Source: Nemertoderma westbladi
Lineage: Eukaryota > Animalia > Xenacoelomorpha
DNA length: 64,000 bases
NCBI GenBank assembly: GCA_032718475.1
Contig: JAUCBJ010002087.1
Coordinates: 438-64,437 of the forward strand
Reading direction: 5' to 3'
This document shows, piece by piece, positions 1 to 64,000 of the stretch. The first letter of the stretch is position 1, and every line of letters begins with the position of its first letter. Below the pieces are notes generated by a model. That model saw nothing but the letters and a program-made list of their open reading frames with translations. It made no database searches and was not told where the DNA came from. Position numbers and translations under genes: made by a program.

Positions 1-406
1 ATAATGGCACATTAGATAGATGTCCAGTAAGAATTATAATACAGCTAGTACAATAGAAAAAGACGAGGAAATGGACACAGAATTTTATAATTGTATTGGG
101 GTTAGGAATGTTTTTAGAATTAAATTAAATTAAAGCCTCCAAAAAAAAACATCTCCAAAACCAAGAATCGAACTATTGGCGGGGTCTTATGATTCATCAG
201 ATGATTCATGTAGGTACAGCGGTACAGGTAATGTGGCCGGCCAATCACTTCGGTTCATCTAATATTAATGAACACAATTGGTTACAATGGAGAGCCAAAT
301 AAAGAGAGAAATATTTTCATACCGAATTTCCTAGCATTAAGGGAGATGGTGTAATGCGTGACAAAGAGCAGTAAAAATGTTCAAATTATCGCTCGCTGTA
401 TCCACT

Positions 407-752
407 ATCCATACAGCAGTACCAAAATATATATAAGGTGAAAGATTCACTTGCCATGCCTTGCCTTCAACTATCCCCATATTCGTATCATTTTTTACAA
501 CAATTAATGTTTCAGGCGTTGATATTTCTAGAAATGAAATAAAGAATGAAATAATGTGTCCATTTTCCACTAGCCGACGATCCATACAGCAGTACCAAAA
601 TATATATAAGGTGAAAGATTCACTTGCCATGCCTTGCCTTCAACTATCCCCATATTCGTATCATTTTTTTAGAACAATTAATGTTTCAGGCGTTGATATT
701 TCTCGAATGAAATAATTTGTCCATTTTCCACTAGCCGACGATCTATACAGCA
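407..752. repeat. Tandem duplication, ~160-173-bp unit, ~2 copies
   Basis: tccatacagcagtaccaaaatatatataaggtgaaagattcac at ~408 and ~581; a third partial start at ~741. Confidence 0.85.
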
Positions 753-1177
753 TTGTTACGCTCATATTTACAATACGTTAGGTTAAATAATATCTCTTTA
801 TAACATGTTAAATTAAGGTATAAGAGAATAAGGGATAGAAAAAAAGGATATCTAGCTAGGAGGTATCTTCTTTACTGCTCCAAAGTGATATATGGGGGGG
901 ATAAATCAATACGAAATAACAAACAGCGGTCTAATGCAGCGAGAAACAGAAAGGAGAGAAACAGGAAAACAGTTATTCAATTTCGGTGAAAAAGTAATTA
1001 ATATTTTAAGTGTTACGTTGTCTGCTACGATGTAATTAAATTAGTTTGTGTCATATACCGGGTACACCGTTGGCGTTACCGTTGTACTGCTGTCAATCCA
1101 AACACAATAATGATGTAAAGGTCAGTGTTTAAACGGTTTAAATGAAACGATCAATCAATATGTAATAATGTGTCTTT

Positions 1178-1621
1178 CTTAAATTACGTAACGTAATTTA
1201 AACGACACCCCACCGTCCCCCAACGCTGTCACAAATTGTCACTCACATCCCCCCCCCCCCCCCCCCCATGGCACGTCACGAAATATGTTCCAAATTTAAT
1301 AGCTTTATATTATTAATCCTAGTAAATAGTGATAAATATATATTGCTTGAAATAATTCCATGAAATATTTGTTTTATTGCCCCGTTGCGCATTGGTCATA
1401 GTCGTATAGAATTTAAGAGAATCCTGGTTAGGCATAGGCATAATGTACCTAACGTTGCCTGTATTCGACAATGATGTGATAGAGTCAGACTAGAAGCTAA
1501 ACTGAAAGTTTTTATATTGCGTAATTAACTTAACATGTATGTCTACACAATTTTGTTGTGTCGCGTTTTTTTCGAATACCCCCCCCCCCCCCCACCCCCA
1601 CCTCGCGTTACGTAATTTAAG
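1178..1621. mobile_element. MITE-like element (decayed, Harbinger/Tourist-like)
   Basis: Inverted termini cttaaattacgtaacg (1178) / cgttacgtaatttaag (to 1621) with subterminal poly-C tracts; same layout as the MITE at 59439. TSD not resolved. Confidence 0.55.
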
Positions 1622-3620
1622 GATAAGTCGTAAGTCGTATAACAGAATGATGGTAAATAAACAAAGATGTATAAACAAAATAAGCGGCAGCGGTACAAGC
1701 AGACAGACACAGTACAGAACAGACCATGGAATCCCTCCATATATCTGGTACGTAATCACCACAGTCTCATTAACTAAATAAGAATTATAATATTTTTTAT
1801 GGCCCGTCAAAGGTGAGATGTTGAAAGTTATTAGTCAGAAAACAATAATAAAAACTATATTATATAAATAAGTTACATTGAGTCAATCAAATGAGGAATA
1901 AACGAGAAAAAAGTTGTTCAATTACTAAAAATCTGGCTAAAATATCAGCACGGAATAAATGATAATTTTTAAAACGATTTTTGGTTTTTATGTATGCCTT
2001 TGTACTCTGGAAAAAATGATCTGAAAATAATTATTCTCATATGGAAAAATCTATCGGAATATTCATCCATGAGAACACAAACCTATGGATATATTTAAAG
2101 TTCAATAAAATAATAAAATATCTAACGAAATATAATGATTTCAAAAATAGCCGTCTTAAAATTTTAGTGATATATATATTTGTTTCATTACTCAAATAAT
2201 TAAATTATGTTACATCATATCATAATTTCAGAAAGAAAAACTCCAAATACAAAATATTCATTGTACAGTTTTGAAGTACGATGGTGGTTATCTGTATATT
2301 TGCGAATAGCATACCTCCAAATTTGACAGATGATGTTTTATGAGCTGAGCACTGCTGCTTTCGAAACGCCTAGAAGCACAAGGAATAGACGCACTCATTA
2401 TGAATTTCGAGCTGAACATTGAAACTTAAATCAAAAAGAAAAAGAAACTACATAAATGAAATAATTTGGAAATAAACTGAAATTATGATAAAATTTGAAT
2501 TCAAATTCAAAACAAACGCCTGTCCAGGAGAACTAGAAAACGCAATATTTGTTGTATTGTATTGCTAGATATTCTGATTTCTTGTTAAAGAACTGATACA
2601 TGGATGGAAAGTAGGTTATCGTATACTTATAATGCACAGATCATATTAAATAAATAAGAGTTAAAAGCAGCAAATATAAATAATATAATGAGATAGGCCT
2701 AGAACAATCCACAAAAATGGAATAAAAATAAACAAACGGAGCGCCATATCAGATTAATATCAAGATTTATAGTTGTACATAATTCAAGCAGTTTGAATTT
2801 TCTAAAATATAGAATCAGCAACTGAAATAGGACAACATTTCGTACCTATCGAAATTTAAAATCAATTTACAAATTAGTTTTATGTTGCGAAAAATTATAA
2901 AAACTAAAGAGGCCTACTAATTGTAACCAATCAATCTTGTTTGAAAGTAGAAAATGTTCTATAACATATTAGCTCTTTATTAAATACAAATGAATATTCT
3001 AGTCTAGAACAACAATTATTGTGTTTTAGAACATTTCAATGAGATCATTAAAAAGAGATTTCCTTAATAAAAGCAAAAGGTCGCTATGTCAAATTAAATA
3101 ATTTTTTTAAAATAGTTATTTAATTTTATATATTTTTTTAATATTTTTTTTTGAATTTATTTAGGAAACATTGAGTTAAGAAATCAGTTACTTTAAAATC
3201 CAACATCGTAATGCCCCTAAACTGATTAACAAAAGATTGAAGCGCTAAAAAAACTGTCTATTATACATTAATCTACCCAAACTAAGCAGGTTGGGTGGGG
3301 AGAAATCTACACAAACACACAATGGAATTACAAATAGTAAAGGAAAACACTGGAAATACAAAATAATCAAGTATCGTAATATACTACGACCTGTTTGCAT
3401 GCAGCAAAGAGATAAACTGCGAATTAAACATAAATATATAATTATAATATACCCACCAATGACTTATAATGGTTGCAAGAAACACTGGGATTCGTTAAAA
3501 TCATTAGCATGTAAGTCAGTGTAGCTGTGAGGTACCGGTAGAAGGAAATGAACAGTAGTTCTGATTGATGGTCGCCTCTCGAGGTATTCATTGTGATTTC
3601 AAGCAGCGAGACAGACGGGT

Positions 3621-6446
3621 TTATACGTAGCGGTTGTAGGGGTAGCGACTGGCTACCTTCGCGTGGGGAATCTCGGCGGATTGATGCATCTGTGGGGGGT
3701 AGACGTCGTTGCCGTAGGGCCGTTGGTCCCTGTGGTAACCGGTGTAGCGCGGGGGCGGCTCGTCTATCAGTCGCATATCGCTGAAGGACCCGTGTCCGGG
3801 GTCGTAATCGTCCACCGAAGTTGTCGTCCCGCGGGGGCGGGGGGGAGGGGGGCCCTCGTCGTACCGCGGCCCCGGGGGGTTGTAGTAGACGGGTCGGGAG
3901 GCTGTCGGGGGCACCTCCGCCATGGGGATCGGTCGCTGCTGCGGATAGTGGGAGCGACGCGCGGCGCGACTCGAAGCGGGGAGGTCCTCGTTCATCCGTC
4001 GGAAATGTTTCGCTAATCGGACGCCCAACACGATAGCCGGAATTAGAGAAGCGACGACCGCGCCTAAGGCGAACCAGAACACATTGAAAGAATCCACAAC
4101 ATTGGAGCAAAGGACCACGTGGAAGGAGTCGTAGACGTTACTGAGAGGCCGACAGGGGGCGACTTCGGTTTCCAGGGAATAGTAAACCAAATCAACTTGA
4201 GACCCGATAAACCAGAAAAAACTATCTTTAAAGTCCTGAACCGCCTCGACTACGATGTTATCAAGCTCGTTGGCCATATCCTCCTGGGCGGTTGTGAGAC
4301 TCGACATGAAGACCGGGACGTCCTGTTCGCGGATCCACGTGAAGTTACGTTTGAGTTTCTCAATCAACTCGTTGATGTTCAACGATAGAATCTCCAATTT
4401 TGGAACGGATGTCGTCGTCATTGCGGCGAGGTTGTTGGCCGCGGTATTGATATTATCTTTACTCTCGGTTGGAAGTTCTGGTAGTTTCGCGATCTCGAGT
4501 AATTCGTCGACGAAATAATCGAAGTCGTCGACTTCCAGGACATCGCTGCCCATTTGGCTCATAACATCGACGTTGTCCGCAAAATGAAACTTCGTGTAAT
4601 GGAAGTTTGAAAGTTTCTCGATCTCTACGGGATTAAGAAAGGCGACGCTGTTTATGTTCACTTCGCTGTCGTCGATGAAGTTTCTGGGAACCGCGTCGAT
4701 CAATTTGTCAAGTTCATCAACAACTCCGGCGGAGCGGAGCACTTCCTCCAGACCCAGGGCAGTGTAGACAGTGGCGTTGTCGCGGCAGTCCTTGAGCATG
4801 CCGCTGACGCTGAGAGGCGAGTCGTAGAGAGCGCTGAAGTTGTAGAAGTAGGGCGAGGCTGGGTCGTCCACGGTCTCGGCCAGCAGCGTGAGGTCGCCGA
4901 GGTCCCGACAGACGACGGCGCCGAACGATCCCACGATAAAGAAGATGACAACAATGAGCATGAGGAGAGAGGCGAAGATAAAGGAGAATCCCACGCCGAC
5001 CATGAGGAACACCCCGCCACAGGTGGAGGCCCCACTGCGCTGGGAGGGGAGGTCCGACTGGTTGAAACCACAGACACCGAGGAGAAGCCCGAGACCATAG
5101 AAGAGAGCAATGAGAACGCAGAGACCACTGACCGCTAGGAAGCCAATCCAACGGTAATTTTCCATAGGATCGTAGTACTTCTGTATAGAGTTACGGAAGT
5201 TGACGGTGTAGTTGGTTAACAAATCCTCTGGAACGTAATCAGTCGCGTTACTCAACTCGGCCTTCAGCGATACCAAGAGCTTCTCCTCGGCGGTGGTGAT
5301 CTCCGCACGGCCCTCCGCCACGCCGTCGGCCAGCTGGAGACGCACTTCCGAGCTGATCTCCGCGAGTGTGGCCTCCCCTTCGGTGACCGAGTTCAAGTAA
5401 TCCGGATCCAGAACATCCCCGAGATTGGTGCGAACGTCTCGAACCGCTTCGAGCGGAACCTGGTCTGAAGAAATCAAAATCTTCAACTTGCCAATCTCGT
5501 CTCTAAGATACTCGCAGTGCTCAATCTCATTGCAATTCGGTATCTTATTAAATCCGTCATTAAGAATATCACGCTGATCCTTCAACTCCTTACTCAACGA
5601 TTCGATACTCGATTGCGAATCACTTAGATACGTAATTAAATCATCAAGGTTGGGACCGATATAATTGAGATTCTTAGCCAAGGATTTCGCCTGGGACAAC
5701 GGGGAACCGGCGATATCGAGCAACCTCCGCTCGATCTGTTCCCCGGCGCTGGCGACATCGTCCAGGATGGCCCGGGCCCCCTCCCCGGTATCGGAAACCA
5801 ACTCCACCGCGGTGTCGGTCAACTCGTTCGCAGAGTTGCGGACAAACAACTGGATGTCGTTGACCCCGTCGCTGGCGACCTTGACAATGCGCCCCGGGAC
5901 TGGTTGCAGGTCCGCGTTGCTAAGGAACATACAAGCGGACGCAAGGCCCATGATAACAACGAGTAGAAGTAAAAAGAAGCAGCACAGCCAACGGGTGCAG
6001 TTCGCCCGCTTTGCGGGTTTCTGCACCATCGTGCCACCACATTTGCCGCAGCAACGGCAGCAGCAAAATATCAACCCGATAATCGGCATCAATATTATGA
6101 ATAAAATCCCGACAGCGAGACATATGGTAAACTCGAGGTAATTACTCTCCACTTGTTCAGTAAGTATTGTAGTCCATCCGAGTTTTGAAATTTCTCCACC
6201 GGTATCAACAAATAAATCAGTTAGAAGATCGTATGGGAGATGGTCAGGTTGAATTCGACCTATAAATAAGTTTGTGAGTTTAATGACATCATCGAGAAAT
6301 ATCGAGGGGCTGTATATATTGCTGGGATCCAAGGCGTAGATCGAGCCTGAATCAACCCCGGGTGTAGATGAGCTGGGATCATTTGCAGAAACTCCATATG
6401 TAACCAATACTATAAACAATCCGGTGACTTTCCCTAAAATATCCAT
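3621..6446 (-). CDS. prom: Prominin (CD133-family pentaspan membrane glycoprotein), single exon, ~941 aa
   Basis: Signal peptide MDILGKVTGLFIVLVTYGVSA from the ATG at 6446 (the ORF track's GTG at 6464 is a less likely start); five hydrophobic segments; CCCRCCGKCGG after TM1; two large extracellular loops; VAPCRPLSNVYDS...FNVFWFALG...LAKHFRRM prominin-like motifs. Confidence 0.93.
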   Translation of the reverse strand: MDILGKVTGLFIVLVTYGVSANDPSSSTPGVDSGSIYALDPSNIYSPSIFLDDVIKLTNLFIGRIQPDHLPYDLLTDLFVDTGGEISKLGWTTILTEQVESNYLEFTICLAVGILFIILMPIIGLIFCCCRCCGKCGGTMVQKPAKRANCTRWLCCFFLLLLVVIMGLASACMFLSNADLQPVPGRIVKVASDGVNDIQLFVRNSANELTDTAVELVSDTGEGARAILDDVASAGEQIERRLLDIAGSPLSQAKSLAKNLNYIGPNLDDLITYLSDSQSSIESLSKELKDQRDILNDGFNKIPNCNEIEHCEYLRDEIGKLKILISSDQVPLEAVRDVRTNLGDVLDPDYLNSVTEGEATLAEISSEVRLQLADGVAEGRAEITTAEEKLLVSLKAELSNATDYVPEDLLTNYTVNFRNSIQKYYDPMENYRWIGFLAVSGLCVLIALFYGLGLLLGVCGFNQSDLPSQRSGASTCGGVFLMVGVGFSFIFASLLMLIVVIFFIVGSFGAVVCRDLGDLTLLAETVDDPASPYFYNFSALYDSPLSVSGMLKDCRDNATVYTALGLEEVLRSAGVVDELDKLIDAVPRNFIDDSEVNINSVAFLNPVEIEKLSNFHYTKFHFADNVDVMSQMGSDVLEVDDFDYFVDELLEIAKLPELPTESKDNINTAANNLAAMTTTSVPKLEILSLNINELIEKLKRNFTWIREQDVPVFMSSLTTAQEDMANELDNIVVEAVQDFKDSFFWFIGSQVDLVYYSLETEVAPCRPLSNVYDSFHVVLCSNVVDSFNVFWFALGAVVASLIPAIVLGVRLAKHFRRMNEDLPASSRAARRSHYPQQRPIPMAEVPPTASRPVYYNPPGPRYDEGPPPPRPRGTTTSVDDYDPGHGSFSDMRLIDEPPPRYTGYHRDQRPYGNDVYPPQMHQSAEIPHAKVASRYPYNRYV

Positions 6447-7664
6447 CGCAATACCGGTGCTCACTCAGTCCAGCAATCTGTCAGTGCATTTCATTAAATG
6501 ATAGGATTAACCATTAACTAATTGATCATTTAGGGTTCAATAGGCCTATTTGTTACGTTACATAAACATAATATATATCTACCATTTAAACAGTATGATA
6601 TGATAGGGGGAACCTAACTCTGATATTCTATTACAGTTACTTACACTTATGGTTAATTATCGTTTGCTCAGTCCCAGTCCCACCTTCTGACCTTGAAAGT
6701 GGGGCTGGGCTGGGCATTATTTTTTTTGAGTCAGGCTTGTTGGGACGTTCCTGTTTAGGGGCCTCCATTTTTAATTTTTAAATGTCATTTTACCGCTTGC
6801 GCGATACAGGCTGACAGGGGGGGGGGGGGGGGGGGGGGGGACTAGATGCAAAACCCGCCTTGGCGAATTAATATCCCGCCCCGCCACAATGTTAAATTCA
6901 AAAGTAGGTAAAGGAGCAGGTTACAGTACAGTGGCACGTTATTTTAACCAAAACAATAAACTAAACACAATAAAACAGGTTACAGTTTTATTTTTGAGAG
7001 TAATCAAATCATCTGTTATTTGCGTCTAATTTCCCATGGAAGGGATTAATTTTTATTGCGTCCAGTCTCCCCCCCCCCCCCTGCCCCACCCCCCCAACCC
7101 CCCTATCTCAGTATCTGCAGATCTGGTTTTTTTACTTCATTGTGGAATTTATTTTTATAGGCCGAAGTAATTTTTAAAGAAAAATTATTATTAAATAAAA
7201 ATTAATTTTTATTTTTATTAGGGCCTATAGCAGTATAGTATTTTTCCTGAAAAGACAGTTTTTCACGTGCTGTGCGTAGGGCACATCGTCCTCTTCTGCA
7301 GCAAAATTTTATAGTAAAGCAAAGTAGGCCTACACCCTAAAAGTATACAGCGGCTTAAGCCTGTAAGCAGGAAGGTTACCGTGCAGTCAGCTGGTCAGGT
7401 TACAGTAGGGAATAAGACTATATAATATATAATAATAGTACAGGATGGAGCGGAGCCCCCCAAACAGGAATGAGCCGGATTGTCCGGAAATTGGTGCAAC
7501 AAGCATAATTCCGGAAATAATGGTAGCCAATATATGGAAATATAAATATAAATGACTCAGATAAAAAGTAGGCCTATCAAATAAGTTGAAAATATGGGTC
7601 ATAACATTTACCGGTAGGCTAGCTAGGCCAGCCAGGTTGGAATTTATGTAGAGTTTGCTCAACA

Positions 7665-7790
7665 TGTGTGGCGCGGATTAAGGATCCTGGCGCGTAGTGA
7701 CAGGGGCGTGTGGCGCGGATTAAGGATCCTGGTGCGTAGTGACAGGGGCGTGTGGCGCGCATCGAGGATCCTGGCGGTCCTGGCGCGAAT
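7665..7790. repeat. 42-bp GC-rich tandem repeat, ~2.5 copies
   Basis: gtgtggcgcggattaaggatcctggygcgtagtgacaggggc repeated. Confidence 0.8.
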
Positions 7791-8584
7791 ATGGATGTAG
7801 GGTTAGGTTAGGACAGTAGGAGGTAGCAGGGTAGTGTAGCAGAGCAGTGCACTGGCAACACATCCCACTCTACAGCTCTATTTGAAATTATTCTATAGGT
7901 TTAAAAAGATTGTAAAATGTCCGCTCGCTTCGCTCGCGTTTATACTATAAACCTACTCTTAGCACTGTCTGGCTGTGGACAAATGGAAACACACGGATTT
8001 GGGATTGAGCATGACCATTAAAAACATGACTTGTTTCAAAAGATTTTCAATTGTCAGATTCTTCAAACCAATAAAACCATGACAGCCTGCATGATTCAGC
8101 AGAATTTCCGTGCTCGCCGCGCTCGCCAGCTCAGCAGCTCGCAATTTAATGACATCTGCATTTCTGCATTTGACATTTGAAAACAGTCGCTTTGCCTACT
8201 TTAAATGCTGAAATGTTAAAATTTTCGTGCTCGCTGCGCTCGCATCTTGATCACATCTACATTTAAAAACAGTCAGTTGATGTTTACCTACTACTACTAC
8301 TACTACAACTATACAGCACTATCTGACTATTACTGTCAGACTGTATTTATGTTAACATAATCAGATATAATTGGAATATTTCCTTGCTCGCTACACTCGC
8401 ATTTTAATGTTAAAATACTGTAGGGCTACAGCATTATAAACTGATAAATTAATACAATTAGGCCTAAGCAATTACTGCAAAATTTCATAGTCAATTGTTG
8501 GCTTGGCGCGCATTTGATATCATGGGTGGCGCGATTTTCGTTTAACCAGAACGCGTGTGGCGCGCTTTTTGTCAGTATTCCATA

Positions 8585-8770
8585 TAGGCTGTAGGTCGTG
8601 GGTTCGATCCTCAGTTTTCCTCACATGGGCCAGAGCAGTTTTCGTTTCGGCACGAATGCTTTAAAGGGACCAGCCAGGGCGCATCTCTCGTCTTGCATCC
8701 TTAAGTGGTAGCTAAATGAGTACTGGAGTTTCCTCTGGGGAGTAAAGTTCTGGGGGGACCGCACTGGAAA
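8585..8770 (+). mobile_element. tRNA-derived SINE remnant, possibly with a Meta-type core
   Basis: B-box ggttcgatcc at ~8601 followed by ttgcatccttaagtggtagctaaatgagtactgg, resembling the conserved metazoan SINE central domain (recognised from memory, not aligned). Confidence 0.45.
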
Positions 8771-10199
8771 TATCAGTAGGATATATGACCAAGGCAATAA
8801 GATAGATTTAATAGGCTACCCACAGACCCTATGATATTATAAACCTTTTTTTATATTCAGATATTGCAGTATTCAGGTATTGCAGTATTGGTACCGGTAA
8901 TTGTTGATTTTATATTGTTGGCTTTATTGGCCTGTTTGTATGAAGACTAACTAAGAATTTATGTTTCTTTTTGATGATGGAATCTAGCTAAACCATAATA
9001 CACTGTTAACCAGTTTATACTGTTTATAAGGTGTATTGTACGAGAATGTATTATAAACCTTGTTTTATATCTACGGTAGATAGGTATCGATAATTGTATT
9101 GTATTGTATATAATTATATTGTTGGCTTTGATGGCCTGTAATTTTGGTTTGGCCTTTTTTAAAAAGTTGAAAATGTCCGGAAATATCCCTGAACTATTCC
9201 TGATGGGGAATTTCCATTTTTTACTGTGTTTTTTCAACTGTCCCGAATTTCCCAGGTCCGGGAAATTCCGGACACCTTGAGACCAAAAAAATAATGAGCC
9301 GGCACAGCCACAGGGCCGGCTCACGGATTTCAAAAAAAAAATGTATGCAGTATGATAGATGGATAACCTAACTGCCTAATGTATATGTAAAGCAAATGGT
9401 TTGCATTTTAATGTAAAGGTCTGGCTGTGAGGTCCAAAAAATCGAAAAATTGTCCATAATTACCCCAGTATACCCTATAAAATAGGCCTAAATAAAAATT
9501 ATAAAATATTTATAAAAACGTTTTCTTATAAAGGATATACATTAAATTATAGGCTTATAGCAGTATAGGTACCGGCTGACCGGTATGACATATGACCTAC
9601 AATTGCGCGGTGGCGGTGTACCGGTAGGCCTAATTCATTTCATATTAAAACATGCTCAATAAAGCTAATACAGTAATACTAAGGTAGTTCATAGTTGGCT
9701 TTACTATGCTATGCACAACAAACTTAGGCGTACTCGCACTCGCGGTAGCTGGATTGGACAGATGGAGGAAAAGCAGAACACCGAACATGGCTGCATGGAA
9801 CAATAACCGAATAAAGAAATGCGATAGGCTATAACAGTATAAACAACCAACTTTAACATGCAGACATGAAATCCAATACAATGTACGGTACAGCAGCACA
9901 GTACAGACGTACGGTACACAACCGGTACCGTAGAGCTGTAGAGGAAAAGCAGAACAATGAAGAAATGCAAAATCACACACAGCTGTGCAGCATCCTGCAC
10001 ACGCACAGCAGACAGCTGACTCAAGGCCATCGCCATATTAATTGCCTCTATGGTCAGATGGTATAGGACATTGAACAAGTTGAGCTAGGTACAGTAGTTA
10101 ATGAATTTTCCAATATGTCTTTAAAACCCCTCCACAACCTACAAGCGGGATCTCTCCTCCAATTGATATTGTTGATCCTCCAAACTTCACAACGTCCAG

Positions 10200-10760
10200 A
10201 AACTACAGTATGATGTTTCGGTAGAGACCGTGGATATTCTGTCTGCTCTTGATGTTAATTAATAAATCTCGTGGACCAGATAATATCCCACCGAGTTTCT
10301 TAAATCGTTGATGAAATTCCTTGCACCTTCTTTATTTAGAATATTTAAATTACTGAAAAAAGGCAACTATTTTCCGATTGTGTGGAATAATTAATGCCTT
10401 AGAAATTCACCAACATAAAAATGGGAGTAAAATTGACATACAGTATTTAGTACTATCCGATTTCACTTCTCGCAATCCCAGGGAAAGTGTTCGAAAGGTG
10501 CATATTCATTGCAGTATATGAACAAGTAAGGGTGCGACTACACAACGCCCAACATGGGTTTAGAAAATGTAGCTCACATTTATTACTCAACTTCCTTATT
10601 TTCCTAGATAATGTTTACAAAGGTATGGATAATGGAGAGTTGGAGGTGGAGACAGTTCGACTTTCAAACTTCGACTTTCAAAAAGCATTTGAATCAGTTA
10701 GCCACGAGTCACTACTTAAAAAGTTATGGTATGGATGGAGAAGAAGGCGTAAGAGGAAAT
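10200..10760 (+). pseudogene. Degraded non-LTR retrotransposon (CR1/L2-like) reverse transcriptase fragment
   Basis: Broken frames give NKSRGPDNIPP, PISLLAIPGKVFERCI, LHNAQHGFRK and DFQKAFESVSH..LLKKL, which are LINE RT motifs. Confidence 0.85.
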
Positions 10761-13248
10761 CTTTGGTATTCTCTGGTAAGTTAAAAATTAACTACTAGAA
10801 AGCTAGCAAGCTGCCTGGAAGGAGCCCGGGGGAAAAATCCTAGCCAAGACTATTACAAAGAACTATGTCAGTCAGCAGTAAGTAAACTAAAATTGTCTAA
10901 ACTGCAAGGCGTGAGGCAAGCTGACTTTGTGGCTCGCCCCACATAATAAAAAATGCAACTTAGCTACCACTAACAAAAATATAATATGAAGCAAATAATT
11001 TCATTATCAAGAACGTTTACAAGATATAAGATGCGATTACCGAATATTTATAAAAAATGCCCATGATGCACAACCAGATAAATAACAACGAATAGAGCCA
11101 AATAACAAATTTAGTTTCCTTCTATAGGTATTACCCCGTCGTCAAGCGGAATATCTCTTCCCAGTGAATTCTATGTGAATATGTAATATAGGTACTCCTT
11201 AGGCGATAGGCCAGAGCGGGCTCCTTAAATACATGCAACTACTGTATTATAGTGTAGGTCAACTATAAAACATTTTGCAATCCACAGTGAGTATCGACTG
11301 CAATAGGACACAACACACTGCTTTGTGTAACTAAAATTCATTCTCCTGATCCACCCCCTAACATAGCAGAGTGAGTAACCTTATTGTAGATATACCCTTA
11401 GGAAGCACTGGGAGAGCAATCAGCTTATGGGGTAATACATTAGAAACCAACAGCTTATGTGTGAGTAAACATTGCCTTTCCTTATAGCCTACTAGTAAAA
11501 CTTGGCAACCAACACGTTTTTCTATGACTGTGTATAACATATTAAGCCATATTTCATCATGAACACCAGCTGTTATTTTACCATTGCTTTTAATTTCGCG
11601 ACAAAACAATGTCAAAAAACTAAATATATCGAATACCACATGTTAAACGAACTACCCCAGCCTAACCAATAAAGACACAAAACTGTTCTATTTACTAGAC
11701 GGGGCAATCAGGAGCGTATATTACTAAATGTAGGGTTTCAGGTACGGAAAACCACTACTTCCCGTTGGATGGCGCTAATCTGCCGTCCGCTAATATATTT
11801 CCTAAATTTCTACGGCTCCTACTAAATTCTCGTTCCTTTCTCTACCAATTACTCGATAGAGAGCTAACTGTTCGAATATATGAGCCACGCGGGAATAACC
11901 AAAACAATAAACCCGAATCGGCTCCCTAAGCTGACTTAAAACGAGTGTGAGAGATTTTACACTCTGAGTGTATTTTATAGCCTAATATTACTGTAAATTT
12001 GCGCTTACAACTACGTCCTTTCTAATCGAATCTAATCGCAATACTGGGGTTCCCTAACGGAAAATGTGAATGTGAGAATATTTAAAAATAATCGAAAATC
12101 GGTACGGTAATTATTTCGGGACTCTAACTTATCTGCGGCTGGCTTTAGGCCAGCAATTTACTGATGCGCGTTGCGTACTGTATACTGCGATGTGAATTTT
12201 GTCCGCTAATTCAAATAACCGCCCAGCGTGAATAGTGTACGGTACTCTAAATTTATTACCTAACTACCCTCCGCTATGCAGCGTACAAATTCCTAATTTT
12301 ACTAATTAATTTCAGTCACAAATATGTAACGGCGTACTAATTACTAAGTATTCCAGAATGCGCAATTCTAAATTATTACGCAACGGGTCACACTAGCAAC
12401 AGCCTAAAATACCGTATTATTTTCGACCTAATCAGAAATTAATTACAGTAAGCTAAGAAATAGAAATCAATCAAAGGGAAAAGAGCGCCTATCCAAGCAT
12501 TCGTGATTTATTAGGCACACTTTAGTAACGCACCAATCAGCATAACACAATCGCGATCTACAGTTTAGCTAGCAATTCACAACTCGCAATTCGCAACTCG
12601 CAACTCGCAACGTAAGGGACGCAGATCTCTCCCGGCTACGTCTAGGCTTCCTAACTAACCCAATTCCTGTCCCCCTAGTACTACAAAATAGAGACAAAAC
12701 CTGGATCATCAGCCCCTAATTGCCGAACCGGCGTACCTGGCCCACCCTACGCCGCAACTTGCGCGCGCAATAGTAATCCCCCCAATGTTACTTGTCTTTG
12801 AATCCTCCGCACTCCCGTCGTCGCTAACCCCCCGATGCGCCCGCCGCGCTTACCGGTACCCTTGCCCTCCATCAGAATGAGTAGCTACCGTAGCGGCACA
12901 TGCAAATCACAAAAGTCTGACAGTCTGAGAAATCCCGTAGGATTATTGTCGAAAGGAATCACATAGAACCATTTACTAAAGGGTAGAAATCATAGTTCCA
13001 ACTTGTAATTAATAGCGTGTAGTGGCCATATATATATTAGGGGTCATCGAACCTGAATTGAACTAATACTGTTGTACCTTACTGCAGTATGCACCCATCA
13101 CTGTGCACTGTATCAACTTTCGGTTTCATGGAAACTATTGTTACAGTCAGACAGTGGCTGTACCCGTAGTCATTACTAATACTGGTTTTACTTACTGCTG
13201 TACTGACTCATGTAAATATTAAACGTTGAGAGACTACGCTCTCTACAT

Positions 13249-13261
13249 TGGTGACCCAGAC
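13249..13261 (+). other. Primer-binding site of element B (tRNA-Trp-like)
   Basis: TGGTGACCCAGAC one base after the LTR; matches the tRNA-Trp PBS TGGTGACCCCGAC at 12 of 13 positions. Confidence 0.85.
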
Positions 13262-13306
13262 TTGCGCGAACGGATTTCGCGTACAGGCGTAGCTCTGTAG
13301 CTACCG

Positions 13307-13996
13307 ATGGCTAACGACCTCAACGCGGTCGCCATCAAACTGCCCCCGTTCTGGACGGAAAACCCATCCGTCTGGTTCGCGCAGGTGGAGGCCCAGTTCC
13401 AACTCCGGAGGATTGTCGACGACTCGACAAAGTACTATCACGTCGTCGCCTCTCTCGACCAGCCGACCGCCGCTTGCCTCCTCGACACACTCACCGCTCC
13501 GCCTACAGATGGGAAGTACGAGGGACTGAAGGCGAGGCTCCTCGGGACTTTCGCCCTGAGTCGGCGGGAGCGCGCTGCGAGACTCCTCCATATGCGTGGG
13601 CTGGGCGACCGCAAGCCGTCCGAACTCATGGACGAGATGCTGGGGCTCCTCACCGGGCACACGCCGTGTTTGCTGTTCGAGCAACTCTTCCTCGAACAGC
13701 TCCCCGAGGACATTCGGCTACAAATCTCCAACGACTCTTTCGAGGACCCCCGCGCCCTGGCTGCGACCGCCGACGTTCTTTGGTTGGCCAAACGCCAGGG
13801 ACAATCCCAACTGGCCGGCATGAACAGGGGGATGACAAACTCGCATCGCCCCAGGGACTCCTCCACAAACTCCTCCGGCACTGCTCAGCCTGACACCAAA
13901 AGCGTGTGTTACTACCACGCTCGGTTCGGTAGCGCTGCCAAGCAGTGCAAGGCGCTGTGTTCCTTCCCGGGAAACGCCCCGACCAGCCGACGGTAG
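13307..13996 (+). CDS. gag: Gag of element B
   Basis: AVAIKLPPFW..WFAQVEAQF N-terminus; CYYHARFGSAAKQCKALC (C-x2-H-x9-C-x3-C) motif typical of the CsRn1 clade. Confidence 0.92.
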   Translation: MANDLNAVAIKLPPFWTENPSVWFAQVEAQFQLRRIVDDSTKYYHVVASLDQPTAACLLDTLTAPPTDGKYEGLKARLLGTFALSRRERAARLLHMRGLGDRKPSELMDEMLGLLTGHTPCLLFEQLFLEQLPEDIRLQISNDSFEDPRALAATADVLWLAKRQGQSQLAGMNRGMTNSHRPRDSSTNSSGTAQPDTKSVCYYHARFGSAAKQCKALCSFPGNAPTSRR

Positions 13997-14015
13997 CCGC
14001 GGCGTCGACTGGTCG
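13969..14015 (+). promoter_or_regulatory. -1 ribosomal frameshift signal (gag-pol) of element B
   Basis: Slippery G GGA AAC at 13969-13975 in the gag frame; stem cgaccagccgacg (13980-13992) / cgtcgactggtcg (14003-14015); the -1 frame encodes the protease. Confidence 0.8.
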
Positions 14016-17000
14016 ATACAAACAGCGGGATAACCTCCTCTACCTCTGGGACCGGAACTCCGGGCGCCACTTCCTCGTGGACACCGGCGCCCAGGTGAGT
14101 GTGTTCCCCGCCAGCGGATTCGACACCCGTTCCGGACGTACTGGGCCGCCGCTCCGCGCCGTCAACGGATCATCGATTCGTTCCTACGGGACGCGCTCTA
14201 TCCCCCTGCGGTTCAACGACCGGCGGACCCACTGGGACTTCGTCATCGCAGACGTCCCCCAACCATTGCTTGGGGCTGATTTCCTCTGCGACAACGCCCT
14301 GATGGTTGACGTTAAGGGGCAGCAACTCATCGACATGGAAACTTTCCAGCCGATCCCCCTCCGTTGCTCCTCCTCCACCATCCCGGGAACCCATCCTCAC
14401 CTCGCGTCGACCTCCGTGGACCGAGTTTACTCCGACCTCCTGGCGGAGTTCCCCGCCATCACGACGCCAACCTTCTCGGACTCGTCACGGCGTGGAGCAT
14501 TACATTCCGACCACTGGTCCTCCCGTTCACGCCCGCGCCCGTCGACTCCCTCTCGATAAACTCGAGATCGCGCGTGAAGAGTTCCGCAAGATGGAGGTGA
14601 TGGGGATTATTCGCCGTTCGAATAGCCCCTGGTCGTCTCCCCTCCACATGGCGCCCAAACCAAACGGCGGTTGGCGGCCCTGCGGCGACTACCGTCTCCT
14701 CAATGACGCCACGACCCCCGATCGGTACCCCGTCCCGCACATCCAGGACTTCTCGGCGCGACTCGCAGGGGCCACGATATTCTCCAAGGTCGATCTGGTG
14801 CGGGGCTACCACCAGATCCCCGTGGCGCCCGGAGACATTCCCAAGACCGCCGTTGTCACTCCGTTCGGCCTCTTCGAATTCGTTCGTATGCCGTTCGGCC
14901 TCAAGAACGCCGCCCAGGCCTTCCAACGCCTGATGGACTCTGTGTGCTCCGGGCTGGACTTCCTCTACGTGTACCTCGACGATATCCTCATCGCGAGTGA
15001 AACCCCCGAGGAACACCTCGCCCATCTGCGTCAACTCTTCCAGCGGCTCCAAGACTACGGCCTTGTTGTCAACCTTGCGAAGTGCGTGTTCGGGGTGGCG
15101 GAAATCCAGTTCCTGGGCCACGTCGTAAATGCATCCGGCGCCCATCCGCTCCCCGATAAGGTAGAAGCCGTCCGCTCCTTCCTGCGTCCAACCACCACCA
15201 AAGGGTTGCGGGAGTTTATCGGTATGGTAACGTTTTACCACCGATTTATACCCGCAGCTGCTGCCGCACTGCAGCCACTTTACGCCGCCGTCGCCACCAA
15301 GGCTAAGGACGTCGACTGGACTCCCGAACTAGCCGCGTCCTTCGAGTCCTCCAAGCGGGCCCTCGCAAACGCCGCCATGCTCGTCCACCCTCGCCACGAT
15401 GCGCCGACCTCCGTCACCACCGACGCATCAGACTCAGCTGTCGGCGCGGCACTAGAACAGTGGACCGATGGAAAGTGGCGACCGCTCGCGTTCTTCAGCC
15501 GACAACTTCGCCCTCCCGAACGGAAGTACAGCGCCTACGACCGCGAACTCCTCGGCTTATACCTCGCGGTCCGCCACTTCCGTTATTTTCTCGAAGGCCG
15601 AACGTTTGTGGCCTACACGGACCATAAACCCCTAACTCAGGCCTTCTCAAAGGTCACTGACCCCTGGTCCCCCCGTCAACAGCGCCACCTGGCGTACATC
15701 TCGGAATTCACCACGAATGTACGCCACGTAGACGGAAAGGACAACCAGGTCGCGGACGCCCTCTCTCGCAGCTTCGTGGGCCATCTGTCGACCCAACTCG
15801 GGGTCGACTATAAGGCCATGTCGGCCGCCCAACGGGAGGACGACGAACTACAGGCCTTCCGGGCAAACCCTGGTAGCCTCGATCTACGTGACGTCACACT
15901 CGCGGACGATGACGTCACGCTCCTCTGTGACGTCTCTACGGGCCGACCTCGGCCGATAGTCCCCAGCACGTGGCGCCGCCACATGTTCGATGTGGTCCAT
16001 TCGCTGTCCCACCCATCAATCCGCTCCACTAGGAAACTCCTCTCCGAGCGTTTCGTCTGGCACGGCCTGTCCAAACAAGTGACGAGCTGGGCCAAGGCTT
16101 GCGTCGCCTGCCAGACCTCTAAGGTTCAACGCCATATAAAGGCCCCCCTCGAGACATTCTCTGTTCCTCGACGCCGGTTCGACCATGTCAACGTCGACCT
16201 GGTAGGGCCCCTCCCTCCATCCAGAGGCTCCACCTACCTGTTTACGATCGTCGACCGGACTACTCGTTGGCCCGAGGCCATCCCGCTCGCCGACTCCACA
16301 ACCGAGAGCTGCGCCCGCGCTCTCGTCGCCCACTGGATCGCCCGGTTCGGCGTACCGGTCGAACTATCCTCCGACCGCGGCAGTCAGTTCACCTCGGAGT
16401 TGTGGGCCGACGTCAACAGACTCTTCGGCACCAAACTCCACCGGACGACGGCCTACCATCCGCAGGCAAACGGCCTGGTGGAACGGTTCCACCGTTCCCT
16501 CAAGGCCTCCCTTAGAGCCCGACTAACTGGACCAAACTGGGTCGACGAACTGCCATGGGCCCTTCTGGGCTACCGGACCGCCCCCAAAGAGGACCTCCAC
16601 TGCTCGTCGGCCGAGCTGGTCTACGGCGAGCCACTGACGGTGCCTGGCGACTTCGTTGCCTCGCCAACCGACCCTCCGAACTCGACAGCTTTCCTCCCGG
16701 GCCTCCACAACCACGCACGGCAGTTCATGCCCACACCAACCTCCCGTCATGGCCAACCCAACTCGTCAGTGCCGTCACAACTAACAACCAGTGACTATGT
16801 CTTTTTACGCACTGATGCTCACCGCGCTCCCTTACAGCGGCCCTACACCGGGCCGTACAAGGTCGTACAGCGCGGCTCAAAGACGTTCGTCATCGAGGTG
16901 GGCGGGCGTCAGGAGACCGTCTCCATCGACAGACTCAAACCGGCCCACCTCGCTATCGATGAACCCGTCATTGTGGCCATCCCACCGCGCCGTGGTCGAC

Positions 17001-17122
17001 CACCTACAGTGACACCCCCGGACCTCCCTCCCCCCAGTCCCTGCAATTCACCCGAACCACCGCAAACTACCATAGCAACTCGAAGTGGGCGGGCCATCCG
17101 GCAGCCGGACTATTTTTATTAA
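13975..17122 (+). CDS. pol: Pol of element B (protease-RT-RNase H-integrase) with one extra frameshift near 14485
   Basis: FLVDTGA protease; YLDD RT; TTDAS RNase H; HPSI..CVAC zinc finger; VDLVG/SDRGSQF/GLVERF integrase. Frame changes between PTFSDS and RHGVEHYIP. Confidence 0.9.
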
Positions 17123-19005
17123 TTCAGGTTCTGGGGGGAGCCATGTAGTGGCCATATATATATTAGGGGTCATCGAACCTGAATTGAACTAATACTGTTG
17201 TACCTTACTGCAGTATGCACCCATCACTGTGCACTGTATCAACTTTCGGTTTCATGGAAACTATTGTTACAGTCAGACAGTGGCTGTACCCGTAGTCATT
17301 ACTAATACTGGTTTTACTTACTGCTGTACTGACTCATGTAAATATTAAACGTTGAGAGACTACGCTCTCTACAAGCGATCATTGAGATTGATTGAGAAAC
17401 ACAAACAAGAATCGAACAGAAATTGCAAGTTAACGAATCATTGCAAGAAATCAAAAAAGGGCAGTAATTTACGCAGAAAACTAAGCATCGAATAATAGTT
17501 GAAGGTGAGCTGTGTGGGGTGTGGTGACTAAGCAGAATGTGAGATTGAGATAAGTAACAATGGAAGTAGGCCAATTTATAGGTGATTTGAGAAGGGTGAT
17601 GCAATCGATCTCTCATTGGCTCCCCAATCCGAGCTAACATCAGACCAACCTGGAAGCAGTTAGGCCAATAAGAGAGCCGGATTGTGGGCCTATAGCGCCC
17701 TGAAATCGTAAATTGCCACCATATAAGGTAATTTTCCCGATGCTTAATTTGGCGGTACTAATAATATCATGCACAAATATAAATTTAGCGCAATTATAGA
17801 GAAATTAAAACCAGTAGCTAGCCTCATCAAGGCTAATAACGGCAAGCCCAGATCCAGGGTCCAACAAGGACTTGCTACCCTGGAACTATCTACTTATATC
17901 CTATTACAAAATTACATAGGTAGGGCTACATACTATACAAAATGGATGAATCAAAAATATATGGGCGTTTCAACTTCCTTATCTAAATATCATTGCGCAT
18001 TATGTCTTATCTAAATAATTATACTGCATCACGGACTAATATATGATACTATATAATGGACTAATATATTATACTGTATAATGGACTAACATTATTATAC
18101 TGTATAACGGACTAATATATTACATAATGTAGGTACAGCGCCATATACCGTAACACCGCTCCAAGGGAAATCATGCAATGTTTCCCTCCAACTGTAGAAG
18201 AGTGTAAGGCGATGTATACAAAACAAAATAAATCTCTTTCAAATAATCTAAAATATCTTGATACTATACTATTTACAAATATTGCTATAGATATTGCATA
18301 ATGAATTGCATACAAATTAAATTTACAAAATATTATCTCTCTCAATGTTAACGATTATTACATACAAATTAAATTTACAAAAATATTACTTCCTCGTTCG
18401 TACTACATAATGATTACTACATACAAAATTAAATTGACAAAAATATTACTTCCTTTATTTATTTACAAATTGACGGTCTACCTATTGAAATGGAACATGG
18501 CTAGGACAATGTCCCCCATTTCCCATCTCAAATTAACGATCAACATTAACAAGATAAACTAAATATAAACGTATTGCATTAAAGGCCGATAATCAAATTA
18601 AATATAAAATACGTAATAATTTCTTCCATTTTCGGACTTTACTTAATTTCTTATAAAAAATGCAAATCATCTTGGTTTAATGATTGCTCAGGTAAGTGAA
18701 AGGAGTAAGCCAAACCCGCGGGTTTGTCTCCCCAATCACTTCCCTTGCCTCTTTCAATAAACTTTAGAGCAAATAAAGTCGTATACACAAAATCAAATAT
18801 AGTATAAAGTATTTACTATTTCCAACGGACTACAAAGTTAAAGTATTTCCTTTCAATATTTTTCGGCCTTCGAAAATAAAACTCTAAAATATGGATACGA
18901 CTAGTGTATATGAGTCCAGTCGAATGATTGATCAAAACCTACGATATACATCAGAGCGACGATGATGTATATGTCTAGAGTTTGTCGCTCCGTGATATTA
19001 TAGTC

Positions 19006-20190
19006 TCATCGGCTAGCTCCTGGGTCTCTCGGGCTCGCTCCCCTCTCCAGATACACCAGTCTACCTCCTGTAGACTCTGTTGACGGCGTCCTTGAGGCGT
19101 CACTTCCCGGAACCGGCGACGACGTTCCCTGGGCACCGACTATCTCCCGACTGGTGCTCCTCCCTCGGCCTCGTCCCATTTGCCGTGTCCCTGTGGGCGC
19201 CTCCGCCAACTCCTCCTTCTGCAACTTTATAGAATGGAACTGCTCGTCCTTGGCTTGACGCTTGCCAAGGACTCCTCCTTCTGCAACTTTATAGAATGGA
19301 ACTGCTCGTCCTTGGCTTGACGCTTGCCAAGGACTCCTCCTTCTGGTACTTGCCACGAGCTGTGAGCTCCGGCTGTTGTCGCTGTGGGCGCGGCGGTCCG
19401 TTGCTCCTCCACTCGTTCAGAGGTCAATGACCCCAAACGAGTCTCCTTAGGCCGCCAATTGTGCGCTGGGTAATAAATCTAGACGTATATATCAGAGCGA
19501 CGATGATATATAAAGGATTGGACATATTCGGGCTTAATAATGCGTGCGTCGAAACTTCCCGAAATAATTTGGAGTAAATATCGTATAAATAGCGGATCGT
19601 GGGTATAGTTAGTAGACGGATGGATGGCGCGAATCTCGTCTGGATACTCAGGCGTGAGCTTCCTCTCTTGGTGAAGCGAAGTGAACGTGGTCCAGGAACT
19701 CGAGTCCCGTGCCGCTTCGCGCCGCGCCTCTAGGTCTTTATAGGCTCGGTATAGCGAAATGGCCGCCGCCGTGTCTATCAAAGCGGGTGTCGAACAGGTT
19801 TAATCTCCGTATACGGATCTAAAGTCGTAACGGTCGGCGTAATGGGTCTCGGAGGTCGCTTTCCGCTGAAGTCGATACTGATCATCGGGTTGCTCATTGG
19901 GTAACCTCCCTCGTTATATCTAAGGAATTGGTGAGCTTGACATCGCGTTAATATTGGTTCAGGATGTTGCTCGTTCAGTCGATCGGGAATCGCCACGTCT
20001 TGTTTATTCATGCATTCACCGCATTTGTAGAACAACTTGTATACGCTGAAGACCTTTGGCGTCTCCTAATCCTCGCCTCGAGTCCTCCGGTAAAGATGCA
20101 TCCCGTCGAATTGATCTCGGAAGGCAGGTAGCGGTTCATCGTGTCGCAAATACATATATCCCAATAGTTCGTTACGCAAACCAATTACAC
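19006..20190 (-). pseudogene. Degraded accessory ORF region of element A (between pol and 3' LTR)
   Basis: GC-rich coding-like run of fragments: ..YMYLRHDEPLPAF..GED*ETPKVFSVYKLFYKCGEC.., a frameshift at ~19780 into IDTAAAISLYRAYKDLEARR, then 19436-19006 broken by a 62-bp tandem duplication. Confidence 0.55.
19209..19345. repeat. 62-bp tandem duplication (~2.2 copies)
   Basis: Unit starts actcctccttct at 19209, 19271 and 19333. Confidence 0.9.
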
Positions 20191-20912
20191 TGTGGGTAAA
20201 TCAGTTAGATGTCGCCGAAGGACAGACCTCTTGAGCCCCCCCACCCCCCCACCCCCCCCCCCCCCCCCGCCTTCCAGCAGTTCAGGTTCGACTCTCTAGA
20301 TCTCGTCTCATTCCTAACTATCCTCTAACCTATTCCCATGCATAGCGCAAAACTTTGGAGGTAAACTGGCCGTGACCAACTCACTTTTTGATGCCCAAAC
20401 TACTCCCATTACTTGTACTAAACTACAGTAGTTAGAAAGGGCCATAATCTCAATGCTCGACTATACCAAACCCACAGGTTTGATAATCGAACATCACACT
20501 TCACTGCAAACTACCGAGTGGGGTCCGTGTACGCCCTGGTGCTACTAACCTTTAGCACCTTAGTTGTACTGTTGGCACCAATCTGTGGATATTGCTAAAC
20601 TCAATTTACACTCCTACGTAATATAGCCGTCACCATGGTTTCTAAATGCTATTTTCCAGGCTTCACGACTTTTCAAATTACTGTTTATCTATAGACGAAT
20701 TCAAAACACGTCTATACACAGCGTCTGGAATTGTCTTGGGTTCACTTCTAATTTTTTTTTTTTAAATTTTCTAATTTTCCAAAATTTTGAAAATAAAATT
20801 TTGTTTTGATACCCACCAGACAAAACTCAACGCAAATCACCACAAACCCGCTCCTATGCATTTCCTAGTATTTGCATACGAGGAATGCATACGAAGTGAG
20901 TTGCGTCCAACA

Positions 20913-23900
20913 CTAATTTTTATTTGAGGCAGGAGACAAATTACAATCCCCCGTCTCGATGCGTGTCTCCTCTAATAACACGATATCTTGGACCGGTCGG
21001 TCCAAGGTGTGTAAACCATTAGTTTTACACTTCTTTGGGTGCGGACACTTGCACCTAATTTTCACAGTGACTGTGAGCACTATGTTTTGCACGTCTGGGT
21101 GTGTGTGCAAGATCACTCCCGTCTCCCAGTACTTTCTCTTGACAATCGGCTCGGTTATCAATACGTAATCTCCCCTTTGGAGACTCCGAACCGTTTTGTA
21201 CCACTTTGTTCTGGTGGATATGGTGGGAAGATAGTATTCCCGCCAATATTCCCAGAATGTGTACGCTACGAATTGAGTTATTTTCCAGCTCTTACGACTG
21301 TATAGGTCGGCACTAATGGGTTCTGATGCCGGCACAAGAAATGCTGGACTCTGCATTAGCAAATGATTCGGCGTTAATGCAACACCGTCTGGTAACATAG
21401 CTATCGGCCTCGAGTTTAATGTATGCTCGATTTCGATGAAAGCTGTGACCAGTTCGTCGTCGGTAAGTTGTTTGTTTACAGGCAACGTTTTGGCAATGGC
21501 CTGCTTTACAGAGCGAACTAAACGCTCCCAACTTCCTCTTCTCCAAGGACTTTCTGGAGTATTAAATCTCCACTCTACTCTTTGCGGCAAAAGTGCTGCA
21601 GAAATTTCCTTATTCTGTGCCGCTTTATGAACCGCGTTCAACTCGCTATTCCCTCCGACAAAGTTTGTACCCTTGTCAGAGTAGAACGCCTTTACTAGTC
21701 CTCTCCTGGCCATAAATCTCTTCAAGGCCAGGAGCAGAGATTTGGTCGACATGTCTGCCACACGCTCAATGTATATGGCTCTACTAGCCATACATGTCAG
21801 TAGCAGACCCCATCGCTTGTGGGTCAACCGTCCACTCTTTGCTTCAATCGGACCAAAACAATCCACCCCTGTGTTCGTAAAGGGTGGGTCATATGCCTGC
21901 ACTCTCGCTTCCGGGAGTTCAGCCATCTCCTGTTCCAATACTCTGGCGTTCACCCTCTTGCAAACCAGACAGGCGTCATACATAGTGCCTACTGCCCTGC
22001 TTGGCTGCAATAAAATGAATCGCTGTCTCGCTGCCGACAAACAGTGTAACTTTCCCGCGTGATGCAACCTCTTGTGTATATCCCATAGAATCGCTCTTTG
22101 CAATTCTATTGGGTGACTAGGGATTATCACTGGGAACCTGAACTGTGAGTTTATGTCGACAGTCTGGATTCTCGATCTATGACAAATCAAACCCTTATGG
22201 ATTAATGGACTCCATTTTCTAAGGGGTTTATAGAGAACTGGTCGTTGAGCCGATAATAGATAGAATTCTTTGGGGAAGGTACACATTTGATAATGTTTCA
22301 AATGCTTTAATTCCGCTTGATCAATCTCATCCTCTGTCAGAGGTTGTTTCAATTTCTGAATTCGCTCACTATTAGTGCTCGTTTGTTCTCCTAAATGTTC
22401 CGAATGTTTTATACAAAGGTACGAAATGTATCGGCTTAACCACGCAGTTCTTTTACAAATTGTCAGCCAAGAGGCAGACGAATTTAGTAATTTGTCATAA
22501 ACACTACATGGCTCAAATGCCAGCGATGGTTGTCCGCTAACTAATGGAAGTTTCGAATCCAAACCCGCAGGTTTGGAAACCAAAGGCTCCATTTTGTCAG
22601 TCATTTTCTGTCCGTCACTTACTAATTGTGACTCCGGTTTAGTCTGTAAGGGTGGTTTTATGTCATAACTTACCCTTCCGGACCTAGTAGTCACGTAAGT
22701 CTGTTGGTCTGACAGGTCTCCGGGCCGCTCCAATGACTCTTCAGGCCGCTCCAATGACTCTTCAGGCCGCTCCAATGACTTGAGTTTGGCTTTAGACTTT
22801 GACTTAGAGACTTTCCCCACTTTGACTTCTGCATCTTCAGGCATCGGATTGGTCACTATCTTTAGTCGCTCTGGCCAATGTTCCTGTGTCCTCGTTAGAA
22901 AATCAGGTCCATGCAACCAAAACTCCTGCGACTCTTCCTGACAGAATTCCGCCGGCATTGCACCTCTCGAAGTTATGTCGGCCGGGTTTAACACTGCCGG
23001 ACAATGTCTCCATTGTTCCTTCGTCGAAAAGTCAACGATTTGAGCGCGTCTGTTGGCCACAAATGTCTTTAGTGCAATATTGTCGGCCGCAATATATACT
23101 AACACTAAGGATGCGTCCGTCCAATAGAATAAGGTCAATGTCGTGTCTAACTCCTTTGTTATCTGCTTACTTACCTCGACTGAAACTACAGCCGCCTGTA
23201 ACTCTGCACGAGGGACAGTCATGTATTTGACCGGCATTGTCTTTGATCTAGAAGTCACAAAAGCCGTCTCAAATTTATCCTGACTCACCTCTCGGCGAAG
23301 GTAGGCTACCATACCAAAGCCGGTGTCACTTGCGTCACTAAACAAGTGGAGTTCGAGATCAGCTGGGAATACCAGCTGATTCGGAAAGTAGGAACGGGGT
23401 ACATCTATATTTTTCAATAGATGCAACTCGGCCTCCCACTCTCTCCACTGCTTTGCATGTATAGGAGATATTGGTTCGTCCCACTCTAAGTCGGACAACC
23501 AAATTTTCCTCATGCACGCTCGTGCCTGTAATATTACCGGACTGATAAATTTCATCGGGTCAAATAGTCTACTTAAAGTCGATAAGCAAATTCTCTTTGT
23601 CAAAACTTTGTCTGGGCTACTGGGCTCAAATCTAACTCTTACCTGGAATTTATCCGTGTTCGGATTCCAAGCGAGTCCCAGTACTCGCGCCATGGGGATG
23701 GGTTCTACCCCCAATTCAATGTCTCCGCTCCCGCGATCCTTTACCGGGAACGACTCTAATAGGGCCTCCGAGTTCGTAGTGAACTTGGTCAGAGGAAATC
23801 CCCCTGTAGCCAAGCACTCCTGCAGGCCGTGAGCCACTTCTATGGCTTGTTCCGCCGTGTCCTTGGACACCAATCCGTCATCCATATAGAAGTTTCTCAA

Positions 23901-26900
23901 GATGGACTCGATAACCTCTACTGGATACTTACCAATCTGGGCTGTTGCCGTTTTCTTTAGAACAAACAGCGTGCCATTCGGACTATCGCGGGCGCCAAAT
24001 ATCCTAACGTACATTTGGTATGTAACCACTGGGCCGGATAAGTCTTCATTCTCGTACCAGAGAAATCGAAGACTATCCTGGTCTGCCTTACAGGCTCTTA
24101 CCTGGTGGAGCATCGCCTCGATGTCACAAGTAAATGCGAATCGCCGCTGTCTAAAACGCAACAGTATTCCTATCAAATAATTATTCAGGTTGGGACCATC
24201 CATCAACTCTGAATTCAGGGACATACCTCTATAGACTGCTGCGCAGTCGTTGACTACTCGGACTTTGTCTGGTTTGTCAGGGTGAGTCACATAGTGGTGT
24301 GGGAGGTAATAAGTCTGGTCTGTCACTAAGTCAGGGTCCTCTACCTTCCCAGCAAATCCCTTGGCAAAATAGTTGTTGATCTGGGCGCAATACTTCTCCC
24401 TAATGTCTGGATTCCTTAACAACCGAGCCCTTACTCCGTTCAATCTTTTCAAGGCTAAGCTGTAGTTGTTCTCCTACTTAGGTGGTTGTCGACGCCACAA
24501 CATTCCAACTTCAAAATGTCCAGTCGGCAGCAGACGTATGGTGTCTTCCATCATCTCCAGCGACCGCTTCTCATCAGTGGACATGGCTAGGTCATATCCA
24601 CCGGGTTCCATTGCGTCCCTATCCAGCCATTCGACGGTTCTAGCTCCTGTCTCGAGGTCCTGGCGTATCAATTCCTTCTGTAGCTCCTCCTCACTGTATT
24701 GGAAAATGTCGAGGTCTCGATATTTAGCCACTTGACCCTCCACTATGTCGGTATAAGTCAAAACGTTACTCAGATAAGTAGCGTGGGCCGCTGAACCAGA
24801 CCCACGGGTCTGATAACAGTAGTCCTCGGGTTCACTATCTGTCCGGTCATTGTGAAGTGGTTCCGACAACCTAACATTATCGGGAATCAACTCCTCGCCC
24901 GACTCGCTAAAGTCACTATAGTGGTCGATACAGGTTCTCCTAAACTCGTCTATGTCTGGTGGTTCTACTAACGGTGGTTGAGTTATAGGCTGTAATTCGT
25001 CGTATCTGTCTATTGGCTTGTCGCCACCTGTAAACTCATAAGACATGGGTACTCTTGTATACCAACCTAGTATGGTCCTATGGGCATGTGGTCCATTGAC
25101 ATGCGGCTCAGCTGGTCTCGTTTCCCATATTTGGTGGGCGATCAGCTGTTCTGCACCAATCAACATAGAAACATTCCTATAACCTACCTGGTGTCTCGGT
25201 ATTCTGAGCTTGTCAAAATACTCCTGTGCTATGGGACTCATTGGCGGCACCTTACCTAACTGCCTGCCGAATCCCTTCATAGCTAGACACTTAAATCCGT
25301 CCAATGGCAAAGCTTTCCGTTCTTGTCGAGTATGTTGGTCTCTCGGAAGTAGGGAGTCTAGTTCTACCGAAATTCTGTGTCCCTTGAGGTCTCCTACTCC
25401 ATGCATAGACTTCAACTCTATTTGGATCTCCTCGGCGTCCTGGAAGCTAGAAACGGCTCTCGCCACTTCCTCGTCGATATACGATAATGTGGACGCAGTG
25501 TCCAACATCACATATATTCGCTTAGATCCCTTATCGCCAGTAAGTTTCACCGGAATCACGCTAAATATTTCCGACGTGGCCGATGATAAATACGTCCACG
25601 CGCTGGTCGATGAACTATCCGCGGTGAAACCTTGGCAGGTCACCTCTCTTGCGCTCGACTCGCCATCCTCGTCCGACGAACCTGGTTGATAACCATCGTC
25701 CTGAATGCCGGTATATGTATTCCTTCTTATCGATACGGGTTCTTTGCTCCCCTTCCTGTGAGGATTTCGCTGTAAGTAACGGTCCGTTGGTGTATGGAAA
25801 TCCGCATGTAGCAACTTGTGATGTAGTCTGCCGCATTCCATGCATCCGTCCTTGCTGTTCGGGCACTGCCGCCATACATGACCTGGCGCAAGACATGCCC
25901 AACAGGTGTCCAACGTCCGCACTTGAACTCTTCTCTGTTCTGAATTTAATTCTTTGAACCGTCTGCAACTATCTAACTTATGGTCGTCAGATCTTACCTC
26001 CTTTAGTAAACAGTATTGGCAACCTACAAATCCATCCGGCAACTCCTGTTGCTTTAACCTAGGTCTATCTAACCGCTCACCTGACCATACTCGCGAGTCT
26101 GATCTAAAGGCTAGGGTACTCGAATTATATCTGTCTACTGAGTTAAATGTCACAGTGGTCCTGTCATCGTCAAAACTTACCATAGACTTACCGGTAACAG
26201 GTTTAGACTCTCTCATATTCTCTTCTGAGAAGTTTGATTTCATCTCTGCTACTGCGTCTGTGGCTATCATGTCATGAATATGCTGAAGTGTCAATACTTT
26301 ACCTTGGCCCTCCAACTTATTCTCCAATTTGCGCCATTTTTGTCGATAACGCATGTTTAAACGTCTTATTACGCTCTTTAAAACTTCGGCGTGATCACCA
26401 TGATGAGGTAGATTCACCGTCCTCAAGATGTCCAATGCGTTCGAAATAGCATTCGCTAAGTTCAACAGCTCTAACAGAGTTGTAATCCTTCCGCCCTTAC
26501 CCAAGTCTTCCACTATCGACTGTGCCATCTTGGTTTTATTCCCGTAGATGTCGCTAAGTGTCTTTATTGCCAACTCAAATGCCCTTTCATTGCCAACGAA
26601 GTTGTCAGCAATGGCTCTAGGTTCTCGATGGACCATTTGAAGCAAATAGTTGAATTTCTCATTGGGAGTAAAGGTGCTGTTGGTTAGCTGTTCATCGACA
26701 TAGGTTTTGAACGTCCTCCAATGCTTATGGTTACCCATAAACTTCTGGGGTTGTTGCGTCGGCAGTCCTTGCCTAGCAGCAAACTTACCTATGTCCCTAA
26801 GGGTTGCGTCGTTCCGGGTTAACAAATGGTTTAGTTCCGCAGGGTTGTTAAGTCTGGTCCTTTCCCGGTGGTTCAAACTTACCTGCTCCGCGTCCGTCCT

Positions 26901-27635
26901 TCTTTCCTTATAGTTTCGGGACTTCTGACGTCTCATGTCTTCCTCTTCATCGCTCGATTCTGTGTCAGTCCTTAGCGCTCGCGATGGTTTGCGCGCCGAG
27001 GCCCTGATCCAAGCATCCTGAATAAATCTTTCGGCTGAATTTTCGAAATCGGGATTATGGATATTCGGGACAGGCGTCCTTACCTGAGGTCTATGTGGTA
27101 TAGTTTCCTCCGATATGCGTACTCGTTGACTAGGTTGGACTTTATCTAACTCAGGCCTGCTAGGATTAGAATTACTTCTTACCTGGGCTGCTTCCTTTAA
27201 CCGTAGGTTGCTAAGCATGTCCGTTATAGGTTGGATGTGCAGCGATATAGCTTGCGCTAAACTAGCACTCAACTCATCCCTCGTAATAAATTCCTGGCTA
27301 GGGTTCTGTTGTATAGTCGGCTCTATCTGAGTAATCCGCTGTCTCTCATATGATCCCTCTTCCGGTTTAACCCGGAAGTTCTCCGTCGAACTGGGTCGGC
27401 GCTCCGTCTGCGTATTCCAAACCCGCGGGTTCGGTTCGCCAAATACTCGGCCCGTCGGAGTTTCTCCTCTAAACTCTTCGTTCTCGCGTTCGGTATGTAG
27501 TGGTGCGGTGTTCTGATGCCGTGGATTCTGCGCGATAGGTGAAGCACTAATACCAACTGGTGTGCGATATGTAGAGAACGGTTTAGCGATCCGTGTACTC
27601 GTAATAGCTGGACCAGGTATAGGAATTCTGGTCAT
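20913..27635 (-). CDS. BEL/Pao gag-pro-pol polyprotein of element A, with one in-frame TAG at 24474-24476
   Basis: Triple Cys/His knuckles (CQYC..HKLDSC, CWACLAPGHVWRQC, CMECGRLHHKLLH); MLDTAS protease; YYLPHH, KVRVVNDCA and NFYMDD RT; LHLFSDAS..VPRAEL RNase H; GVDCFGP/SDKGTNF/GSWERLV integrase. ORFs 24474-27701 and 20913-24452 are the same frame (PPK*ENNYSLALKRL). Confidence 0.92.
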
Positions 27636-28564
27636 CGTCGACTCGCAGCCTTCTGCAGTGCGAACAGTTCTCGCAACTCGGTCCCTACACTCGCCCCACA
27701 TTCTTCGATCATTCGCATCCCCTTCTCGGCGATTTCATTCGCCTTTCTAGTCCGTTCTTCGCTCTCTAAATTTAATCTCGCACTTTCCAACTGCGCCAGT
27801 TTACGTTGTTCTTCTTCCCTCGCAAGTCTCGCTGCGCTCTCTTCTTCCAGTCGCGCCTTCTCTTCGTATAATGCGCGTCGCTCTTTCTCGATCTCGAATT
27901 CGCGTTCTTTGCGCTCGCGTTCGAGTTGGAATTCGCGTTTCTTCTGTTCGCGCTCGAATTGAAGTTCGCGTTCTTTCGCTTCCCGTTCGCGTTCAAGTTG
28001 GAGTTCGCGTTGTTTCTGTTCGCGTTCGGCTTGAAGTTCGCGTTCCTTGCGCTCGCGTTCGGCTTGCTCACGCTTACTTATGTCCTCCAACTCGCGCAGC
28101 TTCGCGTCTAACTTACGTGTGCGCTCCCGTTCTCGTTCGGCTTCCTTCCGTGCCTCCGATGCACGCAAAACTTCCGCCTGCTGTTCGTCCAGTCGGCGTC
28201 TTCTCTCCTCTGCCGAGTTGTGAGAAACAAGGGATCTAGCACATATAACCTTCCCTCGCGCGTGACTAACCTGGGAATCGCCACTGTCTCTAGATGCGTC
28301 GTCGGGTGGAGTTAACGTTCTCTGTTGGATGTTGTCCGTCGTTGGTAGCACCTGACCCGGTACCACCACTCCACTCTGCATCAGCCAGCCGGTAACTTCC
28401 CGTTGATACATGCGCTCCTCTTTATCCTGCATATCTTCCCGCTCCACTAAATTTCTCGACACTGCGTCATTCACCTGAGTCGCCTGTGCTTGTGATGCCC
28501 ATAGCAACCAGTTCTCCGTCCTAACTCGTTGAAATCGCTCCGATAACGCGCGGTGCTCTAACAA
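27632..28564 (-). CDS. Upstream coiled-coil ORF of element A (gag N-terminal part or a separate ORF)
   Basis: E/R/Q-rich quasi-repeats (ERELQ.ERE). Start codon uncertain (first ATG at MQDKEE). Its TGA overlaps the ATG of the next ORF. Confidence 0.7.
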   Translation of the reverse strand: MLEHRALSERFQRVRTENWLLWASQAQATQVNDAVSRNLVEREDMQDKEERMYQREVTGWLMQSGVVVPGQVLPTTDNIQQRTLTPPDDASRDSGDSQVSHARGKVICARSLVSHNSAEERRRRLDEQQAEVLRASEARKEAERERERTRKLDAKLRELEDISKREQAERERKERELQAEREQKQRELQLEREREAKERELQFEREQKKREFQLERERKEREFEIEKERRALYEEKARLEEESAARLAREEEQRKLAQLESARLNLESEERTRKANEIAEKGMRMIEECGASVGTELRELFALQKAASRR

Positions 28565-28866
28565 GGCTGCTAAAACCCTGTCGTAAACCCTCGTAACAGC
28601 AATCAGCCTAATGTACTACTGTACTATTGTACGAGACCAGTGAATACAGTAATCTAAACTAACAGCCTAAAGGAATACACTCTCTGTCTTACTGTACGCA
28701 GTACAGTGCCTAATACAGTAATCTAATTCGTATTTACTGTACACAGTACAGCAAAACAAAACGTCCTTTACTGTTACGAAGTAACAGTAAATAATACAGT
28801 AATCTAACTTAACAGCCTAAGAATACACTCGTCACTGTAAGCAATAGGCCTACAGCACACAAAAAA

Positions 28867-28876
28867 CGTCCCTTAC
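28867..28876 (-). other. Non-tRNA primer-binding site of element A (GTAAGGGACG), complementary to its own LTR
   Basis: Abuts the LTR-terminal CA; reverse complement of the LTR-internal sequence at 30479-30488 (and 12612-12621). Confidence 0.75.
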
Positions 28877-28963
28877 TGTTAAACGAACTACCCCAGCCTA
28901 ACCAATAAAGACACAAAACTGTTCTATTTACTAGACGGGGCAATCAGGAGCGTATATTACTAA

Positions 28964-29583
28964 CTACGCCTCCACCACGGCAATCCTAAACGCGGTCGAC
29001 CGCCCTGCAGAGAACGGCGAGCTCTCCCTCCTCGAACTCACAGGCTACAGGCGCCGCGCTGCAGCCCAATTCATCTCCAATGGCTCGCACCACAAGCTCT
29101 GCCGCAGTAAAGGGTGTTGGCGGCCGACCCCCACATGCGTCTGCCGTCTCTGCGACGACCAGGCGACGGACAAGGACCACGGCCTCAGTTGCACTGGCGT
29201 CCCGACTCTACTAACAACAGTAAAACGCTCACTGTTCCTGTACGCCGTGAAATGATCTATTCTAATTTTTACACGATCTATTTTAAAACTTCCCCCAGCC
29301 ACGCTATAACCAAACATTGAATTGTACAATATTTCAACCGTGCAACGACATTTTATTATATTATATACATTTTTACTATTTTTATTATATTATATATTCA
29401 TTTTATTATATCCCCATCCCCAAATAACCTATAAATAATGTGTATCCCATTTTCCATTATCTGTCATACAATACAGTATTATATGGTCACATAACAACTT
29501 TCATATTTTACAGTAGGCCTACCTACCTTTATGTGCATGTTTATTTTATTTACACCATATGTTGGTATTAAAGCTTTCGTTTC
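28964..29583 (+). mobile_element. 5'-truncated non-LTR retrotransposon (LINE 3' end)
   Basis: Absent from the other LTR copy; 10-bp TSD ATATTACTAA (28954-28963, 29584-29593); open frame ending GSHHKLC..CVCRLCDDQATDKDHGLSC..YAVK*; AT-rich 3' UTR; ATTAAA plus a short tttcg/tttca tail. Confidence 0.85.
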
Positions 29584-30601
29584 ATATTACTAAATGTAGG
29601 GTTTCAGGTACGGAAAACCACTACTTCCCGTTGGATGGCGCTAATCTGCCGTCCGCTAATATATTTCCTAAATTTCTACGGCTCCTACTAAATTCTCGTT
29701 CCTTTCTCTACCAATTACTCGATAGAGAGCTAACTGTTCGAATATATGAGCCACGCGGGAATAACCAAAACAATAAACCCGAATCGGCTCCCTAAGCTGA
29801 CTTAAAACGAGTGTGAGAGATTTTACACTCTGAGTGTATTTTATAGCCTAATACTGTAATATTACTGTAAATTTGCGCTTACAACTACGTCCTTTCTAAT
29901 CGAATCTAATCGCAATACTGGGGTTCCCTAACAGAATATGTGAATGTGAGAATATTTAAAAATAATCGAAAATCGGTACGGTAATTATTTCGGGACTCTA
30001 ACTTATCTGCGGCTGGCTTTAGGCCAGCAATTTACTGATGCTCGTTGCGTACTGTATACTGCGATGTGAATTTTGTCCGCTAATTCAAATAACCGCCCAG
30101 CGTGAATAGTGTACGGTACTCTAAATTTATTACCTAACTACCCTCCACTATGCAGCGTACAAATTCCTAATTTTACTAATTAATTTCAGTCACAAATATG
30201 TAACGGCGTACTAATTACTAAGTATTCCAGAATGCGCAATTCTAAATTATTATGCAACGGGTCACACTAGCAACAGCCTAAAATACCGTATTATTTTCGA
30301 CCTAATCAGAAATTAATTACAGTAAGCTAAGAAATAGAAATCAATCAAAGGGAAAAGAGCGCCTATCCAAGCATTCGTGATTTATTAGGCACACTTTAGT
30401 AACGCACCAATCAGCATAACACAATCGCGATCTACAGTTTAGCTAGCAATTCAGAACTCGCAATTCGCAACTCGCAACGTAAGGGACGCAGATCTCTCCC
30501 GGCTACGTCTAAGCTTCCTAACTAACCCAATTCCTGTCCCCCTAGTACTACAAAATAGAGACAAAACCTGGATCATCAGCCCCTAATTGCCGAACCGGCG
30601 T

Positions 30602-31860
30602 TGTAAAAGCTTCTGTGGGATATAACTGGCCCCTTTGCTTCGCAATCCAGTTTCCCCCCAGGCGCTGGAATACTCTAAAAAAGGTTCTCTAACTGTATAT
30701 CTATTCCCCTCGCCCGCAAGGTACCGTTACAGGTGTTTTAACGGACATAAAAGTCATTCTGCTATATACGTGTTTTAGCGGACATGGTAAGGCAAAAAAC
30801 CTACAATGCACCAAATGCCTTTCACAGCTTGGCCGTGATGATTCATATTACGACATCTAACAGCCGGTTGCTGACATGGAAACAGCCATTGGACGCATGG
30901 TTCTTTGTTTGGCTTGAGCCAATCAGAGCGATTTTTCCTGTCGACGTGTAGCTTTTCGGCCGATCATAAGGAGAGTGTTCAGTCTTACTGTTTTCACTTG
31001 ATACTTTGTTGTTATTGCTGTCTAAGCCAGAAACACCGGCTCTAGAGTTAATTCTTTTCATACTTTAAGAGGAAACATTAGTAGGCTTAAATTATAGAGC
31101 GTATGACTGTTATCAGTCAAATCCATTCACAATTCAATACTTTGTTGTTATTACTGTTCAACATACATTATTATACTGCTATTTACTGTTGTGTTTGGTT
31201 GAATATTATTTGGAGAACATATATAAAGAACCCAAATTTCCCAATTTTCTTGATACACTACAGGTTAGAGAGACGGGTTATATATATAGCGATTGCGACT
31301 TATATTGTTGTGGTTTGTAGTGAATTTAATGCTATTTGATAAGCACTACATTGGTCCGTTGCTATTCCCTTTATATATGATAAAATACATTGACGGGCGG
31401 CAAATTAATGAGCAGTATTGTGTGTTACCGGTAGTGTGCATGATTGTGACCGATAACTAAGCATTTCCTAAAGAATGCGACTCATACGTGAATCATAAGC
31501 CTTACCGACTTACCGTTGTGATTGGTATAAGTCATATCTCTGTTTACTTAGATAGAGCGCCACGTCCTAAAAGGAACTGTTAATATTTCCCGAAAGTGAA
31601 TAATATTAGTCAGAAATTAATTATTAACGATCAATCGAATAATACAATACCGTAAGCTTCACTGCAATAATAATCTAAGCCGACAGAATCCAGCCTCCCG
31701 GGATTATCCAGCGGATGAATGGACGCGCACTAGGCTGGCTTCTGCTAATGTTGTGTTTATTGGTATTAAATATTTGTCATCTTCTAAAGTATATTTATAA
31801 ATCAAAAGACATATAAATTTTGGCAGGTTAAACTGCTAAAGGTCTTCAAAAGCGCGTACA
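30602..31860 (+). repeat. 5' LTR of element C
   Basis: Direct repeat of 41169-42427. Confidence 0.95.
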
Positions 31861-31871
31861 ATAACAGTCAT
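31861..31871 (+). other. Non-tRNA primer-binding site of element C (ATAACAGTCAT), complementary to its own LTR
   Basis: Abuts the LTR end; exact reverse complement of ATGACTGTTAT at 31103-31113. Confidence 0.78.
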
Positions 31872-32204
31872 TGACTTTATTGCAGTAAGCAATAAAGTTG
31901 AAAGTACCGATCGACCGGTAAACCTGAACCGGCACTTCTGTAGGTCCGTAGGCCCAACTGCCCTAACCGGTACTTCCAGTATAAGTACATTAGTATTATT
32001 CGATTTTGATTATAGTATACCGGTAGGTCTTAGTATTTAATCAGGGAACGGCCGCCCTGATTTTTATTTGAGATTCTACTTATTTCTGTCGGTTTTATTT
32101 ACTAGTAGGCTAATATTGAGCAGAAGGCGTGTGACCCTGCTCAGATTGTTCAGATAATTGTAGGCTGAGCTGCTGTCTGACTGTTGTTGGGTTTGGAGAG
32201 ATTA

Positions 32205-32725
32205 CGGCGTGTGTAGAGTTTGTCTGATAAAGTGCTGTTAGTAAGTTGGGGCAGCCATATGCTGCAAGGTCAATCCCCTCTTAAAGAATAAGTCGTACTA
32301 CCGTGTTAGAACGCATACTAACTAACTATTTCAGAATCTGCATATACTGTAGTTTATTTAGGCTTGATCGTAGTCTGCCAGCGTTTTGGCCTGTGTTTGT
32401 TTGTGTGGTCTGTTCAGGTACCGTAATAGTTATTACTCAGATATTTTGTAGGCTGGATTGTTGTCTAGCTATTATTAGGTCTGAAGAGATTGCTGCGTGT
32501 GTAGAGTTTGTCTGATAAAGCTCCGTTAGTAAGTTGGGGCAGCCATAGCGGTAAGGTCTATCCCCTCTTAAAGAATAAGTCGTACTACCGTGTTAGAACG
32601 CATACTAACTAACTATTTCAGAATCTACACGTACGGTAGTTTATTTAGGCTTGGCGGTAGTCTGCCAGCGTTTTGGTTTGTATTTGTTTGAGTATTCTGT
32701 ACGGGTAGCGTAATATTTATTATTC
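32205..32725. repeat. Diverged ~288-bp tandem duplication in the leader of element C
   Basis: gcgtgtgtagagtttgtctgataaag...aagaataagtcgtactaccgtgttagaacgcatac at ~32207 and ~32495. Confidence 0.85.
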
Positions 32726-34038
32726 AGAGTTTATGCGATTATTCGCAACATTCATGTCCCCAAGTTTATTCCTACAGTAATTGTGCTTGTTATACATACC
32801 GTTATAGTTAAATTAACCCCGGTACTACACGGGCTGCTCGGCGTAGGACAAGACTGGTGACTTTGTGCTTCGGTCACTCCAGCAGATGCCGTGGTTCTTT
32901 TAACTGTTCAAGTATATTTAACTACTGATTATTTGTTATACCGGTACTTGTACCTAATTTAGGGTTTAGTGTACAGTGCTTTCCGAAGTAATTAGTGTAG
33001 GCAGTATATTTGTGTTGTAAAGTGGTTGATAGGCACATTCGTTAGCTCTATTAGCTTCTGGGTAGGAACAATCCGTGATACATAACGTAGTACCTATAGC
33101 GATACGGTTATAGGTCGTCAGGCGGTGGTATTTTCCTATCTGGACAGTACAGTATATTTACTACTACTTATTATTTAAATACCGTAGTACCCTGTCCATT
33201 GTAATAACCAGAATTCTAACCCTTTGTTAGGCTGGTTTGTAGACTTCCTGTAAAATTACCCTAAAAAATTCGTACGTAATATTTGTTGTGTTTAATTAGA
33301 GAATTAATCTCACCCATATCGTAAGTAATTTGTAGTATTAAGTAACTTAGGTAAATTAGAATTATCAGTTTTAGTGTCAAATAAATAGCACTTCACTGAG
33401 AGCTCACAGCTTCTGTGTAGTGACTCCCCCAGAAATAATAACATTTATTTCAAATATTGACAAAAACCCATTTAAACGGGTATATATCTATTATAAATCA
33501 ACTCAAACGATTTATAAATAGTAGGCCTGCCAGACAACAACTAGGTCTCAATATCAGTTGGACTACTGCTTAAATAACGGTAATAAAGTAAGTTAAAGTA
33601 ACCAAGTAACCCTAAATATTCAGAAATTCAATTATTCTAAAATAATTGATAATTGACATACCGGTATTTACCATAGGCTTATTATATTTATCTCTATAAA
33701 TTTGAGCTGAAATCATACCGGTACTCTGTAATTAATCTAGTCCGTAATTACACTTATATATACTATAAGTGTAAGCTGTATACCGGTATTCACTATAGGC
33801 CTATTATATATTTATATATATCTGTGCTAAATTTATATACCGGTACCCTGTGACAAACCTAGTTTACAATACTTATATATATATTATGAGCATACCGTTA
33901 TTCTAATATATTATATATATATCACGCTACACTGAGTAGCAGTATCGGCAATTAATTATTAGGCTAACGGTGATACTGAATTACTAGACTTACTTTGACT
34001 GTATTTGTAACCGTAGGCATTCAACTGTGTAAACAAAC

Positions 34039-37000
34039 ATGGCTGACACAAGGCAAACTCTGTCAGATAGTCTCCTAGAAACAACAGACTGTTTCTCAGA
34101 TCAAAGTGTAGAGAATCCCAGACCGAGGTCTGAAACCCCTCATACTGTAAGAAGGGCAACCCCTGCAGTGGTTGTATCAGAACCTAGGTTGGTAGAAGCG
34201 ATTTCGCATTTTGCGAAGTTAGTGAAGCGCCGTTGGTCTGCCATAGGCACTCGGGCCCAAGTCAAGCGGGATCAAGAAGAAGCTATAAAACAGCAGCAAC
34301 CTCCTAGCCAAGAACCTAGTTCTCAGCGGCCCGATAGCTCCAGTAGTTCGGATACTGTTGAGCGGACGCCCGAACGCGGAGCGAAGATGGCGGATATGGT
34401 TTATGATGAGCGGCCAACCTATGAAGAATCAACCGACGCCACTTCTTCTCAAGTGGAAAGCGAGGTGGAAAGCGAAGTGGAAAGCGAATTAACAGCAGCA
34501 GAGAAGCCGCGAACTAGAGACGCCATTGACATATATCTGTCAGACTATCAGCGATTCATAGGAGACGAAGAGTTGAGGAGACGACTGTCTGGACTTCGCC
34601 CTAATAGTGAAGGAACCAAGCTTGTGTTGGACGCAATCGATGCGGAAATGTTAGCTGCAGAACAAGCTAAATGTGATGAAAAACTCCGCCTCGTTAGAGT
34701 CCAAGAAGAACAAATAAAGAAAAGAAGGATAGAGGAACAAAAGGCGACGGCTATGGCGGCGGCTATGGCAGATGCAGAAGCAGAAAGAAAAGCAGCAACG
34801 GCGGTGGCTATGGCAGATGCAGAAGCAGAAAGAAAAGCAGCAAAGGCGGTGGCAAAGGCAGTGGCAGAAGCAGAAAGGAGAGCATCTGAGCAGACTACCC
34901 AACTGGAGTTGGAGAATCTGCAAGAGACACAAGACAGTATAAATAAACAGTTTACTGCTAATCAAATGCAGATGATGAGAAAATCTACTCCCAAGCGCCA
35001 AGGATACACATCCTCGGAGGAAGGCGATACTACCGATCCTGAAGGCGGAGGAAATAGATCTCATCTAAGTAGGCGTAGAAAAACATATTACCGTCGCAAA
35101 TTGCCTGATTTGCCCCCAGCTGTTAAAAGACAGCTAACTAGCACAGACTTAGGTAGTGCAGAACCCATAGAACAATTTATCCAGGTCAAAAGACTCCCTA
35201 CTATAGTCGATGAACCTGAAATAATTAGGCCTGTTGTTCCCAAAGTCACTTCTGTGCTAGAGACCCCTACACTTCCAGAGCTTAACTCTAAATTCCCTTT
35301 ACATAGTACTATACTGCCTGTACCCGGTGGAACAGTCCATGCAAATACCCCTGTCCAGATAGCAGAGAGGGAAATCAATAATTTGTCTCCCGTCGTCCCG
35401 CGTCAGCCCGCTACTATGTTGGCGACTCCCGCTTCGGCGGTTGAGTGGGTGGAAGAGGGACGGTGGGGGATGAATCTCCTGCTAGGACAGATGCAGGAGA
35501 CTGTCCACCAACTTAAGGGAACAGTGAGGGAAGGTAGAGCAGAGTTGCAAGAAGTGCAGCAAAGTATCGCGCTAGAACGCGACAAATTAGTCAATATACA
35601 AAAGGGCATACCAATACCCCCTGTAACATTGTGTCCACCTGTTAGGTCTGAAGTATTACATGCGCAAGGTGTGGAGCCTACACGCATCTATACTGCTAGT
35701 GAAGTTGAAACTCCTATAGCAAACCCTATTAAGGGTGATTATAGACCTGTTATTAATGATATTCCCTATAGACCTGATAATGATCCGAGAAATTTATATA
35801 CCGATAATTCGATATTAAATAACACGATGGCCCAAGAAAGCTTTACGCGTCAGATGGCTAGAACAGAAGCCCGCCAAGCGGTCAAAGTGGGAGAGATCGT
35901 CAAATTCAATGGAGATGAGATGAAATGGTTACCTTTCAACGAATATTACAAAGATAGCATACAGAACTCTGTACTATCTAACGGAGAGAAACTTAGATTC
36001 CTCATCAAGTGCTTGGAAGGACCTCCCAAGTTAATGGCGTTAAAGTTTATTGGACATCCAGATGGATTAAGACAAGTTTGGGATACATTAAACATCAGGT
36101 ATGGTAACAAGGATAATATAGCTAAGTATTTGTATGCAAAATTAGTAGCCCCCCGACACTTCCTTAGTAGCGGGATTATAGAGTTTTCCGATGAAATTCA
36201 AGAGATCTGTAGACAACTGGACTGGTTAGGTAAGTCGCATGAATATCAGAGTTCCATGGTCATTGGAGCCGTAGTCTCTACTTTACCAAAGGGTGGAGTA
36301 TGTACGCGCTGGGACAAGAAAGTGTTGTACATGAATGAACAACAACGCCGAAGCCCTACCATGGCTGATCTCATGTCCTTCTTAGATAGTGAAGTAAAAT
36401 TACAACTCATAAGGCAGTCCAGAGAGAAAACATCGGAAAATAAGGTAAGTGAGAAACCCGTTTCTAGGAGAAGGATAATACCAGTGTGTTATACTGACGA
36501 CGGCGAAAGCCAAGCTTCTCAAGAAGAGGACAGCGGGAAAGACACCGAACGATCTTACTATGACAACAAGACCTATAAAGACGTAAGTAAATACAAGTCT
36601 CGAACCAGTGACAGGAGAGAACAGGTAACAACAACTCCTCCTACGTCTCCTAAGAGAATTCACGGAAGAAAGCCCGAAGAAAGAACGAGAGTGCAGAACG
36701 TTAACCAAGTTAAGGTGAGTAACATCAAACCAAAATGTGCGCTGTGCGACGGGCCCCACCGTTTGAGTGCGTGTGCAGAATTCCTAAAGAAATCCCTGGC
36801 AGATAGACGTGGAGTCCTGTGGGATAAGCGGTTATGTTATAACTGTCTCAGACGCGGACACCAGCGGCGAACCTGTTACTCTGACGCAAGGTGTGCTAAG
36901 TGCGGCGCGAAACATCATAGCTTGTTGCACACGGAATTCGAACGAAACAGCCCGAGTCAGGTAAGTGAGCCCAAATCACATGTCCAATTCAGTGATGTGA

Positions 37001-38169
37001 ACGACACTGACCAAAGTTCTGAGTGGGAAGGATTCTATACGGACGAATTCTCCGATGCCAACGAATCCTGTTATCTAATAAATACCGCAGTGTATCGAGC
37101 ACTTACGTACGAAAAAGACACCGACACGGAGTTCCCCCCAACCACCTTTGACAAACAACCATCTTGGAAAGCTCCAGCTTCCAACGTAGGAATCAGAGAA
37201 TTTCCTGTAGTTCAAGTAAGAGTTCACGGTCTTAACAAAAGCTACATAGTGAACGCCCTCCTTGACTCCGGCAGCACAGGAACATTCATCGATCAAGAAC
37301 TAGCCGAAGATATCTTTGCTGGACAACCCAAATTCCAAACTAAGTTGAATATGTCCGGAATTATGCAGGTTTGGAAATCTACCATAACGGCAGATTACTA
37401 TGTAGGTGCGTTGTCCACCCCCCAGGATAAATTAGGAGCACAAAGTATAAGGTCAGTAAAGATGGTGGCTATAAAGAACTTCGCTACTACCCAAGCAGAC
37501 CTTTATAATTGGGACGAGGATGAGAGCATCCAACATCTTAAGATACCTCGATTCCAGACAGATTATCCTGGAGTGCAAATACTCATCGGCCAAAACGCGC
37601 ATGAGGCGCTCGAGACATTGGAGAAACGGCCTGCTCAACCGCAGCCATTACAAACTTATGCGGTAAGAACTAGAGTAGGTTGGTACTTTACTGGCCCTTC
37701 CCGCAGAACTCTTGAAGAAAGATTGCCACAAGACCGGCTACTTCAAGTAAAGGATTGGGAAGAGGGGAGCAGTGAAGTGGACGAACCCACTGAGGTAACA
37801 CCATACTCCTCAGATAATGAAGATATTAACTCCAATGTAGATCAATGGAGACATCGCCCCGAGATGATTAATATAGCCGACATCGCTTCCAGAGGAGCAA
37901 CTCCTCAAGAACGGATAGATACTCCCGGCTGGTTAGGTGGACCCGACACCCTAAGTAAAGAAGAAGATGAATGGCCTCCTCATCTTACCACTGAGGAGAT
38001 TAGACAGGCCAAGGGAGCGGAGGAAGTAACACGACAGCCTAATCGCCCAGCTGGTCGCTTAGGTTTACTGGAAAGAGACCGAAAACTGTCCGGAAACCAT
38101 GGAAGGCCGGATACTCTTCCTACGACCACTTCCCTAATTCGACAAAGATCTAGGGACTCCATAACGTAA
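34039..38169 (+). CDS. Gag-protease of element C fused to a short RNase H C-terminal remnant (1376 aa, uninterrupted)
   Basis: Coiled-coil N-terminus; KFNGDEMKWLPF gag core; CALCDGPHRLSAC/CYNCLRRGHQRRTC/CAKCGAKHHSLLH; LLDSGS protease; then QWRHRPEMINIADIASRG..WLGGP..WP, matching element A's QWRHCPAVLNPADITSRG..WLHGP..WP. Confidence 0.92.
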   Translation: MADTRQTLSDSLLETTDCFSDQSVENPRPRSETPHTVRRATPAVVVSEPRLVEAISHFAKLVKRRWSAIGTRAQVKRDQEEAIKQQQPPSQEPSSQRPDSSSSSDTVERTPERGAKMADMVYDERPTYEESTDATSSQVESEVESEVESELTAAEKPRTRDAIDIYLSDYQRFIGDEELRRRLSGLRPNSEGTKLVLDAIDAEMLAAEQAKCDEKLRLVRVQEEQIKKRRIEEQKATAMAAAMADAEAERKAATAVAMADAEAERKAAKAVAKAVAEAERRASEQTTQLELENLQETQDSINKQFTANQMQMMRKSTPKRQGYTSSEEGDTTDPEGGGNRSHLSRRRKTYYRRKLPDLPPAVKRQLTSTDLGSAEPIEQFIQVKRLPTIVDEPEIIRPVVPKVTSVLETPTLPELNSKFPLHSTILPVPGGTVHANTPVQIAEREINNLSPVVPRQPATMLATPASAVEWVEEGRWGMNLLLGQMQETVHQLKGTVREGRAELQEVQQSIALERDKLVNIQKGIPIPPVTLCPPVRSEVLHAQGVEPTRIYTASEVETPIANPIKGDYRPVINDIPYRPDNDPRNLYTDNSILNNTMAQESFTRQMARTEARQAVKVGEIVKFNGDEMKWLPFNEYYKDSIQNSVLSNGEKLRFLIKCLEGPPKLMALKFIGHPDGLRQVWDTLNIRYGNKDNIAKYLYAKLVAPRHFLSSGIIEFSDEIQEICRQLDWLGKSHEYQSSMVIGAVVSTLPKGGVCTRWDKKVLYMNEQQRRSPTMADLMSFLDSEVKLQLIRQSREKTSENKVSEKPVSRRRIIPVCYTDDGESQASQEEDSGKDTERSYYDNKTYKDVSKYKSRTSDRREQVTTTPPTSPKRIHGRKPEERTRVQNVNQVKVSNIKPKCALCDGPHRLSACAEFLKKSLADRRGVLWDKRLCYNCLRRGHQRRTCYSDARCAKCGAKHHSLLHTEFERNSPSQVSEPKSHVQFSDVNDTDQSSEWEGFYTDEFSDANESCYLINTAVYRALTYEKDTDTEFPPTTFDKQPSWKAPASNVGIREFPVVQVRVHGLNKSYIVNALLDSGSTGTFIDQELAEDIFAGQPKFQTKLNMSGIMQVWKSTITADYYVGALSTPQDKLGAQSIRSVKMVAIKNFATTQADLYNWDEDESIQHLKIPRFQTDYPGVQILIGQNAHEALETLEKRPAQPQPLQTYAVRTRVGWYFTGPSRRTLEERLPQDRLLQVKDWEEGSSEVDEPTEVTPYSSDNEDINSNVDQWRHRPEMINIADIASRGATPQERIDTPGWLGGPDTLSKEEDEWPPHLTTEEIRQAKGAEEVTRQPNRPAGRLGLLERDRKLSGNHGRPDTLPTTTSLIRQRSRDSIT

Positions 38170-39791
38170 TTATATATGGAGTGGGTGTGTGACTATATTA
38201 TTTTATATTTTTTTTATTATTATTTTATATTTAGGTATGGATTATTATGTACTTTATTATAATCGTTTTATTTAATTTTATTTAGTGGAATGTTATTTAG
38301 ATTATTTAGTAGATTAGTGCAATATATTAGTGTTTATTACGTAATTACATAATATATCTAGTGCGACGGCGAGAAATAATTCTTTTCTCTTTCCTTACTG
38401 TCCGTATTATATTATAAATGCGAGACTATAGTAAGATGACATGTCCGTACTTATTAAAGTACAATAAAGCTCCTACTATATTTAAGTATTATTGGTAGGC
38501 AGAGTATTAGGAATGCAAAGTTCAGATCCTCGTGTCTCGGCTAAACCAAGCTCTGGGTAGACCTTGGAAACGACTTGCCTCTTCACACTGACATTGCTTC
38601 GTGCGATATTGCTCTTCTACCTTATATTAAATAATACTTATAGTAGCGTGATGTCCCTATAACAGTAGCGTAAAACGCAAATAAATCTGTTAAACCTTTT
38701 GACCATCTGTAATTCTAGTCGATTAAGATATCGCGGCACCCACCGATATACTTGAAAGACAAATTCTAGAATCAGTGGTTAACGTCCCCAGACAAGTTCT
38801 GGAATAAATCGGTGCCCATCTTAAATATTAATTTAATATTTATTAAAGTCTGTAAAATTCAGATCCGTTAACAATTCTAGTCGATTAAGATATCGTAGCA
38901 CTTACCGATACTCTTAAAAGACAAATTTCATAGAATTAAGGATCCTATGTCCCCAGACCTGCTCTGGAATCAACTTATGTCAATTTTAACATCAAATAAT
39001 AAAATTCACGGGAATAAATTTAAATTCATATTTTAAATGAATTTCATAAATTGTCATTTTGTACAATTTATAACATTCCCAAAATTCCATTAATTAATAG
39101 ATCATGGGAGCGGAGATTCATCCTATTGAGTGTACTAGAGTGTGAGAATCTCCAACATATAGTCAATAGCCGATAAAATTTATAAAATCATGCATAAAGA
39201 GGATATTGACAATTAAAGAATTATTATTAAATAGCATCCCAGATCTGTATGCATGAGAATTACCCTAATTCTACCGCTAGCATTCCATAATGTCACCATA
39301 GCAACACCCACGCTAGAATTAGAAGCAAGTTAAGAAAACAATAGAGAGCTTGTCACATTGCATAGCATAGAGAATACATAGCACGCTGTTAGTATCCAAG
39401 GATACACAGTAATAACGTGACATTCTGGAAGGCACTGACTAACGGACAAATGGCCTGTATGTGTACAATTGGTGACAGTTGTGTGGAATTTGTGCGTTTG
39501 TAGGCGAATGTTACTGCTAAGGTGTGTTTACAGTAGCTAGTCGCAATTGTGAAAGTAACCCAACTCTCCTATAGAAAGAACCTAAAGTGGATTCAAGCCT
39601 TTGGGACGGACAGTGGAGTGACTTGTGCCGGTTATCGTTGTCGTACTGTTGCTACATGTTGGCGTAAATACCGCGACAACGGTACATCGGCGCTGAGGAT
39701 CCCACTGTCCGGGGGCAAAGAGAGGTGGGCAGCGACGTCCGCTCGCCTAAACATAAACTCATTTCGATATTAACAAACTCAGATAGCAGAT

Positions 39792-40781
39792 ATGACGGAG
39801 TTGATAGAAGATGATCTTGGTATCAAGGAGCGATATACTCTACCTTTGCAAGCATTTGTGGATAGCTTAATACGCGGTGAAGCCGATCCAACCATTACGG
39901 AGGACGATGGTCGTTATATCGAACCGCCGATGTCCCAAGAGCAACTTGCGCGTGAATTGGACTATCGAAAATCCACCGCGCGCTATACGCATCGTAATAG
40001 TACGTATATGGACTTCCTAACTACCGGCCATCCTATCGATTTACATGATACGGACGATGTAGACACCGAAAGGGAAATGGTTCTATTTAAATATCATACC
40101 CAGCGGAGTCGGAACGATAAAACGAGAATAGATCACGAAAATTCTATTCGTAACAGACTGGGAAGACGAACCAATATGCCTAGAATCTGAGGAGATTCAG
40201 CCTATCGCGCCCGGAACAGCGACAACGATTACATCCTAGAATGGTATCAAGGTCCACAGTGTCTCACTGCGTACGATTATCGCCATGCCAACTATGTTTC
40301 TAGGCAACGTTGTCGGTTATGCGCATCGAGAGACCACGATACGCCCATGGACACCAACGTCCGCTGTTCCTATATCCAAGAACAACCGACTATGGAAATT
40401 TATTGCGCATATTGCAGACTCAATAACCTGCACATTTTTGCGGTTTGCCCTCAATTTATGACTCAATGTCACCATTGTCAACTAAAGGGACACGCCAGTT
40501 TCGATTGCCCTTTTAATCGCGATTTGGAAAGCGTAGATGAAATGATCACACTACGTTACATTAGAGCTTGGGAAGCGAAGGCTGATTTACATCGTGATTC
40601 GCGCCATCGCTATTATCCTGAACGCGCTTACGAAGGAATTTATGCGTTCCATCCTTATCTATTCGCTTCTGTCGAACAGAAATCGCGCATATCGAGTTAC
40701 AGGAAGTATATCGACGGCCTTACGAATACCGAGCTCGTGAACGCGAGTTGGAAAGGACCATTAAACCCCGGAGGTTTCTAG
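39792..40781 (+). CDS. Accessory zinc-knuckle ORF of element C (~329 codons, one in-frame TGA at 40188-40190)
   Basis: ORFs 39792-40190 and 40347-40781 are in frame with 52 open codons between them; CRLCASRDH..C, CAYCRLNNLHIFAVC, CHHCQLKGHASFDC. Confidence 0.7.
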
Positions 40782-41065
40782 CTGCCTATAGTCAACCCAC
40801 GGCCCTCGTTCAGACCACTCGTAAAGGACCCGTAAGAGCGGCTGTCTTAAAACGCGCTCTCAAAGCCGTTAGACCCCTCTCCCCCGACGTTGATGTCAAT
40901 CAACCCGGCACTTCGACTGGCGGATACACCGTCCATAATTCTACACCCTCTGATGCAATCATATTGCACGCTTCACCCAGGAGTTATAGCCCTCCTTGTA
41001 AAGTGGCTCGCCCCAAAGAGAAAAGGACTCTGGCTAGCTTTAAAAAAAAAAAAAAAACTGCGTAA
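40748..41065 (+). CDS. Small basic, Pro/Ser-rich ORF before the 3' LTR of element C
   Basis: 105-aa open frame (TTG start) with K/R clusters; overlaps the end of the accessory ORF. Confidence 0.3.
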   Translation: MERTIKPRRFLAAYSQPTALVQTTRKGPVRAAVLKRALKAVRPLSPDVDVNQPGTSTGGYTVHNSTPSDAIILHASPRSYSPPCKVARPKEKRTLASFKKKKKTA

Positions 41066-41168
41066 ACGCCGTCCGCGCAAGAAAGACTAACTGTTTAGAG
41101 TATTTACGTATATTAGAAACTGTGATTTTGTATATTTCATAGACTCAAATCCCATTTTCTGGGAGCGG

Positions 41169-42427
41169 TGTAAAAGCTTCTGTGGGATATAACTGGCCCC
41201 TTTGCTTCGCAATCCAGTTTCCCCCCAGGCGCTGGAATACTCTAAAAAAGGTTCTCTAACTGTATATCTATTCCCCTCGCCCGCAAGGTACCGTTACAGG
41301 TGTTTTAACGGACATAAAAGTCATTCTGCTATATACGTGTTTTAGCGGACATGGTAAGGCAAAAAACCTACAATGCACCAAATGCCTTTCACAGCTTGGC
41401 CGTGATGATTCATATTACGACATCTAACAGCCGGTTGCTGACATGGAAACAGCCATTGGACGCATGGTTCTTTGTTTGGCTTGAGCCAATCAGAGCGATT
41501 TTTCCTGTCGACGTGTAGCTTTTCGGCCGATCATAAGGAGAGTGTTCAGTCTTACTGTTTTCACTTGATACTTTGTTGTTATTGCTGTCTAAGCCAGAAA
41601 CACCGGCTCTAGAGTTAATTCTTTTCATACTTTAAGAGGAAACATTAGTAGGCTTAAATTATAGAGCGTATGACTGTTATCAGTCAAATCCATTCACAAT
41701 TCAATACTTTGTTGTTATTACTGTTCAACATACATTATTATACTGCTATTTACTGTTGTGTTTGGTTGAATATTAATTGGAGAACATATATAAAGAACCC
41801 AAATTTCCCAATTTTCTTGATACACTACAGGTTAGAGAGACGGGTTATATATATAGCGATTGCGACTTATATTGTTGTGGTTTGTAGTGAATTTAATGCT
41901 ATTTGATAAGCACTACATTGGTCCGTTGCTATTCCCTTTATATATGATAAAATACATTGACGGGCGGCAAATTAATGAGCAGTATTGTGTGTTACCGGTA
42001 GTGTGCATGATTGTGACCGATAACTAAGCATTTCCTAAAGAATGCGACTCATACGTGAATCATAAGCCTTACCGACTTACCGTTGTGATTGGTATAAGTC
42101 ATATCTCTGTTTACTTAGATAGAGCGCCACGTCCTAAAAGGAACTGTTAATATTTCCCGAAAGTGAATAATATTAGTCAGAAATTAATTATTAACGATCA
42201 ATCGAATAATACAATACCGTAAGCTTCACTGCAATAATAATCTAAGCCGACAGAATCCAGCCTCCCGGGATTATCCAGCGGGTGAATGGACGCGCACTAG
42301 GCTGGCTTCTGCTAATGTTGTGTTTATTGGTATTAAATATTTGTCATCTTCTAAAGTATATTTATAAATCAAAAGACATATAAATTTTGGCAGGTTAAAC
42401 TGCTAAAGGTCTTCAAAAGCGCGTACA
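41169..42427 (+). repeat. 3' LTR of element C
   Basis: Direct repeat of 30602-31860. Confidence 0.95.
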
Positions 42428-43499
42428 GGCGTACCTGGCCCACCCTACGCCGCAACTTGCGCACGCAATAGTAATCCCCCCAATGTTACTTGTCTTTGAC
42501 TCCTCCGCACTCCCGTCGTCGCTAACCCCCCGATGCGCCCGCCGCGCTTACCGGTACCCTAGCCCTCCATCAGAATGAGTAGCTACCGTAGCGGCACATG
42601 CAAATCACAAAAGTCTGACAGTCTGAGAAATCCCGTAGGATTATTGTCGAAAGGAATCACATAGAACCATTTACTAAAGGGTAGAAATCATAGTTCCAAC
42701 TTGTAATTAATAGTGATCATTGAGATTGATTGAGAAACACAAACAAGAATCGAACAGAAATTGCAAGTTAACGAATCATTGCAAGAAATCAAAAAAGGGC
42801 AGTAATTTACGCAGAAAACTAAGCATCGAATAATAGTTGAAGGTGAGCTGTGTGGGGTGTGGTGACTAAGCAGAATGTGAGATTGAGATAGGTAACAATG
42901 GAAGTAGGCCAATTTATAGGTGATTTGAGAAGGGTGATGCAATCGATCTCTCATTGGCTCCCCAATCCGAGCTAACATCAGACCAACCTGGAAGCAGTTA
43001 GGCCAATAAGAGAGCCGGATTGTGGGCCTATAGCTCCCTGAAATCGTAAATTGCCACCATATAAGGTAATTTTCCCGATGCTTAATTTGGCGGTACTAAT
43101 AATATCATGCACAAATATAAATTTAGCGCAATTATAGAGAAATTAAAACCAGTAGCTAGCCTCATCAAGGCTAATAACGGCAAGCCCAGATCCAGGGTCC
43201 AACAAGGACTTGCTACCCTGGAACTATCTACTTATATCCTATTACAAAATTACATAGGTAGGGCTACATACTATACAAAATGGATGAATCAAAAATATAT
43301 GGGCGTTTCAATTTCCTTATCTAAATGTCACTGCGCTATTATGTCTTATCTAAATAATTATACTGCATCACGGACTAATATATGATACTATATAATGGAC
43401 TAATATATTATACTGTATAATGGACTAACATTATTATACTGTATAACGGACTAATATATTACATAATGTAGGTACAGCGCCATATACCGTAACACCACA

Positions 43500-43660
43500 C
43501 ATAGAATCGATCTGAAATTTTGTAACGCGATTATGAACCACCAAAGCAATGTACTTGCAAAATTTCATCAAAATCGCCAGGCAGGAAGTGCCTTAACCTA
43601 GATAATTATCAGTCAGTATGTCAGTCAGTCAGTCAGTCAGTGTAATGTATCCTGAGATTT
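43500..43660 (+). mobile_element. Possible non-autonomous Helitron/Helentron-like (DINE-1-like) remnant forming element A's target site
   Basis: tgaaatttt...aaatttcatcaaaatcg motifs followed by a (CAGT)n microsatellite. Confidence 0.35.
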
Positions 43661-43999
43661 TTACAGTAAGTATCCCGCTGTCATCCCGCTATCCCGCTAT
43701 CCGGTATCCCGCAATCTCTGGTAGTTATTTATCTGAAAGAACGCAATCTGTAACGGTAAGCAAGGCGACATCCACACACAGCTAGAACATCCGGTCTGGA
43801 AGCCGGGTTATAATTCAATGATCAAAGTGAAACAGATAGTATTTCGTGGTGATATTGAAAGGCGAAGTATAAACTCAAAATTAATGTCTTGCGTTGATAA
43901 AGAAATAAATTTGGGAATAACAATTTCGTCAAATTTGTCCTTGACAGTGGATATAAAGGAGAAATGTAGAAAGGAAATGACGTATTCCAATTAATACGA

Positions 44000-44130
44000 A
44001 GAAACTGTGCAGCCTCAACACTTCCTTTAACGACACTATTAACCAACCCAACTCCACAGGTAGGCCTACAGTGCAGAAACTGTGCAGCCTCAACAATTCC
44101 TTTAACGACACTATTAACCAACCAAACTCC
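44000..44130. repeat. ~75-bp tandem duplication
   Basis: gaaactgtgcagcctcaaca.ttcctttaacgacactattaaccaacc twice. Confidence 0.85.
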
Positions 44131-47100
44131 ATAGGTACCGGTACAGTACACGTAGTTTTGCGCGGGAAGGTTTGAACTTTGAAGGCGATTATCTCAGAAT
44201 CACAAAAATACTAACTCCTCCGCCATTTCTTAACCATTTTTTGCAATTTTTGCTTTATATGAAACGTAATTTCATAAGCTTCAATAAATTTCACGCACTT
44301 TTCTTAATTTAGTAATATATCCCCATTTTTTTTAATGAAAATTACAAAAAACACGGGATTTTTCAGTTTTTGAAAATTTTTAGAAATTTTTAGATCTTTG
44401 CTCAAGAATTACAATTCTGATGGTATAAGTGTTTCAGAGGTGGCTAATCATGATAAAACTTGTTAAAATATTTTCTTTAATTTATTTGATATATTCTAGA
44501 AATGCAACCATCATATTTGGTGCTATTTTAATACCAAAAAGGACGAAAAGTACAAGTAAAATAATGTCAAGCTAAACAATTTTGTGTTGGTTTTGATAAT
44601 TCTGAAGGTAGGCCTACTTGTATACGGGTTTTCGAGGTCGCCCATAATGATGAAACTATTGTTATAAATATTTATGATAATGCGAACCCAATTTTGGTGC
44701 CATTCTGGTGGCCCTGAACGAAAAGTACAAGTAGCGAAAAATTACAAACTGCTAAATTGCGCCTTTGGTTTGGTAATGCTGAGATTCTAGTACAGTTTTC
44801 AAGGTCGCTGATCACGATACAACTCGTTAAAAATCATTCGTGGTAACGCAACTAACGTTTTTGGTGCTTTTGTGGTGGGGGCTCATTCCAAAGTAAAGTA
44901 CGGCATGATGTTTCTAGGGAGTAGATTATGAAACTAGATTGTAATTGTTTCTTAATATGACGCAACACAAACGTGCTTTGCATTCCACTGGGTGTTTGGG
45001 CTTAGTTAGACTACTTCTCTGTGTTTAAATTAAAAATTTCACTATTTTTTGGTAAAGTATGGGACTTTACATTCATAAACCCAAAGATTTCTTGACTGAG
45101 GAATGATTCTCAGTTCAAATATAGACTCCTATTCTTACGGCCGACTATGACCTTAGAGTATTATATCACTCATGGCTTCACATATTACATTAATACAGTG
45201 CACTAACATAATCGCCATTTTAATGGTAAAGTATGGGACAATTTTCAATTGGCCGCCATGATATTTCTGAGGGAGTGAAGATGAAACTAATTGTTTTATA
45301 CGATGACGCAACAAAAACGTGCTTTGCATTCCACTGGGTGATTAGGCTGAGTTACATCTCTGTGAATAAACTAAAAATTTCACTATTTTAGGTAAAGTAT
45401 GGGACATCACAAGATTAACTTTATCGATTTCATTACAGAGGAATGAAACACTGGTGAAATTAAATGAAACCAAAAAAAATCGAAAATGGGTTTGTTTTTG
45501 ATTTGGTACATGCTCAGAAATGTTAATTTATTGGTCATAGGAAGGTCACAGGAAACGAAACTTTTGCAGACTTTTATTCACATTTTGTGCAGAGCAGGTG
45601 CATAATTTGTAATTCGACTATTTTTGATAAACCACACCTGTGTTGATACAATTTTTAACATTGAATTCATGAAGTACGATAAATTTTGACCTAAAATAAG
45701 TATAAATTCAAAGCTACATCTCATTTTTAGAAATTAGTGTGGAGGTTGACCTTTTCATGGAATGAGCCTGGGACGAAAAATACAAGTGTACAACATAAAA
45801 TTGCAAACGGCAAAAATCGAATTTGGTTGAATAATACGATATATTTGAGTGTCATATTCGTGATCAGCATCCCAAAAAGACAATGGTCATAAAATCAATT
45901 TGATTATGTGGTGATTTTTAATTCTCATATTTCCACTACATGTTTTTTTGAAAACATTCAAAATTACCAAAAAATTACGTCACATTCAAAATTACTAAAA
46001 ATTGTCTCGAATGTTATATTTCAGTTCTATAATCGTGACCAGCATCCAAAAATCGCTATATACCGCAATTAAATTAATTTTAGGCCCATTCCATGCAAAT
46101 GTCAACCGTAGTGCCAATTTTGAAAAAAGTGAATTATTGCTTCTCATATCAATTTTCAGAACTGATATGATGCGATTTACAAATTTAATACAAAAATCCG
46201 CATAAAAATTGGTTAACTTTCTGAAATCTGGTGTTATTCGCCCTTACTGTACCTCTAAAACTGCAAAAATACAGTGAACTGAGTGCATAATATGACAACC
46301 GCGTCTTATGAGTAGCTTTAGGCAGAAGGTAACGTAATATAGTACTTTTCGAAGCAAAACAATCATATTTTCTAATGATATAATTTGCTGTCAATTAAAA
46401 CAACGTTGTGTCTAAAAATTCATTGCTCAAAGTCTACTTACATACTTACAGCATAATATCCCGCACTTTACGCTGAAAACCATATTTTGTTTGTACAGGA
46501 TAGACATAATTATTATAATAGAATGATGTTATGTCGTTTGCAAAGCACAAATATATGTACTTGTAATCTGGAGTACTTAGTTTGTTTGTGGTGTTTCATG
46601 TTTTGTGGTAAACAGGTATCCCGCACTTTACGTAAAGTGCGAGACAAAAAGTAGAAATATCAAAGGAAGTTGAGTAAGCGTGCACTTAGATGGAAGAACT
46701 TCAACTGGAATAATCGTAACAGACATAATAACTTCCATATCAATCTCTGATATTACATTACTACACATATATTTCAGTAAATATACTCAAAATTGTAATT
46801 CCCATTTTTATTAGTTTTTACATACTCTGAATAATATTTTGTAGGCCTGTCATTAACCCTTTCCTGGCTGAAGCCGGAGCGTACTACAGTCCCTATCTCA
46901 TTCTAGATCCCGTTTCTCAAACTGGGTACCTTCTCTCTTACCTCACTCTTACTAACTCAAACCTGTCTGGTTTACTCAAACCCAACTCAAACTAACAATC
47001 ACTTTATAACTATCACTTATTTAGTCTGAATAATGTAATAATTAACGATTTAATGTATTTACAAATGATAAAATCGCACGTGTCCCGCACTTTACAATGA

Positions 47101-47484
47101 AATGTCCCACACTTTACATGTCTTTGCTGCACTTAAACTACTCCCCTGTTTCATTGATGTTACCTACCAGCTTACTAAAGGCTAATTTATTTTCCCTACA
47201 TATCTTGGAATATCATGAAACAGAACATTTCCCATTAACTTTACCCAATTCGCTGAACTTTAGCAATGAAGTTGACAGTTGAGAATTTCACTTTCGTACG
47301 CGTCCCGCAATTGACAATTTTTTGAAGCAATAATTCTGAGACATAAACTGCTGCAGGTTTTGCAAACTGTTTTTTTTACTGAACCGATAATTGGTTTTTC
47401 TAAGAAACACAAGCATTATAATATTTTAGTTCATTTTCTTGATGTACAGTGCTAAAGTATGCACAAAAAGTCGCGCGAATGTAG

Positions 47485-50400
47485 TCGGACGGACCTTTTT
47501 CTTATTCAGACCTTCTTTCTATTCGGACCTCCGTCCCACTCGCACCTTCTTCCCATTCGGACCTTCTTCCTATTCGGACCTTCTTTCTATTCGGACCTCC
47601 GTCCCACTCGCACCTTCTTCCTATTCGGACCTCCGTCCCACTCGCACCTTCTTCCCATTCGGACCTTCTTCCTATTCGGACCTTCTTCCTATTCGGACCT
47701 CCGTCCCACTCGGACCTTCTTCCTATTCGGACCTTCTTCCTATTCGGACCTTCTTCCTATTCGGACCTCCGTCCCACTCGCACCTTCTTCCCATTCGGAC
47801 CTTCTTCCTATTCGGACCTTCTTCCTATGCGGACCTCCGTCCCACTCGGACGTTCTTCCTATTCGGACCTCCGTCCCACTCGCACCTTCTTCCTATTCGG
47901 ACCTCCGTCCCACTCGCACCTTCTTCCCATTCGGACCTTCTTCCTATTCGGACCTTCTTCCTATTCGGACCTCCGTCCCACTCGGACCTTCTTCCTATTC
48001 GGTCCTCCGTCCCACTCGGACCTTCTTCCTATTCGGACCTCCGTCCCACTCGGACCTTCTTCTTATTCGAACCTCCTTCCTATTCGGACCTACGTCCCAC
48101 TCGGACCTTCTTCCTATTCGGACCTTCTTTCTATTCGGACTTCAGTCCCACTCGGACCTTCTTCCTATTCGGACCTCCGTCCCACTCGCACCTTCTTCCT
48201 ATTCGGACCACCGTCCCACTCGGACCTTCTTCCTATTCGGACCTCCGTCCCACTCAGACCTTCTTCCTATTCGGACCTCTGTCCCACTCGGACCTTCTTT
48301 CTATTCGGACCTCTGTTCCACTCGGACCTTCTTCCTATTCGGACCTTCTTCCTATTCGGACCTCCGTCCCACTCGGACCTTCTTCCTATTCGGACCTCCT
48401 TCCTATTCGGACCTACGTCCCACTTGGACCTTCTTCCTATTCGGACCTTCTTTCTATTCGGACTTCAGTCCCACTCGGACCTTCTTCCTATTCGGACCTC
48501 CGTCCCACTCGCACCTTCTTCCTATTCGGACCACCGTCCCACTCGGACCTTCTTCCTATTCGGACCTCCGTCCCACTCAGACCTTCTTCCTATTCGGACC
48601 TCCGTCCCACACGGACCTTCTTCCTATTCGGACCTTCTTCCTATTCGGACCTCCGTCCCACTCAGACCTTCCTATTCGGACCTCCGTCCCACTCGGACCT
48701 TCTTCCTATTCGGACCTCTGTCCCACTCGGACCTTCTTCCTATTCGGACCTCTGTCCCACTCGGACCTTCTTCCTAGTCGGAACTTCTTCCTATTCGGAC
48801 CTCCGTCCCACACGGGCCTTCTTCCTATTCGGACCTCCGTCCCACTCGGACCTTCTTCCTATTCGGACCTCTGTCCCACTCGGACCTTCTTCCTATTCGG
48901 ACCTCTGTCCCACTCGGACCGTCTTCCTATTCGGACCTTCTTCCTATTCGGACCTCCGTCCCACTCGGACCTTCTTCCTATTCGGACCTCCGTCCCACTC
49001 GGACCTTCTTCCTATTCGGACCTCCGTCCCACTCGGACCTTCTTCCTATTCGGACCTCCGTCCCACTCAGACCTTCTTCCTATTCGGACCTCCGTCCCAC
49101 TCAGACCTTCTTCCTATTCGGACCTCCGTCCCACTCAGACCTTCTTCCTATTCGGACCTCCGTCCCACTCGGACCTTCTTCCTATTCGGACCTCCTTCCT
49201 ATTCGGACCTCCGTCCCACTCAGACCTTCTTCCTATTCAGACCTCTGTCCCACTCAAACCTTCTTCCTATTCGGACCTCTGTCCCACTCGGACCTTCTTC
49301 CTATTCGGACCTCTGTTCCACTCGGACCTTCTTCATATTCGGACCTCCGTCCCACTCGGACCTTCTTCCTATTCGGACCTCCGTCCCACTCGGACCTTCT
49401 TCCTATTCGGACCTACGTCCCATTCGGACCTTCTTCCTATTCGGACCTCCGTCCCACTCAGACCTTCTTCCTATTCGGACCTCCGTCCTACTCGGACCTT
49501 CTTCCTATTCGGACCTCTGTCCCACTCGGACCTTCTTCCTATTCGGACCTCCATCCCACTCGGACCTTCTTCCTATTCGGACATCTGTCCCACTCGGACC
49601 TTCTTCCTATTCGGACCTCTGTCCCACTCGGACCTTCTTCCTATTCGGACCTTCTTCGTATTCGGACCTCCGTCCCACACGGACCTTCTTCCTATTCAGA
49701 CCTCTGTCCCACTCGGACCTTCTTCCTATTCGGACCTCTGTCCCACTCGGACCTTCTTCCTATTCGGACCTCTGTCCCACTCGGACCTTCTTCCTATTCG
49801 GACCTCTGTCCCACTCGGACCTTCTTCCTATTCGGACCTTCTTCCTATTCGGACCTCCGTCCCACTCGGACCTTCTTCCTATTCGGACCTTCTTCCTATT
49901 CGGACCTCCGTCCCACTCGGACCTTCTTCCTATTCGGACCTTCTTCCCACTCGGACCTTCTTCCTATTCGGACCTCCGTCCCACTCGGGCCTTCTTCCTA
50001 TTCGGACCTTCTTCCTATTCGGACCTTTGTCCCACTCGGACCTTCTTCCTATTCGGACCTCCGTCCCACTCGGGCCTTCTTCCTATTCGGACCTTCTTCC
50101 TATTCGGACCTCTGTCCCACTCGGACCTTCTTCCTATTCGGACCTTCTTCCTATTCGGACCTCCGTCCCACACGGACCTTCTTCCTATTCGGACCTCCGT
50201 CCCACTCGGACCTCCGTCCCACTCGGACCTTCTTCCTATTCGGACCTCCATCCCACTCGGACCTTCTTCCTATTCGGACCTCCGTCCCACTCAAACCTTC
50301 TTCCTATTCGGACCTCTGTCCCACTCGGACCTTCTTCCTATTCGGACCTCCGTCCCACACGGACCTTCTTCCTATTCGGACCTTCTTCCTATTCGGACCT

Positions 50401-53400
50401 CCGTCCCACTCAGACCTTCCTATTCGGACCTCCGTCCCACTCGGACCTTCTTCCTATTCGGACCTCTGTCCCACTCGGACCTTCTTCCTATTCGGACCTC
50501 TGTCCCACTCGGACCTTCTTCCTATTCGGAACTTCTTCCTATTCGGACCTCCTTCCCACACGGACCTTCTTCCTATTCGGACCTTCTTCCTATTCGGACC
50601 TCCGTCCCACTCAGACCTTCCTATTCGGACCTCCGTCCCACTCGGACCTTCTTCCTATTCGGACCTCTGTCCCACTCGTACCTTCTTCCTATTCGGACCT
50701 CTGTCCCACTCGGACCTTCTTCCTATTCGGAACTTCTTCCTATTCGGACCTCCGTCCCACTCAGACCTTCCTATTCGGACCTCCGTCCCACTCGGACCTT
50801 CTTCCTATTCGGACCTCCGTCCCACTCGGTCCTTCTTCCTATTCGGACCTCTGTCCCACTCGGACCTTCTTCCTATTCGGACCTCTGTCCCACTCGGACC
50901 TTCTTCCTATTCGGACCTTCTTCCTATTCGGACCTCCGTCCCACACGGACCGGACCTTCTTCCTATTCGGACCTCCGTCCCACTCGGACCTTCTTCCTAT
51001 TCGGACCTCCGTCCCACTCGGACCTTCTTCCTATTCAGACCTCCGTCCCACTCAGACCTTCTTCCTATTCGGAATTCCGTCCCACTCGGACCTTCTTCCT
51101 ATTCGGACCTCCGTCCCACTCAGACCTTCTTCATATTCGGACCTCCGTCCCACTCGGACCTTCTTCCTATTCGGACCTCCGTCCCACTCGGACCTTCTTC
51201 CTATTCGGACCTCCGTCCCACTCAGACCTTCTTCCTATTCGGACCTCCGTCCCACTCGGACCTTCTTCCTATTCGGACCTTCTTCCTATTCGGACCTCTG
51301 TCCCACTCGGACCTTCTTCCTATTCGGACCTCCGTCCCACTCAGACCTTCTTCATATTCGGACCTCCGTCCCACTCGGACCTTCTTCCTATTCGGACCTC
51401 CGTCCCACTCGGACCTTCTTCCTATTCGGACCTCCGTCCCACTCAGACCTTCTTCATATTCGGACCTCCGTCCCACTCGGACCTTCTTCCTATTCGGACC
51501 TCCGTCCCACTCGGACCTTCTTCCTATTCGGACCTCCGTCCCACTCAGACCTTCTTCCTATTCGGACCTCCGTCCCACTCGGACCTTCTTCCTATTCGGA
51601 CCTTCTTCCTATTCGGACCTCTGTCCCACTCGGACCTTCTTCCTATTCGGACCTCCGTCCCACTCAGACCTTCTTCCTATTCGGACCTCCGTCCCACTCA
51701 GACCTTCTTCCTATTCGGACCTCCGTCCCACTCAGACCTTCTTCCTATTCGGACCTCCTTCCTATTCGGACCTCCGTCCCACTCGGACCTTCTTCCTATT
51801 CAGACCTCTGTCCCACTCGGACCTCCTTCCTATTCGGACCTCCGTCCCACTCGGACCTTCTTCCTATTCAGACCTCCGTCCCACTCGGACCTTCTTCCTA
51901 TTCGGACCTTCTTCCTATTCGGACCTCCGTCCCACTCGGACCTTCTTCCTATTCGGACCTCCGTCCCACTCAGACCCTCTTCCTATTCGGACCTCCGTCC
52001 CACTCAGACCTTCTTCCTATTCGGACCTCCGTCCCACTCGGACCTTCTTCCTATTCGGACCTCCGTCCCACTCGGACCTTCTTCCTATTCGGACCTTCTT
52101 CCTATTCGGACCTCCGTCCCACTCGGACCTTCTTCCTATTCGGACCTTCTTCCTATTCGGACCTCCGTCCCACTCGGACCTTCTTCCTATTCGGACCTTC
52201 TTCCCACTCGGACCTTCTTCCTATTCGGACCTCCGTCCCACTCGGGCCTTCTTCCTATTCGGACCTTCTTCCTATTCGGACCTCTGTCCCACTCGGACCT
52301 TCTTCCTATTCGGACCTCCGTCCCACTCGGGCCTTCTTCCTATTCGGACCTTCTTCCTATTCGGACCTCTGTCCCACTCGGACCTTCTTCCTATTCGGAC
52401 CTTCTTCCTATTCGGACCTCCGTCCCACACGGACCTTCTTCCTATTCGGACCTCCGTCCCACTCGGACCTCCGTCCCACTCGGACCTTCTTCCTATTCGG
52501 ACCTCCATCCCACTCGGACCTTCTTCCTATTCGGACCTCCGTCCCACTCAAACCTTCTTCCTATTCGGACCTCTGTCCCACTCGGACCTTCTTCCTATTC
52601 GGACCTCCGTCCCACACGGACCTTCTTCCTATTCGGACCTTCTTCCTATTCGGACCTCCGTCCCACTCAGACCTTCCTATTCGGACCTCCGTCCCACTCG
52701 GACCTTCTTCCTATTCGGACCTCTGTCCCACTCGGACCTTCTTCCAATTCGGACCTCTGTCCCACTCGGACCTTCTTCCTATTCGGAACTTCTTCCTATT
52801 CGGACCTCCTTCCCACACGGACCTTCTTCCTATTCGGACCTTCTTCCTATTCGGACCTCCGTCCCACTCAGACCTTCCTATTCGGACCTCCGTCCCACTC
52901 GGACCTTCTTCCTATTCGGACCTCTGTCCCTCCCGTACCTTCTTCCTATTCGGACCTCTGTCCCACTCGGACCTTCTTCCTATTCGGAACTTCTTCCTAT
53001 TCGGACCTCCGTCCCACTCAGACCTTCCTATTCGGACCTCCGTCCCACTCGGACCTTCTTCCTATTCGGACCTCCGTCCCACTCGGTCCTTCTTCCTATT
53101 CGGACCTCTGTCCCACTCGGACCTTCTTCCTATTCGGACCTCTGTCCCACTCGGACCTTCTTCCTATTCGGACCTTCTTCCTATTCGGACCTCCGTCCCA
53201 CACGGACCGGACCTTCTTCCTATTCGGACCTCCGTCCCACTCGGACCTTCTTCCTATTCGGACCTCCGTCCCACTCGGACCTTCTTCCTATTCAGACCTC
53301 CGTCCCACTCAGACCTTCTTCCTATTCGGAATTCCGTCCCACTCGGACCTTCTTCCTATTCGGACCTCCGTCCCACTCAGACCTTCTTCATATTCGGACC

Positions 53401-55527
53401 TCCGTCCCACTCGGACCTTCTTCCTATTCGGACCTCCGTCCCACTCGGACCTTCTTCCTATTCGGACCTCCGTCCCACTCAGACCTTCTTCCTATTCGGA
53501 CCTCCGTCCCACTCGGACCTTCTTCCTATTCGGACCTTCTTCCTATTCGGACCTCTGTCCCACTCGGACCTTCTTCCTATTCGGACCTCCGTCCCACTCA
53601 GACCTTCTTCATATTCGGACCTCCGTCCCACTCGGACCTTCTTCCTATTCGGACCTCCGTCCCACTCGGACCTTCTTCCTATTCGGACCTCCGTCCCACT
53701 CAGACCTTCTTCATATTCGGACCTCCGTCCCACTCGGACCTTCTTCCTATTCGGACCTCCGTCCCACTCGGACCTTCTTCCTATTCGGACCTCCGTCCCA
53801 CTCAGACCTTCTTCCTATTCGGACCTCCGTCCCACTCGGACCTTCTTCCTATTCGGACCTTCTTCCTATTCGGACCTCTGTCCCACTCGGACCTTCTTCC
53901 TATTCGGACCTCCGTCCCACTCAGACCTTCTTCCTATTCGGACCTCCGTCCCACTCAGACCTTCTTCCTATTCGGACCTCCGTCCCACTCAGACCTTCTT
54001 CCTATTCGGACCTCCTTCCTATTCGGACCTCCGTCCCACTCGGACCTTCTTCCTATTCAGACCTCTGTCCCACTCGGACCTCCTTCCTATTCGGACCTCC
54101 GTCCCACTCGGACCTTCTTCCTATTCAGACCTCTGTCCCACTCGGACTTTCTTCCTATTCGGACTTCTTCCTATTCGGACCTCTTTCCCACACGGACCTT
54201 CTTCCTATTCGGACCTTCTTCCTATTCGGACCTCCGTCCCACTCGGACCTTCTTCCTATTCGGACCTCCGTCCCACTCAGACCTTCTTCCTATTCGGACC
54301 TCCGTCCCACTCAGACCTTCTTCCTATTCGGACCTCCGTCCCACTCGGACCTTCTTCCTATTCGGACCTCCGTCCCACTCAGACCTTCTTCCTATTCGGA
54401 CCTCCGTCCCACTCGGACCTTCTTCCTATTTGGACCTTCTTCCTATTCGGACCTCCGTCCCACTCGGACCTTCTTCCTATTCAGACCTCTGTCCCACTCG
54501 GACTTTCTTCCTATTCGGACCTTCTTCCTATTCGGACCTCTTTCCCACACGGACCTTCTTCCTATTCGGACCTTCTACCTATTCGGACCTCCGTCCCACT
54601 CGGACCTTCTTCCTATTCGGACCTCCGTCCCACTCGGACCTTCTTCCTATTCGGACCTCCGTTCCACTCGGACCTTCTTCCTATTCAGACCTCCTACTCC
54701 TACTAGGATCGGCATGCTGCATTGCAGCTGCATTTTTAAGAATGCTGTGCCGGCTTGTCGACATAATTGCGCCGCCACAACTCCCTATCACCCATGGCAT
54801 TTGCTAGATCATCCGCATCTTCAAGGCCAGTGTCCTTTAAGATGCGTCCCAAGAAAGTCATGTGCTGTCCACCATGCTTATTCACTCCATGAGGCTGCCA
54901 AAGCACAAGATTATGCACTGGCTGGTCCTCACGGCGAAAGCAATCTCCTGTAAAGCGGAGACGACTTTGTTCCAGTGTCAAGCTTGGGGAAACCAATGAG
55001 ACACCTCCAATGTTATATAGTGTCTGATTCGAGATGTGTGATTTGGACCTCTGTTCCACTCGGACCTCCGTCCAACTCGGATCTCCGTCCAACTCGGACC
55101 TCCATCCCACTCGGAAATTCTTCCTATTCGGACTTCCGTCCAATCTCGGACCTCCGTTCCACTCGGACCTCCGTCCCACTCGGACCTCTTTCCCACTCGG
55201 ACCTCCGTCCCACTCGGACCTCCGTCCCACTCGGACCTCCGTCCCACTCGGACCTCCGTCCCACTCGGACCTCTTTCCCACTCGGACCTCCGTCCCACTC
55301 GGACCTCCGTCCCACTCGGACCTCCGTCCCACTCGGACCTCCGTCCCACTCGGACCTCCATCCCACTCGGACCTCCGTCCCACTCGGACCTCCGTCCCAC
55401 TCGGACCTCCGTCCCACCCGGACCCCCGTCCCACTCTGATCTCCGTCCCACTCGGACCTCCGTCCCACTCGGACCCCCGTCCCACTCTGACCTCCGTCCC
55501 ACTCGGGCCTCCGTCACACTCGGACCT
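47485..55527. repeat. 17-bp two-variant minisatellite/satellite array (~8 kb)
   Basis: Units TCGGACCTTCTTCCTAT and TCGGACCTCCGTCCCAC interleaved; internal 2257-bp higher-order duplication; interrupted at ~54690-55045. Confidence 0.97.
54690..55045 (-). mobile_element. 3' end of an RTE-like LINE within the satellite
   Basis: SRLRFTGDCFRREDQPVHNLVLWQPHG...ILKDTGL..LANAMGDRELWRR resembles the RTE ORF2 C-terminus; short tagtaggagtagg tail. Confidence 0.8.
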
Positions 55528-56881
55528 TCTTATTATTGAGACTGTGATAGTAATACAAATCCTAGCAAAGAAGTCGAAGAAAATAAATGGCGAGAAACGA
55601 ATACTTTTATATTGAAAATGTCTGAAAATTAGCATTTCATTAACGAACGGTAGATGAGTCCTAAACTCAAGTATTAACTAGACGAGACTAAATATCACCA
55701 AAATAATAATAAAATTACATAAACGAATATCTATAATAGGGACCGGCTAATCATATCAATCTTGTGCTTAATTGAGCGCTAACCAAAATAAATATATATT
55801 AATTTTAATAATAATCTTAAGTACGTTTTCTACAAATATCTAGAATATTGTGTATGAGACATTCACGAAATATTACGATCATATATATCTGTGCTTAATG
55901 CGCTTCTAATAAGGTGTTGTCAAATTCGGCTTAGCAAAAATACATAGAAATTCGAACGGCTATTAATTCGTTTACTTTATTGGGCATTTATAGTGCACTA
56001 GGGATGCAAAAGAGCTCCGGCTTTGGTTCCGACTCCGGTCAAATTGATCAGGAGCCAATCCCCAGCTTCTGTTGTTAAAAATCAAAATAATGTTTTTTAA
56101 TCTATGAATAATGTAAATATCATAGATATGAACATATCAAGTGTGGATGGAGGATACTCATTGGCTACAGCTGTTATTCTTGAGTTCACCATCATCCCAC
56201 TTATGAAGTTTAAATTATTTTAATTCTAAAGCCAGTTTAATAATTATAATTCTTGTATTTATATAAAAATTTGCTACCGGTCCTATGTCTGTGTCATTTT
56301 TGGGGATTTATAGAAAACATTTAGAGGTTGTCATTTGCAACAACCAAATATATTATCTGGCTATCTCACTAATTTGTCATTAGACCCAACATCAATATGT
56401 TTTTTATTAGAATCACCATATGAATAACGACCTAACGACGCAGTACTTAATGGACCAATACTGTCTTTCAAACATAATATTAAAATTAATGTAAATTTCC
56501 CCCGAGCAATTTGTCGACCTCTAAAACATTTAGGATAACATTTCATCTCCTAAACACACATCTTTATACTAGAATAATAAATTAGAATCATCAATCGCCA
56601 AAAACTCGTATTTGTTCCGATACCAGATAAGCTCTGTTGCAACTCTAGTGTGTAGGTGTACCTCCAGGCAGGATTGCTAGAGATTGCTACTGTATATAAT
56701 AACTTTGGTGCTGTGAAACGGTAAGTAAGAATATAAATAAATTGTAACGAAACATATTGTTTCAACAACTGGTATCTTTTAAGGTGGAGGCCCGTTGGAA
56801 TTTACACTCATAATTTTTCTAATATCCCATTCTAGTGGTGTCTGTATCTATTTCACTAAACAAAAACCGTTTTGAATTCGA

Positions 56882-58403
56882 TTACTTTGATACTAGTTTA
56901 TGATCTAACGTTTCGCGAACAGCTTGAAGGAAGTCCATAGTGTTGAGATACTGATCGGGTTGTACATTACTAATCCCGTAGATACAACCCGCGAGATCTT
57001 TAGTCATCCGACCTCCATCCACTGTGTCTACGCACGCCGCCTCTAACGCCTCGCACCACCGTTGCAATTCGGGGTTCCCGTCCAACTTGCCCCGATGGCT
57101 CAACCCCCTGGTCCAGGCGAATATACTAGCTATAGGATTGGTCGAGGTTTGGTTCCCTTTCTGGTGCTCCCGGTAGTGGCGTGTTACGGTCCCGTGTGCC
57201 GCTTCCGACTCGATGGTTTTACCGTCCGGACAGATGAGGATGGAAGCCATCAGACCGAGGGACCCGTAACCCTGGGCGATAATATCGGATTCTACGTCCC
57301 CATCGTAGTTCTTACAGGCCCAGACGAATCCACCAGACGACTTCAGGGCCTGGGCGACCATATCGTCAATAAGACGATGTTCGTACCAGATTCCACGGGA
57401 CTCAAAATCCTTCTGGTAATCCGCTGCATAGATCTCATCGAAGATATCTTTGAATCTGCCGTCGTATTTTTTTAGAATTGTGTTCTTTGTGGACATATAT
57501 AGGGGCCATCCCTTGGCGAGAGAGTACTGGAAGCAAGAGTGGGCAAACCCGTTTATGGATTCGTCTGTGTTGTACATTCCTGCGTAAAATAAGTTAACAA
57601 TATACCGTATGTATTCGAAATAGGCCTAGGCCTACTAAAAATTAAGAATTAAAAAAAAATTAACAAAAAAAACAACAAAAGTTCATCCTGTGTTAAACTT
57701 ACTCAAACACTAAACTAACTCCTCTCAAGTTCACTAACTTACCCAAACCAACTCCCCCCGAGTTCACAAAGTTAAACACAGTCATCTTCTTAACTTCCCC
57801 TTTCTGCGGGGTGTATATCATCTCGAACTTCCCGGGACCCTCGGCCACGAAGTCGGTCGCTTTGTACTGATCCCCAAAGGCGTGACGACCGATAATGATG
57901 GGCTTGGTCCACCCCGGGACGAGGCGAGGGATCGTAGAACAAATAATCGGCTCGCGGAAAACTGTTCCTCCTAAAATGTTACGAATCGTTCCGTTGGGCG
58001 ATCTCCACATCTCCTTAAGTTTAAACTCTTCAACCCGCTGCTCGTCCGGCGTTATTGTAGCGCATTTGATACCAACGTTGTATTTGAGTATGGCTCGCGC
58101 AGCTTCCACCGTCACCTCGTCATTCGTCTCATCCCGATACGGCAACCCAAGATCGTAGTATTTACAATCCAGATCGAGGTATGGGAAGACCAATTCCTCT
58201 TTTATTTTCTGCCAGATAATTCTCGTCATTTCGTCCCCGTCCAACTCCACCACAGGGTTGTCTACTTTGATCCTTTTCGCCGCCGTAGTTAATTCCCTAT
58301 GCCAAACAGGCTGCGTGTTGAATGGTTTCCTGGCAACCCTGCGCCCGATTCTGCAACTTGCGGACGGCTTAGTGAAAATCGTAGATAACAGATTTAAACC
58401 CAT
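56882..58403 (-). CDS. IDH2: Isocitrate dehydrogenase [NADP], mitochondrial; 2 exons (58403-57743, 57579-56882), 452 aa
   Basis: Arg-rich transit peptide; [65 protein letters not shown]; GT-AG intron 57580-57742 joins [14 protein letters not shown] in frame. Confidence 0.96.
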
Positions 58404-59438
58404 GATTAGTCTATGTGACTGAATGGATGATACAGCAGTGTACAGTAGTCTGGTAGTGCAGTAGTGGTAGTATGCAGTGATTTGTCTGTAGGCTAGGCTA
58501 GGCTACTTCAGCCTGTCAGTACTTTATTTCTGAACACCTATCGCTGTATCGCTATCAGCATACGGTGTAAACAGGTTCAGAGGTAAGGCAGTAAGGCAGT
58601 TCAGCAGTTTAGCTGGTTGGAACTACTGAAATATGCCTAGTCCGATTTTCTAATCGCTGCTAGCTGACAACTGGACAGCAAGTCAGCTGGTAGCTTTTAA
58701 TGCAGTACAGCAGTAATGCTATTACCGCACCGGCAAACGAAAATAAATTTTAACCTGATATATTTTTGTAAATGCTATGATACCTAACTGCCAAGTGCCA
58801 AACCATGTGATATATGTTCAGCATTGATTGTTTAGCCTATGTTTGAATATTCTATTTTAATACAATTTTAGTTTACAACAGCGTAAGAAAAAATTGTTGG
58901 GCTAGAAACAATTGAAGAAGGGGTAACAAGGCGCCCTGAATCGAGTGGCACAGGACGGTGTGTTTTTTGTAAAAACACGAGGAAACGCAAACGGTCGAAA
59001 TGGCGGGTTTATTAAGTAAGCGCGGGAAGACAATTTTGAAAGGCGGCTGTGACTGGCTGCTACCGGTAAAGAATTTGAGGTCACTACAATGTGCTTTGTC
59101 TCTGATTCTGATAGTTTCTTATCTTGGTTTATATAAAGATTGATAAAATGCTGGTTGTAATTTTAAAAACTAGAGTTGATTACCGGTATATGCTACCTAA
59201 CTAACCACTAACAGTCTCATAAACCTACATATTATTATAACATAGACATATGTACGACCGGGATTCAGGGATGACATATTCCGGTCCAGTCGACAAGTAA
59301 TGTACAATATGCTGCCGGTAAAAAACAACTGTCAGATTTTGTTTATCCTGTTAGCGATAAAGGCCATAGTTCTGAGTTCCAAGCTGTATTGAATACGGTA
59401 AGGCCTACAGATTAGATTTACTACTGTATATGCAGTAA

Positions 59439-59975
59439 GGGGCCGTCCAAGTATGACGTCAGCACTTTAGGGGTTGGGAAAATCTGATGACGTGCTGATG
59501 TGGGGAGGGGAGGGGGTCAGCCAAAATCTGACGTCAGCATGTTTATTTATAGGTGCTAGAAGAGATATAGCAGAAGAGTAAATAGCTTGCCTATTTTAAT
59601 TGTTCGAAGCCCCCGAAGGCCTGTAGCACGACCTTCTGTTTCAGTTACCAGTCACCATGTTTCAGTGATTAGGACGCGTGCTACTGGGGTTCGCCTGAAA
59701 ATGAAACATTAATCCTAATCCTATTATAATAATTAATTAATATTTTACTATAATAATTAAATAATTCATAATTTGATTAAAAATAATAATTGAATGATTT
59801 ACAAGTGATTATAAATAATCTTCATAATATAATAGTTTATTACAAATTTTTTTTAAATCTGATTTAGGGGGGGGGGGGGGGGGGTGGTCAACGCCTATCT
59901 GATAACATCTGATTTAGGGGAGGGAGGGGGTCAATATTGTGGGGAAAAGTGCAGACGTCATACTTGGACGGCCCC
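59439..59975. mobile_element. PIF/Harbinger-type MITE
   Basis: TIRs ggggccgtccaagtatgacgtc / gacgtcatacttggacggcccc; TAA on both flanks (59436-59438, 59976-59978). Confidence 0.9.
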
Positions 59976-61854
59976 TAATAACACTAAACTTGTACTACTG
60001 GTCAGCCACAGCCTGTACTATAATTGTTGGTAGTAGAAGTAGGCTACTCATCAGCTCCTTGGAATATTAAAAATGTGTACCAGTCACCACCGGTAGCGCA
60101 AGAGCGGTAGGTTTACCTTAATTTATGAAGTAAGACGCAATACTCTGATACTACAATGCAATAGGATAAGTGCCTGTATACTGGTCAGGCAATCTGCCAA
60201 GTTTACACTTGTGAACAGCAATTTATCAATGTTCATCATCATGAATTTAATTAATTGTAGTGTCAAAAAAACGCGCCAGACACTCCGCTTTCATTTGATA
60301 TAAGCCACGTGTAAAATGATTGCAATTAAATGTGTATTTGAATGGATCGAAAATCACCCTCCATAAAAATCAAGATAAAAAACTATCAGAGCACTTTGTA
60401 GTGACGACACATCTGAAGCAGCCAATCACAGCCGATTTGCAGAATTGGCTTTCCGCGCTTATTTAAACCTTTCCCTCGTGTTTTTACAAAAAACGCTTCT
60501 AGCCCAACATTTTTTTCGCGCACGAACCCCATTTTTGTAGTTACTTAATATTTAACGATATTTACTACGATATTTAATTAGTTACATTTTGCATTGACAG
60601 ACCAAGATATATAATTATTATACCAAACTATCATTTATTTTATAGCGGTGAATTAATATTCTTTAAGTTAATAGTTAATACCATATTATTATTATTACCG
60701 CATGGAAAGAGATTGGCATACGTTATTGGCATACAACAAGAATTATTAAATTTAATAAATTATCAAACATCAAAGGAACTAACATTGTGATTATACTAAA
60801 GTCAAAACCTAAATGTATAATGATGTATAAAGGAGCCTAGCGGAATGAACTATTATGTAATATATTAGCTGTTTACTACATAATTAATAATTTACCTTAA
60901 ACTTCGTAATATCACGTTTTAGAACAAATAAAGGTCTTAAGATATTTGCAAATACACCAAGGACATAATATGATCATTTCCCATCTACAGTATGCAGTTT
61001 CATCAAGTTGCTAGTCTAGGTCATGTTGTGAACTTGTACAAATAATACTGTAGGTTAGAGGTATCATTACACCAAATACTTAAATATATAAACTATGGAT
61101 ATTATGTATATTACTTATGTACACCATGACCCGTAATATATTGTCAATTTGTTGTTGACACGGACCTCCCCCCCCCCCCCCCAGATTTTTCTTCAAATCT
61201 TTTATCATATTGCTTGAAATTTGAAAGAGAGCTAGTTAAACCCACCGACTTTGTCCCCATGAATTCATAATTTTCGATGTTGCCTTTAAATTTTTTATAA
61301 AAGTTTATAAAAAAAGTGTCTATTGCTAAATCGCACTCATTTACGCATCATTCACTCATCGCTCACTCTCGCATCCCATTTATTCCCATTATCAAAGGAA
61401 TGCTTGGGTTAATATCTGAATTTCGATGAGAAACAGCTGAGACATGCAGCTGAAACGGCTAAATATGAGTTTGTTAATCAACTATAATTATACCCAATTT
61501 CGTAGCATAATTTATTGAAATTTGAAATAAAAATAGAGGGGGGGGGGGGGGGGGGGGGGGGGGGGTTGGCTCTGACTTGCTAAAAATGGTTGTTGTATTA
61601 ATCGATATGATGTACATGAGGAAATAATACTAATTGCAGATGAGGCAGCCAAAACAATTCAACACTTAAATCATAATGGGCTGGGGGAAGATGGATTTAT
61701 AAAGTATTTGGTTAAACACGGAGTGTACCATGAATTACGTGATTGTGAAAAACACATGATAAATCGAATTCCAGTGGGTTTGATCGTAACACTCCTATTT
61801 GTATTGGACAAATCATCATTTGAATTTGATAATTTTTTAGACTCGTTAAGCCAA

Positions 61855-62190
61855 GATCACCCATGGTGGTGAACAGGTATTCCATTGGGAAACAGAGTGG
61901 AAGGGTTTACTGTGGAAGATCACCCGTGGTGGTGAAGAGGCGTTCCTTAAAGGTAACAGAGTTGAAGGGTTTACTGTGGAAAATCACCCATGGTGCTGAA
62001 CATACATTCTTTTAGGAAACAAAGTGGAAGGGTTTACAATGGAAGATCAACCATGGTGGTGAACAGGTATTCCATTGGGAAACAGAGTGGAAGGGTTTAC
62101 AATGGAAGATCAACCATGGTGGTGAACAGGTATTCCATTGGGAAACAGAGTGGAAGGGTTTACTGTGGAAGATCAACCATGGTGGTGAAG
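61855..62190. repeat. ~63-bp minisatellite, ~5 copies
   Basis: ccatggtggtgaacaggtattccattgggaaacagagtggaagggtttac..tggaagatca repeated. Confidence 0.92.
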
Positions 62191-62382
62191 ATGCATTCCC
62201 TGGATTAACGACTCTAAAAGATTCTCCCATTCAATAATTCGTTTCCATAAAACATTTACAATATATTACAGTATTATGTAGTTATGGAAAGTACCGGTAA
62301 CAATATAAAATGAGTATGAGTAAACAACCTGTGGGTCTTTTTGGGACCAATTAATATTTTATACACGATATTATTTCTGTAT

Positions 62383-63385
62383 TTACACATTAGACCTACT
62401 TTTTCTTACTCTGTGATAAAATTGATAAACAACCGAGAAGTCCTTTCCATCATAACCACTGGCGACCAACAGTCTGTACAAAGAATGGGCCAACCCACCC
62501 AAAGGGGTTGGGCACGCATTAGCGGTGGCGGCGTCCTGTGCAATCCCCAAATCCTTGAGCATCAAGGCAGCCCCGAAGCCACCCTCGTAACCTCGCCCAC
62601 TGGGTACACCTTCTACAATGCCCGGGACAGGGTTATACACCTCCGAGGCCCAACATCGACCGCTCGAACTATTAATAACCCGCGCCAACACAACCGGATC
62701 CAATCCCAATTTCTCCCCGAGGTTCATTGCTTCTGAGGTACCAATCATTGATATCCTAACAACATATTGTTACATATTTTTGCGGCCTGTCCTGAGCCAA
62801 CTTGTTCACCACAATGGACTACGTTTTTACCATTAATTTCAGTAGCGGTTCAATTAAACCGAATTCTTTATCGCGTCCACCTACCATGAAGGTAATAGCG
62901 GCGTTCTCTGCCGCCACAACGCCGCCCGACACAGGTGCGTCCAGATAAGTGGCGCCGGAATCGCCACATATGAGCGCCACATCTCGCGACACTTGGGGGT
63001 CGATAGTGGATGAATCAATTAAAATAGATCCGGGGCGAACCGACGACAATATACCACTGGTTCCGTTCAGATAAACCTCCTTGACGTTGCCACTGTTTGG
63101 TAGCATTGTGACTACGAGGTCTACAGCAGCAGCCACCTCCATGGGACTACCGAGTACTGTAGCTCCCCGCTGGGCGGCGTCCTCGAGCGCGCTAGGGTTT
63201 ACGTCGTACGCAAACAAAGCATGGCCTTCCTTCATTAAATTGTTAGCCATGTGACGGCCCATGTTCCCCAATCCAATAAAGCCGATTGGAGTTTTGTCTG
63301 ATATTTTGCCATATGAACGTCGAAATTTGGTTAATCGCCGAGAATTGTTTGCAAAACAAGTAATAATTTTCTTGACACTCAACAT
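62383..63385 (-). CDS. HIBADH: 3-hydroxyisobutyrate dehydrogenase, mitochondrial; intronless, two apparent 1-bp deletions (~62831, ~62755)
   Basis: IGFIGLGNMG, IDSSTIDP, LDAPVSGG and FMVGG, then an off-frame GKNVVHCGEQVGSGQAAKICNNMLL, then ISMIGTSEAMNLG..SSGRCW..KDFSVVY. Confidence 0.9.
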
Positions 63386-64000
63386 AATTTTGTAATTGTA
63401 ATAATGTAAGCAATACAGAAATACGGAAATCTTGAATACACAGATCTGCAGATACCAGGATATCAGGGATACAGGGCTGCAGTTCAGCAGATTCTTACAG
63501 CAATACTACACTACAGTACTGGTTCCCTAGCCTAGCACCAACAGTACCGGTATGTGCGGTATGCAGAGGTAACGGCAGTTAAACGAATATGTCTTAAACA
63601 GACTCAAAGAAACATAGGGGATTGGAAGATGCGAACCATCTCCTCCCATCTAATGTAATACACATTCGCCTAGGCAAACAAATCATAATCACAATTAGTG
63701 CGATGTGTGAATTGTAATCCATATCCGCAACACAACCTGGAAACGGCCCCAAATTGCAGTTTATACTGCGGACAGGCGGAGGGTCTTCTGTATTAGATAA
63801 ATAAAATAAAGAACACTAATTACATACATTCTCAGTTAGCCTAATAAAAACATCGGAGCAACCAATATAATGTACATGTACAAGCCTCCTATGAAAGTTT
63901 GTGAAATGTTCCCTTAAGTCTACCCAACAGCTGTTGGTACCCGGCTGCACCCCTGTTCAGTTTTCTGGTTTTTTTAGTTTAATCGACAACTGTTGTAAAC

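Follow-up and report, generated by a model that had tools for sequence, protein, structure and literature searches.

Putative self-priming from LTR-derived RNA in two nested BEL/Pao elements of Nemertoderma westbladi and in related families

Results

Three nested LTR elements

The window, a 64,000-nt stretch of contig JAUCBJ010002087.1 of Nemertoderma westbladi (assembly GCA_032718475.1), contains three nested LTR elements, A, B, and C, which we delineated by self-alignment and junction reading (Table 1). By Pfam, A and C belong to the BEL/Pao superfamily and B to Ty3/gypsy. The TSD of A, CCACA, is found at 11636-11640 and 43495-43499, and the element is ∼15 kb long without its nested inserts. 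The LTR pairs differ at 16 of 2150 aligned positions in A, at 2 of 1259 in C, and at none of 230 in B; by these few differences, all three elements are young. A preliminary description of this DNA had given A an LTR of 2155 nt, a length that fits the 3' LTR only. The 5' LTR, split by C, comprises 2787 nt, including a 630-nt segment that is missing from the 3' LTR and is likely a later insertion. Element B has identical 230-nt LTRs and a TGG PBS behind a 1-nt spacer. The same description had used this PBS as the contrast to A and C, but B is Ty3/gypsy, not BEL/Pao, and thus provides no within-family control for them.

Table 1. Elements A, B, and C and their features, in window coordinates
Feature	Coordinates	Strand	Remarks
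Element A, BEL/Pao LTR retrotransposon	11641..43494	-	B and C nested in its LTRs
A 5' LTR, upstream part (before C insertion)	42433..43494	-	From self-alignment and junctions
A 5' LTR, downstream part	28877..30601	-	Contains putative self-primer motif; CA end at 28877
Extra 630-nt segment in A 5' LTR	28964..29593	.	Flanked by two 10-nt direct-repeat copies
A putative self-primer, 10 nt	30479..30488	-	AC end; 3' LTR copy at 12612-12621
A PBS-position 10-mer, GTAAGGGACG	28867..28876	-	GT start; no TGG, no spacer
A leader hairpin, predicted	28834..28856	-	9 bp including G:U pairs; 10 nt behind PBS
A gag-protease region	24474..28615	-	Two frames (27632-28615, 24474-27734); DUF1759 Gag
A RT (YMDD), RNase H (Pfam Peptidase_A17), integrase, DUF5641	20913..24473	-	
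A 3' LTR, 2155 nt	11641..18155	-	Split by B
Element B, Ty3/gypsy	13018..17373	+	Splits A 3' LTR
Element C, non-autonomous BEL/Pao	30602..42427	+	TSD GGCGT; splits A 5' LTR
C 5' LTR, 1259 nt	30602..31860	+	TG..CA
C putative self-primer, 11 nt	31103..31113	+	AT end; 3' LTR copy at 41670-41680
Local 6-bp hairpin	31104..31119	+	Can hide the putative self-primer of C; TCAGT in 3' arm
C PBS-position 11-mer, ATAACAGTCAT	31861..31871	+	No TGG, no spacer
C leader hairpin, predicted	31871..31901	+	13 bp; directly behind PBS
C single ORF, 1378 aa	34033..38169	+	Gag (DUF1759), protease motif, 55-aa RNase H-end remnant
C 3' LTR	41169..42427	+	Purine tract with GGAGCGG end just before, same in A

The genes of A follow the order gag-PR-RT-RH-IN; the frame changes once, and an in-frame TAG ends the gag-protease region. 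By eye, RT and RNase H keep their catalytic residues, including the acidic residues of the latter. Its domains are those of BEL/Pao (DUF1759, Peptidase_A17, Integrase_H2C2, and DUF5641, in the order PR-RT-RH-IN). Its pol has 482 homologues, the best at 42% identity, and PF05380 is present in all 120 among the matches listed. Element C lacks RT, most of RNase H, and integrase, and its 3' ORFs have no Pfam match above the cut-off. We assign it to BEL/Pao by DUF1759, by 23% identity to the Gag-protease of A over 656 aa, and by its 55-aa remnant, which is 45% identical to the end of A's RNase H. The LTRs of A and C share no alignable sequence. Both elements have the BEL/Pao hallmarks of TG..CA LTR ends, a TSD, and a polypurine tract, and both lack the tRNA PBS listed in the ICTV profile; their family membership rests on proteins. 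We also considered whether A and C might be members of the Tf1/sushi group and rejected this, since Pfam and homologues place them in BEL/Pao and their Pol is not that of a Ty3/gypsy chromovirus. The window has no tRNA gene by ARAGORN, and Rfam recognized no tRNA-like piece in 11000-44000; its single match in the leader repeats of A, to a miRNA family, is weak (E 0.091) and below the gathering score.

Complementarity between PBS and LTR in A and C

Neither A nor C has a tRNA-type PBS, as the preliminary description had stated: there is no TGG in the first 30 nt past either 5' LTR. In C, the 11-mer directly behind the LTR, ATAACAGTCAT (31861-31871), is the exact reverse complement of LTR positions 31103-31113, and we verified both the coordinates and the letters of this earlier observation. 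The 11-mer also complements the 3' LTR copy at 41670, with no occurrence elsewhere in the window. In A, likewise as described before, GTAAGGGACG (28876-28867) pairs with 30479-30488, one further G:U pair being possible, and it pairs with the 3' LTR copy at 12612 as well. The two PBSs are unrelated and specific to their own LTRs, as had been claimed; the PBS of A on the LTR of C, and the reverse, gives only 6 nt. For B, the match is 3 nt. The preliminary description had also noted that no spacer separates the match from the LTR. This holds for A and C, in which the match follows the LTR-terminal CA directly, but not for their relatives, in which the spacer is 0 to 5 nt.

Dinucleotide-shuffled LTRs reproduce the match in 2 of 5000 cases for C, 3 of 5000 for the 5' LTR of A, and 7 of 5000 for its 3' LTR; when a spacer of 0 to 5 nt is allowed, these counts rise to 7, 22, and 24, each out of 5000. 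Matches of equal length occur at 8 of 9288 other positions of the internal region in C and at 38 of 10699 in A. Both elements fall within a criterion published for self-priming in plants (at least 10 bp, 0 to 5 bp behind the LTR). We also looked for primers assembled by splicing in A and C and discarded them: the best candidates (9 nt in A; 10 nt at offset 1 in C) fall below the contiguous matches and have poor donors.

Contigs from four of eight host sequencing runs, none of them recorded as RNA, were compared with the window and contain many diverged copies of the A and C families. None of the best-supported 40 of 435 variants in these contigs falls in a motif or a PBS, a sample that carries no weight for or against covariation. 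A single host contig has the PBS of A intact to the tenth letter with the adjoining leader replaced, and two others depart from C immediately behind the motif; we take these as weak hints.

RNA folding and start signals

Folds over 0.9 to 1.7 kb are unreliable either way, and the following values should be read within this limit: the motif-PBS duplex of A has pair probabilities of 0.76 to 0.93 in a 1.7-kb fold from the motif through the leader, and that of C has a probability of ∼0.01 in the unconstrained fold, because the local 6-bp hairpin takes the motif. Forcing the duplex in C costs 4.3 kcal/mol, the PBS being otherwise unpaired. A hairpin just behind the PBS is predicted in the leaders of both elements. 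Pairing beyond the duplex is not above background, either upstream (fractions of 0.30 in A and 0.32 in C) or downstream (0.32 and 0.94). There is no clear TATA box 30 nt upstream of either motif. The TCAGT just downstream of the motif of C is initiator-like; a transcript starting there would exclude the primer and could be either a regulatory alternative or a refutation of self-priming.

Related families pair with changing letters

Relatives were fetched with an alignment of the RT-RNase H of A and 13 homologues, and we analyzed the best 80 of 507 confirmed metagenome stretches. In RT-RNase H, these 80 loci share 35 to 43% identity with A; 77 of them have an RT of sufficient length and form 51 families at 85% identity. 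Among viral contigs, no relatives were found. Tested directly at nine loci and others, PBS and LTR match contiguously over just 3 to 8 nt. Nine loci have an LTR end fixed by repeats. Five of these match across a GT-AG junction, over 10 to 13 nt (0 to 2 of 200 shuffles each); a further two carry a TGG PBS and do not match, and the remaining two miss. Of these last two, L032 does match in its 5' LTR copy, and in L045 the donor and the acceptor half lie on different LTR copies.

A scan with fixed rules could be applied to 43 of the 80 loci, representing 28 families, in which the gag start and flank are present; the other 37, lacking the gag start or sufficient flank, include L017, which matches over 13 nt, and L045, one of the two that miss. 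A spliced match of at least 10 nt is the top match in 20 of the 43 loci and 15 of the 28 families, versus 11 of 430 shuffled regions. Any match of at least 11 nt is the top in 22 loci and 18 families (33 of 430 shuffled regions). Contiguous 12-nt matches, like those of A and C, are found in two families, L040/L044 and L057. Thirteen of the 28 families are without a spliced match and 10 without any match of at least 11 nt, many contigs being cut. The spliced top matches of L024 and L026, with sites outside the LTR, are likely due to chance; the family of these two loci does match at its true LTR end. All other spliced matches (18 of 20) start with GT, although the scan did not require it. GT also starts the contiguous matches of L040, L044, and L057 and that of A, and AT starts that of C, whose primer would correspondingly end in AT rather than in the AC of A and the relatives.

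The letters of the PBS vary by family, and in a cross matrix each PBS pairs with its own LTR. The PBSs of two sister families, L001 (GTTTCGAAAAGTTT) and L022 (GTAACGAAAAATCT), have 4 differences in 14 places, and each pairs at all 14. Two tRNA-type families show no pairing with their own LTR at the LTR end. The comparison suggested in the preliminary description, whether complementarity persists in related families when the letters change, thus came out in its favor.

In a FastTree phylogeny of 71 rows, A falls in a clade with most of the matched families (support of 87), and the two tRNA-type families stand apart (98). A quick IQ-TREE analysis of 30 rows leaves A in an open fork and splits the tRNA-type rows, so the two trees disagree on whether these two families form one clade. 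The branch of A is long and lies on the side of the proteins from marine invertebrates and fish, with six arthropod rows set apart (support of 91); L040/L044 and L057 are sister branches (supports of 91 and 98). On such a branch, the independent origin inferred in the preliminary description is one reading of the self-priming, and retention from an ancestor is another. Given the 35 to 43% identity and the open place of A in the tree, the relatives support the group and not A or C directly.

Discussion

A model of self-priming

We consider it likely that A and C prime minus-strand DNA synthesis with their own LTR-derived RNA, not with a host tRNA. The preliminary description had proposed a self-priming BEL/Pao lineage, and this proposal is supported by the comparative test, in which pairing is maintained with family-specific letters. 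By analogy with Tf1, the transcript would start at or upstream of the motif, and the RNA would fold back across an R-U5 of 750 to 970 nt so that the motif pairs with the PBS. The element's RT/RNase H would then cut the RNA where the duplex meets the LTR-terminal CA, at predicted sites after 31113 in C and 30479 in A, and the freed 3' OH would be extended through U5 and R. The primer stretch itself would be recopied after strand transfer from the 3' LTR part of the RNA. Because C has neither RT nor a complete RNase H, it would borrow both in trans from an autonomous partner.

In most relatives, splicing of an intron in the LTR would create the primer; a one-piece primer would serve A, C, and two related families. 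Since the cDNA stops at the cut, the sequence upstream of it, including the intron, would be restored from the 3' LTR portion of the RNA, and an intron in the 5' LTR could therefore be spliced out and yet be inherited. A primer that spans a splice junction also means that the RNA of these relatives may start further upstream of the motif. We lean, by a little, toward a broader reading in which a large and widespread part of marine-animal BEL/Pao elements uses no tRNA and instead takes a primer with a fixed AC end from its own RNA, mostly by splicing an LTR intron, so that splicing gates replication. Elements A and C would then be long-LTR, one-piece forms, and the cis signal of C would survive with borrowed RT/RNase H.

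Alternative explanations

The pairing could be under selection as a structure that closes the leader RNA, serving packaging, dimer formation, or control of translation, with priming left to a different RNA such as a half-tRNA or a small RNA. Leader hairpins adjoin both PBSs, half-tRNA priming is predicted in several Ty1/copia lineages in the available text of PMC6317226, and our search for tRNA sequences was confined to the window. We nonetheless judge this explanation improbable: in every matched family, the duplex ends 0 to 5 nt from the LTR-terminal CA, where synthesis must begin, and the PBS letters shift by family together with the LTR, a change that a host RNA could not follow. The lack of a tRNA-like piece in 11000-44000 by Rfam points the same way. 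That the complementarity is due to chance, or is a relic of local inverted copying or of an ancestor's primer with no present role, C being mobilized by other means, appears highly improbable. A and C, with only 23% identity in Gag-protease and with unrelated sequences at the PBS, both match at offset 0; they are young and yet have no tRNA site; and 17 of 28 related families show the same arrangement. These points weigh against the shortness of a 10- to 11-nt match, which arises at 0.1 to 0.4% of internal positions, against the selection of the A and C matches out of many scanned windows, and against the fold of C, in which the duplex is not favored.

Self-priming might also proceed without the geometry of Tf1, from an RNA that starts far upstream and may be spliced; the primer would then be a long 5' fragment with a single cut, at its 3' end, or would come from the particle's second RNA copy. 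As a variant of the explanation preferred above, this reading overlaps with it, and we hold it to be possible but rather unlikely. The relatives do need an upstream exon, and the R-U5 of A and C is long for a fold-back, the motif-to-PBS distance in ten relatives being only 99 to 239 nt. In L017 and L062, pairing reaches further upstream (fractions of 0.005 and 0.038), and across 12 elements the upstream extension has a combined p of 0.005, from related and hand-picked rows, versus 0.52 downstream; A and C themselves, however, have no upstream extension. The LTR of A has a GTAAG donor and a strong acceptor 60 nt upstream of the motif, and that of C has a donor at 30787, but splice-like sites arise by chance, and strong acceptors number seven in the LTR of A.

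Significance

Self-priming is a known mechanism, and here it likely occurs in BEL/Pao elements, with a putative splice-built form in the relatives. Our literature search found no report of self-priming BEL/Pao elements; Repbase and most subscription journals were beyond its reach, and a prior note is possible. The available text of PMC3118150 and PMC554778 has no occurrence of PBS or tRNA. If A and C do prime themselves, self-priming would be present in all three LTR superfamilies, Ty3/gypsy, Ty1/copia, and BEL/Pao, which would bear on whether it is ancestral or arose repeatedly; hairpin priming has been proposed as ancestral for LTR elements in the accessible part of a review (PMC3601003). 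Self-primed BEL/Pao elements would be freed from tRNA supply and, we infer, from tRNA-fragment silencing at the PBS, and annotation based on the PBS would be expected to miss them. With a primer made at a splice junction, reverse transcription in the relatives would be coupled to host splicing. Because the primer ends are predicted to the nucleotide, sequencing can test self-priming directly.

Comparison with known systems

Self-primed Ty3/gypsy elements include Tf1 and Tf2 of Schizosaccharomyces pombe, Tj1 of S. japonicus, and the Tf1/sushi and Tcn1 chromoviruses, in which ∼11 nt of the LTR are complementary to the PBS. In Tf1, bases 1 to 11 pair with the PBS, and the RNase H cut falls between bases 11 and 12 (PMC7175516 and PMC4600332, in their available text). 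Tf2, except under stress, is mostly transcribed from a downstream start that is non-productive and leaves the primer out (PMC5341516, likewise). Like this group, A and C have no tRNA PBS but a PBS of 10 to 11 nt complementary to their own LTR at the LTR end. Unlike it, they are BEL/Pao elements of an animal host, with LTRs of 1.3 to 2.2 kb and 750 to 970 nt between motif and PBS; most of their relatives have an intron-split primer, and no extended stem was found in A or C. Cleavage is established for Tf1 and predicted for A and C. We would therefore call A and C Tf1-like in working at most, and not members of the Tf1 group.

In plants, self-priming is predicted for the TAR lineage of Ty1/copia (Houba, Osr-1) from a match of at least 10 bp located 0 to 5 bp behind the 5' LTR (PMC6317226, available text), and A and C resemble that lineage in passing the same threshold. 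They differ from it in not being plant copia elements, and the available text on TAR makes no mention of a splice-junction primer. Within their own superfamily, A and C share with Belpaoviridae (genus Semotivirus) the DUF1759 Gag, the order protease-RT-RNase H-integrase, DUF5641, TG..CA LTRs, a 5-bp TSD, and the purine tract. The ICTV profile of that family describes an 18-nt PBS for tRNA-Arg or tRNA-Gly, LTRs of 0.2 to 1.2 kb, genomes of 4 to 10 kb, and a poorly understood replication (PMC8742986); A departs from this profile in having no tRNA PBS, a 2.2-kb LTR, and a length of ∼15 kb.

Architecture of the nested elements

Three young LTR elements form a nest at positions 11641 to 43494 of the window, in which the LTRs of A, a minus-strand BEL/Pao retrotransposon, house both guests, the Ty3/gypsy element B and the nonautonomous BEL/Pao element C. 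The insertion of C would part the primer motif of A, the LTR stretch complementary to its PBS position, from the upstream promoter region of A.

Features of A, its guests, and the host genes
Feature	Positions	Strand	Context
Prominin	3621-6464	minus	host gene
Lone in-frame TAG	24474-24476	minus	A, between protease and RT
Frame change	near 27632-27734		A
630-nt segment	28964-29593		A 5' LTR, flanked by 10-nt direct repeats
NADP isocitrate dehydrogenase	56882-58502	minus	host gene
NAD-binding dehydrogenase	62819-63505	minus	host gene
B insertion			within A 3' LTR
C insertion			within A 5' LTR, ~110 nt upstream of A primer motif

Among host contigs, depth over the 630-nt segment of the A 5' LTR is 26 to 856, versus 51,000 to 146,000 in the adjoining sequence, and one 2,060-nt contig contains the segment with a single difference; this segment is likely a small independent insertion. 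The in-frame TAG of A could reflect either decay or programmed readthrough.

Summed contig depth, which does not equal copy number, is several times greater over C (30602 to 32140) than over A (27600 to 30600), and the nonautonomous C family may be the more numerous of the two. In both elements, ∼3 kb separates the coding region from the 3' LTR (38170 to 41168 in C and 18156 to 20912 in A); these regions contain short open reading frames of no clear family, with one weak zinc-knuckle match in that of C (E value, 0.008).

Host sequence

Prominin is encoded in a single 946-amino-acid frame. Two long frames make up the gene for NADP isocitrate dehydrogenase, whose best relatives, from molluscs, an annelid, and rotifers, stand at 75 to 81%. 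The host genes point to an intron-poor invertebrate. In the region 47430 to 55677, a 7.2-kb tandem array with a 17/34-nt unit is open in three frames, of 2,507, 2,416, and 2,009 amino acids, and is adjoined by a second array of 0.5 kb.

Splice-like sites and comparison with related families

About 155 to 160 nt downstream of the motif, both A (30319 region, minus strand) and C (31263, plus strand) have an acceptor-like site, after which the sequence resembles the putative primer's 3' half, agreeing at 5 of 5 letters for A and 4 of 5 for C. No usable donor to accompany these acceptor-like sites was found; they are possibly the trace of a spliced ancestor, or they could have arisen by chance. 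The LTR-PBS border of A (28874 to 28880, minus strand) resembles a splice donor, CA followed by GTAAG, and the C leader contains seven GTAAG donors.

Among related metagenome families, LTRs are short (164 to 194 nt) in those with a TGG PBS (L003, L015, L019, and L020) and measure 390 to 700 nt or more in those whose PBS matches their own LTR. Relatives in which the LTR-PBS match spans a GT-AG junction show the same arrangement as A and C: an acceptor, then the letters of the primer 3' half.
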